In this document: piece after piece, positions 1 through 64,000 of the stretch | Layout of the letters: each line of letters begins with the position of its first letter | How positions within the stretch are numbered: position 1 is the stretch's first letter | Origin: an uncultured virus (IMG/VR IMGVR_UViG_3300045107_000066) | Lineage: Duplodnaviria > Heunggongvirae > Uroviricota > Caudoviricetes | Length of the DNA stretch: 64,000 nt | Strand: one strand, 5' to 3' | IMG/VR virus record: IMGVR_UViG_3300045107_000066 | Program-made: the position numbers and the translations under genes | Notes under the pieces: generated by a model | Seen by the model: only the letters and a program-made list of their open reading frames with translations | What the model was told of the DNA's origin: nothing | The model's database searches: none

Positions 1-13
1 TACCACGACCTAT

Positions 14-1075
14 ATGGAAAATATCTATAGCACTAAGCCGTCCGTAGGACCGCTCGAAGCCCAGGCTGTGTCAGATGCCGTCCTCAGCGGATGGGTGGCA
101 CAGGGTCCGGTCATCGGTCAGTTCGAGCAAGCCTTCGCCGACGCCCACCGCAACCGTCACGGGGTCAGTTGCTCCTCCGGCATGAGTGCCCTGGAGCTTG
201 CCATCCTGTCCCTCCGCTTGCCGCCGTTCACTGAGATCATCGTCCCGAACTTGACCATGATCGCCGTCCTGAACGCCGTCGAGCGGTTAGACTATCGACC
301 CAAGTTCGCCGAAGTGTCGGGCGTGGTCGGTAACGTGACTGTAGACTCGATCAAAGAGTGTATCACCGACAGGACATCGGCCGTGATCGTCGTACACAAC
401 TACGGCGAAGTCGTAGAAGACATGGCCGAAATCCGCAACCTCTGTCACCACCACGGCCTCAAGCTGATCGAAGACTGTGCGGAAGCCCACTACGCCGATG
501 TCGCCCGGTACGGCGACGTGAACACCTTCAGTTTCTACGCCAATAAGATCATCACCACCGGCGAAGGCGGGATGGTCTTAACCAACTACGATGTTTACCA
601 GAAGCGGATGCAACTGTTACGGAACCACTACTTCGGGCCGCAGCGGTTCATCCACGAAGAACCTGGGCTTAGCTGCCGTATGTCGAACTTGTCCGCCGCC
701 CTCGGTCTTTGCCAACACAACCGGCGGGACGAGTTCATTCAACGCAGAAAGGCCATCAAGGCGATGTACCTGGAGGGGTTCGCCAACCTCCCCATCGAAT
801 ATCCCACATCGCCGAATTCGGCCAACTGGCTGATGCCAATCCAGGGCGGCAACATCGACGGATTGATTCACCACCTACACGAGAAGAAGATAGAAACCAG
901 ACGCTACTTCTACCCATTCCACAAGCAGCCGTTGACTTGGGGGAGCTATTCCGGTTATGCCTACTCCGAGAAGTTGTACGAGAACGGGCTGTGCCTGCCG
1001 ATCTACCCGAGCCTGACCGATGATGAGGTAGGGCGGGTCGTTGACGCAGTGAAGGGCTTCTATGCTAACGTTTAA
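14..1075 (+). CDS. DegT/DnrJ/EryC1/StrS-family PLP-dependent sugar aminotransferase (perosamine synthase-like)
   Basis: Family motifs SSGMSAL, LIEDCAEAH and FSFYANKIITTGEGGM (PLP lysine). Confidence 0.93.
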   Translation: MENIYSTKPSVGPLEAQAVSDAVLSGWVAQGPVIGQFEQAFADAHRNRHGVSCSSGMSALELAILSLRLPPFTEIIVPNLTMIAVLNAVERLDYRPKFAEVSGVVGNVTVDSIKECITDRTSAVIVVHNYGEVVEDMAEIRNLCHHHGLKLIEDCAEAHYADVARYGDVNTFSFYANKIITTGEGGMVLTNYDVYQKRMQLLRNHYFGPQRFIHEEPGLSCRMSNLSAALGLCQHNRRDEFIQRRKAIKAMYLEGFANLPIEYPTSPNSANWLMPIQGGNIDGLIHHLHEKKIETRRYFYPFHKQPLTWGSYSGYAYSEKLYENGLCLPIYPSLTDDEVGRVVDAVKGFYANV

Positions 1076-1871
1076 CCGCTACTCCACCCACATCAACATC
1101 TACGGCATCGCCCGGTCGGGCATCCACGCCATCGCCGACTGGTTGTATATCAACATGCTGGGTAATACGATCTACCTGGACAACCAGAACCAGGACGACG
1201 AGGGGTACACAGCGAGTTGGGAACCCGGCTCCCCACTATCAGAGTGGCAGCCGGGGATGCGGGACGTGCGGTTGAAGTTCAATTACGAGTGGGGGCAGAA
1301 GTTCGACAATGCCATCACCATCTTCGAGAACCACGACCTGACGAGACTGAAGCCCAACTTCCACCGTGAGTTCGGACTGCCGTCGAAGAAGTTCGACCTA
1401 CTCGTAATCCGCAGCCTGCGAAACCACTACGCCTCGTTCATCAGGATCAAAAAAGAACACCGGGATGCCGCCTGCCGACTGAGGCGGTTCGAGTCGCCCA
1501 ACCACCAGAAAGCGGGCATCTATGACCTGGACTTGTGGAGAATGTACGTCAAGGAAGTCCTCAACCCCAAAGATAAGATCACAGTTCTGTATGATCTGTG
1601 GTGTAAGAACCTGGACTATCGGCTGGCCCTGCTGGACAAGCTGGGTTTGCCACACCTGAAGAGATCGCTGAATCACGTCCCCCACTATGGCGGGGGCAGT
1701 TCGTTCGACGGCACGGCCTTCAACGGCAATGCCGGTGAGATGCAGACGTTGGACCGCTGGCGATCCCTAACCCATGAAGAAAAACTATGTCTGCTTAATC
1801 TGATGACAGAAGATGACGTTCGTCTTGACGCCGCCATAGATTCCAGTCTACATGCTGGGCGAATGGCGTGA
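1062..1871 (+). CDS. putative sulfotransferase-like P-loop protein
   Basis: N-terminal IYGIARSGIHAIADWL resembles the PAPS-binding loop; LVIRSLRNHYASF; sits in the glycan cluster. Confidence 0.55.
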   Translation: MLTFNRYSTHINIYGIARSGIHAIADWLYINMLGNTIYLDNQNQDDEGYTASWEPGSPLSEWQPGMRDVRLKFNYEWGQKFDNAITIFENHDLTRLKPNFHREFGLPSKKFDLLVIRSLRNHYASFIRIKKEHRDAACRLRRFESPNHQKAGIYDLDLWRMYVKEVLNPKDKITVLYDLWCKNLDYRLALLDKLGLPHLKRSLNHVPHYGGGSSFDGTAFNGNAGEMQTLDRWRSLTHEEKLCLLNLMTEDDVRLDAAIDSSLHAGRMA

Positions 1872-2691
1872 ACGGCATGACGGACGGGTCACAGAAGATG
1901 TCCAACGATTTGCCCACGTCGAAGAAGAAGGCGTTGGGCAGTGTCTTGGAAAGCTTGTGAATGATCCAAGCCCCGACGTAGCCGCCCTGGTAGAGATACA
2001 CGACCGGGTAGTGGGCGAACTGCTTGTGGTAGCGGGTCATGTCTTCGATGAACTCATCCTTGTAGGCCGAGAGCGGCATCCGCACCCGGTAGAACTGGTA
2101 GTCGGGGAACTGCCAGAACTCGTGGGCGTTGATCTCATTCAAATGGTTCATGCCGACCACGACGACGAAATACTTCCGCATCGCATTCAGCACCTTAATC
2201 ATCGACCCGTCCACACACCACTGCTTCCAGCACATGCCGTTGTAGATCGTCTTATCGGGCGGCAGCACGGCCTTCATTGCTAACAGCGACTCCCACTTCT
2301 TCTCGACCGGCAGCGGAGAGTTCTTCGGGTAGCCGTCGTAGAACACGCCCCACATCACGTCCGTGTCCTCCCGCATCATGTCAATCAAGTCGAGGTAGTG
2401 CCACTCGATGTCCTTCTTGTCGAACCCGTTGAATAACTCCTTCGTGCCCTCTCGGGTCTGTGGAATTTTCTCCACGAACCCCTTGTAGAAGTCCGGGTTG
2501 TCCTCGCAGATCGCCCGGAGGCCGGACCTGATCCCGTCCAGGGTAATGTCCGGCTGGTCGGTGGCGAACTTGTAGAGGCGTTCCCAATACCCGTGCAGCA
2601 ACTTACAGAACGAGAAGTATTCCTTGTTCACGAGCTTGCGGGCCACGTCGTCGGCCGTGATGGGGGCGAAACGGAAGTCTGGAAAGAGCAT
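1795..2691 (-). CDS. hypothetical protein in glycan cluster (possibly glycosyltransferase-related)
   Basis: 298-aa ORF coupled to the carbamoyltransferase; C-terminal FDVGKSLD segment. Confidence 0.6.
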   Translation of the reverse strand: MLFPDFRFAPITADDVARKLVNKEYFSFCKLLHGYWERLYKFATDQPDITLDGIRSGLRAICEDNPDFYKGFVEKIPQTREGTKELFNGFDKKDIEWHYLDLIDMMREDTDVMWGVFYDGYPKNSPLPVEKKWESLLAMKAVLPPDKTIYNGMCWKQWCVDGSMIKVLNAMRKYFVVVVGMNHLNEINAHEFWQFPDYQFYRVRMPLSAYKDEFIEDMTRYHKQFAHYPVVYLYQGGYVGAWIIHKLSKTLPNAFFFDVGKSLDIFCDPSVMPFTPFAQHVDWNLWRRQDERHLLSSD

Positions 2692-4118
2692 CAGTAAATC
2701 TCCACGTCGTATAGCTCGGTGAACTTGCGGGCGTCATCCAGGTCGTTAAGGATCGGCTGTCCCCGGATGTTCAGGCTCGTGTTCAACACCATCGGGCAGC
2801 CGGTCAATCGGTAGAACTCTTCGAGAACAGCGTTGAACCGTGGGTTGTTCTTCTCGTTCACCGTCTGCACCCTGGACGTATTGTCATAGTGACAGATGGC
2901 GGGAAACTCTGCCGGGTAGCGGCACTTGCCCACATACTGCATGTACGGGCTGACGGGGACCGGCATCTCGAAGTAGTCGTGGACGAAACGTTCCAGAACG
3001 GCCGGGGCGAACGGGCGGAATTGGTGGCGACGTTTGACTTGGTTCACCATCACCTTGTTCTCGATCTTTCTCGGGTCTGCCAGCAGTGAGCGGTTCCCCA
3101 ACGCCCGTGGCCCGAACTCCGCTGGTCCGTTCGCAATACCCACCGCTTTGCCCTGGGCCAGCGTCCTAGCCACGGCTTCCACGTCGAGTTCCCGGTCGAT
3201 ACTCTTGCCCAGGTAAGGACCGTCCCATTGGACGTGCCGGTCGAGCGCACACCCGACGGCCGACCCGGCGTCCCCTGGATTGGGGAATATCCACATGTTC
3301 TCAAACAGCGGGGCGATCTTCGCATTCAGTACACAGTTCAAAGCCACGCCGCCGACGTACACGAGGTTCGACGAGTAGCGACTGGCCTGCCGCATGACCT
3401 TCAGTACCACCCGTTCAGTAACGGCCTGGACGCTGGCGGCGATGTCCACCGGGTCGGCTTCCGGGAGGTAGTCGCCCACGCCCCGCCACACGTCCCGCTT
3501 CAACTCAAACAGCGGCGCACTGTCCACGAAGAAGTCGTCGTAGATTTGCTCGGCGTAGATCGGCTTCCCGAAGGCAGCCATCCCCATCATGATGTACTCT
3601 TCCTCGTTCGGCTTGAGGCCGCACCGCTTCGTGAACGCCGAATAGAACAGGCCGATGGACGACGGGTAGTTGATTTGCTGCACCCGATCAAGTCGCTCCA
3701 GATATCCGCAGTGGATACCGAACGTGGCCCACTCGCCGATGGCGTCGATGGTCACGACGACTGCGTGCTGGAACGGCGATGTGTAATAACCCGTCTTGGC
3801 GTGGGAGTCGTGGTGGTCGCCATACTCCACGCCTCTGATCCCGAACCGCTTCAGATAGGTGGATGGCAACTCTTTCATCAGTGCCTTCCACTGACCGAGC
3901 CGCAACTGACGCCCCTTTTTCTTCCAGGGGTTCTCGTAGAACACCACCCGATCCGGTTTTCCGAACGCACGGGCGTCGTCCACCAGTTCTTGACACAGGT
4001 GCTTATCTTGCTTGATCTTGGTATACCGCTCGGAGGACGAGGCGTATACCAACTTGTTGTCCTGAACCACCGCCAGCGAGGCGTCGTGGTTCATGGCGGT
4101 GATACCCCAGGTAATCAT
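2691..4118 (-). CDS. carbamoyltransferase (NodU/CmcH family)
   Basis: Motifs NHDASLA, DHHDSHA, DAIGE, GGVALNC, GDAGSAVG, EFGPRALGNRSLLADP, LNTSLN; start taken at MITWG. Confidence 0.95.
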   Translation of the reverse strand: MITWGITAMNHDASLAVVQDNKLVYASSSERYTKIKQDKHLCQELVDDARAFGKPDRVVFYENPWKKKGRQLRLGQWKALMKELPSTYLKRFGIRGVEYGDHHDSHAKTGYYTSPFQHAVVVTIDAIGEWATFGIHCGYLERLDRVQQINYPSSIGLFYSAFTKRCGLKPNEEEYIMMGMAAFGKPIYAEQIYDDFFVDSAPLFELKRDVWRGVGDYLPEADPVDIAASVQAVTERVVLKVMRQASRYSSNLVYVGGVALNCVLNAKIAPLFENMWIFPNPGDAGSAVGCALDRHVQWDGPYLGKSIDRELDVEAVARTLAQGKAVGIANGPAEFGPRALGNRSLLADPRKIENKVMVNQVKRRHQFRPFAPAVLERFVHDYFEMPVPVSPYMQYVGKCRYPAEFPAICHYDNTSRVQTVNEKNNPRFNAVLEEFYRLTGCPMVLNTSLNIRGQPILNDLDDARKFTELYDVEIY

Positions 4119-4837
4119 ACGCTCCTCTGCTTGTAAGCTTCCCACCCGTAATGCCTGTCGGCACGATTAACACCGATGAAGTGGATGATATCGGTGAAGC
4201 CGTCCAGGTCGGTTTTCAACTCATACATGTCCCGGACTTCCAAGACGACGTGCCGTGGGTATTTCAAAAGAGCGGCGATGACCAACGCCTGCTCCTCTCC
4301 GTAGGTGAACTTCGCCACCGGGTTGTCGTAGATGATGTCCACGATCTCCTTCTGGAAGTCGAACCCCGGCGGCATCCCGATGAGGCCACTGTTATAAGCC
4401 CCTTCACTAATGAGATGGGCGTAGGTGCCGTAATACCGTACCCCGGTTCGGGCGAACATCGTGCAGTCGCCGTCGAGGAAGGGTTTGATCTGGTCGATGC
4501 TGTGGATCAACACGTCATTGTCGCAGACGATCTCGTGCTTGTCCGGGGCCAACCTCGGCGGGCAAATCTTCCACAAGCTCCCGCCCGTCTTGTGCCGGTT
4601 CCTCTGGTCCGTCCCGGCGTCGAGGTAGGGCCGGAGGAGATGGGTGGGTTCCTGTCGCACCAGGGGCACATCCAACTTCTGCAATTGTTCAACTTGTAAC
4701 TCAGTTAGGTTGTTGTAGCAGACGGCGTACTCCACGGGATATCCATCGAACGCCTTCTTCGCCAACTTGACTGAGCGAGCCAGTGTCTCCAGTCCGGCCA
4801 CGGTCGTATTGCCACAAGTCCAACGGAAGAGAACCAT
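4115..4837 (-). CDS. putative GT-A fold glycosyltransferase
   Basis: DxD-like VCDNDV, YNSGLIG, EEQAL and HFIG motifs. Confidence 0.6.
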   Translation of the reverse strand: MVLFRWTCGNTTVAGLETLARSVKLAKKAFDGYPVEYAVCYNNLTELQVEQLQKLDVPLVRQEPTHLLRPYLDAGTDQRNRHKTGGSLWKICPPRLAPDKHEIVCDNDVLIHSIDQIKPFLDGDCTMFARTGVRYYGTYAHLISEGAYNSGLIGMPPGFDFQKEIVDIIYDNPVAKFTYGEEQALVIAALLKYPRHVVLEVRDMYELKTDLDGFTDIIHFIGVNRADRHYGWEAYKQRSV

Positions 4838-5762
4838 GATTATCCCCAAATTCAACTGCCAACAAGTGCGTGCGATGCCGTTACACAACTCCCACGGGTG
4901 GTTGGACGCAGTGAACGCAATCCAGGCCAAACTGAACAACCCTAACGGAGTGTTGTTCTACGACATGCTGGATTTTCATTTCATAGAAAAGCGGACGCCC
5001 ATCCAAACCCAATGGACGGGCTTCTTCCACAGCGTACCAAAATACCCGGAAAACGTCCACAACATTGCCCGGCTCCACGCCGGGAGGCTGTACATGCTGT
5101 CGGCCATTCTGGAACAAGAGTGGGTCAGAGAGAGCCTGCCATACTGCGTCGGCCTCTTCACCCTGTCGCCCGCACTCAGCCGATTCATCGTGGAGAAGAC
5201 GGGCATCCCGGTCAGCACCATCCCGTATGCCGTCAGTGAATACGACTGCCAGTTCGACATCAAAGCCTACGACGAAAACCCACGAGTCCTACACGCCGGT
5301 CAGTACCAGAGGAACTACCAGCCGTTCTTCGACCTGAAGGTGAAGCAAAAGAAGACGTTCATTAAGATAGACTTCGACAAGGAGGCCGGTTTCTACACCA
5401 ACACGGAGGGAACGGAGTTCCTAGAACTCCAGTCGGCCGAACAATTCATCAAGATGCAAAGCTCGTCGGTGGTGTTCATGAACCACTACAACGAGTTCGC
5501 CTGCACGGTCATGTTGCAGTGCATCAAGCTCAGGACGCCGGTCATGGTCAACCCCACCGAGACGAACCGATACTATCTCGGCGAGGACTACCCCTTGTTC
5601 TACTCGTCCGTCGAAGAGGCTAACGCCAAACTGGCCGACCACGATCTCATCGTGAAGGCCCACGAGTACCTGAAAGGTCTTTCTTATACTACCGACCGAA
5701 TGGTGGACGAGATCGCCAACTCAAAAGTGTACAAGAGCATTGGCACTCGCTTCGTCTTTTAA
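4836..5762 (+). CDS. putative glycosyltransferase-like protein
   Basis: Long ORF in glycan cluster; HNSHGW, WTGFFH and YYLGEDYPLFY segments; start uncertain. Confidence 0.5.
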   Translation: MIIPKFNCQQVRAMPLHNSHGWLDAVNAIQAKLNNPNGVLFYDMLDFHFIEKRTPIQTQWTGFFHSVPKYPENVHNIARLHAGRLYMLSAILEQEWVRESLPYCVGLFTLSPALSRFIVEKTGIPVSTIPYAVSEYDCQFDIKAYDENPRVLHAGQYQRNYQPFFDLKVKQKKTFIKIDFDKEAGFYTNTEGTEFLELQSAEQFIKMQSSSVVFMNHYNEFACTVMLQCIKLRTPVMVNPTETNRYYLGEDYPLFYSSVEEANAKLADHDLIVKAHEYLKGLSYTTDRMVDEIANSKVYKSIGTRFVF

Positions 5763-6692
5763 CTCCCATGACCACCGGCTGCCGTTCGTTCTGAACCAGC
5801 CGACGGTGCGCATCAACCCGTCGTGAATATCGACGGTGGGTTGCCAGCCGGTACACTGCTTCAACTTGGCGTTATCACAAACGAGTCGGTCGATCTCACT
5901 GCGGCGGAACCGTGCGGGGTCGATCTGTAGGAACGGCTCCACGTCCATGATCTCGGCGATGGTCTTGTACAGGTACTCAATGCTGTAGCTTACGCCCGAG
6001 CCGATGTTGTACGCCTCACCGGGTTTGCCGTGTTCCATCAGTGCGATGATGGCACGGGCCGTGTCGTGGACGAAGGTGAAGTCACGCTCGGCGTGGATGT
6101 TCCCCAGCTTCAGGATCGGGCCGTCCCGCAACTGCTTGATGATCTCTGCGATGACGTAAGGGGCACTCTCCCGTGGGCCGTAGGCGTTGAACAACCTAGC
6201 CACGACGACCGGCGTACCGTGTTCCCGGTACGCACTGATGCAAAGCCCGTCCCCAGCGATCTTTGTGGTGGCGTAGGTGTTGCAGAACGACAGAGGCGAA
6301 GTCTCGGACAAGCTGACGTTCGGGTTGTTACCGTATACCTCTGCGGTGGAGATGTGGACGATCCGCTTCACGTTACGACACGCCTTCAGGACGTTGTACG
6401 CCCCGACCACGTTGTTGTTGATGAACCGTTTCGGGACGACGTAGGAGTTGGGGATGAACGTGTCCCCGGTAAAGTTGATGACCGAATCAGGATTAACCTC
6501 ATCAACACACTTGAGTAAGTTCCATTCGTCCAGCACGTCGAACGGGTAGACGGTGACTTCTCCCGGAAGGTTAGACCTTCGGCCGTTGGACAGGTTGTCG
6601 TAAACGTAGACAGCGTGCCCTTCCCGAAGCAGTTCAATAGCGGTGGCGGACCCGATGAAACCGGCACCGCCGCAGATTAACACTTTAGCCAT
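5721..6692 (-). CDS. NAD-dependent epimerase/dehydratase (extended SDR)
   Basis: GGAGFIG Rossmann motif, STAEVYG, YATTK, RLFNAYGPRE. Confidence 0.93.
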   Translation of the reverse strand: MAKVLICGGAGFIGSATAIELLREGHAVYVYDNLSNGRRSNLPGEVTVYPFDVLDEWNLLKCVDEVNPDSVINFTGDTFIPNSYVVPKRFINNNVVGAYNVLKACRNVKRIVHISTAEVYGNNPNVSLSETSPLSFCNTYATTKIAGDGLCISAYREHGTPVVVARLFNAYGPRESAPYVIAEIIKQLRDGPILKLGNIHAERDFTFVHDTARAIIALMEHGKPGEAYNIGSGVSYSIEYLYKTIAEIMDVEPFLQIDPARFRRSEIDRLVCDNAKLKQCTGWQPTVDIHDGLMRTVGWFRTNGSRWSWELKDEASANALVHF

Positions 6693-7791
6693 TCAATAGT
6701 CTCGCAGAGTGTATTAACGCCATTTGTATTACGTCGTCCATGTCGAGGTACTTGTAAGTTCCCAGCCTCCCTCCGAACGTAACATCAGTCGTCTCCCGCA
6801 TCAGTTCTTGGTACTGACCGAACATCTTTTCATTGGTCTGGTCGTTGATCGGATAGAACGGTTCGTTCTTCCCGTCGAACTCCTGGGGGTATTCATATGT
6901 AACAATCGTGTCCGGGATTCGGTGGCCTTCGTACTGAATGTGCTTGTGTTCAATGATGCGGGTGTACGGCACGTCCTTCGACGTGTAATTCACCTGGGCC
7001 GTCCCCTGGAAGTCGCAATTCTGGTGGGTGTGGGACTCGTGCCGCAGGGAGCGGTAATCCAGGCGACCGAATCGGTAGTCGAAGAAGGCGTCCACGCAGC
7101 CCGAGTAGATCAGGTGCTTAGCGTGGTGTCGCCACCAGCCCGCCTTGTGGGCGAAGAAGTCTGCGTTCAGTTCAACGTCGATACCGTCCAGCATAACCTC
7201 GAACAGTTCAGTGTACCCTTTGAGCGGCACCCCCTGAAATTGCGACGAGCCGTGGTAGGTATCGTCCATCGTCGTCCGAATGGGAATACGCTTGGCGATG
7301 CTGGCCGGTAGCTCCCTGGGGTGACGGCCCCATTGCTTGATCGTGTAGCCCTCGTAGAAAGTCTGGTACAGTTGGAACCCCACCTGCGAGATCACGAACT
7401 GCTCGAAATTGGCCGGGTTCGGAACGTCCTTCCGAAGTTTCTTAATCAACTCCTCGGCCTCGGCCGGGGTCTTCACCCCGTACATCTGGTGCAGCGTGAG
7501 CAGGTTGATGGGGAACGAGTACAATTTGCCTTCGTAGTTCACCTTTACCCGTGGCAGGCTGGTGTAGAAGTCCACGAAGTTGTTGACGTACCGCCACACG
7601 TTCATCTTGTTCGTGTTGAAGTAGTGCGGCCCGTAGCGGTGGACGTGGATGCCGCCCACGTTCTCAGTGTAGCAGTTGCCTCCGATGTGATCCCGGCGTT
7701 CCAGAATCTTCACCTTCTTCCCACGGGCGGCAAGCTCGTAAGCCATGACCGTCCCGTAGAGGCCGCTCCCAACAATCAGATAATCTAGCAT
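6685..7791 (-). CDS. glf: UDP-galactopyranose mutase
   Basis: IVGSGLYG, HIGGNCY, HRYGPHYF, YTIKQWG, TRIIEHK, GRLGTYKYLDMD. Confidence 0.95.
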   Translation of the reverse strand: MLDYLIVGSGLYGTVMAYELAARGKKVKILERRDHIGGNCYTENVGGIHVHRYGPHYFNTNKMNVWRYVNNFVDFYTSLPRVKVNYEGKLYSFPINLLTLHQMYGVKTPAEAEELIKKLRKDVPNPANFEQFVISQVGFQLYQTFYEGYTIKQWGRHPRELPASIAKRIPIRTTMDDTYHGSSQFQGVPLKGYTELFEVMLDGIDVELNADFFAHKAGWWRHHAKHLIYSGCVDAFFDYRFGRLDYRSLRHESHTHQNCDFQGTAQVNYTSKDVPYTRIIEHKHIQYEGHRIPDTIVTYEYPQEFDGKNEPFYPINDQTNEKMFGQYQELMRETTDVTFGGRLGTYKYLDMDDVIQMALIHSARLLNG

Positions 7792-8753
7792 TACGCCTTT
7801 TCTTCACTGAGAATCCACGCCAGTGTTTCCTCAAGTGTGTATTGATGCCGCCAACCGGCGGCGGACAGCTTGCTGCCGTCCAACATGTACCGCCGGTCGT
7901 ACCCTTTGCGGGCCGACTCCGACGGGATCAACTTGTAGTTCAACTCTCTGCCGAGCAGCTTGGCGATGGCCTGTGCCATTTGCAAGTTGTCAATCTCCGT
8001 CTTGCCGCACACGTTGAAGCGGTTCGGCCGGGGTGCCACCCCGTCGGCAGCCTGGACCGGCAGCCCGGAGACGAAGTGGATCGCACTCGCAACGTCTCGG
8101 GCGTCAACGTAACATCTCGACCCGATCCGCCCGGCCTCGCCGTAGATGGGCATCTCCTTCCCGGACCGGACGTAGTTGATGATCTTCGGCACGAACTTCT
8201 CCGGGTCTTGCCTCGGCCCGATGATGTTCATGGCGTTCAGGATGACCAGCGGCATGCCGTAACTTCGCCAATAAGCGATAGCCATCGCCTCCTGGCACGC
8301 CTTGCTGGCGGCGTAAGGGTTGCTGGGCACGATGGACGACCACTCGGCGTGGCCGGACGTGGTGGCCTCCCCGTACACTTCGTCCGTGCTGAATTGTAAG
8401 AACAACTTCGGCGGGTGCTTCCGGGCGAACTCCAGCATGTTGAGGCCGACTTCGAAGTTGTTCCTCAATGCGGCCACAGGGTCGGAGATGGACCGCTCCA
8501 CCGCCGAGTCGGAGGCCAGATGGATGATGAAGTCGATCTCCCCGCCCTTTAATAACTTGTCCTGGGTCATCGGGCAGATCGGGACGGACAGGTCGTGGAA
8601 AACTAAGTCGATGTCCTGCCGGACACGGGCTAAACTGCCCCGGTGACGGAAGGAGTCGAGGCCAATAATTGACCAATCGGTCTTTTCCTTAAGATAATCG
8701 AGGACTAGACCGCCTAAGAAACCGCCCACGCCCGTCAGCAAAACCCTGTTCAT
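7791..8753 (-). CDS. dTDP-glucose 4,6-dehydratase-like SDR
   Basis: TGVGGFLG, SAVERSI, FSTDEVYG, PSNPYAASKA, RQDPEKFVPK, GYDRRY. Confidence 0.9.
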   Translation of the reverse strand: MNRVLLTGVGGFLGGLVLDYLKEKTDWSIIGLDSFRHRGSLARVRQDIDLVFHDLSVPICPMTQDKLLKGGEIDFIIHLASDSAVERSISDPVAALRNNFEVGLNMLEFARKHPPKLFLQFSTDEVYGEATTSGHAEWSSIVPSNPYAASKACQEAMAIAYWRSYGMPLVILNAMNIIGPRQDPEKFVPKIINYVRSGKEMPIYGEAGRIGSRCYVDARDVASAIHFVSGLPVQAADGVAPRPNRFNVCGKTEIDNLQMAQAIAKLLGRELNYKLIPSESARKGYDRRYMLDGSKLSAAGWRHQYTLEETLAWILSEEKA

Positions 8754-8839
8754 TTTCACCGCCTGGAAAACTGCCTGAGCTATAATAGTATTTCCTGAGT
8801 TGTGCTAAATACTGTGTACTTCGACTTGGAGATAGAATA

Positions 8840-10312
8840 ATGCAGTCATTCTTCGAAATGTCCGAATTGCTGGAGAACTTCGAGTATCTTCAGGAATCGG
8901 CAGCGGGCCTCGCCAGGATTATTGATCGGATTGCCGGGGATGCAGACGAGGCTATCAAGCCTTACATCGCACAGGTAATCCAAAAGGGTTACAAGGGTGG
9001 CGTTCACAGCCTCGCCGACCTGGAGAAAGGGGCGGCGGACAAGAAGAAGCTGCACGCAGCCCTCCACTACCTCGCCGAGAAGGACATCGTTGACTTCGGT
9101 GAAAACGGCACGTTCAAGGTGGCCGATATTAACGCACACGCTGGTACTGGCGGTAGTGCCCTGAAGGGTGCTAAGGCTGGCGTCCTGTCCCGGAAGATGC
9201 TGGGTCACGGCGACGGCCAGAAGACGCACGGCGAGTACGGCTCCAAGTTGGATCAAGTCAAGGCGAAGTACCCGAAGCACGCCCGGACCTTTGACATGAT
9301 CTTTGCCAGCCCGAACTGGAAGCAGATGATGGCCGGTAAGCCTTACCGGGCCGAGGACATCGCTCCTGGTGTTGATCCTGGTCAACTCATGGGTGCCCTG
9401 GACGTTCTGCGGCACGAAGAGATCGTCGGCTTCGCCGGTGAGCCGAAGCCGGATACCATTGTTAAGGCACGAAAGTACGCCGACGCCGTGGAGAATGACC
9501 TGGACCGGGCAGCCAAGCAGTTCCCTCAGTACGCTCAGGTGTTCCAGGCCATTATGAAGACCGGGGCATGGCGGCGTCTGCAAGGTGGCAGCCCGATCCT
9601 GGCGGCTAACCTGTTGGGCGTCGGGGCGAGCGGCGGCGATTTCAATGCCAACGTCGAGCTACAACTGAAGGCTCTGATGGCACTGAAACACATGGGCATT
9701 ATCCACTTCGAGGGAGACAAGCCGACCCTGAAGACGCCGGTCACGAAGGGTGCCGGTGAAGTGGACGCAGCCAACGCCTACAAGGGTCCGAACCGGGCTT
9801 CTGACGCAGCACAGGCGATGGCAGGTGCGGAATCCAAGCCGGGCACCCGGTTGGCGGACAAGCAGACGGTGGTTAGCGGACAGAACAAGATGCACGGCGG
9901 CTCCGCTCAAGAGAAGATGGCACCGGGCAAGGTTGCGGCAGCGGCGGGCATGTACCAAGACGACCCGACGCAGGCGATCTCTCGTGAGTGGTGGCACGGC
10001 TGGACGACGGCAATGCAGGCCGTCGAACGTGACCCGACGCTTTGGAATAACGAGAAGTGGCTGGGTCAACTCCAACAGCACACCGTCACGACTTTGCAGA
10101 ACATCGCCGGTCAGATCAAGCGAGCCATCGACGGCGGTGCCCCTCGGGAGCAGGTGAAACCGATGTTGACGAACTTCTTCATGATCGCTTCGCCGAACAA
10201 CTCGGAACACAAGCCAATCGAGATGTTCCCAGGCATTGCCGGAATGGCGAACAAGTTGAAAGCCCTGTACGACGGGGCGTACAAGCGGACGGCAACCGTC
10301 CCTGGGTACTAA
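8840..10312 (+). CDS. hypothetical phage protein, candidate head/internal protein
   Basis: 490-aa ORF starting MQSFFEM; TAAATA at ~8806 upstream; terminator downstream. Confidence 0.7.
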   Translation: MQSFFEMSELLENFEYLQESAAGLARIIDRIAGDADEAIKPYIAQVIQKGYKGGVHSLADLEKGAADKKKLHAALHYLAEKDIVDFGENGTFKVADINAHAGTGGSALKGAKAGVLSRKMLGHGDGQKTHGEYGSKLDQVKAKYPKHARTFDMIFASPNWKQMMAGKPYRAEDIAPGVDPGQLMGALDVLRHEEIVGFAGEPKPDTIVKARKYADAVENDLDRAAKQFPQYAQVFQAIMKTGAWRRLQGGSPILAANLLGVGASGGDFNANVELQLKALMALKHMGIIHFEGDKPTLKTPVTKGAGEVDAANAYKGPNRASDAAQAMAGAESKPGTRLADKQTVVSGQNKMHGGSAQEKMAPGKVAAAAGMYQDDPTQAISREWWHGWTTAMQAVERDPTLWNNEKWLGQLQQHTVTTLQNIAGQIKRAIDGGAPREQVKPMLTNFFMIASPNNSEHKPIEMFPGIAGMANKLKALYDGAYKRTATVPGY

Positions 10313-10318
10313 AGAAAC

Positions 10319-10343
10319 AAGCCCGGCTTTCGCCGGGCTTTTT
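10319..10343. terminator. intrinsic terminator between convergent genes
   Basis: AAGCCCGGC-TTTC-GCCGGGCTT followed by a T run. Confidence 0.85.
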
Positions 10344-10345
10344 CA

Positions 10346-10846
10346 TTACTTCTTTTTCTTCAGGTAGAAGCACTCCCCTGCGTAAACCCGCATGAAGTCG
10401 TCTATCTTCCAGGTCTGATCTTCGAGGGCTTTCGGCCCGCCGTTGTCGATCACCGTCATCGTCCCGGCCTTCCGGTCAACGCCGCTGACGACGAGGCAGT
10501 GGCGAGAACGTGGCCCGGTGATGATGCAGACAGCGACCGGCGAGCCTTCCTTAACGGCCGACTCGATTGACTCAAACACCGGCCCCTGTACAGCAACAAA
10601 GTCCACCCCTCCCACACGGCACATCTCGTTGAGTGCGTCGTGGAGGAAGGCTGGACCCTTCTTCGTTTCAGTGACCTTGTAGAGTTGCGTGTAGCCGTGG
10701 TGGCGAGCAAGGGTTTCCATGCTCGACCACATGCACTGAACGCCGGTCTGGTTCTTGACCCTGTTCTCAGTTTTTACTTCAATGTTCTGCCCAAATGCCC
10801 AAACCGGAGCAACGGCCAGAAATAATACAGCGAGTAACTTACGCAT
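10346..10846 (-). CDS. secreted C39-like cysteine peptidase
   Basis: Signal peptide; QCMWSS, HCLVVSG and VIDN give a Cys-His-Asp triad pattern. Confidence 0.6.
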   Translation of the reverse strand: MRKLLAVLFLAVAPVWAFGQNIEVKTENRVKNQTGVQCMWSSMETLARHHGYTQLYKVTETKKGPAFLHDALNEMCRVGGVDFVAVQGPVFESIESAVKEGSPVAVCIITGPRSRHCLVVSGVDRKAGTMTVIDNGGPKALEDQTWKIDDFMRVYAGECFYLKKKK

Positions 10847-10878
10847 AGGTTAATACCCTCCGCAGGGTATATTAACCT

Positions 10879-11757
10879 CTACATCAATTTCTCGCCAGTC
10901 CTCCACACACCCTTCGCCGCTTTGTACTTCCTGTCCAAAGACTCCAACTTCGCCATATCCATGTTGGCCTGATTGCTCTTAAGCTTCCCGCCGTTGAAAA
11001 ACAACTCGATCATCCGCTCACGGGGCAGGTGGTTGGCACTCTTGTCGTCCACTTTCGGTGCCCAACCGAGCCGGGCGAGGAACTGCAACATGGCGTCGGG
11101 ATCGTACCCGGCGTTCTTATAGTGAAGCATCGACGTGCTGCCCTCACTCTTGCTGAGCAGCTTGCCGCCCTGGGAGATCAATCCGACGTGGGCGAACTTC
11201 GGGATGGGTGCCCCGAGCAGGTGGAACAGCACGACCTGCTTGCTGGTGTTGGTGATGTGGTCGGTGCCCCGGAGGATGTAGTTGATCCCCATATCCATGT
11301 CGTCCACCACGGACGACCAGTTGTAGGTCGGGGTGCCGTCGCTCTTAATCAACACCATCTCGTGCATGCGGTTGAGATCGTCGTCGGTGATCTTCACGTC
11401 ACCCACAACCTCGTCGTGCCATGTCCTCGGGACTTCCTTGAAGTCCAGGTGGCTGACGTAAAGGGTCAACGCACCGTCCCGGTCGGAAACGTTGGGCAGC
11501 AGGTCGATGGCCTCCCGGTGACGCTTGAACCGCTCGCTCTGGCGGAACGTCCGGTCGTGGTTGAGGCCGAGCCAGTCCATGATGTCGTGGATGACCTTCA
11601 CTGAGTCTTCGTTGTTACGCTTCTGGTCCGTGTCGTCAATGCGGAGGGTGAAGGTGCCGCCGCTCGCTTTAGCGGCGAGCCAGTTGAAGTACGCCGTCCG
11701 GGCCGTGCCGATGTGAAGATCGCCGGTCGGGGACGGGGCAATTCGGGTGTGAAACAT
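10879..11757 (-). CDS. glutamyl-tRNA synthetase catalytic domain only (GluQ-like)
   Basis: TRIAPSPTGDLHIGTART, LRIDDTD, PTYNWSSVVDD, RGTDH, KLLSKS; 292 aa with no anticodon-binding domain. Confidence 0.9.
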   Translation of the reverse strand: MFHTRIAPSPTGDLHIGTARTAYFNWLAAKASGGTFTLRIDDTDQKRNNEDSVKVIHDIMDWLGLNHDRTFRQSERFKRHREAIDLLPNVSDRDGALTLYVSHLDFKEVPRTWHDEVVGDVKITDDDLNRMHEMVLIKSDGTPTYNWSSVVDDMDMGINYILRGTDHITNTSKQVVLFHLLGAPIPKFAHVGLISQGGKLLSKSEGSTSMLHYKNAGYDPDAMLQFLARLGWAPKVDDKSANHLPRERMIELFFNGGKLKSNQANMDMAKLESLDRKYKAAKGVWRTGEKLM

Positions 11758-11833
11758 GGGTTCCTTTCATGAAAAAAGCCCGGCGTACTGAGTGTACGCC
11801 GGGCTACAGGTAGGAGGGTTACTCTACCTTCGT

Positions 11834-12466
11834 CTACTCTTCGTCGCTCATGTCGTTCTCAAGCTCGACGTTCCAGTAGGCCGTGCCGAGGAATTGCTCC
11901 CACGACTTGATCGGCTTTACCATGTCGGCCTTGAAGACGTTCATCTTCGGCTTCTGCGGCTTCGTCAGCAGCTTCATGCCTGCCTGCTTCGGGGTCCGGT
12001 TGGCCTTCTTGGCGTTGCAGCTTACGCACGCCAGGGCACAGTTCTCCCACGACGTTACCCCGCCCTGGGCACGAGGCAGAACGTGGTCGATGGTCAGTTC
12101 CTCACTGCCGAACCGCTTGTAGCAGTATTGGCAGGTGTAGTTGTCTCGCTTGTACAGCGTCCGACGGCTGAAGTGAATCTTCGGCCGGGGCAGCTTCTCG
12201 TACTTCGAGAGCAGGATTACTTCGGGAATCCGAACCTCAAGGTTCGCCGTGCGGATGACTTCATCGTCGGCGGACGCCTTCAGCTTCGACCAGTCGGCCC
12301 AGGTCATCTGCTGATAGCTCTCCGGCTCGATGATCTTTGCCTTCGGCGTGCCGTCAGCGTACTCGCTGAACAGCATGACGATGGCCCGCTGGAGACTGAC
12401 CGTCCCCACGGCTGTCCAGTTCTTGTTTAGAACTAGAACTCGGTTCTGTGTGAGTGTCGCACTCAT
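11834..12466 (-). CDS. HNH endonuclease (McrA-like)
   Basis: VLVLN, RDNYTCQYC, TIDHVLPRAQGG, WENCALACVSCNAKKANRTP. Confidence 0.92.
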   Translation of the reverse strand: MSATLTQNRVLVLNKNWTAVGTVSLQRAIVMLFSEYADGTPKAKIIEPESYQQMTWADWSKLKASADDEVIRTANLEVRIPEVILLSKYEKLPRPKIHFSRRTLYKRDNYTCQYCYKRFGSEELTIDHVLPRAQGGVTSWENCALACVSCNAKKANRTPKQAGMKLLTKPQKPKMNVFKADMVKPIKSWEQFLGTAYWNVELENDMSDEE

Positions 12467-12554
12467 GGATTCCCTCCTGTAATCTAAAGCATGTTTAACC
12501 CTCCGGCTGGCATTGCTGGGGGCGTTGTGGCCCTATCCATATCTATTATTCTAC

Positions 12555-12755
12555 TCAAAATCCCTCATTCTGCCAATCCACCTTTTCTCGTTTGGCCGGT
12601 TTCACCGGGGTGTACCAGCCGCCGATCAGGTAGATGTCCGGGAAGTAGGGCCGGGGCCGGACCGTCGCCTTCATCCGCTCCCGGTACACTGAGTCAAGGT
12701 ACGTTGCGGCGACGAAGTAGAACGCCATGCTGCCGAGGATAGCCATTTCCAGCAT
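12555..12755 (-). CDS. small membrane protein ending VDWQNEGF
   Basis: N-terminal hydrophobic helix; shared C-terminal motif. Confidence 0.6.
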   Translation of the reverse strand: MLEMAILGSMAFYFVAATYLDSVYRERMKATVRPRPYFPDIYLIGGWYTPVKPAKREKVDWQNEGF

Positions 12756-12802
12756 CTCTTCCCCTCATAGACCACCCACGGCAGCAGGTGGTTCACGCTT
12801 TT

Positions 12803-13597
12803 TTACTCTTTCGTCTTGGCGTACAACCGGAGGATTTCCAGGTACAGCCACACCAGTCCGAGCATCAGACCGAACCCGGCGTACCATTCGTACCACTTCG
12901 GTGCCTTGTCCTCAGCCGCCAACCGGATGTCCTCGAAGTCCACGATCAGTGAGAGTGCTGCCACACCCACCACGAAGATCGAGAACACGACGCCCCAGGT
13001 GCCGCCCTCGTGAACCACCGGGACGTAGCTGCCGAAGCTGAGCATCACCAAGTCCACGGTATACAACACGATGATCCCGAGCATCGCCGCCAGCAGCCCG
13101 ATCAGGAACTTCTGGGTCGGCCGCAGGATGCCCGTCCCGTACAGGAACAACATACCCGCCGCCACTCCGAAGGTTGAGGCCAACGCCTCCAACACGATCC
13201 CAGGGTACTTCGCCTCGAACCCCGCCGAGATCGCACCCAGGGCTAACCCCTCCAGGGCGGCGTAGACCGGGCCGGTGAACGGTGCGGCTCGCTGCACGAA
13301 GATCGTGAACATTGCCACAGCGAAGGCACCGAGGCACCCCCAAATGGCGAGGCTGTAGACGTTGCCGGGAATGTCGATCTGGGTCTTCGCCGCCCCGTCC
13401 GTCACCGCCGAGAACGCATCCTTGTACCCGACCGTGGTGAGGTTCCAGGTGTAGAAGAACGTCGCCGCCATGATCGCCAGCATGATCCCCGTCTTGAGGG
13501 CCACGCCAGCCACACTGAACTTCGCTTCTTGGGGGCCGACTTCTGACTCGTCGAAGCTGCCCTGACGTACCGCCGGATTCTTTAACCAGTCCGCCAT
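12803..13597 (-). CDS. Bax inhibitor-1/YccA-family membrane protein
   Basis: About 7 TM segments; YAALEGL, LIVDF, APKWYEWYAGFGL, LVWLYLEILRL. Confidence 0.88.
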   Translation of the reverse strand: MADWLKNPAVRQGSFDESEVGPQEAKFSVAGVALKTGIMLAIMAATFFYTWNLTTVGYKDAFSAVTDGAAKTQIDIPGNVYSLAIWGCLGAFAVAMFTIFVQRAAPFTGPVYAALEGLALGAISAGFEAKYPGIVLEALASTFGVAAGMLFLYGTGILRPTQKFLIGLLAAMLGIIVLYTVDLVMLSFGSYVPVVHEGGTWGVVFSIFVVGVAALSLIVDFEDIRLAAEDKAPKWYEWYAGFGLMLGLVWLYLEILRLYAKTKE

Positions 13598-14307
13598 CTT
13601 ACACACTCCTTGTGTTAGAAACTGGTGTTAAGCTATCACATCGGCGAACCCGAGTCTAGTGCGTTAGCAAATTTCGGAGCAGGGTGTTTTCGGCGTCGAT
13701 TCGCTCCAACTCTTTGCGATGGCGGGTTCGCCGCTTAGCCTTCTCGTTCTCTTCGAGAAGTTTCTTTAGAGTCGTCTCGCCGACTTGACCTTTGGGGGCG
13801 TTGGTGAGTTCGCCCAGAATGAACTGAAGTGACTGTCGTTTTTCAGAGCCGAATGGGGTAGCAGAGAGTTCCGACCTGACCTTCGCTAGAACGTCCATAT
13901 CAAAATCCTTCCTGCGTCCATTCAGGATGTCCGCAGTCTAAACCATATTCCCATTCAAAATCAAGTGCAGCGTGCGCTCCGTCAAGCCACTTCGGACGGT
14001 CCGCTGGACTCGACGAACTGGAAGACGATGTTCTGGTCCGGGTTGAACTCGCCGCAGAGGATGTCTCTGCTTTGACCGCCGGTAAGGTCTTTCCGCAGAA
14101 TGACCCGAAATACTTGTTCTGCATCGTCCACCGTAATCCCCTGATCCGAGAACAAATCCTTAACATCCTGGTAGGTGAGGACGAGTTCTTTGGTCTGAAA
14201 GGTCAGTTGCGTCTCGCTGCCCGTGATAGTCATACCATATGTAAGTGTCAAAACAAAAAAATCCCCGGCCATCGGGCCGGGGACTTGGCGTTGAGCCTCT
14301 GGCGGTT

Positions 14308-15075
14308 CTAGCTGGACAGACGCTTGCGGACGAGGAACAGGCCGAACGCCGCCGGGATGCCCGAAGCCATCAGTGCGATGCTGCTCGGCTCGGGCGTGGT
14401 GATGGTCGGCGGGCCGTGCGGGTTCGGGTGATCGTTGCAATCCTTGTCATCATGACAGTGGCCCTTCGTGGGGCAGTGGATGGTGCAGATCGGCGGGCAA
14501 AAACGATTGCACCAGTCGTGGTCTTCAGGGTAGGTGGTCGTCCAGTTGTTGATGATGGTCGGACCGTAGTTGATGAACGTGTCGCCGTTGATGATGGTCG
14601 GACCGTAGTTGATGATCGTCGAGGGCGGCGAGGCGAAGACGGTCGGCGGGCCGTACCGGAAGCCGCCCCCAAACCCCCAGCCTAAACCCCACCCGAGGCC
14701 ACCGAAGAACGGGGACGGCGGCGTGTAGAAGAACCTGTTGATCGGCCCGCCCCCGGTCATCGGACCGAACCAGGAGTCGTGGCCGGTGGGCGGCAGACCC
14801 GAGTCGTAGTAGCCGTACAGCGGGACGCTGCCGCCGCTGTACTCTTCTTCACTAAGGACAACCTGCTTGTCGTCGGGGATGGGGATCGGACCGAGCGGGA
14901 CGGTCGGGCAGAGGGGGATGGGCGGGCAGGGCAGGCACTCGAAGTAGAAGAACTGCGGCGGCGGGCAGTGGTAGAACCGGATGGGCGGCTCGCACCGGGG
15001 TCGGCCGAGCAGGAACCCGGCCTGGGTTTGGGCCACCATCAGCAGTGGCAGGACGGCGGACAGGAGCAGTCGCAT
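14308..15075 (-). CDS. PEP-CTERM sorting-domain protein
   Basis: Signal peptide; Pro/Cys/Gly-rich body; C-terminal TPEPSSIALMASG, TM helix, RKR. Confidence 0.85.
   Translation of the reverse strand: MRLLLSAVLPLLMVAQTQAGFLLGRPRCEPPIRFYHCPPPQFFYFECLPCPPIPLCPTVPLGPIPIPDDKQVVLSEEEYSGGSVPLYGYYDSGLPPTGHDSWFGPMTGGGPINRFFYTPPSPFFGGLGWGLGWGFGGGFRYGPPTVFASPPSTIINYGPTIINGDTFINYGPTIINNWTTTYPEDHDWCNRFCPPICTIHCPTKGHCHDDKDCNDHPNPHGPPTITTPEPSSIALMASGIPAAFGLFLVRKRLSS
14548..14615. repeat. 39-bp-period direct repeat inside the PEP-CTERM gene
   Basis: gttgatgatggtcggaccgtagttgatga at 14548 and 14587, encoding INYGPTIIN twice. Confidence 0.85.
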
Positions 15076-15200
15076 GATGAACCTCCGACAACGAAGCGGG
15101 CGAAGACCGAACCAGTATACCGTAAACTTTGGATGTGAAAAGGAGAGGGGCGGAATTTCTCCCGCCCCTCTCCCTGCTATAGCTCCCGTCGTTGGGAGTA

Positions 15201-16121
15201 TCACTTCAACCAGATGCCGTCGAAGTGTTTGTTGAGGAAATCCCTCATTTCTTTGGCGTCAGGTGAGTTCCTAAGTGCATCAAGATACTTCTCTTGCTTG
15301 TCATACTTGAACTCCTTCAGGTCTTTGCCGGACATGAACACGTCGTAGCTCCGCTTCAGGTGCCAGTGAACAAATCTCTTGAACTGAACATTGGTCTTCC
15401 AGTATTCAGGGTCGTGCTTCTCGGCAGCCATCGCCACCGCAGTTCCGTAGACAGAGAACTCCAGCGGACCCGAAACAGCATCGGACCACTGCCCATTGTG
15501 TTTCCCGATCTTGGTGTCCTCGACGTTGACGCTGGCCCCGTTCACATAGGCAACCCACTCATCAAAGATGTACAGTGGGCGGTCGTCCCACGCCTGCTGT
15601 CCCGTGACGTAGGTCGGATAGCGGAAGCCGTGGAGGGACTTCGGCACGAAGGGAATGATCGCACTCTTCTTAAACTTCGGCTCGTAGATCACGACGCCTT
15701 TGCCGTGCATGACGTAGAAGCCGTTGACCTTCGTGGAGTCCGGGTGGCCGTTGCGGATGTCGGCGTTGATGCCGTGGGTCGATTCGTGAGCGTTCGTGTC
15801 ACGGTCGGCACGGGTGAACGGGCGGCGTGCCCGGTTCATGATGTCGGCGTACAGCGAATCTTCTCGATAGGCTTGCGTCACCGTCTTGACTTCAATGAAC
15901 TCCGGCTCAGGAATCTTAGGGGCTGCCGGTGGCGTCCCCTCCTCTGGCCGGGCGTTGATCGGGCTGCTGAACTCTTCAAACGGCTCGACCGGCATTGTTG
16001 GCGGGGCGTTCTCCGTGAGCGACGGTGTACGACTCCCATACAGTTTGTAAATGGCGAGGTTGATGTTGACTGCAAAAGAGAGCAAGACAACCATCAACAG
16101 ATTGCTCTTGATAGACATCAA
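15201..16121 (-). CDS. hypothetical membrane-anchored protein, possible zincin (HESTH)
   Basis: N-terminal TM helix; AHESTHG HExxH motif and downstream FDEWVAY. Confidence 0.55.
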   Translation of the reverse strand: MMSIKSNLLMVVLLSFAVNINLAIYKLYGSRTPSLTENAPPTMPVEPFEEFSSPINARPEEGTPPAAPKIPEPEFIEVKTVTQAYREDSLYADIMNRARRPFTRADRDTNAHESTHGINADIRNGHPDSTKVNGFYVMHGKGVVIYEPKFKKSAIIPFVPKSLHGFRYPTYVTGQQAWDDRPLYIFDEWVAYVNGASVNVEDTKIGKHNGQWSDAVSGPLEFSVYGTAVAMAAEKHDPEYWKTNVQFKRFVHWHLKRSYDVFMSGKDLKEFKYDKQEKYLDALRNSPDAKEMRDFLNKHFDGIWLK

Positions 16122-16307
16122 GAGTTATCTATAGTTTAACAACCACCATCTCGACCGAGTTCCAGGCAGTTTCTTCCAGGGTCACTCTGTAACCCATTTC
16201 GAGGAGCTTGGTGTGAAGTGCGCCGTCGTAAGGAATGCAGACCCGGATGTCCGGGCTAAGTCCTGCGTCCATAAGGGCTTTGATGAACAGGACAGTATCT
16301 TGAAAAG

Positions 16308-16901
16308 TCAAAATCCCTCTTCTTTCCAGTTCACCTTCTCTCTCGGCTCACTGACTTTCTTGAATGTGTTTACTTCGTCGTCCACGGCGATGCGGACGAA
16401 TTGAGGCGGCATGACGACCGGGGCAGAGTTAACGAACCCGAACCGAGACAGGCGGCTGCGGCGGTTCTCGTACCGATCCATCTCCCGCTGGTACTCTCGC
16501 TCGTTACTGGTGCGAACCGGCCTCTCGTTCATGACTTCCCGGAAGAAGGTATTAGAGTTATGCGCCCATTCGCCCATCATCTCTCGGCGGAACCGCTCGG
16601 ACTGCTCCCGGAAATTCCGCTGGGATTCAGTCTCGTTGCTCCGAAGGTTCTGTAAGACGGCCTTGATCGAGGCCAACAGGCTCGCACCGCTTTCATCCTG
16701 CCGAGTCAGCGTGCGGTCCTGGTAGGCAACAATCCGGTCGGAGACGGCTTCCCTCAATCGGAAGTCCCGTCTCCCGCCGTACTCGTTAGATAGGATTGAT
16801 AAGGCTTGGTTCTGGTCGCCGGACGTGCCGACTTCCCGCCACTCGCCGTTGAACATCACTTCCATGCGATACCTGTACCAAATGTCGTCGTTGTAGCTCA
16901 T
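16308..16901 (-). CDS. hypothetical protein ending VNWKEEGF
   Basis: ORF coupled to its neighbours; shared C-terminal motif. Confidence 0.7.
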   Translation of the reverse strand: MSYNDDIWYRYRMEVMFNGEWREVGTSGDQNQALSILSNEYGGRRDFRLREAVSDRIVAYQDRTLTRQDESGASLLASIKAVLQNLRSNETESQRNFREQSERFRREMMGEWAHNSNTFFREVMNERPVRTSNEREYQREMDRYENRRSRLSRFGFVNSAPVVMPPQFVRIAVDDEVNTFKKVSEPREKVNWKEEGF

Positions 16902-17692
16902 GCCAAGTAGGTATGCACCTGCTCCAATACCGACTCGACCCTGGCGATGTCGAACTTGTCGGCCTCGTCCCGGACCTTCGTCTCCATGTCAATCCAGAAC
17001 GGCGTCTCGCCTACAACGTCGCCGATCTTCTTCAGAATCTCGACCACGTTGTCAGGCCCGATCCCGCCTGCGTACCCGCACTGCACGCCCTCTGCCGGAG
17101 GGTGCCACGTCTTCGGCTGCTTACCCTTCCCGCCGCTCACGTCGTAGAGCATGTGGAACTGAAACAACTCCTCCGGCCCGGCCGGACCCGGCTTGTCGTC
17201 GTCGAAGCGGTAGTGCTTCAGGTACTCGTCCCGCAAGTTCTTGTTGATGAGGGCCAACCACTCATGCCGCTGGAAGGCACGCTTGGTCTGGAGGATGATC
17301 GAGGGGCAGAAGTCCAACTCGATGCCCTGACCGGCCCGGTAGGTGTCGAGCAACTTCTGGAAGTCCAACGCCATGAACGTGTCGTCAGTCATGTTGACCT
17401 GGAGACGCCCGTAGCTGTCGAACTCCTCTTCACCGAAGGTGAACTTCCCCTTAACGAACTCGGTCGTCCACTGGCCGCAGATGTGCGCAGCCAGCGGCAG
17501 GTCGTCCCGCTCGTCCCAATAGGCTTGCAGGTTGCTCGTCCACTCAGGGCCGGGGTAGCGTCCGCTGCCCTGCTTGTTCTTGGAAAAGAGGATGGCCCAC
17601 TCGACAAGCGGGTACTTGTCGGTGAGGGCACCGAGTTGTTCCGGGGTAACGGCCTCGTCAGCCCCGGTAATCGTAACACGCTTGAGCTTCAT
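16898..17692 (-). CDS. phosphoribosylanthranilate-isomerase-like TIM barrel protein
   Basis: TITGAD, LYDVSGGKG, GYAGGIGPDNV, WIDMETKVR. Confidence 0.65.
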   Translation of the reverse strand: MKLKRVTITGADEAVTPEQLGALTDKYPLVEWAILFSKNKQGSGRYPGPEWTSNLQAYWDERDDLPLAAHICGQWTTEFVKGKFTFGEEEFDSYGRLQVNMTDDTFMALDFQKLLDTYRAGQGIELDFCPSIILQTKRAFQRHEWLALINKNLRDEYLKHYRFDDDKPGPAGPEELFQFHMLYDVSGGKGKQPKTWHPPAEGVQCGYAGGIGPDNVVEILKKIGDVVGETPFWIDMETKVRDEADKFDIARVESVLEQVHTYLA

Positions 17693-18091
17693 GTCGCATC
17701 CTCCAGATGCCACAATCTATCACAACAGGTTGGCGGTGTCCACAGTAACACGACGGCCGTGAACGATAGACGGCGACGGCAGGTCAATCGTTGCACGGTT
17801 GCCCTGGGAGCCGTACTCCTTGACCTTCAAGAACCCCTCGGCGGGGAGTTTCTTGTTACTGCTCTTGAAGACGACGTTATCAAACGGGGTTTTGATTTCG
17901 AAAGGAGTTCCGTCAACCAGGGTGGACTTCACCAAATAATGCTTCTCGGTTTCGGACTCGTGGATGGTGCAGCTTAGTCTGCGATCTTTAGTCATAAAAA
18001 TACCTCACTGCCCATAGAGTAGTGACCTAAAGAAGAAACCCAGGCTAGTGCCTGGGTTTCTGGGCCTGGGATACGATCCCAGGCGGGGTAG

Positions 18092-18172
18092 TGGAGACGG
18101 TCGGACTCGCACCGACATTTCCGAGCGGCCCGTGGGCTTTGACTCGGCGGATTACTTTATGCCTACGTCCCC
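18092..18172 (-). ncRNA. tRNA-like RNA with Ala acceptor identity and no normal anticodon loop
   Basis: GGGGACG/CGTCTCC-A acceptor (G3:U70); T arm GTCGG-TGCGAGT-CCGAC; CCGAG/CTCGG stem closing 17 nt. Confidence 0.6.
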
Positions 18173-18603
18173 TCTGGTCTGCCCGCCTTCCCCTTGCTCC
18201 GGTTCTGGAGGTTCAAGTAGAAAGCAAAGGTCTGGCGGTTCGGAACCGACTTGTTGCCGTCGATGCCCCTGAACACCAGCTTTAGTTTAGTGTTGTCGTT
18301 CTCATATGGCAAGATGTCTTTCAACCGGGAAAGCACGCTCGCAATGAACGGCCATGTGCCGGTGATCCGAATCCCGTCCTCACCATACGACGACTTGCTC
18401 GGCCCGCCTTCGTTGCCATCCTTCATCGGCTGGATGTAAACGGGCAGGTCCGGGCGTAGTTTCTTCCAGATGTCGAGAATTTCCGCCTTCTTGGCAGACC
18501 AACTCTGGTGCGAGACGCCTTGAACGCCCGCACCAGAGTCGAATGCCTGTTGAGCGAACTCGACGAACTCCTGTTGCTCGAAGAACTCCTTGAAACTACC
18601 CAT
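18163..18603 (-). CDS. hypothetical phage protein starting MGSFKEF
   Basis: Clean ORF with TAAATA immediately upstream. Confidence 0.7.
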   Translation of the reverse strand: MGSFKEFFEQQEFVEFAQQAFDSGAGVQGVSHQSWSAKKAEILDIWKKLRPDLPVYIQPMKDGNEGGPSKSSYGEDGIRITGTWPFIASVLSRLKDILPYENDNTKLKLVFRGIDGNKSVPNRQTFAFYLNLQNRSKGKAGRPEGT

Positions 18604-18611
18604 GCCAGTAT

Positions 18612-19058
18612 TTAGCTGGCACGGATTTGTTTCACGGCTGCCCCGACGGTATTTCCGTCAACGGCGAGGTTCTTCCCCTTCAGGAGCTTCATCGCCACGC
18701 CCGTCGCCTGCCCGTCGGACTTCGCCGCCTTGATGTCGCCCTGGACGGAAGCGAGTTCCGCCAGGACTTGATCGAGGGACAGCATCACCGGCAGGTAGCC
18801 CGTCAGGATCACGTTCTCCTGCGTCAGCTTGGCGTGCCGGGGGTCGGTCGTCGGCAGGTGCCCCAGCGACTCCGTGTTGCCCTCGATGGCCTTACGGATG
18901 ACGCCGAACACCATCTCGTCGGTCGCCGTCTTGCTCTGGCGGATCGCCAGTGACTCGGTTTCGGCGACCACGACCTTCAGCGTGTCCCGGCGCACCGTGT
19001 CGCCGAACTTCATTGCGGCCGTGATCTCAGCCCGCATCTGCTCGATCAACTTGCTCAT
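18612..19058 (-). CDS. GatB/YqeY domain protein
   Basis: AEITAAMKFGDTVRRDTLK, ENVILTGYLP, GVAMKLLK, VDG. Confidence 0.85.
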   Translation of the reverse strand: MSKLIEQMRAEITAAMKFGDTVRRDTLKVVVAETESLAIRQSKTATDEMVFGVIRKAIEGNTESLGHLPTTDPRHAKLTQENVILTGYLPVMLSLDQVLAELASVQGDIKAAKSDGQATGVAMKLLKGKNLAVDGNTVGAAVKQIRAS

Positions 19059-20302
19059 GTCATCAGCCTCCGATCTTCGAGGTAGTGGTTCACCTGGAGT
19101 TCCCTGATCTTCTTCCCCATCTCCGGCCCAGGGGCAATCCCGTACTTCTCCTGCACTTCCGCCCCGGTGATCTCCGGGAGTTCGTACACGCACAGGTGTT
19201 CGAGCCGTTCCGGGCAGAACGGGACGATCTTCGAGAACTCCGTCAAGCTCTCCCGGAACCCCGGCCTGTTACGCAAGGCCAGGGACGCCTTCACCATGTC
19301 GTCCATCTTCGGCTCGGACGCACGGCAGGCGTTGTTCGTTTCCACCAAGAAGGCCACCAGATCGAACACATCGGCGGGCCACTTGGCTTCGAGGAGCTTG
19401 GCCTTCACCAAATTCCCCTTCGGCACGTCGCTCAGAATCACCCCTAACACGACGCTCGGGTTCTTACAGTTCCCGACCTGTGCAGCGTGTGCCCGGCTGT
19501 GGTTCAGTTCGGGCAGCACTTCGTCCATCAGGCCCAGCCCGTACAGGTTGAGCAAGTACGAACGAGTCCTGACCGACTGCTTCAGCCCGGCAAGGAACTC
19601 CTGCTGGATACGCTCCTTGCTGATCGGCTGGAGGGTGCGCTGCCCCAGGTGGTGCGGGCAGGGCTGGTTCAGACGCCGGTAGTAGTCCAGAGCCGAGTAG
19701 GTCTGGTCAGTCAACTGGCCGTCGCCCTCTTGCAGCACCGTGTCGTTGAACCGGGAGAAGAACCGAACCAACCGCAAGATGCGGAGCCGGTCTTCACCGA
19801 GTCGCCTCCACGGATCGCCGATGGTGCGGACGTGCTTGAACATCACGTCGTTGATCCCGCACGAGTAGTCGAGGACTTCCCCGCTCCCGATGTCGTAGAA
19901 CAACCCGTTGATGGTCAGGTCACGCCGGTAGTGATCGGCCTCTAGGTCACGGGTGTAAGTCACCTTGTCCGGGTGACGCCCGTCCCCGTCGGCCCCGTCG
20001 CTCCGCATGGTGGCGATCTCGAAGTCCTCGCCGTCCAGGTGCGCCACCATGACCCCGAACGCCTCGCCCTTCTCGAAGCAGCGGATGTTGGCTTTCTTCA
20101 GTACATCCGCTACCTCGAACGGCACGGCGTCAGTCACCACGTCCACGTCCTTCGACTTGAAAGGAAGGCCGTGAAAGCGAGCCAGGAGGAAGTCCCGGAC
20201 GTAGCCGCCGACAGCGTAGAACCCGAACCCGGCGTCCTTGAAGACCTTGTGGAGCTTCTGGACGGGCTTGGGGACCGGGATGTCGAACTTGTGTCGTTGC
20301 AT
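19055..20302 (-). CDS. cca: tRNA nucleotidyltransferase (CCA-adding enzyme, class II)
   Basis: VGGYVRD, DVDVVT, EIATMRSD...DGRHP, RRDLTINGL, EDRLRILR; nearby tRNA genes lack CCA. Confidence 0.85.
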   Translation of the reverse strand: MQRHKFDIPVPKPVQKLHKVFKDAGFGFYAVGGYVRDFLLARFHGLPFKSKDVDVVTDAVPFEVADVLKKANIRCFEKGEAFGVMVAHLDGEDFEIATMRSDGADGDGRHPDKVTYTRDLEADHYRRDLTINGLFYDIGSGEVLDYSCGINDVMFKHVRTIGDPWRRLGEDRLRILRLVRFFSRFNDTVLQEGDGQLTDQTYSALDYYRRLNQPCPHHLGQRTLQPISKERIQQEFLAGLKQSVRTRSYLLNLYGLGLMDEVLPELNHSRAHAAQVGNCKNPSVVLGVILSDVPKGNLVKAKLLEAKWPADVFDLVAFLVETNNACRASEPKMDDMVKASLALRNRPGFRESLTEFSKIVPFCPERLEHLCVYELPEITGAEVQEKYGIAPGPEMGKKIRELQVNHYLEDRRLMT

Positions 20303-20360
20303 GGCTACCTCCTCGCATTACAGACATTGTAACAGATGCGGGGTTCGCTGTAAAAGAAGA

Positions 20361-20386
20361 ACACCGCCCGGTTTCCCAGGCGGTGT
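20361..20386 (-). terminator. intrinsic terminator
   Basis: ACACCGCC/GGCGGTGT hairpin followed by TCTTCTTTT on the minus strand. Confidence 0.7.
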
Positions 20387-20398
20387 CACGGAGTTTGT

Positions 20399-20629
20399 TC
20401 CCGGAGGGCACAACTGAGTTGCCAGTGAGGCTTTCGCCTCAAAGTGCCAACAGTTTGAAAGAATAAGGTTTGAAGCTTACAGTTTGACCCTTGACCACTT
20501 TAACGGTGCGGTAGGCTGTTGACGTTCGGCCTTTGAAGTAAAGGACCGCATGACCGTTTGCCGCTGTCTTGGGGTTCGGGTGTTAGCCCACGATTATTGT
20601 AGCTCAAACCCGTCAGCCGCCCTCCGGGA
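20399..20629 (-). ncRNA. candidate ncRNA with 11-bp terminal stem and ~7-nt periodic internal repeats
   Basis: TCCCGGAGGGC/GCCCTCCGGGA perfect inverted repeat; GTCAAGG GTCAAAC TGTAAGC TTCAAAC units; GAGGC-GAAA-GCCTC hairpin. Confidence 0.65.
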
Positions 20630-20657
20630 CTCCTAACGCCGGTCGCCCGGCGTGTTC

Positions 20658-21119
20658 TCACTCAACGTCGGTGACGTTGATCTTTGTGTTGGCGTTGTGG
20701 GCATCGACCTTGCCCTGGAGTTCGTCGATCTGGGCCGTCAGGTCGGCCACCTGCTTGTCCCGGTCCGCCTTGCGGATTTCGGCGACGTACTTCACCACCT
20801 GCCCCGTCCCGTAGCGGTCGGTCACGTTCCCGTGGACGACGCTCAGCCGGTTGAGGAAGGCGATCTTGCCCTTCAACTCGCTCAGCCGCAGGATGGTCGG
20901 CATGACCGGGAGCGTGGCCTTCTGGATCGCCAGCTTCAGTTCGATCAGGTGATCGACCAGCTTCTCACGCCGGGCGATGTTGTCGGCGATGCTGCCGACA
21001 AGCTCCCGCTCCGAACCCTCGACCACCGAGTTGTACGCAGCGATGTCGTTCTCGACCTTGCTGATCTTTTCCTTCACCCGCTTGATGTAGCGGAGGCCAC
21101 GAGCCAGTGTCATTTCCAT
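20658..21119 (-). CDS. DIP1984/'septicolysin'-like coiled-coil protein
   Basis: MTLARGL start, LIELKLAIQKA, C-terminal IDELQGKVDAHNANTKI; family recognised by eye. Confidence 0.6.
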   Translation of the reverse strand: MEMTLARGLRYIKRVKEKISKVENDIAAYNSVVEGSERELVGSIADNIARREKLVDHLIELKLAIQKATLPVMPTILRLSELKGKIAFLNRLSVVHGNVTDRYGTGQVVKYVAEIRKADRDKQVADLTAQIDELQGKVDAHNANTKINVTDVE

Positions 21120-21590
21120 TCTGTTCTCCTTGTGTTTCCCTTACCGATGTTTCGCTTCGAGGATATCAGCGGGGCTGCTGACATGCAACTCGAAATGATG
21201 ACGGGTCGCCCCGTCCCGCTTGTGATACTGCTTGGCCCACATCGGGGCACCCTTCTCCACGTCGCAGATCACGATCTCGTCTGCGGTGGAGGTAGCGGTT
21301 AGCTGATACCGCTGCATCTTCTTGTTGGCTTGGTCGTAGGTGTAGACGCTGTAGCTGTACGTCGTCTTCTCGATCCCTACGATGTTCTTGATCTCGATCT
21401 CGTCCGGCCGCTGGATGATCGAGACGTTCTCGACTTCCGCTTTGACCTTCGGAGTGGGGCTTCCACAGCCCGAGGCGCACACCGCTCCGATGAACATGCC
21501 ACCGATTCCTGCGATCAGTACAGCGGCACGCACCGAAATCTCCCGCATCAACATCGGATGCTCGTGGATAGTGTGCGACTTAGTGAAATT

Positions 21591-21890
21591 TCGGGAAGAC
21601 CAGTTTCGGAGAGACAACCCAGCCTACACGGCCTCCACCTTACGGCTTCAGCCTCGGCCAGATGTGAGTTCCACGGTACGGTCCCAGGTATTGCTACCTG
21701 GGGTGCCGTCGTTCGGCACGCTTGTCGCACACCCTTGCGGGGTACAGTACCCTAGCTATTACGCTTTGGGATCAAGCTCGCTATCACCCTTACGGTGTTC
21801 GCAACCTTAGACTCGTCAAGATGTAATCCCTCTACCTGTACCTGATTCATCACCAAGTACAAGCATCCTTGCGGACAGCATTCTTCCCGA
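21591..21890 (-). ncRNA. candidate ~300-nt structured ncRNA directly 3' of tRNA-Arg
   Basis: 9-bp terminal stem TCGGGAAGA/TCTTCCCGA; at least five GNRA-capped hairpins; no credible ORF. Confidence 0.7.
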
Positions 21891-21891
21891 G

Positions 21892-21962
21892 TAGCCCCTA
21901 CAGGAGTCGAACCTGTTCGACCTCTTTAGGAAAGAGGCACGCTTCCGTCACATCCAGGGGCC
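21892..21962 (-). tRNA. tRNA-Arg(CCT)
   Basis: Cloverleaf; CCTCT-TTCCTAA-AGAGG. Confidence 0.9.
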
Positions 21963-22426
21963 ATGCACTAAACCCTGTTTTGCCTCCCTGGGGGATGTGC
22001 AGTGCCGTGATACGGCTCCCCCAGGGAGGCTCAAGGGGAAGGAAACCCTCCCTTGATCCTTAACAGAGTTAAGTCTTGACGCAGAATCCGGTTCTCGGCC
22101 CGGTCGGCGTCTCTACCACTCGCCTCGGACATCCATACTGGATGAGCGCCCGAACGGCGATGGCAGCAACCTTACGCAACTGATCGAGTGCCGGTTCGTC
22201 GCCCGCACTCAGGGTCCAGGCGTCTTCCGCCTTGCGGACGTAAGTCGCCAGAGTCACCAGTTGCCCTTCGACGCCGTGGTCCCGTGCGTCGGCTCGGCCG
22301 CTGCCCTTGAGGGTTGACTGGTAAGCCAACTCCTCATTGATCGCTTCAATCACTTCCGGGGTCATCGTGACCAGCGGAAGTCCTGTCGTGTTTCCCATAC
22401 TACATCCTTGTAGCTCGTTTGTAAAG

Positions 22427-22505
22427 AGTCGCCGGGTGGAGTCGAACCACTTAGCAGTGGTTTTGCAGACCACCGGCCCACCCCGAGCCTTTCGCTTCCG
22501 ACGAC
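22427..22505 (-). tRNA. tRNA-Cys(GCA)-like, non-canonical
   Basis: GTGGT-CTGCAAA-ACCAC; U73; 9-nt linker between acceptor and D stem. Confidence 0.6.
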
Positions 22506-22708
22506 CTACTCTGTTCTTGGCTTAACCACCAGTGCTACCAGCTTGTCGCCGCACCACGCCGGTGCCCGAAGCATAGTCCACTGGTCGTGCGGATAGTGAG
22601 TGTTCAGTTTCGAGTACAAATCCGGCTCACTATCCGCCACCACGAACTCGGTGTCAATCCGTCGGCCTAGTCCTTGCAACTCTTCCAGGGTGATCGGCTG
22701 CCAGGACA

Positions 22709-22933
22709 TCACTTCGCCGCTACACGGACACAGCCGTTGCTCGTAGGTTCGCCGAATTCCTCCACGGCCTCGTCGAGCGTGGCGTCCAGGGCGTCGGAGA
22801 ACTCCTCGTCGAACTCGGACTCGGCCTGAAGCCAGAAGTCCACCCCGTCGCCCGGCGGGCTGCCAGCCTCTTCCCAGAGTTGGTAGGCCCGGACCCGGAT
22901 CACATCTTCCCGACTCGTAACGACCTGCGACAT
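22709..22933 (-). CDS. DUF2934-like protein
   Basis: IRVRAYQLWEEAGSPPG...FWLQAE. Confidence 0.8.
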   Translation of the reverse strand: MSQVVTSREDVIRVRAYQLWEEAGSPPGDGVDFWLQAESEFDEEFSDALDATLDEAVEEFGEPTSNGCVRVAAK

Positions 22934-23132
22934 GATTTGTTCTCCAAGACCCGATGGTTTTCCCGACATCGGTGAGGAGTTTATACCCGAAATCCAAGTC
23001 TGCGGCAAGAGTATTTACCGACGAGTGCAACTTTTTCGTCCGAAACCCGCCCCTCCGAAAAAACGAGAAACAGGCATAAAAAAATTCCGGGCAGCTTTCC
23101 TAACTAATAGCAGCATTAGTGAGGTAAAAAAC

Positions 23133-24008
23133 ATGTACAGTTCGTTCCAAGAGTTCGTTCAAATTCGTGAAGCCAGAACTTGCGAGTCTTACTTAAACGC
23201 AGCCGCCTGGGCCATTAAAGAACAAGCCGAGGAAGTGGGCTTTGAGCTTGTCTTCGACAGCTTCGCAGAGTCCGTCGCACTCGTTTCCCCGGAAACCACC
23301 GAGAAGCAACTTCTTCAAGAGTTCTTGAGCAACCTGCTCAAGAAGGCCGGGAACATGGTCGGCCTGGGTGGACGGCCTCAACAGCCTGCCGCTCCTGCTA
23401 AGCCAGCCGGTCCGCAACTGAACCAAGACCAGATCATGAAGTTCAAGGGTGCCGCTCAGACCGTGAGCCAAGCCATCCAGAACGCCATGATGGCCGTCAA
23501 CCAGAAGATCGCTCAGAACAAGGACAAGTACAGCTACGCTGTCATGCACGCCGTCCAGAACTCGATCCAGAAACTACTCCAGAAAGTCCAAACCGATCCG
23601 CAGTCCCTCGTGAAGCAAGCCGGTCAGGACTTCACCAACGGTATGAACACCGCCTTCGCTGGTGCCAACCCGCAGGCACAGGCTTCGACGGGCGACCGTT
23701 ACAACTCCCTCAGCGAGCCGATGAAGCAACGCTACGCTCAGATGATCGCAAAGCAGATCGGTGCCACCGGCCAGGAAGCCGCAGTCGCCAACCTGCTGAA
23801 CGCTGGTTTCACCAAGCCGGAGCAGATCAAGCAGCAGTTGATGAACGCTGGCAAGTTGCAGAACCCGCTGGGTGCAAACGCCAACGGCGCAACACAAGAC
23901 ATGGACCCGGCATACAAGGCCAAGCTCGCAAGCATGGCAGGTCAGCCGACCCCGGCACGACCCGTGGCACGCCCAGGAGCAACAGCCACCCCGACCGCAG
24001 CAGTCTAA
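23133..24008 (+). CDS. hypothetical Gln/Ala-rich phage protein, candidate internal head protein
   Basis: GAGG RBS, MYSSFQEFV start, terminator at ~24030-24063. Confidence 0.7.
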   Translation: MYSSFQEFVQIREARTCESYLNAAAWAIKEQAEEVGFELVFDSFAESVALVSPETTEKQLLQEFLSNLLKKAGNMVGLGGRPQQPAAPAKPAGPQLNQDQIMKFKGAAQTVSQAIQNAMMAVNQKIAQNKDKYSYAVMHAVQNSIQKLLQKVQTDPQSLVKQAGQDFTNGMNTAFAGANPQAQASTGDRYNSLSEPMKQRYAQMIAKQIGATGQEAAVANLLNAGFTKPEQIKQQLMNAGKLQNPLGANANGATQDMDPAYKAKLASMAGQPTPARPVARPGATATPTAAV

Positions 24009-24062
24009 GTAACATCCCCACACTAATGCAGAAGACCCAGGCAAACGCCTGGGTCTTTCTTT

Positions 24063-24590
24063 TTACGGCTCGTCGATACACTCGCAGTGAAGATGGGCGT
24101 TCGGGTCCGGCTCGTCCTGCCCCGTCTCGAAAAGTTCCCGTGCTGCCGTCAGCACTTGACCGAGCCAGTTCTTCCCTCGCCACGTCGCCCGGTCCTGGGC
24201 CTTCGGGTCGTCTTCCTTCAACCCGATCCCCCAAATCTTATCGTAGGGGCTGGCCTCCACCAGCGTAGTGCCCTTCGTCGCCAGCAGTTTTTCCAACAAG
24301 TCCGGGTTCTGTTTGAACTTGGCGAGGTTGCCCCGCAGCACCACGTCACGGGCCACGCCCTCCCACTTGCCCTGGTCGAACGGCGTGACCTGACGACCGA
24401 GTGCCTTCTGGGCCTTCGGGCTGGTCGTTTCCAGAATCTTCTTGGCGGTTTCCTTGTCACCGAAGAAGAGAGCCTTCTGGTGCATCATGTATTGCTCGGC
24501 GCAGTTGTACTCCACGCCATCGACCGTGAACTTGCAACGGTGCCACTGCGAAAACGGCCCGCTCCAAAAGAACGTGAACTTCTCAGACAT
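24063..24590 (-). CDS. NADAR (YbiA-like) family protein
   Basis: FSQWH, AEQYMMHQKALFFGD, KALGRQV, LVEASPYDKIWGIG, GKNWLGQVL. Confidence 0.92.
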   Translation of the reverse strand: MSEKFTFFWSGPFSQWHRCKFTVDGVEYNCAEQYMMHQKALFFGDKETAKKILETTSPKAQKALGRQVTPFDQGKWEGVARDVVLRGNLAKFKQNPDLLEKLLATKGTTLVEASPYDKIWGIGLKEDDPKAQDRATWRGKNWLGQVLTAARELFETGQDEPDPNAHLHCECIDEP

Positions 24591-25446
24591 CGAGTCTCCC
24601 TCCTATCATGTGTTTATCCATCTGCCGTGTGAACACGGCCCGGAACTCCGGCGTCTGACACTGTGCATACGAGAACGCTATCTGCGGCTCGAAGCCAGGG
24701 AACACGTCTCGCACGACGCCGTGGTTAATCTCTTCCATCATCAGAGCATACAGCACCCGATTCGCCCGAATGGGCTGGGGCATACACCCTTGCAGCAAGT
24801 GAAGGTTCGTCTGACCCCTTACATCCGAGTGAATCATACCGTTGTGAGAAAATGGTTCTAACGGAATGCCCAGGTCGCCCATGTGCAACAGGTAGCAGAT
24901 CATCGACTCGTCGTTGTAGTAGTCGAGAGTCGTCACCCGCTTGACCGTCTCTTCCATCCCAGGGCGGTCGGCCATGAGACAGGCGGCTGCAACCTGCGAC
25001 AACATACTGAACGAGCGGTAGCCGCCGTCGAAGGTGAAGCACCCGTTGTTCACGAAGCAGCCCGTTCGGGCCATCCGCAACACAGAGAAGTCCCAATCCT
25101 CGGGCACGCAACCCATCCAGAACAAGTCCGTGTCCATGTGGACGTACTTGCCCGGATGCAAGGCGGCGGACCGGAACAGGGTGATGATCCGAGAGAACAC
25201 CAGTCGAGTGAGAGGCGGCAGGCTGTGATGGAAGTTGTACATCACAGCCGGGACAACCTGGAAGTCCAGCATCTTCGGATAGGACTTCCAATCACACCCG
25301 TTGAAGTCGTACACCACTACCGGAGCGTCGGTGTAGTTCCTCAGTGAAGCGATGGTCAGGATCGGGTTGCAATACGGATCGCTGACCGGGCAGGAACCCG
25401 GCACCGGCGAATAGTAGCTCGTCAGGTAGGTTATTGTTGACGGCAT
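24583..25446 (-). CDS. putative GT-A fold nucleotide-sugar transferase
   Basis: HMDTDLFW DxD motif, VNNGCF, YNDES. Confidence 0.5.
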   Translation of the reverse strand: MPSTITYLTSYYSPVPGSCPVSDPYCNPILTIASLRNYTDAPVVVYDFNGCDWKSYPKMLDFQVVPAVMYNFHHSLPPLTRLVFSRIITLFRSAALHPGKYVHMDTDLFWMGCVPEDWDFSVLRMARTGCFVNNGCFTFDGGYRSFSMLSQVAAACLMADRPGMEETVKRVTTLDYYNDESMICYLLHMGDLGIPLEPFSHNGMIHSDVRGQTNLHLLQGCMPQPIRANRVLYALMMEEINHGVVRDVFPGFEPQIAFSYAQCQTPEFRAVFTRQMDKHMIGGRLDV

Positions 25447-25868
25447 GCTTCTTCGTACTGCGGGTCAAGCTCTGCGTGCAGGGCGGCGATCTCTTCCTTC
25501 GTGAACGGCGGCTTCCCGGCCTTCACACGGAAGTGGTTCATCCACTGAATCTGAACCCACGGGACGACCGGCATTGGTTTGGTCATACCGAGTTCGCCGC
25601 AGGGGTTGAGGGTTTGTTGTTCCATAATTCGCCGGGGCAGGATTCGAACCTGCATTTGCTCCATGTCTAAGAGCGTGCTGCACCTTTACACCATGACGCT
25701 CCACGAAACAACCGGGCTGCTATCCGGTTATCCCGCTTGCGTTGCCAGAATCGAACCAGCGTCTTCTCTCGGGAGCCTAGTGCTACCGTTGCACAACCCG
25801 GCTCTTGGAGTATAACAAAAAAGACAGGGGAGGCAATCGCCTCCCCTGTCTTTTCAGCCCTTTGGGGT

Positions 25869-26711
25869 TTAGTCCAAAAAGGCGACGTGTCGCATTGCTG
25901 CGGCTTGGTTCTCGGTGTTCATCAGCACCCGGCACCACGTCGGCAGGACGATGGTGGCGTGGTCGGCGTGGCTGATCCGGCCCTTAGCGTAGACGTTGGC
26001 GTCACGGACCATGACCCGCCAGCCCGGAGCCTTCCGCTCCTTCTCGGACAACTTGTGGTAAGCCTTCGCCGAGATGCCAGTGGGGTGCTGGCCGTTGACG
26101 TAGACCGTCTCGCCGCCCGCCCGGTAGCAGAACTCCATCGTGTGCGGCTTGCTGCCACGGCCACGGGTCAGGGGTTCGTTCTTGAGGATCAGGGCTTCGT
26201 CCGGCTTCAGGTCCGGGGCGGGGACGAAGAACCACTCGCCCTGGCGTTGGTAGACTTCGTTCTTCCGCTTCAGAGCCTTCTCGGGCTTGAGGCCGCTCTT
26301 GGCGAGGAGTTCCTGAACAGCCTTCGGCTGGAGGGCTTCCTTCGCCCGGCGAACGTCGCCGACGCCGGTAGCCTTCTCCGGGATGGCTGCGACGAACCAG
26401 TGGCGTTCGTCGTGCCCGCACAGGAACTTGCTCTTGTTGACCTGCCCCCGCTCGTCCTCGGTCTTCACCAAGAGAAGCAGGTGACGGTCGTCAGGCTTGA
26501 TGTCTACGACATCGACCTGAGCGGGTTCGGTGTTGGCTGGGAACTGGATGTCGAAGTATTCCCCGTTCTTGTCGCTGCGCACATCGAGGCGGGGGACGCC
26601 GAACTGCTGCGGTTGGGTCGTGGTGAAACGACGGAACCGTGGTGGCGGGGCGGTGGTGATCTTCACCCGTGCGCCCATTTCCTCGAAGCGCTTGATGAGT
26701 ACGTTACTCAT
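25869..26711 (-). CDS. hypothetical protein
   Basis: Clean 280-aa ORF with terminator; FLCGHDERHWFVA, RQGEWFF, HADHAT. Confidence 0.75.
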   Translation of the reverse strand: MSNVLIKRFEEMGARVKITTAPPPRFRRFTTTQPQQFGVPRLDVRSDKNGEYFDIQFPANTEPAQVDVVDIKPDDRHLLLLVKTEDERGQVNKSKFLCGHDERHWFVAAIPEKATGVGDVRRAKEALQPKAVQELLAKSGLKPEKALKRKNEVYQRQGEWFFVPAPDLKPDEALILKNEPLTRGRGSKPHTMEFCYRAGGETVYVNGQHPTGISAKAYHKLSEKERKAPGWRVMVRDANVYAKGRISHADHATIVLPTWCRVLMNTENQAAAMRHVAFLD

Positions 26712-26885
26712 GTGGCACTTCCTTAACTTTTGTTAGACACTCTCTTCCACGCTGGGGTCGCTACTCCCGTTGTGGATTATTATCTATACACCACTCCCCG
26801 AAGTTTATCAAGAGGGAAAATAGAAAAGCCCGCCGATTTCTCGGCGGGCTTCCTCCGTTAGTGAATGTGGGGTTGGCCGATCAGG

Positions 26886-27407
26886 TTACTTGTAGATCGG
26901 CACCAGTTGCCCGTTGATGAGGGCGTACCCCTGGAAGGTGAGGGTCTGGCCCTGCTGTTGCTGTTGCGGCATCGGCTGGCCCTGCTGGATCGCCGGTGCC
27001 GCCCCGGTCGCCGGGATCGCCGACGACTGGCCGGGCGTCGTGCTGGACGACGGCGGCAGGGTGATGGTGGGCTGAGCGGCCGGGAACTGGATCGGCTGCT
27101 GCCAGTTCGGCTGCCAGCCAGCGATGGCGGGCTGCTGGAAGGACTGCGGGAACTGCTGGAAGGCGAACCCCGCCTGCTGGCACTCGGCACAGTTGCTCGC
27201 CGGGCTGGTGCTGATGAACCCGGTGGAGGCGTAGCCGCCACTGCACCCGCTGTTACACCCGGCGGAAGCGTAGCTCCCGCTGCACCCGGAGGAGGCGACG
27301 GCGTGCCCGCCACCGCACCCGCCCTTGCGACGACCCCCGAAGGCCGAAGCGTCCGCCGCCAGAACACCCGCCAGCCCCAGGGCCAGCATCAGTCGGAACT
27401 GCATCAC
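26886..27407 (-). CDS. secreted Gly/Cys-rich low-complexity protein (planctomycete type)
   Basis: Signal peptide ending ADASA, then FGGRRKGGCGGG and SGCSG repeats. Confidence 0.7.
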   Translation of the reverse strand: MMQFRLMLALGLAGVLAADASAFGGRRKGGCGGGHAVASSGCSGSYASAGCNSGCSGGYASTGFISTSPASNCAECQQAGFAFQQFPQSFQQPAIAGWQPNWQQPIQFPAAQPTITLPPSSSTTPGQSSAIPATGAAPAIQQGQPMPQQQQQGQTLTFQGYALINGQLVPIYK

Positions 27408-28795
27408 GAACCCTCCTGAGATTCACGGCCAGCCGCCTGCTTGACGACCGGGACCACACTGAAGTGGACAGGGAGAGTAATACCGACGCCCTGGCGGGGT
27501 GTCAACCTTTTTTTCAGATTGCGGGTGAATCGGGGATTAGCTCGGCGTACAGCGTCTCGAAGAACTCAGCGTCCATCGCCTTCGGCAGCGGAGGTTGGCT
27601 TTGTAGCTCCTGGGACATCTCCCGAAAACAATTGTCGCACATCCCGTGCGTCACCGCCGTGTTCTCAAGCGGTTCCTTCTGTCCCTGGTGGCTGTTGCAC
27701 CACGCACACATCACGATCATTGGGCGTACCCTCCTGCCGATGCACCCAATAGTGGGCGCACCGTGCTGCGAATGCCTCGAAGTAAGCTTGGGGATCAGTC
27801 CCGAACTCGGGGAAGCGGCCTGCCTCCAAACAACTTCTAGCATACAATCCGCAGTTGTGGAAAAATTCCACGGAATTCGGGAGGGCTTTCTTCGACTGGT
27901 CGCCTTCCGGCAGCGTCGAGTACAACTCGTGGTCATCGACCCAGCAGCGGCCGTGGCCCTCTTCGAGCATGTGTAAACGAATCCGACCCCGGAGGCGTCT
28001 GGCCTCATCAGCCAGTTGCTCCGGGGTCATCGTGTCCAGATCGGTGTCCTGGTTCACTTTTTGTCCTTCTCTTCTTCGGATGTGAACGAGCGTTTGAGGC
28101 CACGCCACAAGCCCTGGCCGAGATCGCCCCCGGCCTCGCCGATGCCTTCACCCGCCTTCTTCCAGTCGAGCTTGACGTGGCGGGTTGCGGTGATGTCGTC
28201 CTTCGTGTTGGGCTTGCCGTCCGGCCCACACGAGATGATGGTCATCGACTTCATGAAGCCGTCGTTGTACTTGACCATCAGGTCGTTGCCCCACGGGTCG
28301 GCCCGGTGGAGGGCTTCCGCCAGCCCCTCCTCGGGACAACTCCTGCACTCCTCGACCATCTCCTTCGCCTGCTTGACCTTCTCCTTCTCCAGCCTGATCT
28401 GTTCCTGCCGCTCGTTGTACTCCCGGTTCAGGGCACAGCCACCGTAACCGATCAGACCGGCGACAACCAACATGATGACGAAGATCACAAAAGGCCCGGC
28501 GGGGTCGTTACGTCGCATGTCATCCTCCTTATCGGTCACGGTCGTCGTAGTCGTATCGCTCATTGTACCCGTCGTCGTCGCCGGTGTAATGTCGGCTCGG
28601 GACGTAGTTGGGGCGGTAGGTCTGTAGGTCAGTTACCTGACGGCGAAGCGACGTGTTCTCGCTACGCAGCTTCGTGTTTTCGGCACGGAGTTCAGCGTTT
28701 TCCTTCTGCAATTGTTCCAGTTCGGTCATGTTATCCCCTTAATGCGGATAGATAAGACATCTATGATCTAAATCAATACTCCCAGGAGGCCCGCT

Positions 28796-29218
28796 ATGGT
28801 GAAGAGACTTCTCCGGTTCTGTGAATCGTTCGCCAAGAAAACAACTCATTGGGCCGGGAGTAGTCTAGCGTTCCTGCTGGCGATTCTGGTCATCTTACTC
28901 TGGATCGTCACTGGCCCACTCTTCGGATTCTCAGACACATGGCAACTGGTGATTAACACCGGCACCACCATCGTGACCTTCCTGATGGTATTCCTTATTC
29001 AACGCACGCAGAACAAAGACTCCATCGCCCTCCAGCTAAAGCTTAACGAATTGCTGGCCGCTCATCAAGGGGCGAGCAACCGATTGCTGAACATCGAAGA
29101 GTTGTCGGAAGAGGAGATTATGGCGTTGCAGAAGAAGTATCACAAGCTGGCAGACAAGATCAAGGCCGATGACAATCCGCACCGGGCCTTCACTGTTGAC
29201 GAAGTGGACGACGACTGA
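28796..29218 (+). CDS. low-affinity iron permease (Fet4-like) family protein
   Basis: FSDTWQLVINTGTTIVTFLMVFLIQRTQNKD, LKLNEL. Confidence 0.9.
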   Translation: MVKRLLRFCESFAKKTTHWAGSSLAFLLAILVILLWIVTGPLFGFSDTWQLVINTGTTIVTFLMVFLIQRTQNKDSIALQLKLNELLAAHQGASNRLLNIEELSEEEIMALQKKYHKLADKIKADDNPHRAFTVDEVDDD

Positions 29219-29353
29219 ACCGCTTCTTCCACAACCGATCCAGTAGTTTGATCCAGAGGCGGGCACACCGCTGGCTACAGAGAGGTTTCAACGTCCCGTC
29301 TGTGTCGTAAAACCCCCAGACGGGACGGTTTCGTTTACACCAACTGCATCTCA

Positions 29354-29722
29354 TCATAGGAGCTTCAAGCTCCCCGTGATCTTGTCGATCTTCCCCGCCG
29401 GAGCCGGACCGATGGCGAGGCAGGTCTTGGTGGGCACTCCGTTGAACTCAGTACGCCCGCTGTCCGTAATCATGTGGACGGTGAGCATGGCGTCCTTCGC
29501 CTTCTGGAAGATGTCGAGCAGTTCTTCCTCGGAGTCGCAGCGGACGCAAATCTTGGCGTAGCCCGATTCGGTCCACTCGACTTCTTCCTTCGTGAGCTTC
29601 TGCCCGTTGAGGAGTTTCTGCATCAAAAACGCACCGGAGGCGTGCGAACCCTGGGCGACCATCTTGCCCTTGCGCATGTTCAGGTCGTTACGCATCACGA
29701 TGACTTGCTTCACGTCGTCCAT
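29354..29722 (-). CDS. peptidyl-tRNA hydrolase Pth2
   Basis: KQVIVMRNDLNMRKGKMVAQGSHAS, ITDSGRTEF, TCLAIGP, IDKITGSLKLL. Confidence 0.93.
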   Translation of the reverse strand: MDDVKQVIVMRNDLNMRKGKMVAQGSHASGAFLMQKLLNGQKLTKEEVEWTESGYAKICVRCDSEEELLDIFQKAKDAMLTVHMITDSGRTEFNGVPTKTCLAIGPAPAGKIDKITGSLKLL

Positions 29723-30018
29723 CACTTCTCCACTTTCGTGACTTTACCGAAGATAGTCTTCGTCCAGCCGTTGACGTGCCCCTTGTTGTTGCTGATCTGC
29801 CACCGCTGGCCGTCTTTGGCGGTAATCAGATGGAGGTAGTAGGTGCCGTGGACTTTGCACAGCACCACGTCGCCTACCTCTAGCGTCTCGGGAGCGACGG
29901 GCTGGACAGTTACCAGATCACCGTCGTCCACTTTCCCTGTCATCGAGTTGCCTCTAGGCCGAAACTGGACGGTTTCGCCTTTCTGCAACTTCTCAACATG
30001 CGGCTTTGCCCAACTCAC
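29722..30018 (-). CDS. S24/S26 peptidase-like small protein
   Basis: PRGNSM, GDVVLCKV, ISNNKG. Confidence 0.6.
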   Translation of the reverse strand: MSWAKPHVEKLQKGETVQFRPRGNSMTGKVDDGDLVTVQPVAPETLEVGDVVLCKVHGTYYLHLITAKDGQRWQISNNKGHVNGWTKTIFGKVTKVEK

Positions 30019-30222
30019 ACTTCACCGCCATGAACGGGTTAACGATCTGCATGCCCTCGGCCTGCTTCTCTGCCTTCTCTTCGCCCGCCCGCTCGATCTC
30101 CCTCCGGGAGTGGAACGGACAGCAGTGCAACGACCAGTCGAGGCAGACGCCGTAGAACACGCCTTCCCCTGATACTACCTTGACGGCTTTGCAATTACAA
30201 CCGGGAATTTCGCAGCTTGGCA

Positions 30223-30507
30223 TTAGAAACCCTCCTGTCTCCAGTTAACGCCCGTTTCCCCACGAATCAGGCGACAAGAGTATGTACGTTGATGCTGTGC
30301 GTCTTCGAGGAAAGGATAGAGCTTCCGGCAGTGAATCCACAACATGACGGGAGTGCCGAACAGGTAGAGGACAGGAATTGCAATACCGGCCAGGATCGTC
30401 TCGAAGATATCCCCGGCGTCGGCCTTCCTCATGCAGAAATCAAAGGTGCGAACGAAGACGTGTTTCCTGATCGCCAGGACGCACTTGTCGATGAAGTTGG
30501 GTTTCAT
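30223..30507 (-). CDS. small membrane protein ending VNWRQEGF
   Basis: TM segment; shared C-terminal motif; TAATG coupling to the next gene. Confidence 0.6.
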   Translation of the reverse strand: MKPNFIDKCVLAIRKHVFVRTFDFCMRKADAGDIFETILAGIAIPVLYLFGTPVMLWIHCRKLYPFLEDAQHQRTYSCRLIRGETGVNWRQEGF

Positions 30508-30667
30508 GGTTGTCCCCCACGCCGGGCGGGTCGGGCAACCCCTGTCCGACCCCATAAGGACAATGCCTGCAACCATTGCGGCAGCAGGCATTGCGGTTTC
30601 TCAAGAACAACGTGGTTAGGACGAACCGGCCGTTCTCTTGGTAATAATCTCGTCCCTCTTGTAACAT
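30440..30667 (-). CDS. DUF5522-like Cys-rich small protein
   Basis: DYYQENGRFVLT...CCRNGCRHCPYG. Confidence 0.7.
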   Translation of the reverse strand: MLQEGRDYYQENGRFVLTTLFLRNRNACCRNGCRHCPYGVGQGLPDPPGVGDNHETQLHRQVRPGDQETRLRSHL

Positions 30668-30670
30668 GAG

Positions 30671-30761
30671 TCGGGGTGTCGGGATTCGAACCCGATCCGG
30701 TGGGTTAATCGGACCCTATACCGATTATAAGTCGGCCCGTTCTGCCAGTAACTCCACCCCG
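30671..30761 (-). tRNA. tRNA with TAT (Ile) anticodon and long variable arm
   Basis: CGGGGTG/CACCCCG-A; GCCGA-CTTATAA-TCGGT; ~24-nt variable region; canonical T arm. Confidence 0.75.
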
Positions 30762-31161
30762 CCTTTCACCAACGGCAAGCGACGACCCACTTGCCGCCCT
30801 GTACCGCTATCGGGTCTTCCACCCACTTGAACAAGATGTACCGCTCGTTTGGCGGCTGCGTGACTGCGGACACATACTTGTCGTTGTAGTTGAGCAGGTG
30901 GTATCCCGCAGCAACGATCTCGTCAACTCGGTGGTACATGAGCTATCTATGCTGCTCGTTTTATTCCCACGGCCAGTTGAACTTCACCGGGGAGTCCTTC
31001 GGAGGCCAGCCACGCAGCCAGACGGTCGCATAGAACACCGTCTGCTGGAACAACACGAACAGCCCGGCCAGGACGATGAGGAAGAAAAGTCCCTGACCGA
31101 AGTGGTCCCACTTTGCTGCGATGCTCCAGAACTCTTGCATGATTGGCCTCCGAGGGTTGTG

Positions 31162-31296
31162 TTACTTCTTCTTGGCCGGGGCTGCCTTCTTGGCCGGAGC
31201 CTTCTTTGCAGGAGCAGCCTTCTTGGCCGGGGTTGCCTTTTTGGGAGCGGCCTTCTTAGCCGGTGCGGCCTTAGCCGGAGCTTTCTTAGTTGCCAT
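31162..31296 (-). CDS. histone H1-like Lys/Ala/Pro-rich peptide (44 aa)
   Basis: MATKKAPAKAAPAKKAAPKKATPAKKAAPAKKAPAKKAAPAKKK; AAGGA RBS; below the ORF-track cutoff. Confidence 0.8.
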   Translation of the reverse strand: MATKKAPAKAAPAKKAAPKKATPAKKAAPAKKAPAKKAAPAKKK

Positions 31297-31758
31297 GATA
31301 CAAATCCTTTCTTTTAGAAACAAGCACCATACTTGTTGATAAAGAAAAGATAGTAACTCCTGTGGTCATTTTCTACTAACTGTCAGTTTTCCTTCACGAA
31401 TATCGAGCAACATCTGCGCTTCCTGCTCGGTGATTCGGTATTCGAGCAGGTAGTGGTTGAAGTCGAGAACCTTCTTCGCCCCACGCTTGATGTCGCTCAA
31501 CAGCTTCTCGTCCTCTGCCGAGATCACCGTGCCGCCCTGCGTCACCGTGGGCGGCTTCGGCTGCTCCTCGTAGAAGGAGATGTCATCCTCTCGGATGTAG
31601 CTGTGGTTGAGGACTCGTGCCCCGCTGATGAGACTGTGGACGGCTTCCTGGCGGGACTTCTCCCTCCACCGCTCCGTGCCGTCTTGGATACGGCACTCGA
31701 CGAGCCATTCGCCGTTCTGCAACTTGGTGATGCTGTACATTCCTGTCCTCCTTGACAG

Positions 31759-32073
31759 TCATGCTGTGTACTTGAGGCCGACAACTCCGCTGAGGATCAT
31801 GGTCAGGAACAACACCCGGCCCACGGTGAACGGCTCGGCGAACAAGATGATGCCGAGCAGTGCGGTCCCGACGGCCCCGATCCCCGTCCACACGACGTAC
31901 CCCGTTCCAACGGGGATCGTCTTGATTGCCATCGCCAGGAAGGTGAAGCTGATGCCCATCCCGACGAGCGTGGCGATGCTCCACTTGAGTTTAGTGAAGC
32001 CGTCCGAGTGCTTCAGACAGATCGCCCAGATGATTTCAAATGCGGCTGCGATAAACAAATAGACCCAGGCCAT
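31759..32073 (-). CDS. sugE: SMR-family guanidinium exporter Gdx/SugE
   Basis: MAWVYLFIAAAFEIIWA, IPVGTGYVVWTGIGAVG; 104 aa with 4 TM; riboswitch upstream. Confidence 0.9.
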   Translation of the reverse strand: MAWVYLFIAAAFEIIWAICLKHSDGFTKLKWSIATLVGMGISFTFLAMAIKTIPVGTGYVVWTGIGAVGTALLGIILFAEPFTVGRVLFLTMILSGVVGLKYTA

Positions 32074-32095
32074 TTCGCCCTCCGGTGTACCTATT

Positions 32096-32143
32096 ACCGG
32101 GTCGTCCCGGTTAGAGATATACCGACGGGTCGTCCCAGCCGGT
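32096..32143 (-). promoter_or_regulatory. guanidine-II (mini-ykkC) riboswitch
   Basis: Two GC-rich hairpins each capped by ACGA (GGG-ACGA-CCC; ACCGGG-ACGA-CCCGGT) just upstream of the gdx RBS. Confidence 0.9.
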
Positions 32144-34291
32144 TATTCGTCAGACTTGCACGACAACGTATGTGTCGGCGACTTCCAAGCCCATCCTCTC
32201 GTCGAACCCGTCAACGCTCTCCACGTCGGCAATGAGTTCAAGTTCTTGTAGTATTTCTAATGCCAGTTCGGCGTCGGTCCCAGGCTTGGGATTGTATTTA
32301 CCCAAGCCGCTCGAAGTTACACTTTCAAAAGACACAGGAATGAACTGGAATTTGTTTTTTCCTGCGGCCACAGCGTCTTCGAGCAGCTTGGGCAACTTGC
32401 TGAACCACTCGTCCAGCATCTTCTTCCGTCGTTCCGATTTCAGAGCCGCCGCCTTTTCCTGGTTGCGACGGATCGTTTCTTGCTGCCGCTCGTGGCCCTT
32501 GTCACGAGCTTCATCCAAGCTCCGCAGCATGGATGCCTTCCACGCCGAATCCTTCAGATCGTGTCCGATGCCCATGTCGTCCTCCTTGACCTTCTTTTTA
32601 CGCTTGCCGTAGTTGGTGGCCTTCGCAGCCGACTGGTCGAAGGGTCCACCGATGTAGCCAGCGTGGGTCATGTACCGAAAGTATTGGTCGTCCTGACTCA
32701 TACTTAGTTTTTACCGACTTTCGTCTCCAAACGCAAGATGCGTTCCTTCAGGTCGGAGTTTTCTTTCTTCAGGTCGTTGATCTCCTTCTCCAACTTCTCG
32801 ATGGTCGCCTTCGTCGTCTTGGTGTTCTCCTCGCTGTAGGTCTGCCGCTCCTTCAGGCCGACTTCCAGCAGGGCGATCTTCTCCTTGTGGAGCTTCAGGA
32901 GTTCGTCGTTGGCCTTGACCAGCTTGTCCAGGTCGTTGTACCGCTCCTTGCCGGAGTCACGGGCCTGGGTCATCATGGCGAGCCGTTCACGAATCTGAAC
33001 GTTCTCTTCCTTCATCTGGGTCAACGTGGTCGTGATCTCAGCACGAAACGTGGAGATGTTGTTTGTTAAGCTGTTAAGGATGACGGCCAGCAAAAGTGTG
33101 GTGAGGCCGATCAACGCACCGCCGAACAGCTTCCAGAACCACGGAGAGCCTTCGATGTGTTGCTGCGTTACTACTTGTTGTGCTTTGACTTCTTCTTCTT
33201 TGTCAGACATGTTTACCCCCTCTAGCGGTATGTATCGCTAGTAGGGGGAAACATCATGATTTTAGTCGTTCTTGACGGGGTGCAGCTTCGGGTGCCTCGA
33301 CGGGAACTTCAGAATGCTCCCGACCGGCTCCGGCTCGCCGCCGTCTTCAGGCATCGGCCGAGGCGGGGTGAGCTTGGCTCCCTGGCCCGTTTCATCGTCG
33401 TCCAACCCGTCCATCACCTTCACGATCAGCTTCTTGATGTCCTGCCGGTACTTCGGGTACTCCTCGGCAAGCCTCGATAAGTCGGAAATCAACTGAAAAG
33501 ACATATAACCCTCCCTGGTTGTTAATATAGTTACCCGTCGAGCCACTTGACGACATCTCGGTGGCTCTCCAGCACCAGGGACTCCTCCTCTGGGGCGATC
33601 ACCACGTCGTCGGGAATGGGCTGGACCCACGGCCCCAGAAAGCTGTCTCGGAAGATGGTGCGTTTGGGCACGTTGACTTTCAACGTGGCCCAGACTTCAC
33701 TCTCGTCGATCCGGGTGGCGTCCAGAACCCATTCCTTCAGTGTCATGATGACCCTTTACTTCTTGAGTTTCGCCTGGAGATGGGCGGACAGTCCTTTCTG
33801 TCCCTTCGCCAACTCCCGCTTGACTTCGTTCGCCGTCACGCCACGTTCACTGATGGTGGCCTTCGTGTTGATCGTCACCCGGCTGCCGAAGCGGTCGGCC
33901 ACGACGACGATCTTGTTCTCGGCGTCCACCATGCCGCCCTTGTTAGCCTCGGTCATAGCTGCCTTGAACTCGCTCTTGTCCTTGTCCTCGCTCTCCTTCA
34001 GGGTGAACTCCCAGGAGTGCCGGAGGTTGCTGATCCGCACCTTCACGCCGTCCTTGTTCCGCTCGACGACCTTCATCCCCATCGCACCCAGAACGGCGTC
34101 CGGGTTCATGCGGAGATAGTCTTCCACGACCTGCGGTGCGACCGGCAAAAGTACGACGGTTTCCGACTCTGCGGTAACAGTGGTCGGAGGAGCAGCAGCA
34201 AACGAAGCTGCCCCGAAAGCGATGGCAAGCATCGCCAACATAGCCCTAAGCATTAGTATACCTCACATATGGGGTGTGCGGTATTTATGCT

Positions 34292-34513
34292 TTAGAACCC
34301 GTCTTTCAACCAGTCGAACGGCGGCTCGGGGCCGAGGAAGCAGTCGGCACAACGGTCACAAAGGGCTTCGGCGTAGTGCCTGCCCTTGACGAGTAAGTGC
34401 CCACACTTCGCTTCGTTTCCGCACCAGCAGCAGCAGGTGAAGTAGGTGTAGTCGTTTTTCTGAACGAACTCGGCCGACGGAATCGGCGAGCTTTGGTTAA
34501 CACAGGCAATCAT
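34292..34513 (-). CDS. small Cys-rich (Zn-finger-like) protein ending FDWLKDGF
   Basis: CCWC and CDRC pairs; shared C-terminal motif. Confidence 0.6.
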   Translation of the reverse strand: MIACVNQSSPIPSAEFVQKNDYTYFTCCCWCGNEAKCGHLLVKGRHYAEALCDRCADCFLGPEPPFDWLKDGF

Positions 34514-35346
34514 CGAACACTATCGGCTAAGAACCTAAACCCTTACTCAAACAAACTGTCGTAGACAAGCCGAATCGCATTCGACGTAATCCCGAAACCA
34601 ATCGCTACGAGCAAGCAACAGAAGGCGAGCTTCCACCCCGTACCGTTCATCAGTGAAACTGCTCCCTTGAAGCAGATCAGCGATACGGTGAAAGAGCTAG
34701 AGACTATAACTACCCGCCTCAGTGTCTCCATTATACATCATTGCGGCGGACGGTTTCGTCGGCCACACGTTCCTTCCACTTCAGGAGCTTCTTCAGGCCG
34801 TACTCGGCCAACTCCTCGTCGGTCCCGCCACGGGCGTAGAACAACGACAGGGCGCAGATCACCACGTCAACCGCCTCGTGCTTCGAGGACTCGGTGATCT
34901 CCTTCTTCTTCAACCCCTGCTCGACCGTCAGGGCTTTGGCGAACTCGCCAATCTCCTCAACGGTGTTCTTGAACAGAAGGTTGATGTCGTGGTTCTTGTT
35001 AAGGTCGGCCAGGGTGGTTTCCCGGACTTCCTCCAAGAACATCCTCATCAGTCCGCTCATTACCACATGTCCCATTCGGTTAGGTCTAGCTCGTCGCCAG
35101 ACAGGTTGTTTTTCACCTTCACGACCATCCCGAGGGTCGTCGGGGTGAAGGTGTAGCTGAAAGCGCCGCCCGAGGCACCGTAGACGCTGAGCCGACCGCT
35201 CGCTTTGGCCTTCTCAGCGTCTTTCTTGTGCTGCTCGTCGGCCCAGGCACCCAGCTTCTCTTTCTGTTCTTCCGTCAGTGCAAACACGGAACTACTCCTT
35301 TACGACATAAATAGCTTAGCAAATACGGCGGGAAAAGGGAATAGCC

Positions 35347-36861
35347 ATGATCCAAAGACCAGAAAGAATTACAGACACGGGCGGCACCTTCACCGGCGGT
35401 GCGACGACCACCTTCACACTGGCCGTGCCCGCCAAGCGTGGCGTCATTCGCCGTGTCGCCTTTGGCATCTACGGGCTAGTGGCAGCAGACACGTCAACCC
35501 TCCGCATTCTGGTGGAAGCCCCCAACGGGGATGCCGTTCTCCTGCTTTCCAACGTTGGATTTGGTACAGACGGGGGCACTACCGCCGTTAGCGGCTTTAA
35601 CCTGATCTTCGACCCGTTCGCCTACTACGACCGAAGCTTGAACTCCGTCTCGGGCCGTGTTTACAAAACTGCAACGGCCGACGGGGATGAGGGGCTTCAA
35701 GTCCCGGACGCCACGCCCGTACCGCCTTACACGCCCGACTTGAACTTCATCTTCGACACCGACACCCCCGAGGGGACTTGGAAGCTCTACATTTACGACA
35801 GCGGCAGTGGCGGGTCTTTCGACTATTGGGGTATTGACTTTGAGTACGACTCCGGCGAGCCTTACGATACACCGATGTCGGACTTCTACGCCACCAACTT
35901 CACGAAGGTAAACGTAAACTACGGTTTCACAGCGGATGTCTACCCGTTGGAAATCGAGGCTTCTGGTATGAACGGGCGTGTTGACTACATGGACGTGAGC
36001 TTCACGTTACAACACTCAGACCCGAGCGCCCTCACCTTCATCCTCGAAGCTCCGAACGGAGCGGCGTCCATGTTCGTCTCCGGTACGAGCCTTCAAAATC
36101 CCGGATTGGTCGTCGTCAACTTCGTTGATAAAACTTTCGCCCCGTCTCCGTTTATGAGCATTGGCGACGGCGATTACATTCAAAACACCAACTACAACCC
36201 GACCGAGGGGAATTTCATCACTACGGCCGGGTTCGGTATCGCTCCCCAGCCGGGACCAGACGGATACTACGAACACCGCCTATACCCTACTCTCTTCGGT
36301 GATCCGAACGGAACCTGGAAGCTCTGGGTAGAAGATCACGGAGGCGGCAGTGGTTCGTTCTTGAACTTCCAGATGCACTTCTACGCCGAGGACATCAACC
36401 GCACGGGCAGTGGGGGTGTACTTGCCGCCGGGAAAAGCCCGAGTAGCAAACGTGGCATTGAGATGTTCTACGACTTGACGGGCACCCCCTACGACGGCAG
36501 CGTGGGTCCGTTCGGCAACGATATGTCCGAAGTTGTGGACAACACCGTCGAGAAGTCCGATTGGGTAGACTTGAAGTTCACCATCGACGCAACCGGCGGC
36601 GACGGCAGTGGGCCGCTCTACATCTTCCTCCTCCGCTCGCTCGACGGGGTTACGTTCGACACGGCAGATATGGACGCCTGCCTGCTCCGCAAGGTAAACC
36701 TCACCGGGTCTGGGGCGTTTACGATCTCAGTGAACCTCCGAGAGTCGTTCGGCAAGGTGTCCCGCTACTGGAGGCTGTACTTCGTCAACCAGTCGCCGCA
36801 CAACGCCAACATCACCGCCTCCTTTGGCAACCAGTACATCTTCGTACAGAACAGAGGCTAA
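35347..36861 (+). CDS. proprotein-convertase P-domain repeat protein, probably virion-associated
   Basis: Two repeats of ILEAPNG...(N/E)GTWKL; TAAATA at ~35308. Confidence 0.65.
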   Translation: MIQRPERITDTGGTFTGGATTTFTLAVPAKRGVIRRVAFGIYGLVAADTSTLRILVEAPNGDAVLLLSNVGFGTDGGTTAVSGFNLIFDPFAYYDRSLNSVSGRVYKTATADGDEGLQVPDATPVPPYTPDLNFIFDTDTPEGTWKLYIYDSGSGGSFDYWGIDFEYDSGEPYDTPMSDFYATNFTKVNVNYGFTADVYPLEIEASGMNGRVDYMDVSFTLQHSDPSALTFILEAPNGAASMFVSGTSLQNPGLVVVNFVDKTFAPSPFMSIGDGDYIQNTNYNPTEGNFITTAGFGIAPQPGPDGYYEHRLYPTLFGDPNGTWKLWVEDHGGGSGSFLNFQMHFYAEDINRTGSGGVLAAGKSPSSKRGIEMFYDLTGTPYDGSVGPFGNDMSEVVDNTVEKSDWVDLKFTIDATGGDGSGPLYIFLLRSLDGVTFDTADMDACLLRKVNLTGSGAFTISVNLRESFGKVSRYWRLYFVNQSPHNANITASFGNQYIFVQNRG

Positions 36862-37212
36862 CGGGATCGTGTGACCTTGATGTGGAGGCGGTGGAATGGT
36901 TCGGGCTTCCACTCGCTGACCGGCGTGCCGTCCTCGAACGTGAGTTTGCAGTCCCATTGTTTCTCGAACAACAGGAACAAGTCCTTGAACGTCTGGGCCG
37001 TCGCCGTGTCCTCCTCCAGCCACTCCTTGCCCATGACACCATTGCTGTACAGGGTCGTCAGCCCATGTTTGTTAACATGGGCTTCTTTGGCGGGGCTGCG
37101 TGATTGGAGGAGGTAGAAGTAGATTTCAGCTACATCGCCGCCGTAGCTGTTCTTGTCGTAGTACGCTTCGCAGAGCAGGTTCCAAACCTTGAGAATCATG
37201 TGGGGCAGCACG

Positions 37213-37581
37213 TCAGTCTCCCTGGAAGGTGATCCCGATCTCGTCGGTGATGTCCTGGCCTGCCACCCAGGCCGGGTTCCACGATTCGCCCTGCGAGCCG
37301 TAGAAGAGGGCGGCGGACCTTACGCCGTCCATCTCCCTCGCCTTGACCCTGTTCCCCTTCTTGCCGCCGAGCCGACCTTTACCAAGTTCATCGTTCCACA
37401 ACCACATCTCCCGCAGCAGCTTCTCCGGGACGATGCCGCCCTCTGGGACGACGAAGCCGAGTTGCCCCTGGTAGTAGTGGTCGCCGGTGACGATCTGGTA
37501 GCCGCAGCACATCCCGACCTTCAGCTTGGGGTTGGTCGGATGGTCTTGGAAGCTGATCGGCCCTACCAGAACTCTGCTCAT
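37213..37581 (-). CDS. stand-alone OB-fold tRNA-binding-like domain
   Basis: HPTNPKL, YQIVTG, GNRVKAREMDGVRS, GQDITDEIGI resemble the PheT/RNA-ligase N-terminal OB domain. Confidence 0.6.
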   Translation of the reverse strand: MSRVLVGPISFQDHPTNPKLKVGMCCGYQIVTGDHYYQGQLGFVVPEGGIVPEKLLREMWLWNDELGKGRLGGKKGNRVKAREMDGVRSAALFYGSQGESWNPAWVAGQDITDEIGITFQGD

Positions 37582-37773
37582 AATCTGTCTCTCCAGTGTC
37601 AAGTCTCGCCCGAAGGCACTTTCTCGGTCCTAGTCAGCTACTTGCTCTACCCAGCTTTCGCAGTCTGCCGAACCCTGGACTTTCAGGGAAGTCTTCACCA
37701 ACTCACGAGGAACACACACAGGCCGACGAACATGACGATGAGGCTGACCTTCAGCAGCCAGTTGCCCCGACTC

Positions 37774-38160
37774 TTAACCCAGAAGTCGAGGAAGGCTGTT
37801 ATCCAACTCAGCACCACGATTGTCAGGGTGATGATCGCCTGCGGGGGCAGCTTCTCCATCGTTTACCTCCGGTAATGCGTTGACCAACTCGACCAGCACA
37901 TCGCCGTGGCAACGTTTCGGCTTGCAGAAACAGCCGAGTGTCTTCCCTCTGAGTTCGGGCAACTTCGCCATCAACTCCGGCTGGGTGACGATCCACTCAC
38001 GGTACTTCTGAATCGCTTCACTGCGGCTCGCCACCCGGAACTCGGCCAGGGTGTCGGGCTTGTGACTGTACGGGTTTCCCCAGATCGAGGGCCGAGCGAT
38101 GTAAACGTCAGCCCCCTCCTTGTTCACGTTTACGACTCTCGTCGTGCTTGCGGAGGACAT
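37774..38160 (-). CDS. DUF4326 protein
   Basis: DVYIARPSIWGNPY, ELRGKTLGCFCKPKRCHGDVL. Confidence 0.85.
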   Translation of the reverse strand: MSSASTTRVVNVNKEGADVYIARPSIWGNPYSHKPDTLAEFRVASRSEAIQKYREWIVTQPELMAKLPELRGKTLGCFCKPKRCHGDVLVELVNALPEVNDGEAAPAGDHHPDNRGAELDNSLPRLLG

Positions 38161-39125
38161 CCTTTTCCTCGGGGGTTAGTTCTCGAACACGTTCCATCTT
38201 GCCGTCTGCCCCTCGCTTGTAAATCCAAGACGAGATCGGGCCTTCTGCCTTCGGCCCGACGAAGCCGGTGCCGATAGTGTAAGGACCGTCGGCGTACCGG
38301 CCCAGGTTCTTCTGCCGCCACTCCTCGTCCATGTAGAAGCACGAGAAGTTCGACGTGCGGTTGATTCTCGCCCGAACCTCCGGGTTGATCTTACCGCACC
38401 CATAGCAGAACACCACCGTGCCGTTCTTCTCGCACTTGTTGGCGGTCAGGCACTCATTGCAGAACTTGACGTTGCAATGAGGACAGGCGTCGGGGTAGTT
38501 GCTGGATGGGGCGATGATGATCCCCATGCAGAAGCCACACCCGTACTCGTCTACACGTTCCGTCTCGCCTGCCGTTTCCATGCGTCGAACACCTTCTTGG
38601 GATCGTCCATGTTAGCCATCAGGATAGTACCATCTATCATATCCCACGTCAACACGGTGACGACGATGGGTCGCCCGTCCGGCTCACGGCGGATGGCGAA
38701 GACGATGGTGTTCGGCCCCTGCCGGTCGATGTAGTGTTCGGTCGGCTCGACCCGCTCCTCGGCGAACCACCGCTTGATGGCGTCGAGAAACAACGGGTCC
38801 GTGACCCGTTCGTTGTTTCGGATGGCAGCGAGTGCCCGGCCGGAGATGCTGCGATCCAGGCTGGCTCGGACGTTCCGCATGATGTCACGGAGTTCGTGAA
38901 TCAATTGGATGCAAATGCCGCAGTTCCCGCCGTCGCCACAGCGGCGCAGGTGGATGTACTTTTTTGGGTCTACAACTCGTTCGAGCCACCGCTGGCGTGC
39001 GTGATGAGTGATGAGAATCGGATACCGCTTAACCGGCTCGGGTTGCGACTGTTCTGGTGGTCCGTCCACGGCTTCACCCCCTTTCGTTGCCTCATTCTAC
39101 AAGGGGGTTCGCCGGTTGTAAGCCG

Positions 39126-39506
39126 TTATTTCATCAGGAAAATTAGGTAGAACGTCCCAATGAGGGCCGCTCCGTGGAGGAACTGGTCAAAGCCGATGGC
39201 GGTGAAGAAGGCTTTCTCGTCGCCCACTTCCTTGTAACGGCGGGTGAACTGGCTCGTGATGGCGTCGGTGAACAGGTGGAGTCCAGCGTTCGACCCGACG
39301 TAAGTCGCCCACACATCCCAGGTCACTTTGGACAGGAGCAGGGCCGTGCCAGCGGCGAGGATGAAGGTGTAGGCTAGGATGTGGACAATCAGGGCGATGA
39401 TCTTCTTCCCCTTGTTGTTCGCCATCCACCGAGTCTGGAACACGAAGTCCCCGACGAAGTGTAAGAACAGCAAGTAGATGACGATCAAAACCAGATATTG
39501 CTCCAC
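39126..39506 (-). CDS. DUF3307-like membrane protein
   Basis: HFVGDFVFQTRWMANNK, HLFTD, GFDQFLH. Confidence 0.8.
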   Translation of the reverse strand: MEQYLVLIVIYLLFLHFVGDFVFQTRWMANNKGKKIIALIVHILAYTFILAAGTALLLSKVTWDVWATYVGSNAGLHLFTDAITSQFTRRYKEVGDEKAFFTAIGFDQFLHGAALIGTFYLIFLMK

Positions 39507-39525
39507 GTTATCCTCGGTGAGAGAG

Positions 39526-39591
39526 TAGCAAGGGCAGGAATCGAACCTACCTCCGTCCGGCTCATGATACCGGCCGGTGTCCACTCTTGCT
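39526..39591 (-). tRNA. tRNA-Met(CAT)-like with reduced D arm (possibly pseudo)
   Basis: CCGGT-ATCATGA-GCCGG; intact T arm; 66 nt. Confidence 0.45.
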
Positions 39592-41540
39592 ATATCTATC
39601 CGCAAAAGTAGATGTTTGTGTCGTAGTCATCCCTCGGCGGCTCGGGCGGTCTGTTTCGCATCCACTCCCGGAACTCAGCCTCGTGTTGCTCGCAGTGTTG
39701 TACTTCGAGCGGGGTGTAAGTTCCCTGGTAGTATTTGCAGCCGCAGGGCCGCACATCCCACTTCTTCTCGAACAGCTTCCAGAGCCAGTTAAACACTCCA
39801 CTCACCCCGCCAGTAGACGGTCTTCCCCGTCACCACCTGCACTACCTCGAAATGCTCGCCGCACTCGAAGTAGGGTTGGTGCGTCTCGACGTACCGCTTG
39901 GCCTCGTCGAGCGTGCCCCAGAGCAGCACGTCCCGGTCGGAGCAGTCGCCCATGAACCACAACTGCTTTACTGCGTACAGGTCGGGACTCAGGGCTTTGC
40001 TGCCGTCGAGCTTGACGCAGTGGCGGCAGTACAACCCCGTGTGCGGCCCGTCGCAGTAAGTGGCTTCCTCGGGATGTCCGAACGGTTTGACCAGAGGCGA
40101 GCCAGCAGGTTCTTTGGTCATTTCTTCACCGCATCCTTGACGGTTAGGTTCCGGGCCAGGATCGCCGAACCCCAGAGCAGGAAAAACACGCCCAGGCCCA
40201 GGTGCCACGTCGGGTCCAGCGGGTTCGTCCAGACCTTCAGGTTCGGGTTGGCGAGGATGGCGATCCCCGAACCGAACATCGTGAAGCCGATCCACAGGGC
40301 GGTCCGCATGACACTCATGTTACACCTTCTGGTAAGAAAACTGAACACGTTCTTTATACCAGAAGATCATGTCGTCAGTCAAGCAGCCCCAAAAGGAAGA
40401 CTGCGAAGCAGGCGATGGCTAAGCCGCCATAGACCTGCCGACGCTCATACCGCTCCTGCCGCCTCATCCGGGCGATCCGTACATCCTTGCACCACATCCT
40501 TGTCTTCCTCCGTTTGGCGTTCATGTGCCGGAATCCACAGGGCGGTGTCGTCCGGGTCGTCGTCCTCGTCATCCCCGCCGAGATCGACCGTTTCGGCCTC
40601 GTCCTTCGCATCGCAGTCGGGGCACTGCCATGCGCAAATCTCGCCGTTGTTCTCGAACCACGTCCAACCCTTTTCGGGTTGAAACGTCTCCATCCCAGCG
40701 GCGGTGGTCGGGTAGTTCGGCATCTGCTTGTCGCAGTCGAGGCATCGGCCCTCCACGAGAGAGCGGGCGTGCCGTTCCTCAATCCGTTGCAACATCTCCG
40801 CAACGCCCTCGGGCAAGGCGTCAGGCGGCATGTCCCCCACACAGATCACCTGACAGCCCGGATGCCGCTTCTGGAGTTCTTCCAGAATCACCGGCGGCAC
40901 ATCCGCTGCCTTCGCAGGCTGCATCAGAGTCAGGTCGTCGTGCGGCGGCATTGGTGCGTACCTCGATGGCTTCCATCTCGTCTTCGGAGATGTCGTTCTC
41001 GATTGCGACTTGTGCGGCGGCGGCGTAGAACGGCTGCATCACCAGACCAAACGTTCGGTCGCTCAGCGAGTCAGCCAGTTCCTCACACCTATCCGCCATT
41101 CGGAAGATCAGTTCCAGTTCCTTGATCGCTTCCTGCTTTGTCATCCGTGAACCTCAATCCGTTGATGTATTCTTTCAGTTCGGCGATGTCCTTCTCCGCA
41201 GCCTCCCTGGAGGAGTAGTCCATCACCGGCAGCATCTCCTGCATGATCGCTTGGATGATGCCTAGCGGCCGGTCCGGCTTGGCGATGATCTTGCCCCGGT
41301 AGCCGAGGGCCAGGACCGATTTGTCCCGCTCGTCGCACTGGCCGATTGCGGCCAATTGGACGTAGAGGCGGTTCGTCCGTTTGATCTCCGTGCTGGTATC
41401 CACGACGCCCGCCACCGGCTCAGGCTTCACCGCCTTCATCGGCTTCTTACACTTGTCACACCGGGGTGTGCCCATGTAGTCGGCCGGGACTTTCTGTTCC
41501 GCCTTGCAGGTCGGACAGCGGTACGTCGTCTTCTTGGACA

Positions 41541-42449
41541 TCACTCCCTCACGAATTCGTATGCGCCCGTCGGGAAGTTACCGTACTGGATTGTCGTGAC
41601 CCCGTTGTTCGTGGTCGCCTCGAACGTGGCGGGCGAGTTGACGATGCGAATCCTCAGCACCTTCGTCTCGCCGACCTGCAAAAGACCACCGTGGACAGCA
41701 GCCACGGCAATCTTCGAGTCTAGCGTGTAAGGCCCGCTCCCCCAGACGCCAGCCCCGCTTGCTTCCGGGGCGGCACCTGTCACCTTGAACCAGAACTCTG
41801 TCCCGAACTTGCTCTGGTAGTCCGGGGTGTTCAAGTTGGTCGGGGCGGGTTTGGCGTTCTCCTCCACGGCGTTCGGGAGCTTGATCTTGTCGATATCCCA
41901 CAGGCGGACCGTTTGCTCGCCGAACGGCCCGGTCTTCACCTTCAGTGAATCCGCCTTGATCGTCCCGGCGATCTTCGAGTCCTCGGTGATGACCACATCC
42001 AGCGGCCGGACTGTCAGGTTGCTGTGCCGCCCCTTCAGGTAAGTCACCACTTCACCGGCCCGCCGTGAAACCTCCGGGTCGCTGCTCTTGGCGGCTGTCT
42101 CCGAACAGACCGGGAAGGCACGAGGGCCGATCTTCTTCAGGGCCAGCGTGGCGTCCTCTCGGGCGGCGAAGTCGGGGTGGCCCAGCTTCGACACGCACTT
42201 GGCGATGTCGTCCTGCATGGCGGGCGACGTGCGGGTGGCGAACTCGATCCCCTTCACTAAATGCGAAGGCACCTTCAACTCGCCGTACTTCGTATTCAGG
42301 GTGATGGACTCGTCCAGCAACGTCACACGGACGTGGCTGCCGTCCACACAGACTACCTCGACCAGTGGCGGAACCACGGCCTCCTTTTGTTGCGGGGGTG
42401 CGGGGGTCGCACACACGAGGGTCGAGAGAAGCAGGGTGGAAGTCAACAT
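41541..42449 (-). CDS. secreted LCCL-domain protein
   Basis: Signal peptide; KLGHPDFAAREDA helix; VWGSGPYTLDSKIAVAAVHGG LCCL motif. Confidence 0.8.
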   Translation of the reverse strand: MLTSTLLLSTLVCATPAPPQQKEAVVPPLVEVVCVDGSHVRVTLLDESITLNTKYGELKVPSHLVKGIEFATRTSPAMQDDIAKCVSKLGHPDFAAREDATLALKKIGPRAFPVCSETAAKSSDPEVSRRAGEVVTYLKGRHSNLTVRPLDVVITEDSKIAGTIKADSLKVKTGPFGEQTVRLWDIDKIKLPNAVEENAKPAPTNLNTPDYQSKFGTEFWFKVTGAAPEASGAGVWGSGPYTLDSKIAVAAVHGGLLQVGETKVLRIRIVNSPATFEATTNNGVTTIQYGNFPTGAYEFVRE

Positions 42450-42727
42450 CACAGAATCCTTTCTGACTTCGCCTCTACAAACGGCGGATCAGTGTGAGGA
42501 AAAAGGGTAACACCTTCTCCGTGCGGGTGACACTTCTTCGTCGGTGTTACGACGAACGCCCTGGACGATTGATTCTTCGGGTCGCCCAGACCCTACCCGT
42601 TCATCACGGGACGCATAGAACTCGTGAAGGCCGGACGCACTTTCGCTGGCCCGTCATAACCTCCCGTTCCTACGAGCGGTACGGACGGCTGTTCGGGGTT
42701 TTGACCCAGCGAGTTACATCTGACCAG

Positions 42728-42798
42728 TGGAGCTACCGGGATTCGAACCCGGAATACCACAATGCCATTGTGGCGTGATCCCGTTTCACTATAGCCCC
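42728..42798 (-). tRNA. tRNA-Ala(GGC)
   Basis: G3:U70; CCACA-ATGGCAT-TGTGG. Confidence 0.92.
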
Positions 42799-42940
42799 AT
42801 CTTACACTATCTGCCCATCAGCGGCAGGCATCCAAACACAAACACACTCGGCACCAACACAGCACCGACGAACACACCGATCCAGAAGTACCCGCTCGAC
42901 AGCATGTCGAGGAATGCGGCGAAGATCATAGCTACCTTTC

Positions 42941-43162
42941 TTACACTTCGAATTTCTGGTCGAAGTGTTGTATTACGTCTTGTACCATACCACGCAGGTC
43001 TTCAATTGGCAACCCAAATTGACCTGCGACTGCGGCGATCTTGTTGTGCCCGGAGTAGTCCACCATCTCTTGTAAGAGTTGGGCGACGGTGAGGCGGTGC
43101 CCTCGGAGGCAAGGTCTGCCGCCACACCGATCCGGGTCAGTCCATATGTACTTCGTGTTCAT
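42941..43162 (-). CDS. DUF433 protein
   Basis: DPDRCGGRPCLRGHRLTV. Confidence 0.8.
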   Translation of the reverse strand: MNTKYIWTDPDRCGGRPCLRGHRLTVAQLLQEMVDYSGHNKIAAVAGQFGLPIEDLRGMVQDVIQHFDQKFEV

Positions 43163-43352
43163 GACCGGATGTAAATCTCGCCGCAGTCCTTACACCCGTA
43201 GGACAGGTTGTCCGTCCACAGGTTCTTGCTCCCGCACTTCATGCACCGGCCGGTGTAGTCGCCGGTCGGCTCGTTGCGGGGGTTGTTCTTCCGCCGCTGG
43301 TAGTCCAGGTCTTTGTCCGGCGGCGGACCCATGTCCCCGAATTCGTCGTCCA

Positions 43353-43709
43353 TCACTTTGCCTTCAGTTGGACGTAGATGAACTTCGGTGCTTCTTCAGT
43401 GAAGTAGAGCCGAAGGGCCGGGCACAGCCAGCACTCCTCGCCCTCCATCATACCCGGCGTCACCGACTTGTAAACGTCGCCTTTCCGCTCGTGCCGCTGC
43501 CATTCGAGGACGATCTGGTTGCCGGGGAAGGGCACGGCCGAGAACAACATTACGAAGTCCTTCTTTCTGCCCAAAAGAGCCAGAGCCGCCGTCTCGATCA
43601 TCGTGTCGGCACCGGCGACGAACGGCTCCTTGTCGAGCAGCCGTGCCTCGTCGTCGAAGACCCACAGCCCGTTCCATTCGTAGGGGGCGATGGCGAAGAT
43701 GCTGTTCAT
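43353..43709 (-). CDS. DUF6717-like protein
   Basis: IAPYEWNGLWVFDD, EPFVAGAD, WLCPALRLYF; start may lie further upstream. Confidence 0.65.
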   Translation of the reverse strand: MNSIFAIAPYEWNGLWVFDDEARLLDKEPFVAGADTMIETAALALLGRKKDFVMLFSAVPFPGNQIVLEWQRHERKGDVYKSVTPGMMEGEECWLCPALRLYFTEEAPKFIYVQLKAK

Positions 43710-45403
43710 GGTCGGAGTCCTTTCCTCTTCTGACCACGACGGCCTCGCATGAACAGCGAGGATGCCGATGGTCAGGATAAACAGCCCGTAGAAGGGCCAG
43801 AACAAGTAGTTGATCCACGGGTGGGACTCGCCGTAGGCGATCCACACCACTTCAACGAGAAGGGCTACGATGGAAACGTAGCCCATGTAAGTCAGGTTAG
43901 CATTTGATGTCGTCGAGACATCCGTGGACGTAGGAGTCTTCATAGCGACGGCGGTACTCTTCGAGGAAGTCGGTCAGTTCCCGGTCGGTCATCTTCTGAA
44001 GGTCTTTGCCCTTCGTCGTGACGACGCTCTCGTGGTGAACACCCGGAGGCCAGGGCTGGCCGTTCAACATCAGAGTATACACTTCGCCGCCGAGCGGCGT
44101 AACGGAGTGCCACGCCTTCGGATCGACGATCTCGTACCGGCTGCCCGATACTTGGAGTTGACGGTAGACCGGCCACGGCGTCTTCTGATCCAGGGTCGCC
44201 GTGTACCCGACGTTCATCAGGTACTTGCCGTGGATGATACAGAACGCACCGGGCCACGGGTGCGGGTGCATGAACGACTCGCTCTCGTCGCACTCCTCGA
44301 ACTTGTGCAGGCAGACCCGGTAGTTCCCGAACTGGCAGAACACCCGGTATGTGTGCGGCTTGCGGCGATTGATGATGAGCGAGTTCCAGTCGCTCAGCTT
44401 CACTGTGTACAACAGCATCGGCAGCTTCGCTACGACGTAGTTCAGCTTCCCGAGGTAGGTGGGGATGGCATCAAGCTCGTCCCCGAGCCGGTACTGAAGG
44501 TCTTCATCCAGTTCGATCATCGCTCGCTCCTTCGTCCTGGGCGACTCCTTTAGTGGGTACAAGCCCTGGACAGCTATCTTTCAAAAATGCGGAGGCGTGG
44601 GATTCGAACCCACGCTTCGGTGGCACCACCCATAGGGTTGTGGACGGGACTCGACCCCCGTCACGGTTGCGCTCCACCTACACCGCCGGTAATACCCTCA
44701 ACCGGCCCCGCTCGGCTCCGGCTTGTTGCCGTGTTCCATGAGTTGCAGTGCCGCAATGAGCGGCAAGGCGAACGCCCAAAGGAGGGTGAAGACGAAGCCC
44801 TCCAGAATGTAACCCCAGCCCGGCCAGCGAGGCTTGAAGTCGCTCCACTTGGCGTTCTTCCAATCGTTGATCTCGTACTGAATCCAGCCCATCGCCGCTT
44901 TGGCATCGTCCGTCAGATGCTTCTTGGCGATGGTGCCGAAGGCGACGGCGTTCGACTTCAGGCCGTGCCCGCCGTCGCTGTTCTTCAAATAGGTCTGGTA
45001 GTCTTTGTGCGTTTCGTTAAGCATGTTCAACCTCCGTGTCGGTGGATGTGTTATATCCTAGTTTCGCCCCTAAATCAACGCCTCCGAGAATCCCACAAAA
45101 GTGCGGGCCACATCAGGGGGCAGACGACACAGAGGATGGAGTACGCCATCACGAGGACGACGAGCCAGAAAACGAAGAAACGCCGCATCAAAGACTCCAC
45201 GGGCCGTACTTGCGTTCCCGTTCGTCTTCGGCGGCTTGCCTGACAGCAGATGATTTGGCTTGTTTGCGACCGGCTTCGTAGGCCATCTTCATGAAAGCCT
45301 TGACCGCATCGGCGTTGTAGGTGCCGGGGTCTGGGGCGTTTTCCTTAAGCCACTGGTCACGTTCGAATTGATCTAACACAATCTGCCTCCATGCAGAAAT
45401 CAG

Positions 45404-45477
45404 TCAGGGTGACAGGATTTGAACCTGCAACATCCTGCTCCCAAAGCAGGCGCTCTACCAAGTTGAACTACACCCTG
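45404..45477 (-). tRNA. tRNA-Pro(TGG)
   Basis: Cloverleaf; CCTGC-TTTGGGA-GCAGG. Confidence 0.95.
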
Positions 45478-46548
45478 TTCTCTAACCTGTCCGTGACTTC
45501 ATCATAGCGAGTTTCGAGTTTTTCAACAAGAATTTCGTCACGACGAATGGCAGCGGCATCGGCTAGACATTCTTCTTCAGTCGGACCTTCACCGGCGTTG
45601 ACCATCCTGATCGCCTCGGTGAAATCCGCATCGCACTTCTCGCACCCGCCGCCGCTGCACGAGATGTTGCCGCACTCGGGGCAACGGATTCTTGGGCAGC
45701 GGCAGAGGCTACACCAAACCCAACGTCCTGCAAACTTCATAGGCAGTGGTCGTATGTGTAAGTGTCCGGTAAGTAGATATACCGCTTGCGGTGACTTTTC
45801 GGCTTCTTGCCGTACACCCGCTCACGGAAGGACTTGTCTCGTCCGCACACCGGGCACTCCCCGACGTGCATCCTGTACCAATGTTTCTTTACCGGCTTAC
45901 GTTTTGTAGCGGGCATTGGCGATCCTTGCCTTGTGTTCGAAGTAGCGTTTCTCAACGTCGGTGGTCAAGTCCTTGAGCGGGATGTAAAGGCCGACCAGCC
46001 CCTCCCGCTTGAGTTCTTCGACCGTCGGTCCTTCGTGGACATACGGCTCGACGCCTTCGGGCAATCGGGACGCAGCCACCGGGTCTACCCAGGTTGACTG
46101 CCTCGGCTCGCCCAGGAACTCAGAGCCTTGAATCTCGAAGGTCGGAAGCACGTTGCCGACGTGGTAAACAGTCACAACGCACTCCTGTTTCGTGGGACTA
46201 GCAGCTTGGCATCCTGCCTCACGGGGTCGTCCCTTAGTTTAGTAAAAGTGGACGTATCCGGCCTCGAACCGGAACAACGGGTGTAGCACCACGGCATTTA
46301 TGACCACAGCCCGGTTAGGTCAGTGGGGAACCCGACTTACGCCCATAGCTTTGAGGACGGCCGCTTCCTGATCTCGCAGGCGAACGTAGTCCTTTGCCAT
46401 CGCAACCAACAGTTCTTTCAACTCGGGAGAATCGCCGCCGAGAGCCTTGCAGTGGATGGAGATGTTGCCCCAATCCATTACAATCTCGGAGTTACCGCCG
46501 GTGCGGTCATCCATCTCTCGTGCGAGATGGTACATCCGGTCTTCCATC

Positions 46549-46764
46549 CTAGAAGCCATGCTCTCTCCAGTTGTGGACAGGTTCTTTCTGTTCCACTTCC
46601 AGTTTGCAGTTCTGGCAGACGACGAGCTTTTCTTCGTCCCACCAGTACATGTCCACCCACTCTGCCTCGGCCCAGACGTTTCTTGTGTAGTCGATCTCGC
46701 CGCAAAAACAGATGTCGCAACAGCGAGGAGACTTCTCCGGGTCAGAGAACAGGAGAGTGAACAC
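46549..46764 (-). CDS. small Cys-rich protein ending HNWREHGF
   Basis: CDIC and CQNC pairs; shared C-terminal motif. Confidence 0.55.
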   Translation of the reverse strand: MFTLLFSDPEKSPRCCDICFCGEIDYTRNVWAEAEWVDMYWWDEEKLVVCQNCKLEVEQKEPVHNWREHGF

Positions 46765-46768
46765 TGAG

Positions 46769-46835
46769 TAGCCCCATGAGGAATCGAACCCCGTAAGCAA
46801 CTTTAGAAGAGTCGCCGCTGCCCAGCAGTGAGGCC
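46769..46835 (-). tRNA. tRNA-Arg(TCT) with reduced D arm
   Basis: GCGACT-CTTCTAA-AGTTGC; 67 nt. Confidence 0.65.
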
Positions 46836-48017
46836 ATGTTTATTTAACCAACAACCAGATGATTACCCCGATCAGGCCGAGGATAATCGCCGCCACTACG
46901 ACCAGGAAGATTCCGAATCTCGTCGCCAGGGCGTGAATGATCGCTTCAGGAACCATGTTATCTCACAAGCAAGTATATCACGACTGCGATCAGGACGATG
47001 ATGATCCCTATGAGGGCGGCGATCAGCCGGGCCACGCCCTCGATCAGATCACCGATGCCGTCGAAGATGAACTTCGGGATCATAGCTCGACCACTCCATG
47101 TTCCATCAGGACGCACATTATCATGTACTTCACGGACTCGTCGAAGCTGACTGTCCGTGAAGCCGAAGGAGTCCACGTCTTGAGGATGTCCTTCAACAGT
47201 TCCAGATCGTCGTCGGCGTGCTTCTCGGTGTACTCTTCACTGAACTCAATCCCGCCGGTCTTCAGCCCGTGCAGTTTGAGGCAGATGTCGCACACCGAGC
47301 GGCCTGCTTGTCGAACCCGGCAGTCGCCACGACTGATCTGTAACATCCTGTTACCTCACACAGATGTAGATCACCAGACCGATGACGGTCAAGCCGAGCA
47401 GGACGATCAGCCCACACCCGAACTTGAACATCTTGTCCAGACCTTCACCAATCCCATCCGCAAAGCTCGCCATCTTCGTCTACCTCGTTGATAGTTGCCG
47501 GGTCGATACAGGACTCAGCATACAACGAAGCGACGAAAGCGTCAACAGCGGGGTTGTTGTACTTGGCTGCCCGCTCGCTGAGTTCTCTCAGGAACTTGCG
47601 GCCCGCCGCCCCCTTGCTCAGAGCCACGGCCTCGTCCACGCTTTGCACGTTGTCGTACAACGAACACCGCTCGCACAGCCCTTCCTGGCGAATCTGACCG
47701 CACTGCACGGGGCAGTCGTCGTAGCCGTACTTGCAGCCGTGGTAGGCACAGCAGTGGGACGGGCAGCAGGGGTGTTTTTTGACGAGAAGTTCGTACTCAG
47801 TGAGCGAACGAAGCTGGGCTTCGAACGCCACCATATCGAACTCGGGGTCGTTCTTCGCTTGATACTGCCGCTCGTCGGCGACGAGTTCTTGGATGAGTTG
47901 TTCCCGAAACTCGATGAGTTCTTCTTTGTGTTCGAAGTTCGGGTTGAACAAGATTTGCAGTTCGGCGGCTCGAATCTGCCGCTTCTTTTCTTCGAAGTCG
48001 TCCATGACTTACTCCAG

Positions 48018-48088
48018 AGCTAGATGAGAGGATCGAACTCTCGATTCAATCTTACCAAGATTGCGTGATACCACTTCACTAATCTAGC
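48018..48088 (-). tRNA. tRNA-Thr(GGT)
   Basis: CAATC-TTGGTAA-GATTG. Confidence 0.92.
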
Positions 48089-48093
48089 ATAAG

Positions 48094-48165
48094 TCGGCGA
48101 TGAGGGAATCGAACCCCCGACTCATCCGTGTAAAGGATACGGGTTGCCACTACCACCAATCGCCG
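48094..48165 (-). tRNA. tRNA-Val(TAC)
   Basis: TATCC-TTTACAC-GGATG. Confidence 0.85.
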
Positions 48166-48592
48166 ATCTGAGCTTCCTTTCCAGGTCGCCAATCCAGATG
48201 CCGTTATCTACGCACACCTGGAGATAATCCATTCCGATTTCTCTCGCCCCACCGTCGCACCGCTCGCTGTCGCCAACCATCAGGCACTTCTTCGGGTCAA
48301 CCTGCATGAAGTCAGTGACACGCCGGAAGGTCGCCGGGTTCGGCTTTACCTCTTCGTCCTTGTAGACGCCGAGGATCAGTTCGAAGTACCTGAGCAGGTC
48401 GTAACTTTGCAGTTTCGTCCGCAGCCACAGGCTGTCGGAGTGTTGCTGCGTGTTACTGATGACCGCCAGCCGGTAGCCCCGATGGTACAGGCTCGGGATC
48501 AGCCCGTGCAACTCGTGCGGGACGTTGAGGAACTTGCTCTTGTCGAGGAAACCCAGCGTGCCGCCGTAGTCGAAAATAATCGCTTCGTACAT
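48122..48592 (-). CDS. HAD-family hydrolase
   Basis: IIFDYGGTL, VISN, KPNP, MVGDSERCD; 3' end runs into tRNA-Val. Confidence 0.88.
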   Translation of the reverse strand: MYEAIIFDYGGTLGFLDKSKFLNVPHELHGLIPSLYHRGYRLAVISNTQQHSDSLWLRTKLQSYDLLRYFELILGVYKDEEVKPNPATFRRVTDFMQVDPKKCLMVGDSERCDGGAREIGMDYLQVCVDNGIWIGDLERKLRSAIGGSGNPYPLHG

Positions 48593-48676
48593 AGTTCATT
48601 AGGGGTGCAGGACTCACACCTGTCTTCCTCCCGTCTAGCCGACGGGCGTGCTTGATTGCTATACACCAACCCCCAG

Positions 48677-48748
48677 AGCGACGTGCGGGAGTCGAACCCG
48701 CCTTAACCTACTTGGGAAGCAGGTGCCCAGCCGCTAGGCCAACGTCGC
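48677..48748 (-). tRNA. tRNA-Gly(CCC)
   Basis: CCTGC-TTCCCAA-GTAGG; U73. Confidence 0.92.
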
Positions 48749-49097
48749 ATTATTTGCAGATGGCGTATCCAATCGCCACCACCAGTCCGATCACCAGCAG
48801 GATGATCGTCACGCCTGCGATCAGCAGGCAGCCCAGGAGTCCCTGGAACAACCGGAATCCGCCTTCAATGAAGTCAACCGGGTCGTCCAGCGGGTTCGGC
48901 TCAGAGAAGCAACGTACCCCTGGCTGCATCCAACCGATCAACAAAAACGGTAGAATCCAAGTCATCGACATCCTCCGTGACTTTCGGACAGCCGAGTGCC
49001 TTGAAGCACGACCAACAGGCTGCCGTCATCTCGCCGTCTTTCTTGACGGCGAACTGGTCTGTGTAATCTTCACAGACTCCACAATTGTAACAAACGC

Positions 49098-49529
49098 TCA
49101 ACAACACCCCTTCACACCGCACTTGTCCGGGGCGAGGCAGGCAGTGTTCTTCAAACTCGTTATCAGGTTCAGTCCCCGGTTCTCCGTCAAATGAGTAGAG
49201 AACAACGAGTAGACCCCCAGCGTCTTTCCATCCGCCTGATACTCGACCGTCACTTCGGTATCGAGATCAATGAACTTGACGGCGTGCCGCAGAATGTCCA
49301 AAAACTTCTTCGCCTTCAGGCGATGATCCGTGTCGTTCGCCACCCAAATCTGGAGGGCACACGTTGTCGTCTCACGCATCGAGCCGCCGCAGTCCACAAA
49401 CTTCTTCGTAACCAACCCGACTTCCGTTAGATGGAAATGGGCCGGAGCGAAGCCTGCATCCGGGAAGTAGATGTTTACCGGCAGGTCGTCTGCACGAGAG
49501 AGTGCGTCAACCAGATCGATCAGTTTCAT
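49098..49529 (-). CDS. DUF6428-like protein
   Basis: HFHLTEVG, FVDCGG, QIWVANDTDHRL, TACLAPDKCG. Confidence 0.75.
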   Translation of the reverse strand: MKLIDLVDALSRADDLPVNIYFPDAGFAPAHFHLTEVGLVTKKFVDCGGSMRETTTCALQIWVANDTDHRLKAKKFLDILRHAVKFIDLDTEVTVEYQADGKTLGVYSLFSTHLTENRGLNLITSLKNTACLAPDKCGVKGCC

Positions 49530-49542
49530 AACAATTCCTAAG

Positions 49543-49613
49543 AGCGGGATAGGGGAATCGAACCCCTCTCTGTAGCTTGGAAGGCTACGGCACGGCCACT
49601 ATACCAATCCCGC
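49543..49613 (-). tRNA. tRNA-Gly(TCC)
   Basis: GTAGC-CTTCCAA-GCTAC; U73. Confidence 0.93.
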
Positions 49614-50335
49614 ATTATTCAATGTAAGGCCCGACGAATCCGCACTTCACACAGTAGAGGCAGGGCAAGTCGCCTTCTTCTTCTATGTGACCGCCCTCTT
49701 CAAAAAGCCGAGCCTTGCACTTCGGACATCGCTCGTCATCGCCTAACAGTTCACGCTTGATCTTGTCTTCAGGCCCGTACTTGATCCCGTTTTTGACGAA
49801 GTAAGGCATGATGTCCCAGCCTTTACTTGATGAGCATCGACGCCAGCCCGAGTAGCACCGCCATCAGTAGCACGATGATCCCGAACGTCGGCTTCGGCTC
49901 GACCTGGGCCTGCTTGTTCTCGTACTCTTCGGCACAGCGAGGGTCGTAGACGAGGTTGAAGGCCCAATCCAGGTCTTCTTCCGCCAGCCGACCCCAATCT
50001 TCGTTGAGTTCGTAGATCATGGCGAGGACTGCCGCCCTGGTGGCGACTTCTTCCTCGGGTGCTTCCTTTAGGATCAGGATGCCCGTGCGGATCGCATTCC
50101 TTACGTTATCCGGCACTATTGTCTACTCCATGACAAGGTTGAGCAGGGCTTCGCAGGCAAGCCAGATCACAGTGAAGACGACGAGCAGCAGGTACGGTAT
50201 CCACACTATGATGGCGAACGACCATATCTGCTTGGCGTATTCCTTAACCGGAGAGCCGTATTCTGGTGGCGTGATCCCACGTTTCAGATGGAACCAGAAC
50301 CACTTCAGGACACGCTTCATGCTCTCATCCTTAAG

Positions 50336-50408
50336 AGCGGGTGATGAGACTCGAACTCACGACATTCACGTTGGCAACGTGACGCTCTACCAACTGAGCT
50401 ACACCCGC
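50336..50408 (-). tRNA. tRNA-Gly(GCC)
   Basis: Canonical cloverleaf; TCACG-TTGCCAA-CGTGA. Confidence 0.96.
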
Positions 50409-50733
50409 ATTTACTTCGAATGCTCCCCATGCTCGACGTAGTATAACTCTTCGCCCAGGTCAGGGAACTTCTTCTTGTACTTATCGACCAGGGCGAGCAG
50501 CCGTCTGGTCTGAGCCATCTTCTCTTCGGCCTCGGTCGGCGTCGTCACGCTCTCGATAATCATGTGGACATCGACGAGTTGCCCGTCCATGTTCCAACGT
50601 ACCGTGAGCCGGTTCCCCACCAGGGTGACGCCGAACTCCTTACCGACCTTCTGCCTCATCTGTTCCAGAACATAAGCAACTTCCTTGCTATGTTCCATCT
50701 CGTAGACTGAAGGCATGTCAGACTCCGATTAAG

Positions 50734-50804
50734 AGCGGCATAGGAGAATCGAACTCCTGTCACTAGCATGGCAAGCTAGGGCACAACCACTATACCAATG
50801 CCGC
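50734..50804 (-). tRNA. tRNA-Gly(GCC)
   Basis: CTAGC-TTGCCAT-GCTAG. Confidence 0.92.
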
Positions 50805-50811
50805 ATCTGAG

Positions 50812-50883
50812 AGGCCCGAGTGGGAATCGAACCCACGATTGACGATTTTGCAGACCGCCGCCTTACCACTTGGCTACCGGGCC
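50812..50883 (-). tRNA. tRNA-Cys(GCA)
   Basis: GCGGT-CTGCAAA-ATCGT; U73. Confidence 0.95.
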
Positions 50884-50894
50884 ATCACTACTAT

Positions 50895-51356
50895 CTAAGT
50901 TATCACACCTGCTTTTTGTTCGCAAGACTGATGAGGACATTTCCCGTAAATGGCAATCGCCATATTACAGTTGTGACACAGCACCCGCAGGTCTTCTCTA
51001 ATCTCTTCTCTCCGCAACTTCAAGAACCAAGAGTAGGTGGAGTTTTGGTTTCTACCATACAACGCCCTTCTCTCAACGTTCCCGTCGTTGTTTTTGTGGT
51101 CTATGGCAAGGAACTCGACACGAGCTTCTTGACAACACTCACACTTGCCGCCGTATTTTTCAAGAACCTCGCACTTGATCTTGTGCCGATATTCTTTCTG
51201 TTTCGGCTTAACACGGTCAACGTGTTTGGCATTCCACTCTACAAAGTAACGAAGACACGCTTCGCACTTCTTTCTGCCTTCCTTTGGCTCAGCTTTACCG
51301 CATTTGTTACACAAGCCTGCGGCTTCTAGCTTTTGACGACGATCTGGACTTCCCAT
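50895..51356 (-). CDS. HNH-type endonuclease
   Basis: YGGKCECC, LAIDHKNNDG, VLCHNCN; N-terminal Zn finger. Confidence 0.8.
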   Translation of the reverse strand: MGSPDRRQKLEAAGLCNKCGKAEPKEGRKKCEACLRYFVEWNAKHVDRVKPKQKEYRHKIKCEVLEKYGGKCECCQEARVEFLAIDHKNNDGNVERRALYGRNQNSTYSWFLKLRREEIREDLRVLCHNCNMAIAIYGKCPHQSCEQKAGVIT

Positions 51357-51371
51357 GTCCTATCTATGCTT

Positions 51372-51758
51372 TCAAGTGCCGTTCGCACTTAAATCTTTAC
51401 GATTTGCCACCGTTATGTGAAACTTGTTTCTCCACCACGGGAACGGGGCAAGACCAAGTTCGACCCTGATCTCGCACAACCGCTGGCATTGCACATTCAG
51501 CCAGTAATACCGTTCGTCCCAGACGATCTCCGGGCTATACTCGATCTCAACCTCGTGACCGTCGTACTTCTTCCACACGTCCATGTTCGGCGGCTGTTCC
51601 CGCCGCACCACGCTGACGTGAGCCTGATACCGCTGCGGGTTCCGGGGCCACGCCCTCGGGATCAGTGAGCGGTAAAAGTCTGCGATGCCCTGATCGACAT
51701 TCAACACCACCCGATTCGTAGTCGGGCCGTATTCCAGAATGCCGACCGCCTTGTGCAT
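51372..51758 (-). CDS. 2H phosphoesterase-like protein
   Basis: Two Hx(S/T) motifs: AHVSVV and FHITVA. Confidence 0.65.
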   Translation of the reverse strand: MHKAVGILEYGPTTNRVVLNVDQGIADFYRSLIPRAWPRNPQRYQAHVSVVRREQPPNMDVWKKYDGHEVEIEYSPEIVWDERYYWLNVQCQRLCEIRVELGLAPFPWWRNKFHITVANRKDLSANGT

Positions 51759-52225
51759 CGTTCCTCACTTCAGGACGATGATCTCGTCCACAATCTCTGC
51801 CCCGCACGCCCTGGCGGTGCGGTAAATGTTCGTGGCGGCGTCAAACACCTTCGGCACGAACGTGTACCCTTTCTCTGTCTTCAGGAACATCAGGGAGTCG
51901 CCCATGATGCTGATGAGCTTGTTGCCCTCTTCCTTCGCCGCTTCGAGCGTGTCGAAGTAATGCGGCACGAAGTCGAAGCCCGTTACCGTCAGGTTGCCCT
52001 CTTTGCGGCTGCCCTGCTTGTAATACTTGGCCTTGAACCGTGCCTTGATGCGAGGTAGTTCTTCGATCATCGGCTCGTAGCTCCAGGGCTTGACCTTCTT
52101 GCCGGTCGCCTTCTCGTGTTCCCGGATGATCCGGTCGGCGACCAGAGTCATCGGGTCGCACGTCGTCTGTCCGTTCATGAACTCAATGTTCATTTGGCGG
52201 AACAGCGGGTCTGTTGTTCTCATAG

Positions 52226-52297
52226 TGACCCCGGTCGGACTCGAACCGACAACCTCGGAGTTAAAAGCTCCTTGCTCTGCCATTGAGCTACGGAGTC
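52226..52297 (-). tRNA. tRNA-Lys(TTT)
   Basis: GGAG-CTTTTAA-CTCC. Confidence 0.93.
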
Positions 52298-52483
52298 AGG
52301 TCACTAGCTCATCCAGCGTGCAGCCGTTGAAGCTGTCGAAGCACTTCTCGCAAACGTCGCCCCGGTCGAACGACCTGTCGAGCTTGACGCCGCAGTCGAT
52401 GCACCGTCGAAACAACCAGCGAATCCAGGCTTTGACCTTCCCGCACTCTGTCGGGGTAGAACCCATCTCGAACCAGCCCATAG

Positions 52484-52556
52484 TACCCCGTGTCGGGATC
52501 GAACCGACCGTCTTTCGATTAAAAGTCGAAGCCTTCACCGTTGTAGGAAACGGGGC
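52484..52556 (-). tRNA. tRNA-Lys(TTT)
   Basis: TTCGA-CTTTTAA-TCGAA. Confidence 0.88.
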
Positions 52557-52564
52557 GTGTAAAT

Positions 52565-52649
52565 TTAGTCGGGGACCAGGGAAGAAAGAGAATGTGCTTT
52601 CGCACATCATTAACAGTGATGTATTCCCTTTCAAGCATTCCCCGACTAA
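52565..52649 (-). ncRNA. candidate small structured RNA (AUGCU/CUGG family)
   Basis: 11-bp terminal stem; inner AAAGGGAAT/ATTCTCTTT stem; GTGC-GAAA-GCAC hairpin. Confidence 0.6.
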
Positions 52650-52650
52650 G

Positions 52651-52725
52651 AGCGGCTGCCCGGATTTGAACCGGAACCTCCATCTTGGCAAGATGGCGTG
52701 CAGAGGGCCACTACACCACAGCCGC
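52651..52725 (-). tRNA. tRNA-Gly(GCC)
   Basis: CCATC-TTGCCAA-GATGG. Confidence 0.9.
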
Positions 52726-52951
52726 ATGAGCCTTTCGGCTCTTGTATCAATCACCAATAATCATCAGGATCGGTGCCAGGGGCCACGCCACGAGGGACAG
52801 GCCGAACAGGAACAACCGACCACCCGGATTCATGTCGTACCACTCACGCTTCGACGCCATGAACACCGTCAGTCCGGCCCACAGGTACACCAGCACGAGA
52901 GCGATCCACATACTCGACTCCATTCGAGGTTTTACTGAATCCATCCGTCAG

Positions 52952-53024
52952 TGGTCTGTGCCGGGATCGAACCGGCCATCATCTGCTTAAGAGGCAGCGC
53001 CTTCACCATTGTAGGAAACAGACC
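52952..53024 (-). tRNA. tRNA-Lys(CTT)
   Basis: CTGC-CTCTTAA-GCAG. Confidence 0.85.
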
Positions 53025-53029
53025 TTCAG

Positions 53030-53102
53030 TACCCCGTGTCGGGATCGAACCGACCGTAACCTGATTAAGAGTCAGGCGCTTCACCATTGTAGCAAACGGG
53101 GC
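53030..53102 (-). tRNA. tRNA-Lys(CTT)
   Basis: CCTGA-CTCTTAA-TCAGG. Confidence 0.9.
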
Positions 53103-53844
53103 ATGTTTTGTTCAACTTCGCAACCATCGCCTTCACTTCCTTCTCGACGGCTTCCGTCTCGGCGGCTGACTTCTTGTAGGTGTCACCCACCACGAACTCA
53201 CCGCCGCTGACCCGATAGAACCCGGTCTTCTTCCCGTTGAACAGAAGGAAGAAGTACACTTCGTCCATGTAGTAGCCGTAGTCGTCCTTGCAGAACGTCT
53301 GCTTCTCGTAGGTGAACATCCTGTCCTCCTAGTGCGAGTAGCTGACGACCCGCAGTCGCTTGTTCTTCGGCATCGTGTTCTTGAACGCATTCAGCATCGC
53401 CAGGGCGATCACCGAGAACCTGTTCTCAGTCCGCTCGGTGTCAGCCACCAGGGCGGTAATCATCTCGTCCAGGGTGAACACGCCCAGGTAGTACCCGTAA
53501 GGGTCGCTGGTGATGTACCCGCTCTCGATGTCGTTCGCCAGTGTGCCCACGTCGCCGGGACAGGCGAGGTTCGCCAGTGCGTCTGGCGTCTCTGCCAGTT
53601 CTCGAAGAAGCTCGACCGCTTCCTCTTGTCGGTCAGGCGTCCGGGGCCAGAGGGCGAACGGCGGGTCGCCGTCACCTTTCTTCTTGATCCGGCTCTGCAC
53701 CAGATCGTACACCGGGCCTTCGCCGCACTTGCCGAGTTCGATCATGGCAAGTTCGGTGCCGGTATTCGGGTCGGCGTCTCGGTAGTGTTCTTCAACAACT
53801 ACAAGGCGGATTTCATATCCCACAGCCAACCCTCCGTGGCGAAG

Positions 53845-53917
53845 TGGAGTGTAAGGGACTCGAACCCATAACATCCTGCTTGCAAAGCAGGCGCTCTCCC
53901 AATTGAGCTAACACCCC
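53845..53917 (-). tRNA. tRNA-Ala(TGC)
   Basis: G3:U70; CCTGC-TTTGCAA-GCAGG. Confidence 0.95.
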
Positions 53918-53922
53918 GTCAG

Positions 53923-53994
53923 TGGACCGCCGGGGAATCGAACCCCGATCTTCTGCGTGCAAAGCAGACATGTTCCCGTTGTCACCAGCGGCCC
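53923..53994 (-). tRNA. tRNA-Ala(TGC)
   Basis: G3:U70; TCTGC-TTTGCAC-GCAGA. Confidence 0.92.
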
Positions 53995-54311
53995 GTTTTC
54001 AGTAGTTGAAGTCGTCGTCTACCTCTCTGTGGATCAACCAGTCCAGCAGAGCCATCACGGCGAACACTACAATCGCCGGGAGAATCAGTCCTTCCATTAC
54101 GAAATCCTTTTCGTTAGTGCGACTGGCTGGTTCGACCCAGCTATCACTACACTGCTTGTCGCCTTCGTGTATACCCTCCGGCGGACAGTGCGGCGATCTC
54201 CTCTTGCCGGAATGGCGAAGGTGTCACACCACACTCGCAGTCGCATTACATGTCCGTGATGTAAACAAACAGCACGGCCATCATCACGAGAACTTCCATT
54301 GTTCTCTCCAG

Positions 54312-54385
54312 TAGCGGTGGTCGGGATCGAACCGACGTACTCCTCGTTATGAGCAAGGCGCTTGAACCAACTCAGCTACACCGCC
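54312..54385 (-). tRNA. tRNA-Met(CAT), elongator type (Ile2 not excluded)
   Basis: CCTTG-CTCATAA-CGAGG. Confidence 0.9.
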
Positions 54386-54669
54386 ATCACTAACTCCGGG
54401 ATCGTCCCGAAGATGTTTCGCTTGAACTCGTCAGGGTAGTATACCCGATACTCACCTGGGAGCAAGTCCCTTTTTGCTAGGTAGGCTGCCACCGTGCGGT
54501 GGTGCCCGTTGTTTATGACCCAAAGTCCCCCGTCGAGGTTCACGATCTCGATGGGATGGTCGCAGTCGTCGAAGACTCCTCCTTCTTCAACAAACCTGAC
54601 CATCTCCGGGATTTGGTCCCGACGCTTCAAAGTACGCTGCGTCGTCCTCAGCGTTTCGAAAGTAAACAA
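54376..54669 (-). CDS. ParB/Srx-like small domain protein
   Basis: PIEIV...INNGHHRTVAAY. Confidence 0.55.
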   Translation of the reverse strand: MFTFETLRTTQRTLKRRDQIPEMVRFVEEGGVFDDCDHPIEIVNLDGGLWVINNGHHRTVAAYLAKRDLLPGEYRVYYPDEFKRNIFGTIPELVMAV

Positions 54670-54670
54670 G

Positions 54671-54743
54671 CGAGCCTGACGGGAGTCGCACCCGCAACCT
54701 TCCCCGTGACAGGGGGATGTTCTACTAACCGAACTCCAGGCCC
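54671..54743 (-). tRNA. tRNA-Asp(GTC)
   Basis: TCCCC-CTGTCAC-GGGGA; G73. Confidence 0.88.
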
Positions 54744-54978
54744 ATTTTCATTCAGGAAGCATATCGTGGACGATACCCTTCCACCCGCACCGGCACTCCG
54801 AGCGGTTCTCATCCTTGTAGTCTTCCTCCCGCCCGATCACCATGATGTAGCCCATGTAAGTCTGGGTCGTCGATCTGGTGGCCTTGCAGTCGGGGCATCT
54901 GGCGTGGGACTTGTAGTACAACTCCCTTGCCAGCTTCGCCTTTGCCCTCATGTCTTCAATGTCGTATTCTTCCATAAG

Positions 54979-55052
54979 CGGCCATACGGGGAATCGAACC
55001 CCGACCCACTGCTTGACAAGCAGGCATGCAGAAACCACTACACCATATGGCC
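54979..55052 (-). tRNA. tRNA-Asp(GTC)
   Basis: CTGC-TTGTCAA-GCAG; G73. Confidence 0.9.
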
Positions 55053-55361
55053 GTATTCAAACACCAACAATCCTCAACACCTTCGAGTCCAGCGAACCGG
55101 ACACTTCCACTTCGGGCCGCTCGAACTCCCGAGCGATGTACCTGAAGTCGGGATGGTAGCCCGCACCCGGATGCCGAGGCTCGATCTTCACGAACAACCT
55201 TGCCCCACCCTTGAACCCGCCGTGGCCGTCGTCGTCCCCGTCGCCGGGGAAGAAGATGAACTTCTCGCCGACCTTCAGGTCACGAACCGTAATCGGTTGT
55301 GACAGGGTGTGCTGAAGGAAGTGCAACCCGTCGAGTACACCAGGGTGCATGACGTTCTCCG

Positions 55362-56021
55362 TTAGGCGTCAATCGTTTCTCGGAACAACTTCTTGAACGG
55401 CTTGCTGACCTTCACTAAGGGCACCTTGAAGTACCGTTTCAAGAACTCCGGGCTGCTGGTCGAGAGGTAGGCGTGTATCTCGTCCTTCAGGACTTTCCTA
55501 CAGTAGCCGCCACTCCCGAGCAGTTTGTTCTCCATCTGGGTCCGGGCCTTCTCGGGCATCTCGGCGACCAGCTTCAGCATCTTCTTCTTGTACGACCCGT
55601 TCAGGTGGTACAAGCCGTGTGCCACTTCATGAGCCAGCGTTGACTCGTAGCTCCACTCGGCGTCCGGTTCGTAGTGGCCGATCACATAGAACGGCTCGCT
55701 GCCTCGGACCTGATCTGCGAGCAGGTCGTACAGCATCTTCTCCTTCTCCAGCAGCATGCCCTCGAAGGACTTGAAGAAGTTCCGAACCACCTGCCCCGGC
55801 ACGTTGAACCCGCCCCAATCGAGCGTGTAAGTGAAGTTCCCCGTCTCCTGGGCGTAGCGATCCATGTACTCTTCGAGAGTGAAGACGCATCCCCGAATGC
55901 CCCGGAAGGGCGACTCGTAGAACTCCTGCAATCTCAGGAACGTCGAACACGTCTCGTACTGGTTTCTAAATCTTAGCGACCAGATGCACTTGCGAAGTTC
56001 CTTCTTCTCAACCTCGAACAT
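55362..56021 (-). CDS. hypothetical phage protein with HExxH motif
   Basis: FLRLQEFYESP, WGGFNVP, LAHEVAHGLY, DEIHAY. Confidence 0.7.
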   Translation of the reverse strand: MFEVEKKELRKCIWSLRFRNQYETCSTFLRLQEFYESPFRGIRGCVFTLEEYMDRYAQETGNFTYTLDWGGFNVPGQVVRNFFKSFEGMLLEKEKMLYDLLADQVRGSEPFYVIGHYEPDAEWSYESTLAHEVAHGLYHLNGSYKKKMLKLVAEMPEKARTQMENKLLGSGGYCRKVLKDEIHAYLSTSSPEFLKRYFKVPLVKVSKPFKKLFRETIDA

Positions 56022-56047
56022 CCATCACGTCCTTGTGATATCTTAAG

Positions 56048-56119
56048 CTCCCCCGCCTGGACTCGAACCAGGAACCTTCAAGTTAACAGCTTGCCGCTCT
56101 ACCATTGAGCTACGGAGGA
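56048..56119 (-). tRNA. tRNA-Asn(GTT)
   Basis: CAAG-CTGTTAA-CTTG; G73. Confidence 0.94.
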
Positions 56120-56512
56120 ATACATTTCAGAGCATGAACTTGATCGCATCGAACCGCACGTTCACGTCGCTCGACTTCAGGTTCCTCAGTGCCTCCTTCT
56201 CATGCTCAGGAAGGGAGTTGAAGAACTCGCCCGGCTTTCCGGTGTCACGCCTGTTGCCCTTCAGGAAGTAGCCCTGCCAGAAGGCACGCTCGGCGGTTTC
56301 AATGAGGACTTTGTTAGGGTCCATGTTCAACCTCTAAGTGGGGAGGGTTGGACTCGAACCAACGCCCTTTCCTGATCCACAGGAACGCTCTACTCGGCTT
56401 TCGCCGGTCCACAGGCCGTACCTGTGAGCCGTCTGAGCTACCTCTTCGTTTGCGAGATAGGGAAACTAGCCGATACCCTGCTAGTTTTTAGTGGGTGGAA
56501 ACCCATCTCAAG

Positions 56513-56585
56513 TCGGCGGTAAGGGACTCGAACCCCTGATTTCTTGTGTGTAAGACAAGCGCATTGGCCGCTATGCTAACCGCCG
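56513..56585 (-). tRNA. tRNA-Val(TAC)
   Basis: CTTGT-CTTACAC-ACAAG. Confidence 0.93.
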
Positions 56586-56962
56586 TTTAATCTCTCTTCT
56601 TCGTGTATCCTGGCGTGGCAGTTGCCACAAACCACGATGCACTTATCCATTTCTGCTTGAAGCTTCTCGATGCTCACATGGTTCCTCACCATCAACGAGA
56701 TCGAGTCATCTTTATCACCCTTGCAGTGATGAAAGTGCAGACAAGCCGGATGCTTCTCAATGTACTCCGGGTGGTAGTCCACACACTTCACACAAGGATG
56801 CTGGAGCTTGTACTGAAGAACGTAGTCGAGATTCCGCTTCAAGCTGATCTCTCGATGTTTCTTCGCATTCTCCTTCTTGGCTTTTGCGTTCTCAGGATCA
56901 GCGTACCACTTCTGGTGATACGCCTTCTGGTAAGCCTTCTTCTTCTCTTTACTATATGGCAT
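56576..56962 (-). CDS. HNH-type endonuclease
   Basis: PCVKC, LHFHH, EMDKCIVVCGNCHARIH. Confidence 0.8.
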   Translation of the reverse strand: MPYSKEKKKAYQKAYHQKWYADPENAKAKKENAKKHREISLKRNLDYVLQYKLQHPCVKCVDYHPEYIEKHPACLHFHHCKGDKDDSISLMVRNHVSIEKLQAEMDKCIVVCGNCHARIHEEERLNGG

Positions 56963-57007
56963 ACCATATAGTAGGGTCTTACACTACATTTTTGCAGTGT
57001 AAATCTT

Positions 57008-57349
57008 TCAAATGTCGGGCATGTCTACTGTCTGCCCCGCCAGCGGGTGACTGCAATCACCCAAGAACTCGATCCGGCCGTCTCGAATGTACGAGTGGCA
57101 CTGATAGCAGTTGAACGGTGCCGGGTCGTCCGGCCTTTCCGCATTGAAGGTACACCAGCAGCTTCCCTGGTGGTTCGGGATGTAGTGCCCGCACCGGACC
57201 AGGAGGCTCGGGGAGAAGGTCGGCTTCTCCATGTTCCCGTTGAAGTCCCAGCCTGGGACGGCAACGTGGTGACTGTCTTTACAACCCGGACACTGGAACC
57301 CGTAAGTTACCTTCTCCGCAGTTTGACTAACAACGCTCAACTTCGCCAT
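57008..57349 (-). CDS. DUF6527-like protein
   Basis: FQCPGC, WDFNGNMEKPTFSPSL, CHSYIRDGRIEFLGDCSH. Confidence 0.8.
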   Translation of the reverse strand: MAKLSVVSQTAEKVTYGFQCPGCKDSHHVAVPGWDFNGNMEKPTFSPSLLVRCGHYIPNHQGSCWCTFNAERPDDPAPFNCYQCHSYIRDGRIEFLGDCSHPLAGQTVDMPDI

Positions 57350-57351
57350 AG

Positions 57352-57422
57352 TTGCCCAAGAAGGATTCGAACCTTCCCTAACTGGTTCAGAGCCAGTCGT
57401 GCTACCGCTACACCATCGGGCA
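57352..57422 (-). tRNA. tRNA-Gln(CTG)
   Basis: ACTGG-CTCTGAA-CCAGT. Confidence 0.93.
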
Positions 57423-57428
57423 ATAAAG

Positions 57429-57501
57429 CTGCGGAGGAAGGAGTCGAACCTTCATTAGCCTCGTTCAAAGCGAGGGTTCCTACCAATTAGAAGACTCCGC
57501 A
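57429..57501 (-). tRNA. tRNA-Gln(TTG)
   Basis: CCTCG-CTTTGAA-CGAGG. Confidence 0.93.
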
Positions 57502-57745
57502 ATGTTACATGTCGGGAGACATCCGTTGACCGCTCCTCGGCAACTCCCGCTTCTTCTCCGGCTTGTCGGCTGGCTTGAAGGCGAACAACAGTGCGACCAA
57601 GATCGCCAGCGTCACCAGGAAGACCAACAGACCCGCCATCCATGTGTCCCAGAAGCTCGGCTTCCGGGGCGGCGTGTAACCGCCGCATTTCTGGGCGGCA
57701 ATCACCGCCCCGATGTTCGTGTAGAAAGACATCCTGTCTCCTTAG

Positions 57746-57816
57746 TTGCCCATGATGGATTCGAACCATCACTAACTGATCCAAAGTCAGTCGTGCTACC
57801 ATTACACCAACGGGCA
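57746..57816 (-). tRNA. tRNA-Gln(TTG)
   Basis: ACTGA-CTTTGGA-TCAGT. Confidence 0.93.
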
Positions 57817-58246
57817 ATCAGTAAGTGTTTCCGCCGCAGTTGGTGCAGTAGCCGCCTCCGAACTGGTAGTACACATAGTTCGGGTTCTTACACACGCACC
57901 AGCCGTCTTTGTCCGGCTTGGGCTTCTCCACTTCCTTAACGGGAGGGTGGAGGGCGTTCTGGATCGCCTGGGTTGCCAGTTGGGTCAACTCCTCGGGCGT
58001 CCGGCCATCGTCCTCGACCGTTACCGTGATCTTAGCCATGATACCGTCTCCTGATCTCGCAGTACCCGCACGAGCGATTCTCGCACATCCAGGTGTTGCT
58101 GTCAATCAGGCGGTGCATCTCGCTGTTACACTTGGGGCACCGGCCGAGCTTGTACAACATCATCGCCACGAAGTAGGCGGCGAAGATTAAGACTGCGGCC
58201 CAAAGTATCGGCTGACTCTCCATAAACACATCCTTGTGTTCTAAAG

Positions 58247-58332
58247 CTGCCAGGACTGGAATCGAACCAGTGTAGGGTTTCCCCACGGGCGGTTAACAGC
58301 CGCCTAAGACTACCAACAGTCAACCCCTGGCA
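58247..58332 (-). tRNA. tRNA with GTT (Asn) anticodon and long variable arm
   Basis: GGCGG-CTGTTAA-CCGCC; variable hairpin GTGGG-GAAAC-CCTAC; G73. Confidence 0.8.
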
Positions 58333-58339
58333 AAATATA

Positions 58340-58404
58340 AGGGAGACGAGTTTGTTGACGGAGTGGTTACAAACCTGATGTACACCCTGTCGAGCATTCT
58401 CCCT
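58340..58404 (-). ncRNA. candidate small structured RNA (AUGCU/CUCG family)
   Basis: AGGGAGA-ATGCT...CTCG-TCTCCCT. Confidence 0.5.
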
Positions 58405-58406
58405 AG

Positions 58407-58479
58407 CTGCGTGGGTAGGATTCGAACCTACATTGTCCTAGTTCAGAGCCAGGATTCCTACCAATTAGAAGACCACGCA
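58407..58479 (-). tRNA. tRNA-Gln(CTG)
   Basis: CCTGG-CTCTGAA-CTAGG. Confidence 0.93.
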
Positions 58480-58589
58480 AGATGAACCTCGGTTGATATC
58501 CGCTATCCCGCCAGTAGCACCGAAGGTTCTTGATTCAGGTGACAGCCAAAGTCGGAACTCAGTCAAGACGCCTGAATCGAAGGCGGAAG

Positions 58590-58661
58590 TAGCCCATAAG
58601 GGAGTCGAACCCTTGTTGCCGGATTGAAAGTCCGGTCGCCTAGCCGTTAGCGGAATGGGCC
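58590..58661 (-). tRNA. tRNA-Glu(TTC)
   Basis: CCGGA-CTTTCAA-TCCGG. Confidence 0.92.
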
Positions 58662-58813
58662 GCTTGTTTCTCTTCGTACACCGCATCCACTTCCTCACCA
58701 TGAATGCGGCAGTACGTTTTCTTATCCCTCCACACGAGGCAGAGGAGGCAGGTTATCAGGTGTCCGAAAGGGCACTTGAAGCCCGCCAAGTATGTTTCCA
58801 TACCATATAGTAG

Positions 58814-58885
58814 TGCCTCGGAGCGGTTTCGATCCGCCTTCTCTTGGTTGAGAACCAAGCGTCCTAGCCACTAGACGACCGAGGC
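58814..58885 (-). tRNA. tRNA-Glu(CTC)
   Basis: CTTGG-TTCTCAA-CCAAG. Confidence 0.9.
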
Positions 58886-59035
58886 ATTTAGCTGTCTGAC
58901 ACGTCACTACTCTCCAGCAGCCCGATGCCCAGCTAAGGCAACCGTTTTTGGTTTCGTGCGTGCAGAGAACCGTCTTAAGCCGGTCCTATCCTACTCACGG
59001 CTTTCGCCGCTCTCGTTCTGCCGAAGCAGCATGAG

Positions 59036-59107
59036 TACCGCCGAGGGGTTTCGATCCCCCTTCTCCTGCTTGAAAGGCAAGCGTCCTAGCCACTAGACGA
59101 CGGCGGC
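59036..59107 (-). tRNA. tRNA-Glu(TTC)
   Basis: CTTGC-CTTTCAA-GCAGG. Confidence 0.9.
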
Positions 59108-59114
59108 ATAACAG

Positions 59115-59186
59115 TGACCCCACGGAGAGTCGAACTCCGGTTATCCGGTTGAGAACCGGGTTTCCTAACCACTAGAAGATGGGGCC
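59115..59186 (-). tRNA. tRNA-Glu(CTC)
   Basis: CCGG-TTCTCAA-CCGG. Confidence 0.92.
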
Positions 59187-59189
59187 ATT

Positions 59190-59287
59190 TGGTGTAACAT
59201 GGTTGGATTCGAACCAACGCTAGGCCAACCTTACCGGCTCACGCCGTTGGGGGTTCGATACCGCTTCTCATTACGGCAACACGTTAC
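59190..59287 (-). ncRNA. tRNA-like RNA with 8-bp acceptor stem, encoded CCA and no anticodon loop
   Basis: GTAACGTG/CATGTTAC-A-CCA; GTTGG-TTCGAAT-CCAAC; CGGC-GTGA-GCCG hairpin in place of the anticodon. Confidence 0.7.
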
Positions 59288-59293
59288 ACCAAG

Positions 59294-59364
59294 AGCCGGT
59301 ACAGTGAATCGAACACTGGTTTGCTGTTTACGAGACAGCCGTTCTGCCACTGAACTATACCGGC
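59294..59364 (-). tRNA. tRNA-Thr(CGT)
   Basis: GCTGT-CTCGTAA-ACAGC. Confidence 0.94.
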
Positions 59365-59472
59365 ATTGTGATACATCACGTCTGACTGCCTTCCAGCTTT
59401 AGGAAGGCCGGACATCGAACCCGTTATACGCCTCCCGTCAGAGCATTTGTATAAAGGCGATGATGTATCAAG

Positions 59473-59543
59473 AGCCGGTAGAAGGAATCGAACCCTCACT
59501 CTCTGCTTACAAGGCAGATTCGCTACCATTACAACATACCGGC
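59473..59543 (-). tRNA. tRNA-Thr(TGT)
   Basis: TCTGC-CTTGTAA-GCAGA. Confidence 0.9.
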
Positions 59544-59968
59544 ATAAACCGCAGCTTCTTGTAACCAAACTGCTTCGCTGTTTTTCGGCGATGACAGTTG
59601 GCACATCTTACATCACACTTAGCGATCTCTTCCTCCAATCGCTCGATGCTGCCATTAAGTGCGACGTTGCACACGTCCTTGTCTTTGTCCCCTCGGTGGT
59701 CAAACTCCAACACCACCGGGTCTGATTCACCACAATCCACACAGGGGTGATCCTTGAGGTAGTTCAGGATGTACTGGACATTTCTGTCACGGCACTCGCT
59801 GACCGACTTCCTGATGTTCTCCCTGCGTTCAGGATTCTGATCGTAGTGTTTCTTCTGTGCGATCCTGCCGCACGCTTTGCAGTAACGCTGCTTCCCGTCT
59901 GCGTTACCTTTGTTGTTCCCAAACTCATCGAGCGGCTTGGGTAGTTGGCATGTAGCACACTTCTTCAT
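59507..59968 (-). CDS. HNH-type endonuclease
   Basis: KKCATC...YCKAC Zn finger; HPCVDCGESDPVVLEFDH; KCDVRCANCHRRKT. Confidence 0.85.
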   Translation of the reverse strand: MKKCATCQLPKPLDEFGNNKGNADGKQRYCKACGRIAQKKHYDQNPERRENIRKSVSECRDRNVQYILNYLKDHPCVDCGESDPVVLEFDHRGDKDKDVCNVALNGSIERLEEEIAKCDVRCANCHRRKTAKQFGYKKLRFMPVCCNGSESAL

Positions 59969-60475
59969 GAAGGTATCTATGTCTTGTAACTCAACTTTCC
60001 GTTACAAGATTTTACCAACTGCTGACGTACATGCGGAACCATTCCGTGTAGGTCAGACCCAACTCCTCGTGCGGTTCCAATTCCCGCTCGACTTCTGCTG
60101 CTGCTTCCTTTGCTGGGGTGATCTTACACCCCGCACTCACCATGAAATCCACCAAGTTCGCCAGGGTGAAGGTGTCCGGCACTTCGAACTTGGCCGTCTC
60201 TTCACCAACCGTCATCGTGAACGTCTTCATGTTACTCATCCGTGAGTGGCTTTCAGGTACGCCTCGATACACTGCACCTTCTCGCCGAAGTTACAGCGGC
60301 CCAGGAACGCCCATTTTTGTTTCGCAGCTTCCTCCGATCCGGTCGCCCGGATCAGGTGGGCCTTGAACTTCGCTACCAGATCATCCGGCAGCCCGAGAAA
60401 CACGTCTTCTTCCATGCTTCCCCCATGTCGGTGTCATCGTAACACACGGCATGTTTCTTTACAACCGAAATCGAG

Positions 60476-60546
60476 TCAGGGATGGCAGAGTCGAACTGCC
60501 GCCACTACTTTCCAAAAGTAGGATGCTTCCGTAACAACTATCCCTG
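60476..60546 (-). tRNA. tRNA-Pro(TGG)
   Basis: CTACT-TTTGGAA-AGTAG; C1:G72. Confidence 0.85.
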
Positions 60547-60666
60547 ATGGTCGCCGGTGCAGTTCGCAACGCTGCTCCAACCCCCTAGCTTGGGGCCGTT
60601 CTATCGCCCCATGACAGACGGGGTAACTTTCCCGCTGGTGGAGCAAGCATTAAACTAACCGGCAAG

Positions 60667-60964
60667 CCCGAGTGGAGGGAGTTGAACCCCCGCCTCCGGC
60701 CCATAACGGCCGGTGCGCTAACGTTACGCCACACCCAGGATAACGCCGGAGGGGAAGGATTCACACCTTCACTAGCCGTAGTAGGTGGCCGTGCTGACTG
60801 TTACACTACCACTCCGGTTAAGCTCGGGAACCTGGACTTGAACCAGGACTTGCGACTAATGCGCCGCCGTGCTGACTTACACTACTCCCGAATATACCAG
60901 TACGGAGTCGAACCGTTCTTCCCCCTGGCCGGGGGCGTGCAGACCGTTACACTAAAATCTGGCA
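60667..60964 (-). ncRNA. tandem cluster of four tRNA-like RNAs with abnormal anticodon loops
   Basis: Units at ~60667-60739, 60746-60817, 60823-60891 and 60894-60964; each has D and T arms; loops of 8, 9, 6 and 5 nt. Confidence 0.7.
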
Positions 60965-60981
60965 AGTTCTTGCAAGAACAG

Positions 60982-61052
60982 CAGGTGCGGAGGGATTCGA
61001 ACCCCCACGGACAGTTTTGGAGACTGTAATGCTACCATTACATCACGCACCT
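60982..61052 (-). tRNA. tRNA-Trp(CCA)
   Basis: ACAGT-CTCCAAA-ACTGT; G73. Confidence 0.94.
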
Positions 61053-61057
61053 ATCAG

Positions 61058-61140
61058 TGACCTGCCGGGGACTTGAACCCCGAGTGCCATTACGGCGTCC
61101 CGTTAAGAGCGGGAGGCTATGCCACTACAGCTTGCAGGCC
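61058..61140 (-). tRNA. tRNA with CTT (Lys) anticodon and long variable arm
   Basis: TCCCG-CTCTTAA-CGGGA; variable hairpin GCC-GTAAT-GGC. Confidence 0.8.
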
Positions 61141-61492
61141 ATTTATCGACTAGCGGAAATTCACGCCTTTGGCACCGCCGATTGAGTGCCCGCCGCTCTT
61201 TCTGGTGGTCATCGCTTGCCACAGACTTATTGCTTCTGGCTTTCGTCTGCTTGGCTCGCACCAGTCCTTCGTTTGCGGAATTTGCGCTTACAGCTTTACC
61301 CAGACCCTCTCGAATCTGGAACCGCCAACTCACTACCAACTTCGGGTCGTCCCTCGTTGTATCGACACTTCACGCAGAAGAGAGGTTCGGTACTTTCCCA
61401 ATCTTCTTTCGTGATTCCGTTGCCTTGTTTCACAATCACCCGGCAGCCGTTACACAGGATCGCTCCCTTGCCGCCGTTGAACTTCTTGATCC

Positions 61493-61894
61493 TCACCACC
61501 TGTACTTCCGGTCGTTCCATACCTTGTCTTCCAAGACGATGTTGCAGTTCAGGCACTTCGCCATGTTCCCGTTCCGCACCGGCGTTTTAGCACAGAAAGG
61601 ACACGGGTACAAGTACAACTTACGCTTGGCCTCTTCCTCGGCCCACTTCCTTTTGACTTCCTTGTAATTGATCCCGGCGTCCTCGTGGACCGGCACTAAC
61701 GTCGCCGACCCCAGGCCGAACTCGCCATCGACGTACTTCTCGATGTACTCGTCGGCTTCCTCCTCGGTGTCGAAGAAGATGTCCCGCTCGTCCTTGCCGG
61801 AGCCGTAAGTCGCCTCGCTGGTGCTGACGACTTCGCCCCTCTCGTAGTGGTTGATCGAAACCATCCACTTCTCGACGATTTTCCTTTCGCTCAT
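61493..61894 (-). CDS. hypothetical protein with C-terminal Zn ribbon
   Basis: AGGAG RBS before MSERKIV; PCPFC...CLNC. Confidence 0.7.
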   Translation of the reverse strand: MSERKIVEKWMVSINHYERGEVVSTSEATYGSGKDERDIFFDTEEEADEYIEKYVDGEFGLGSATLVPVHEDAGINYKEVKRKWAEEEAKRKLYLYPCPFCAKTPVRNGNMAKCLNCNIVLEDKVWNDRKYRW

Positions 61895-61909
61895 GGCGAA
61901 CTCCTTAAG

Positions 61910-61984
61910 TCGGGGAGACAGGATTTGAACCTGCGACCTCTTGTATCCGAAACAAGCGGGAACTCCAAGCTTCCCCACTCCCCG
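61910..61984 (-). tRNA. tRNA-Pro(CGG)
   Basis: CTTGT-TTCGGAT-ACAAG. Confidence 0.92.
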
Positions 61985-62034
61985 ATGAGATGTTTTACGA
62001 CATCGCTGTCGGCCAGTAATCGACTGGCGGCGAG

Positions 62035-62109
62035 TCAGGGCGGGCGGATTCGAACCGCCGATCTCTTGCATCCCGAGCAAGCGGATTAACCAAGCTTTCC
62101 CACGCCCTG
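62035..62109 (-). tRNA. tRNA-Pro(GGG)
   Basis: CTTGC-TCGGGAT-GCAAG. Confidence 0.9.
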
Positions 62110-62118
62110 ATAGCGGAG

Positions 62119-62191
62119 TCTGGGTGGTGGGACTCGAACCCACGATTACCGGCTTCCGACGCCGGGAGGATAGCCACTTCCGCACACCCAG
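62119..62191 (-). tRNA. tRNA-Pro(CGG)
   Basis: CCGGC-GTCGGAA-GCCGG. Confidence 0.85.
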
Positions 62192-62197
62192 ATTGAG

Positions 62198-62278
62198 CAG
62201 ACCCGTGAGGAATCGAACCCCATAGCACAAAGGCAGTGGTTTTGGAGGCCACAGCAGTTCCCAGACTGCACCGGGTCT
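62198..62278 (-). tRNA. tRNA-Trp(CCA), non-canonical (5-bp D stem, long variable region)
   Basis: GCAGT-CTGGGA-ACTGC D arm; CTCCAAA loop; 13-nt variable region; G73. Confidence 0.7.
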
Positions 62279-62283
62279 ATCAG

Positions 62284-62351
62284 TGGAGTAGAGGGGAGTT
62301 GAACCCCTTATCCGTGCTTGCAAGGCACAGAGCTTACCCGTAAGCTACCCC
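62284..62351 (-). tRNA. tRNA-Ala(TGC) with reduced D arm
   Basis: G3:U70; TGTGC-CTTGCAA-GCACG; 68 nt. Confidence 0.75.
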
Positions 62352-62494
62352 GTCAAAGAAAAGGTGTTCTCGGCTGGTTAAACTAACTCACTTTCCACAA
62401 GCCGCCACGCTTGCGGTTCATCCCTTTCGGGGGCTGCGAGTGCTGGCTGACCATCCCCAGCAATTCCACCCTAACCTGGGTGGCGTTTTTTAAG

Positions 62495-62568
62495 TCGGGC
62501 TACAAGGAGTTGAACCTTGACCTACGCTTTATCAGAGCGTCGTGCAGAAGCCGCTACACCATAGCCCG
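62495..62568 (-). tRNA. tRNA-Ile(GAT)
   Basis: ACGCT-CTGATAA-AGCGT. Confidence 0.92.
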
Positions 62569-62576
62569 TTCTCAAG

Positions 62577-62651
62577 TCGGCCCACCTGGAATCGAACCAG
62601 GACTTGCTGCTTATCAGACAGCCGTGCAGTAAACCACTACACTATGGGCCG
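62577..62651 (-). tRNA. tRNA-Ile(GAT)
   Basis: GCTGT-CTGATAA-GCAGC. Confidence 0.92.
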
Positions 62652-62652
62652 G

Positions 62653-62728
62653 TGGTGGGGAAGGAAGGACTCTCACCTTCAGCAGCAATGAACATGCTGC
62701 CATTCTGTTACGCCGAATCTTGCTCCCC
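62653..62728 (-). ncRNA. tRNA-like RNA with encoded CCA and atypical arms
   Basis: GGGGAG/TTCCCC-A-CCA; GCAGCA-TGTTCAT-TGCTGC; T loop TGAGAGT. Confidence 0.5.
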
Positions 62729-62748
62729 ATGTTCCTCTTTCGAGGAAG

Positions 62749-62821
62749 GGTGTGCGAGGAGGATTGAACTCCCACTTACTGCTCCACAAACAGTCGTGCA
62801 GACCACTACACTACGCACACC
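62749..62821 (-). tRNA. tRNA-His(GTG)
   Basis: G-1:C73; ACTGT-TTGTGGA-GCAGT. Confidence 0.92.
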
Positions 62822-62850
62822 ATCAATCTGTAAGATTCTCATCTTACAAG

Positions 62851-62925
62851 GGTGGTCGAGGGGAGTCGAACCCCCACTTCCTGATTCACAGTCAGGCGTG
62901 CAGAAACCGCTACACTACGACCACC
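62851..62925 (-). tRNA. tRNA-His(GTG)
   Basis: G-1:C73; CCTGA-CTGTGAA-TCAGG. Confidence 0.94.
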
Positions 62926-62931
62926 ATAAAG

Positions 62932-63002
62932 TCGGCGATAGAAGAATCGAACTTCTGTTTCCTGCGTGTCATGCAGATGTCCTACCATTGAACGAATCGC
63001 CG
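62932..63002 (-). tRNA. tRNA-Val(GAC)
   Basis: TCTGC-ATGACAC-GCAGG. Confidence 0.9.
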
Positions 63003-63007
63003 TTCAG

Positions 63008-63075
63008 TCCCCCGCACAGGTGTCGAGCCTGTTAGCCGTGGTTCGAAGCCACAGTACCGAGCCGTCGGGCAGGGG
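63008..63075 (-). tRNA. tRNA-Arg(TCG) with reduced D arm
   Basis: TGTGG-CTTCGAA-CCACG; CCGA-CGGC-TCGG; 68 nt. Confidence 0.65.
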
Positions 63076-63131
63076 ATACAGGCCGAACCTCGACATCATG
63101 CCGGGTTCGGCCGTATTACGTTTCTCACCGA

Positions 63132-63167
63132 GTTGTCAAAGACCCACCCGCCGGGTTAGGGCAGGCG
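63132..63167 (-). promoter_or_regulatory. rRNA-leader-type boxB hairpin plus boxA-like antitermination site
   Basis: CGCCTGCC/GGCGGGTG hairpin immediately followed by GGTCTTTGACAAC. Confidence 0.65.
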
Positions 63168-63174
63168 TTTCAAG

Positions 63175-63245
63175 TATCCCGTACAGGAGTCGAACCTGTT
63201 CTTGCAGCTTCGGAGGCTACCGTGCTTCCAGCACACTCACGGGAC
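63175..63245 (-). tRNA. tRNA-Arg(CCG)
   Basis: GTAGC-CTCCGAA-GCTGC. Confidence 0.92.
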
Positions 63246-63259
63246 ATCTTCACTAACAG

Positions 63260-63331
63260 TATCTCGTGCAGGAGTCGAACCTGCTCTTACAGTTTCGTAG
63301 ACTGTCGTGCTATCCATCACACCCACGAGAC
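63260..63331 (-). tRNA. tRNA-Arg(ACG)
   Basis: ACAGT-CTACGAA-ACTGT. Confidence 0.93.
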
Positions 63332-63342
63332 ATCTCTAACAG

Positions 63343-63410
63343 TACCCTGTGAAGGAGTCGAACCTTCTGTCCGGGTTTCGTAGACCCAGCACCCAGCCGT
63401 AGGACAGGGC
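63343..63410 (-). tRNA. tRNA-Arg(ACG) with reduced D arm
   Basis: TGGGT-CTACGAA-ACCCG; CCTA-CGGC-TGGG; 68 nt. Confidence 0.7.
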
Positions 63411-63454
63411 ATCCGCTCGCCGCAACCAGTCGGTGTCACGTCACCGACAAACGC

Positions 63455-63554
63455 AAAAACGGGATCGGCTCAGGCAATCATAACTCTTGCCTGAGCCGAT
63501 CCCGTTTTGGTGATCTCTTTGGCTCAGGCTTTGGCTTTTTAGCCACCCTGAGCC
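63455..63554 (-). promoter_or_regulatory. transcription attenuator (alternative hairpins plus terminator)
   Basis: Four segments GGCTCAGG / GCCTGAGCC / GGCTCAGGC / GCCTGAGCC; the 3:4 stem is ~22 bp and ends in TTTTT. Confidence 0.75.
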
Positions 63555-63564
63555 GTCTATGCGG

Positions 63565-63708
63565 TCACTCAGAGTAGCGGGCGATGGTATCCCAACCTTG
63601 CTTCTCGACACGATGTCCCTGTTCGGGATTCGTAATGCGAGGGCACGGGCGCACGTTGGCCGTATTGGCTTTCCGCTGCATCGCTACTCTCTGGGTGAAG
63701 GTAAACAT
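63565..63708 (-). CDS. putative attenuator leader peptide (47 aa)
   Basis: MFTFTQRVAMQRKANTANVRPCPRITNPEQGHRVEKQGWDTIARYSE; stop codon ~10 nt before segment 1. Confidence 0.55.
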   Translation of the reverse strand: MFTFTQRVAMQRKANTANVRPCPRITNPEQGHRVEKQGWDTIARYSE

Positions 63709-63750
63709 TTGATTCTCTAGTTCTCTGTCGCAACGAGCGACAGGGTTAAG

Positions 63751-63826
63751 TGCGGGGTGCAGGATTTGAACCTGCGATCTCTTGGTTATGAGCCAAGTGA
63801 GATGGGCCAGACTTCTCCAACCCCGT
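63751..63826 (-). tRNA. tRNA-Met(CAT), initiator-like
   Basis: A1xC72 mismatch, CGGGG acceptor, CTTGG-CTCATAA-CCAAG. Confidence 0.85.
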
Positions 63827-63832
63827 GCATGT

Positions 63833-63860
63833 ATATTAGCGATCCCTTTTCTTTTTGCAA
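63833..63860 (-). promoter_or_regulatory. sigma70-type promoter of the tRNA operon
   Basis: TTGCAA-17 nt-TAATAT ending 6 nt upstream of tRNA-fMet. Confidence 0.75.
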
Positions 63861-64000
63861 CACCATTTCCGATTTTTGTCGAAAATGTTTCGGGATCAGG
63901 TTGCCGTGCGTCGTTCATCTCCGTCGCACACCACTATAGACGCCGCCGGTTCGGGGAGGTTCGCACCTTTTCCGAAAAAATTCCAGACGGTGCTTTGGGC

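Follow-up and report, generated by a model that had tools for sequence, protein, structure and literature searches.

Genomic setting of the locus

The stretch of DNA analysed here (64,000 nt of the uncultured virus IMGVR_UViG_3300045107_000066, IMG/VR; hereafter 'the window') belongs to a large phage-like genome and carries 52 tRNA genes by ARAGORN, every one of them on the minus strand. Pfam searches additionally revealed genes for translation or tRNA care, namely a CCA-adding enzyme, a GluRS-like protein, PTH2, YqeY and NADAR. Many proteins of the window have counterparts with 25-70% identity in the IMG/VR record G001 and in LR756511.1 (595 kb), both of which contain similar tRNA arrays.

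The block of interest is encoded on the minus strand, as are all features described below unless stated otherwise. It comprises a 109-aa ORF (22069-22398), a structured element of about 110 nt (22074-21964), a tRNA-Arg(CCU) gene (21891-21962), a structured RNA of 300 nt (21890->21591) and a further ORF (21141-21554). The 109-aa ORF has 79 relatives and represents a phage family without a Pfam match; its atlas clusters are mainly viral and the occurrence of MazG in 29% of the members of one cluster provides a MazG-like lead. The N-terminus of the downstream ORF is hydrophobic with a cysteine and appears lipoprotein-like by eye; Pfam matches and viral relatives were not found for it and the atlas was uninformative. 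A phage CCA-adding enzyme (tRNA nucleotidyltransferase) is encoded 1.3 kb downstream of the 300-nt RNA (19055-20302; PolyA_pol, E 2e-30; best phage matches annotated as tRNA nucleotidyltransferase). Between these two, a 153-aa ORF (20658-21119), which presumably resembles the DIP1984 type and gave no DIP1984 match in Pfam, is followed by a structured gap (20390-20657, z -5.0) with repeated TCAAA-type motifs. Its homolog in G001 has a similar motif-rich trailer (L113:1430-1660), and ORF and trailer are a possible protein-ncRNA pair.

Two sigma-70-like promoter candidates, identified purely as consensus matches, are located at 22397-22425 and 22657-22629, and no terminator-like site is present on the minus strand between 22657 and 21141. 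The promoter-like sites together with the lack of a terminator-like site before the downstream ORF suggest a single precursor. The downstream start codon lies only 37 nt past the RNA, a gap that likewise contains no terminator-like site, and the folded 300 nt could hence act in cis once the tRNA is excised, protecting or regulating the mRNA of the lipoprotein-like gene as its 5' leader. This reading appears improbable to us, as the RNA is far larger and more conserved than a stabilising hairpin requires, and no alternative fold, be it of a terminator or a ribosome site, is apparent.

A structured RNA of 300 nt on the minus strand

The original prediction, made from the sequence alone, held that a structured RNA of about 300 nt follows the tRNA. 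Folding bears this out for the minus strand, for which we obtained -128 kcal/mol and a z-score of -4.29 (0/100 shuffles equally stable); paired changes in a sequencing run (X19, see below) point in the same direction. The plus-strand fold of 21591-21890 reached z -1.63, with 12 of 200 shuffles equally stable, and DNA folding parameters gave z-scores of only -2.4 and -1.9. Low folding energy alone does not set the RNA apart within the window: among 639 minus-strand tiles of 150 nt, those of the upstream element plus tRNA and of the 5' half of the RNA rank 10th and 17th. The lowest tile z-scores (-10.9 to -7.0, 10 shuffles each) were observed on the minus strand for 32251-32400, 18451-18600, 63451-63600, which contains a long inverted repeat within the tRNA array, and 63051-63200. 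Counted mechanically, the 300-nt RNA contains five GNRA hairpins compared to 0.73 in shuffles, five being reached in 3 of 5000; one of the five (21853) is absent from the predicted fold. At least four such hairpins combined with a closing stem of at least 8 bp occur in this RNA only, i.e. in one of 195 tRNA trailers from the window and three other phage records.

In the predicted fold, helix P1 closes a large multibranch with the arms P2 and P3, the P4 domain, P5, the four-way junction P6 and P7. P1 (21890-21882 with 21599-21591) is the anticipated 9-bp closing stem, all of it Watson-Crick, with inner pairs at p about 1.0; its 5' strand is identical in the runs X8, X9 and X12, while its 3' strand is uncovered in the runs compared. 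P2 (21865-21876, p 0.56-0.86) is the hairpin TCC-GCAA-GGA with a GCAA tetraloop at 21872, which is unchanged in X8 and X9. P3 (21834-21864, p > 0.9) is a 13-bp hairpin with a GAUGA loop and contains the expected TGTAC/GTACA pairing. In the P4 domain (21768-21830, defined by fold probabilities), a GGGAU/AUCCC helix surrounds a stem, a purine-rich internal loop and the hairpin CACC-GUAAG-GGUG; the 5' strand of this domain has two near-equal partners, 21772-21768 (p 0.37) versus the long-range 21615-21609 (p 0.39). P5 (21754-21765) is a 3-bp hairpin with a GUAAUA loop (p 0.72-0.78), unchanged in X19. P6 (21675-21751), again defined by fold probabilities, is closed by GGUAC/GUACC and bears three hairpins with GCAA, AACGA and GCAA loops, the two GCAA hairpins being CCC-GCAA-GGG (loop 21738) and CCCAGGTA-GCAA-TACCTGGG (loop 21694). 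P7 (21617-21663, p 0.57-1.0), an arm with a GAA/GGA internal loop and the GUAA tetraloop hairpin GCC-GTAA-GGT (21643), is uncovered by relatives.

The predicted stem GTGCCG/CGGCAC (21719-21703) is part of this fold as well, as are all hairpins listed in the original prediction. One of these, however, was read as CC-GTAA-GG and is instead a 4-bp CACC/GGUG stem with a GUAAG pentaloop (21797-21785, p 0.99, register backed by X19), leaving four true GNRA tetraloops. Candidate pseudoknots (region 21726-21722/21613-21609, 21827-21823/21762-21758 and 21777-21773/21724-21720) are 5-bp complements as expected by chance. The hairpin loops of the RNA contain no palindromic 4-mer and thus no evident self-kissing site.

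Relatives and covariation

Words of 21450-22150 are 96-100% present in four hot-spring or microbial-mat sequencing runs, two of them flagged as possible sources. Relatives were taken from 4 of 20 listed runs, which aligned to 21250-22450 at 80% likeness; 16 of the 20 contain only a small share of the words, and the runs outside these four give no evidence of habitat. In the four runs compared, matches with 1-6 differences cover the block 21701-22050, and the uncovered state of the flanking ORFs is not readable as absence. Two of the four are metatranscriptomes; contigs do not reveal the ends, strand or level of an RNA, and DNA can be present in an RNA library. Contigs of X8, X9 and X12 run from the upstream element through the tRNA, for which no differences are listed, into the start of the 300-nt RNA. 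Judging from these alignments, the conserved block consists of the upstream RNA, the tRNA and the 300-nt RNA.

X19, a soil RNA library, contributes one 170-nt contig (depth 3.4) that lies wholly inside the 300-nt RNA. Over 21701-21837 it shows six differences, five of which are listed: two pairs of the GUAAG hairpin have each changed in a compensatory manner, from A-U to U-A (21796/21786) and from C-G to G-C (21795/21787), which accounts for four, and the fifth falls into the internal loop. A loose end of 25 letters was compared with 21676-21700 by hand and without gaps; nine flanking bases and the GCAA loop are kept, and in the hairpin 21702-21683 all twelve positions of the six inner pairs have changed and still pair (four Watson-Crick, two U-G). 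In total, 8/8 doubly changed pairs remain paired, two of them as U-G, with both loops retained. The chance of this outcome is (4/9)^8, about 0.002 by hand calculation, to be read with the fact that six of the pairs belong to one hairpin and may reflect a single event. X19 also differs along the 3' strand of P3, the partner strand of which lies outside the contig, and in X9 the P3 pair U-G at 21856/21842 becomes U-A. By comparison of sequences, the changes in X19 are true covariation, drawn from one low-depth contig over 170 nt without P1 and P7, and they are compensatory changes of the kind looked for in a functional structured ncRNA.

The ORFs overlapping the 300-nt RNA are short or shadow frames and the changes in X19 track base pairs, which makes a coding role unlikely. 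We have high confidence that the structured RNA on the minus strand is real, and it is almost certain that its multi-branched fold of about 300 nt is encoded and maintained by selection on RNA structure.

A stretch of 84 nt (21785-21702) is without listed difference in X19, right beside freely covarying helices. Such a pattern is expected where a partner reads the sequence, and the RNA might accordingly be a protein-binding decoy or the core of an RNP that binds a host or phage protein (e.g. a tRNA-cutting anti-phage nuclease or an RNA chaperone) and shields the phage tRNA pool without forming an RNA-only cage. The richness of the window in translation and tRNA-care genes and its 52 tRNAs would fit. 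On the other hand, sequence conservation is equally explained by tertiary contacts, and a linked partner gene was not found: the 300-nt RNA did not turn up at any of 41 loci retrieved through the upstream ORF family. We regard this possibility as rather unlikely.

The upstream element (22074-21964) folds into a three-way junction that ends at the tRNA 5' end, with z -6.11 and 0/200 shuffles as stable. By eye, UGCAC in its long hairpin may form a pseudoknot with GUGCA beside the tRNA. In X12, an A-U pair becomes U-A at 22017/21995, and the change at 21995 also occurs in X8 and X9. A one-sequence model of the element (R2) matches the window only. Since both flanks of the tRNA are structured and conserved, and the contigs of X8, X9 and X12 reach from the upstream element across the tRNA into the first part of the 300-nt RNA, the block could also be one composite RNA, about 480 nt long (22074-21591), in which the tRNA forms a domain or linker. 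The whole 516 nt folded together reach z -6.8, the D stem of the tRNA is weak, and GOLLD linkers are described as sometimes housing tRNAs (PMC12286853). Nevertheless, we judge this to be unlikely: each module closes on itself, the sole complement across the tRNA found by eye is 6 bp long (22075-22070/21582-21577) and within chance, and tRNA-Arg shares its C74-U75 end with the other 48 tRNA genes, suggesting normal processing.

A common tRNA ending in the phage clade

The tRNA-Arg(CCU) gene was called by ARAGORN and reached 40.5 bits with the Rfam tRNA model in a sensitive scan; a fast-filter scan missed it. CCA is not encoded, and the gene ends A73-C74-U75. At the junction, the discriminator A is 21892, C74 is 21891 and U75 is 21890, the latter being the first base of P1. 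The predicted start of the RNA 1 nt past the discriminator is hence exact in position, but the spacing is not special: in the window (21891 to 63826), 49/49 scorable tRNA genes, out of 52 called, end discriminator-C-U, and none encodes CCA. The same ending was found in the clade relatives G001 (41/43) and LR756511.1 (52/58). Other jumbo phages keep C74 but mainly show a CA ending (24/27, 14/18 and 25/45), and in G004 CCA is encoded in 24 of 25 tRNA genes. With C74-U75 in every scorable tRNA gene, the 1-nt gap is a clade-wide tRNA ending and not specific to the 300-nt RNA; comparison of the sequences suggests a clade-specific 3'-processing signal. In the mostly open-access literature, we found nothing on a strict CU tRNA ending.

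Several unusual tRNA-like genes were observed in the window. One with anticodon GCA at 22427-22505 was missed by ARAGORN and matches Rfam tRNA-Sec weakly (25.9 bits, E 0.016); by eye, it has a long acceptor stem, a 4-bp T stem, an enlarged D region and a C-U end. A 116-nt element between tRNAs (60549-60664, z -3.8), called by neither ARAGORN nor Rfam, combines a long branched arm with a stem that resembles an acceptor stem and ends in A-C-C. Next to it, at 60666-60980, lie several tRNA-like genes of aberrant form; two were called by ARAGORN, with undetermined anticodons, and one near 60895-60965 was not called.

Could the RNA itself be the agent of 3'-end maturation, i.e. a ribozyme, either cleaving the precursor it is part of at C74/U75 or serving NCU-ended tRNAs in trans? 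Its first base is U75, C74-U75 is common to all 49 scorable tRNA genes, its size and branching are within the range of catalytic RNAs, and theta ribozymes offer a precedent at phage tRNA 3' ends (PMC10879173). However, core motifs of RNase P, of group I and II introns and of the hammerhead are absent, the 5' end has, by eye, no nested double pseudoknot of the HDV type, and no Rfam ribozyme matched. Moreover, the relatives G001 and LR756511.1 carry the CU signature and gave no match to a one-sequence model of the RNA (R1), arguing that the signature needs no such RNA family as far as a model of this kind can tell. A ribozyme is therefore improbable, and a new class of large catalytic RNA (300 nt, perhaps plus the 110-nt module), which would be a 3'-end counterpart of RNase P that cuts at discriminator-C-U and frees itself from tRNA-Arg, is very improbable.

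Search for homologs

A full-length homolog was not found in IMG/VR, JGI metagenomes, GTDB or the phage and plasmid collections by searches with exact patterns or one-sequence models (R1 and R2), which were run without positive control and can miss distant relatives. Blastn of the 300-nt RNA against phages yielded 12 short chance matches covering at most 14% of it, and the whole unit gave none against plasmids. Pattern searches in viral DNA returned 67 and 30 loci without a significant nhmmer match, and two further patterns were matchless. No match was obtained in a metagenome search with 21-mers, and none with patterns in GTDB apart from one chance match behind an ordinary tRNA-Arg. Routes via neighbouring proteins led to 6 loci, two empty searches, and then 32 metagenome and 9 viral loci, in which the RNA was absent by nhmmer; with R1, it was absent from 46 sources from these routes. 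Applied to whole records, R1 detected the RNA in 0/16 and 0/5, and gave no match across 220 kb of LR756511.1. Related loci also contained three GNRA-rich spots, which turned out to be coding sequence or unrelated. The homolog search and covariation check proposed with the original prediction have thus yielded paired changes in one contig, but no full-length homolog.

The RNA was undetected in 21 phage records, among which kinship to the clade was shown for G001 and LR756511.1 only, and it occurs as a single copy in the window. Such a patchy distribution might point to a non-functional remnant or, with the 9-bp ends as potential terminal repeats, to a small mobile insert; the RNA could also be a motif already published outside Rfam. 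These readings are hardly probable. Compensatory changes and strand-specific folding speak against a remnant, the single copy and the lack of a target duplication at the ends against an insert, and the viral candidate set in the available text of PMC10690425 spans just 29-151 nt; a fragment of the RNA might be among these short candidates.

LR756511.1 contains another unclassified GNRA-rich RNA of about 320 nt (290228-290556, minus strand; L198:228-556) with an 8-bp closing stem and z -5.0. An aberrant tRNA whose anticodon loop is enlarged precedes this RNA by about 60 nt; the RNA has no Rfam match and was found in no other phage record. R1 gives it 2.7 bits, and we hence treat it as an analogue rather than as an established homolog. 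Among tRNA-like pieces of L198:520-1160 (minus strand), a short motif that ends in CTTACAAAC recurs five times, and it occurs once inside the 320-nt RNA. Given the CU ending of the clade and this second unclassified RNA, tRNA trailers of jumbo phages may hold several undescribed RNA families along with an uncharacterised 3'-processing rule.

Proposed mechanism

We suggest that an upstream promoter drives the 300-nt RNA together with tRNA-Arg(CCU), in one precursor that would span ORF, upstream RNA, tRNA and 300-nt RNA. A cut by RNase P at the tRNA 5' end would free the upstream RNA of about 110 nt, and a 3' cut at or just past C74 would free the 300-nt RNA, the 5' end of which would be hidden within P1, before the phage CCA-adding enzyme completes the tRNA. 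The tRNA would thus serve as punctuation, and P1 would shield both ends of the RNA. A point against this scheme is that C74 hinders RNase Z. In Bacillus subtilis, RNase P and RNase Z are described to process CCA-less precursors, followed by CCA addition (PMC1874595). Release from a tRNA precursor, as originally predicted, is plausible, and the sequence of co-transcription, release by RNase P and a 3' cut, and CCA addition by the phage enzyme is probable.

Once released, the RNA may act in trans as a stable structural scaffold that accumulates during infection. Its GNRA loops and purine-rich internal loops could pack by A-minor contacts into a compact fold or a homo-oligomer, as in ROOL and GOLLD. 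This step is drawn by analogy and is the weakest of the three; we put it forward tentatively. Speaking against it are a length about half that of ROOL and GOLLD, hairpin loops that lack a palindromic 4-mer, and no likeness to GOLLD by sequence or model. Our preferred, if provisional, reading is accordingly that of a large, so far undescribed jumbo-phage RNA which tRNA processing sets free and which might form a compact GNRA-packed scaffold like ROOL and GOLLD.

Comparison with known systems

Rfam 15 detected tRNAs alone at gathering score over the window, and at E <= 10 over 21400-22700 nothing matched the 300-nt RNA; a known family is therefore not recognised. We found no core pattern of RNase P (CR-I and CR-V with the P4 pseudoknot), of group I introns (intron P7 core elements) or group II introns (domain V), nor of tmRNA, SRP RNA, hammerhead or pistol. 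ARAGORN found no tmRNA, with its tRNA-like domain and tag reading frame, within the window and Rfam matched none, so that the predicted absence of RNase P, tmRNA and intron signatures holds. The mostly open-access literature contained no description of the 300-nt RNA that we could find. From the 'undescribed large ncRNA class' of the original prediction, an undescribed structured ncRNA stands (no Rfam or GOLLD match, compensatory changes), while a class is not yet shown, as clear divergence was seen in a single relative that spans about 170 of the 300 nt.

The phage RNAs GOLLD and ROOL, encoded close to tRNA islands, are reported to form RNA-only cages via A-minor and kissing contacts (PMC12286853). 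Like GOLLD (RF02032), the 300-nt RNA is large, contains GNRA loops, is encoded by a phage, has no known function and begins immediately behind a tRNA; GOLLD env-38 is described to start after tRNA-Met and GOLLD linkers to contain tRNAs at times (PMC12286853), and the copy in LR745206.1 also follows a tRNA. Unlike GOLLD, which exceeds 800 nt, it measures 300 nt and is closed by its own terminal stem. GOLLD searches were controlled with two real copies (RF02032, 275-287 bits). These full GOLLD RNAs are located in two unannotated huge-phage records, LR745206.1 (420875-421280, 287 bits) and LR756502.1 (434685-435091, 275 bits), and have conserved 5' domains. With regard to the 3' domain, RF02032 had no hit on the 300-nt RNA at E <= 10. 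A model of the two 5' domains (R3, filters off) gave 6 weak hits, none on the RNA, and R1 on the GOLLD loci reached at most 7.7 bits (E 0.16). Local alignment with the two full loci was at shuffle level (174/300 and 38/300 shuffles score as high). A likeness to a GOLLD 5' hairpin (AAAC-stem-GAAA-stem-GAUA) was rejected for its other pairing register and the negative alignment and model tests.

With ROOL (RF03087), described as an ornate RNA-only cage (PMC12286853), the RNA shares the tRNA context in a phage, yet it has only about half the length of the 574-position ROOL model. RF03087 did not match at E <= 10, an exclusion by the Rfam scan alone and without positive control. The original prediction likewise noted that both families sit beside tRNAs but are longer.

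Theta ribozymes are described as self-cleaving RNAs at the 3' ends of phage tRNAs without an encoded CCA, and the genomes concerned are enriched for CCA-adding enzymes (PMC10879173). The 300-nt RNA lies in a comparable place, and its start at U75 would fit a cleavage site within 5 nt of the tRNA 3' end. Theta ribozymes have a minimal HDV fold, though, whereas the RNA described here is a 300-nt multibranch in which the first bases pair with the last. An HDV-like nested double pseudoknot at the 5' end was rejected from the predicted fold, the helix list and inspection by eye, and had no Rfam match. Bacterial RNase P RNA is similar in its length of about 300 nt, its P1-closed ends, its hairpin-rich junction and its tRNA context, but its universally conserved CR-I and CR-V motifs are missing here and Rfam found no match.

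Few large ornate RNAs, all of enigmatic function, are known from bacteria and phages. Backed by covariation, a member of just 300 nt would be a small, tractable case for cryo-EM and a route to the function of tRNA-linked phage RNAs. On present evidence, the 300-nt RNA is a thinly sampled, undescribed family of a known kind, which resembles the tRNA-linked ornate phage RNAs and belongs to none of them.

Follow-up and report, generated by a model that had tools for sequence, protein, structure and literature searches.

A candidate ribosome-mediated attenuator with an array-matched leader ORF ahead of a large phage tRNA array

Introduction

What are the tRNA arrays of large phages for? Codon compensation and the replacement of host tRNAs destroyed during infection have long been weighed against each other (PMC10264068). 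The locus described here raises the question anew. In a 64,000-nucleotide stretch of an uncultured Caudoviricetes virus (IMG/VR record IMGVR_UViG_3300045107_000066), hereafter the window, a tRNA array is preceded by a leader with a short upstream ORF (uORF) and an intrinsic terminator. The original prediction, made from the letters of the DNA, read this leader as a four-segment attenuator gating the whole array in response to translation stress. Does the array lie behind such a gate, and what would open it?

In the his, trp, phe and thr attenuators, mutually exclusive helices and an intrinsic terminator are set by the position of the ribosome in a leader ORF. These ORFs carry runs of one amino acid, and the genes under control encode biosynthetic enzymes.

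Results

The window and its leader

The window is a piece of a large phage; its HNH nucleases and tRNA nucleotidyltransferase match phage families, and the uORF is on record in a contig of up to 169 kb. Comparison of its first 20 kb with five leader-bearing IMG/VR virus records gave DNA matches in 4 of them, in short pieces of 65-88% identity. Planctomycetota is the commonest phylum of a cluster that includes one window protein (score 0.95), which gives a hint, and only that, of a planctomycete host. The related records each encode 2-4 sigma factors (5/5 records), and none of the five had a match to RNA polymerase beta, so the host core polymerase is likely to transcribe them. The window has 52 tRNAs by ARAGORN, every one on the minus strand, and the array holds no tRNA for Leu, Ser, Tyr or Phe. 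Translation-related cargo lies at 10879-11757, 19055-20302 and 24063-24590, and comprises what we take, from the look of the sequence, to be a GluRS-like fragment and a NADAR-like protein, and the nucleotidyltransferase (a PHROG match).

The tRNA, ORF, segments 1 to 4 and U tract of the original prediction were all recovered on the minus strand where it had placed them (Table 1), and segment 1 does begin 10 nt after the stop codon. A 12-bp helix, in which the last uORF codons (segment 0) pair with segment 1, had been overlooked. Segment 1 can alternatively pair with segment 2 (8 bp, −14.6, with an inner 5-bp hairpin), and segment 2 with segment 3 (9 bp, −18.0). Folding of 63580-63440 gave −76.4 kcal/mol (z −10.7), a value that 0 of 200 shuffles equalled. 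A scan for strong minus-strand intrinsic terminators found no other between 63508 and 26853, and only ~45 nt separate the terminator from the first tRNA-like gene. Both results agree with the predicted gating of the whole array, an extent that we infer rather than observe.

Table 1. Elements of the leader and of the array behind it, in the order of transcription.
Feature	Position	Strand	Remarks
Promoter-like motif GYGAAC-N18/19-TCTATA (non-sigma70)	63935..63964	-	sole window match; conserved in relatives
Weak sigma70-like site TTGCAA-16-TAATAT	63833..63860	-	8/12 match
tRNA-Met(CAT), upstream of the gate	63826-63750	-	ARAGORN; Rfam RF00005, 58.3 bits
7-bp hairpin between tRNA-Met and uORF start	63725..63743	-	fold −12.5
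uORF, 47 codons, ATG start	63708-63565	-	codons matched to the array
Segment −1	63682..63690	-	perfect 9-nt complement of segment 0; inverted repeat
Segment 0 (last uORF codons), partner of segment 1	63567..63578	-	12 bp, −18.9 kcal/mol
Segment 1, partner of 0 or 2	63542..63554	-	part in the original prediction: 63554-63547
Segment 2, in 1:2 (anti-antiterminator) or 2:3 (antiterminator)	63529-63521	-	pairing computed
Segment 3	63497-63489	-	core of terminator hairpin
Segment 4	63475-63467	-	core of terminator hairpin
U tract	63459-63455	-	part of the terminator
Intrinsic terminator (3:4 plus U tract)	63449..63508	-	perfect 22-bp hairpin 63508-63456, −42.3 kcal/mol
First gated element: degenerate tRNA-like gene, ACG anticodon	63343..63411	-	cloverleaf-like fold; weak tRNA-clan match, E 0.028
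tRNA array (gated)	42727..63331	-	49 ARAGORN tRNAs; interspersed HNH and small ORFs
boxA-like sequence	63133..63142	-	single window match, early in the array

In the leader region Rfam at gathering score matched the tRNA alone, with no T-box or other leader; at E up to 5 it gave just sub-threshold hairpin matches over the terminator. PHROG and Atlas had no match for the uORF, whose Shine-Dalgarno sequence is weak. Its frame is open upstream through the tRNA-Met, giving 117 aa from an ATG at 63918 (63918-63565), as in protein P0006; stops interrupt this frame in the related loci L013 and L044, so the extension is probably due to chance. Segment −1 could keep the gate closed in the absence of a loading ribosome. 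This role is not general, because in the folding model helix 0:1 without a ribosome is reduced to 4 pairs in the window and stays at 9-12 pairs in five relatives.

At the head of the leader, the sigma70 promoter of the original prediction is present at its place, but with a match that lies under our scan bar of 9/12, and it is absent from the scan list. Similar sites were read by eye upstream of the tRNA-Met in L013 and L343. Of the five related records, four carry the second promoter-like motif, perhaps ECF-like, each a single time at the head of the array, with 0 control matches; G001 has another site 1.1 kb downstream, inside the array. Both promoter-like sites of the window are located before the gate. 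In 6/6 relatives, too, the uORF comes after a tRNA-Met. That of the window had been called initiator-like; two rather than three G-C pairs adjoin its anticodon loop, so initiator identity is not established. The hairpin that follows it shows three compensatory double changes in one contig of run X18; a boxB-like reading was dropped, as the hairpin is not kept in all members.

Further elements were seen within the array. ARAGORN did not call its first, tRNA-like gene. The sequence that we take to be boxA-like is not significant alone (33/100 shuffles contain one); across array loci, some of which overlap, it is on the sense strand in 9/23 against 1 antisense. At 60960-60664 on the minus strand, four tRNA-like genes depart from the norm in their anticodon loops, which measure 5-8 nt and in some cases lack U33; one reads TTA, and these genes are possibly decoys or pseudogenes. 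Two structured non-tRNA elements on the same strand, 60662-60548 (−51.4 kcal/mol, ending in ACCA) and 62490-62360 (−45.0 kcal/mol), have no Rfam match at gathering score. The long-variable-arm tRNAs (Leu, Ser, Tyr) are nearly absent from the arrays of the window (42727-63331) and of L411-L421, where most others have 2-5 copies. Away from the array, a 92-nt tRNA-Ile(TAT) was called at 30670-30761, and Ile(TAT) calls or tRNAs of similar length also occur in G053. CTA-anticodon tRNAs (ARAGORN 'Pyl'), possibly amber suppressors, are found outside the arrays in L427 and L431 (G053, G001).

Conservation of the leader in related phages

Viral loci were fetched with patterns drawn from the window tRNAs. 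Six related records (L013, L262, L044, L342, L343 and L038) have the layout tRNA-Met, uORF, segments, terminator and array, with uORFs of 39-46 codons; the L262 peptide is 87% identical to that of L013. The heart of the original prediction, a terminator/antiterminator competition coupled to a uORF ahead of the array, is thus conserved in related phages, where it had suggested looking: leader and pairing chain are present in all six. Helices 0:1, 1:2, 2:3 and 3:4 are the top or near-top helices around the stop in the window and in every relative, with 0:1 and 2:3 split into shorter pieces in L342, and L343 keeps the chain with different letters. The stop is UGA in 7/7 members, and in the relatives' equivalent of helix 0:1 it is paired to segment 1. 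Shuffling the 100 nt upstream gave no chain as good in 300 trials (window, L013, L262, L044) or in 1000 (window, L342, L343), L038 not being among the shuffled members. When 84 viral hairpins sharing the core were scored, the two relatives alone came out below −11.

The terminator covaries: across six members, double changes are found at 9/15 pairs, and 0/500 shuffles scored as high. For helices 0:1 and 2:3, covariation on a MAFFT alignment in which L343 is misplaced was not significant (1 pair, 76/500 shuffles). Contigs of runs X5 and X6 (~97% alike) have segments 0-3 unchanged among the matches listed, one terminator pair changed from G-C to G-U and one synonymous change in the uORF; a more distant X18 contig has an in-frame 3-nt insertion in the uORF. 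Together with the codon match described below, these two changes hint indirectly at translation of the uORF. The RNA run X18 also contains promoter-side DNA and is therefore no sign of expression.

Exact segment patterns retrieved mostly unrelated sequences, family members making up 2/98, 2/23 and, in a metagenome scan, 0/16 of the matches; two further exact matches (2/2) were unrelated chance hairpins. A peptide-pattern locus search gave 50 matches and 0 confirmed members, and a uORF peptide profile recovered 0/5 true members (G001, G003 and G005 among those missed). Since the profile misses true members, the count of the family is too low and the peptides show weak homology. A genome-collection scan with the promoter and tRNA-Met pattern gave 33 matches, none with a tRNA array. 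Protein searches with the uORF returned four to five short relatives without genomic context; P0005, P0007 and P0008 were judged chance.

Codon content of the uORF

For the codon analysis we defined the core of the uORF as codon 6 to the fifth codon from the end (codons 6-43 in the window); the five codons cut from the 5′ end were a post hoc choice, while the 3′ trim follows the folding model. The window core covers 15/15 of the non-Met amino acids served by the array and 0/4 of those absent from it. No background window out of 4380 matched the array as well. Array tRNAs can read 37/38 core codons (background 76.8%), 27/28 array anticodons are sampled, and the core has 31 distinct codons (background mean 24.1). 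Of the 47 codons of the whole uORF, 35 are distinct, and 19 amino acids are represented. It has no single-amino-acid run, as the original prediction had noted; the general stress sensor proposed there is too weak a description, as the uORF is specifically matched to the tRNA content of the array.

The relatives follow the same rule. The arrays of the window and of five relatives (20-40 kb counted per related record) hold no tRNA-Leu, -Ser or -Tyr, and that of G054 holds a single Leu and a single Ser; G053 and G054 also carry one Leu tRNA each ahead of the leader. Leu, Ser and Tyr together account for 1/208 core codons in six members (L262, a near copy, omitted), against 17.4% in phage ORFs (14 window ORFs), and for 13/256 codons of the untrimmed uORFs (P 3e-9). 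The last four codons are where these residues are tolerated. In the pooled six members, the core contains 86/88 array-served and 6/26 unserved amino acids, and Phe enters the core only in the two members with an array tRNA-Phe. The fit is looser in L044, whose core leaves the array's one Leu and one Ser tRNA unsampled and is equalled by 24% of background windows, and in L038, whose core uses Ala, Arg, Val and Tyr, not found in the 20 kb of array counted. Since the members are kin, the P values suggest more independence than there is. The motif G-H-D-N was also considered as a queuosine-codon or arrest motif, a possible reading that is not needed here, as the sampling of every tRNA type accounts for the recurrence of the rare residues W, C and H. 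To judge from the sequences, the uORF appears to be a codon checklist matched to the array.

A modelled folding switch

The switch was modelled by staged folding with barriers in six members, the ribosome being assumed to cover −12 to +15 relative to the P site. Helix 0:1 formed when the ribosome was upstream of the last ~3-7 codons and was lost beyond, in 6/6 members run. When segment 0 was free and segment 3 out, 0:1 plus 2:3 had an advantage of 4.9-11.5 kcal/mol over 1:2; a ribosome at the stop brought the two to within 2.5 or let 1:2 win. The barrier from 0:1 to 1:2 was 10.8-15.1 kcal/mol, and that from 1:2 to the antiterminator, for a ribosome at the stop, 8.7-21.3 kcal/mol, lowest in L013. 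In the model, the leader behaves as a bistable, first-come switch, and a ribosome reaching the stop would turn the array off, a stall upstream turning it on.

Equilibrium calculations qualify this picture. In the window with segment 2 out, 1:2 beats 0:1 (−26.9 versus −20.6), and in L044 and L342 it does so at every ribosome position; since 1:2 usually wins at equilibrium as soon as segment 2 has emerged, read-through requires kinetic trapping. With segment 3 out and the ribosome at the stop, 2:3 and 1:2 are about level in the window (−30.2 versus −30.0). Equilibrium scans of the window revealed no ribosome-dependent switch, and its barrier from antiterminator to terminator is only 9.0.

The direction of the switch is the point on which we part from the original prediction, which had a ribosome stalled near the end of the leader switch the array on by covering segment 1. 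In the model, a ribosome in the last 3-7 codons frees segment 1 and leads to termination. Segment 1 starts 8-17 nt past the stop in 7/7 members, outside the footprint of a terminating ribosome or right at its edge.

Leaders of unrelated arrays

With our own filter, an upstream terminator was found at 19/44 distinct array starts. Many have a simpler form of leader, in which the uORF ends 23-33 nt before the stem and its last codons are complementary to the 5′ arm. In these two-helix leaders the antiterminator strand falls inside the uORF or at its end, where a terminating ribosome would block it. A short ORF with an antiterminator accompanies 13/22 array-head terminators and 3/52 others (P 1.7e-6), in a comparison that omits loci fetched by terminator-like patterns and includes some kin or overlapping loci. 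In several leaders the terminator is 8-20 nt from the tRNA.

All 20 amino acids are present in 12 of 13 uORFs of unrelated arrays (31-56 codons), where 0.1-8% per ORF is the background. These thirteen were picked by position, L078 (near copy), L377 (without antiterminator) and L037 (not examined) being omitted and the longer of two ORFs counted in L042; about four pairs among them are related, and the loci, found via window tRNA motifs, are not a random sample. They serve as a positive control for the codon match: their Leu, Ser and Tyr content is 22%, and each locus has at least one tRNA for Leu, Ser, Tyr or Phe. The two-helix leaders with all-20 uORFs are L016, L017, L031, L033, L042, L043, L055, L061, L063, L065, L067 and L071, and they sit just upstream of unrelated phage or mobile tRNA arrays.

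Seven cultured-phage regions were scanned; six had no clear case, and Vibrio phage nt-1 gave one candidate. There (HQ317393.2; L441 4382-4560), an unannotated 37-codon ORF with 19 amino acids is followed 29 nt later by a terminator, then the array. Its antiterminator is weak, and one tRNA-Met lies 3 kb upstream.

Discussion

We propose, with a probability of roughly 0.8, that the leader is a ribosome-mediated transcription attenuator which ties the expression of a backup tRNA array to the supply of tRNAs. The RNA polymerase of the host would transcribe the tRNA-Met and the leader. A ribosome that translates the uORF and reaches its stop in time would melt 0:1, allowing 1:2 to form and 3:4 to terminate, and the array would remain off. 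A pause at a core codon would let 0:1 persist and 2:3 form, and transcription would enter the array. With a checklist that spans almost all codon classes decodable by the array and hardly any others, the shortages detected would be those that the array may cure. The likely trigger is loss of host tRNA, by an anticodon-nuclease defence or infection-driven decay; in vivo, new array tRNAs would restore translation and shut the gate again.

Three other explanations must be weighed. The same switch could be a general sensor of translation rate or amino-acid starvation, or a timer of the infection cycle, the codon match being secondary; anatomy would be the same and only the trigger would differ. 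The model is triggered by any mid-ORF stall, the composition of whiB7 uORFs makes them sensitive to many amino acids and antibiotics (10.1101/2023.06.02.543512), and in Anabaena the tRNA array reacts to numerous antibiotics that act on the ribosome (PMC8421152). Yet nothing in a general sensor would call for leaving out just those amino acids that the array lacks, or for acquiring Phe together with tRNA-Phe, and amino-acid starvation would presumably not be cured by extra tRNA. We hold this to be improbable, if the least so of the three. A little less credible still is the logic of the original prediction, with four segments and a ribosome stalled at or near the stop covering segment 1 so that 2:3 forms, a sensor of slow termination or late stalls. 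The spacing of merely 8 nt in L013 and L262 and 10 nt in the window, the 8.7 barrier of L013 and the universal UGA speak for it; the spacing of 12-17 nt in L044, L342, L343 and L038 speaks against it, it leaves the conserved 0:1 helix without a purpose, it does not sit well with the tolerance for Leu, Ser and Tyr in the last four codons, and in the two-helix leaders the terminating ribosome blocks the antiterminator strand.

It is also conceivable, but very doubtful, that the terminator is bypassed by a protein antiterminator or downstream promoters, the uORF being a small gene or spacer and the repeats REP-like or by-products of duplication. CTCAGG/CCTGAG hairpins are common (nearly all of the 98, 23 and 16 pattern matches are unrelated), sigma70-like sites occur at 60464 and 58105 and a promoter-like site within the G001 array, and the boxA-like site suggests protein-assisted elongation. 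Against this, L343 has preserved the chain while changing its letters, the codon match and the all-20 uORFs of unrelated arrays are left unexplained by repeats and by a small protein alike, and the short terminator-to-tRNA gaps of several leaders leave no room for a separate promoter. We therefore retain the attenuator responding to tRNA supply.

How does this candidate attenuator relate to known systems? Its uORF has each codon class about once and no run, tRNAs lie downstream, and a segment over the stop codon extends the pairing to a five-segment chain; it is thus not a member of the his/trp type. Closer in logic is whiB7/wblC of Actinobacteria, in which efficient uORF translation leads to the terminator and stalling to the antiterminator, and whose M. 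smegmatis uORF has every amino acid except Cys (10.1101/2023.06.02.543512). Both couple translation to a terminator, with uORF composition setting what is sensed. However, whiB7/wblC controls a host transcription factor and the phage leader a tRNA array, with a uORF matched to the anticodons of the gated genes themselves; no sequence relation was seen, and the two work alike without being of one family. The B. subtilis vmlR leader combines uORF stalling with an anti-antiterminator/antiterminator/terminator cascade (PMC9226507), and E. coli toiL senses broad stress by translation attenuation and Rho (PMC12121999); both control antibiotic-response protein genes, whereas the phage leader precedes a tRNA array.

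The Anabaena trn L-array is a long, silent tRNA array induced by translational stress (PMC8421152), its initiation being controlled by the DNA-binding repressor TrcR (PMC8421152, PMC10272220). In the main text of PMC8421152, 'attenuat', 'leader' and 'terminat' occur 0 times. That array is chromosomal or plasmid-borne and repressor-controlled, unlike the phage array behind its attenuator-like leader, and a TrcR-type tandem repeat over −10 sites is absent from the repeat families of 63300-64000. Phage tRNAs act in counter-defence against retron-Eco7 and PrrC (PMC11555353) and through anticodon-loop evasion (PMC10264068), and PARIS provides a further such context (PMC11464382). The likely purpose is common, namely to replace host tRNAs cut by defence nucleases; the cases in PMC11555353 and PMC10264068, as far as those texts go, involve strong promoters or resistant tRNAs, not expression conditional on a sensor. 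Searches of the open-access literature turned up neither an attenuator controlling a phage tRNA array nor a uORF matched to such an array. Compared with known attenuators, what appears to be new is a uORF codon inventory matched to the tRNA array it would gate.

We lean towards a wider view, in which many large phages audit the host tRNA pool with a 'pangram' leader ORF, its codons having evolved to suit the tRNAs that the phage carries, and transcribe the array only when the audit fails, an inducible and self-limiting counter-defence against tRNA-cleaving immunity. If true, at least two architectures exist, the five-segment one of the window and the two-helix one of unrelated arrays, and uORF content would predict which tRNAs a phage can rescue. 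A short all-amino-acid ORF, a terminator and a tRNA array make a searchable signature, and such a leader may serve as a compact biosensor for tRNase defence systems. The purpose of the arrays becomes testable with a reporter and depletion of single tRNAs. A tRNA-shortage sensor tuned to its own array would argue that phage tRNA arrays are on-demand rescue kits, and not constitutive helpers of codon bias.
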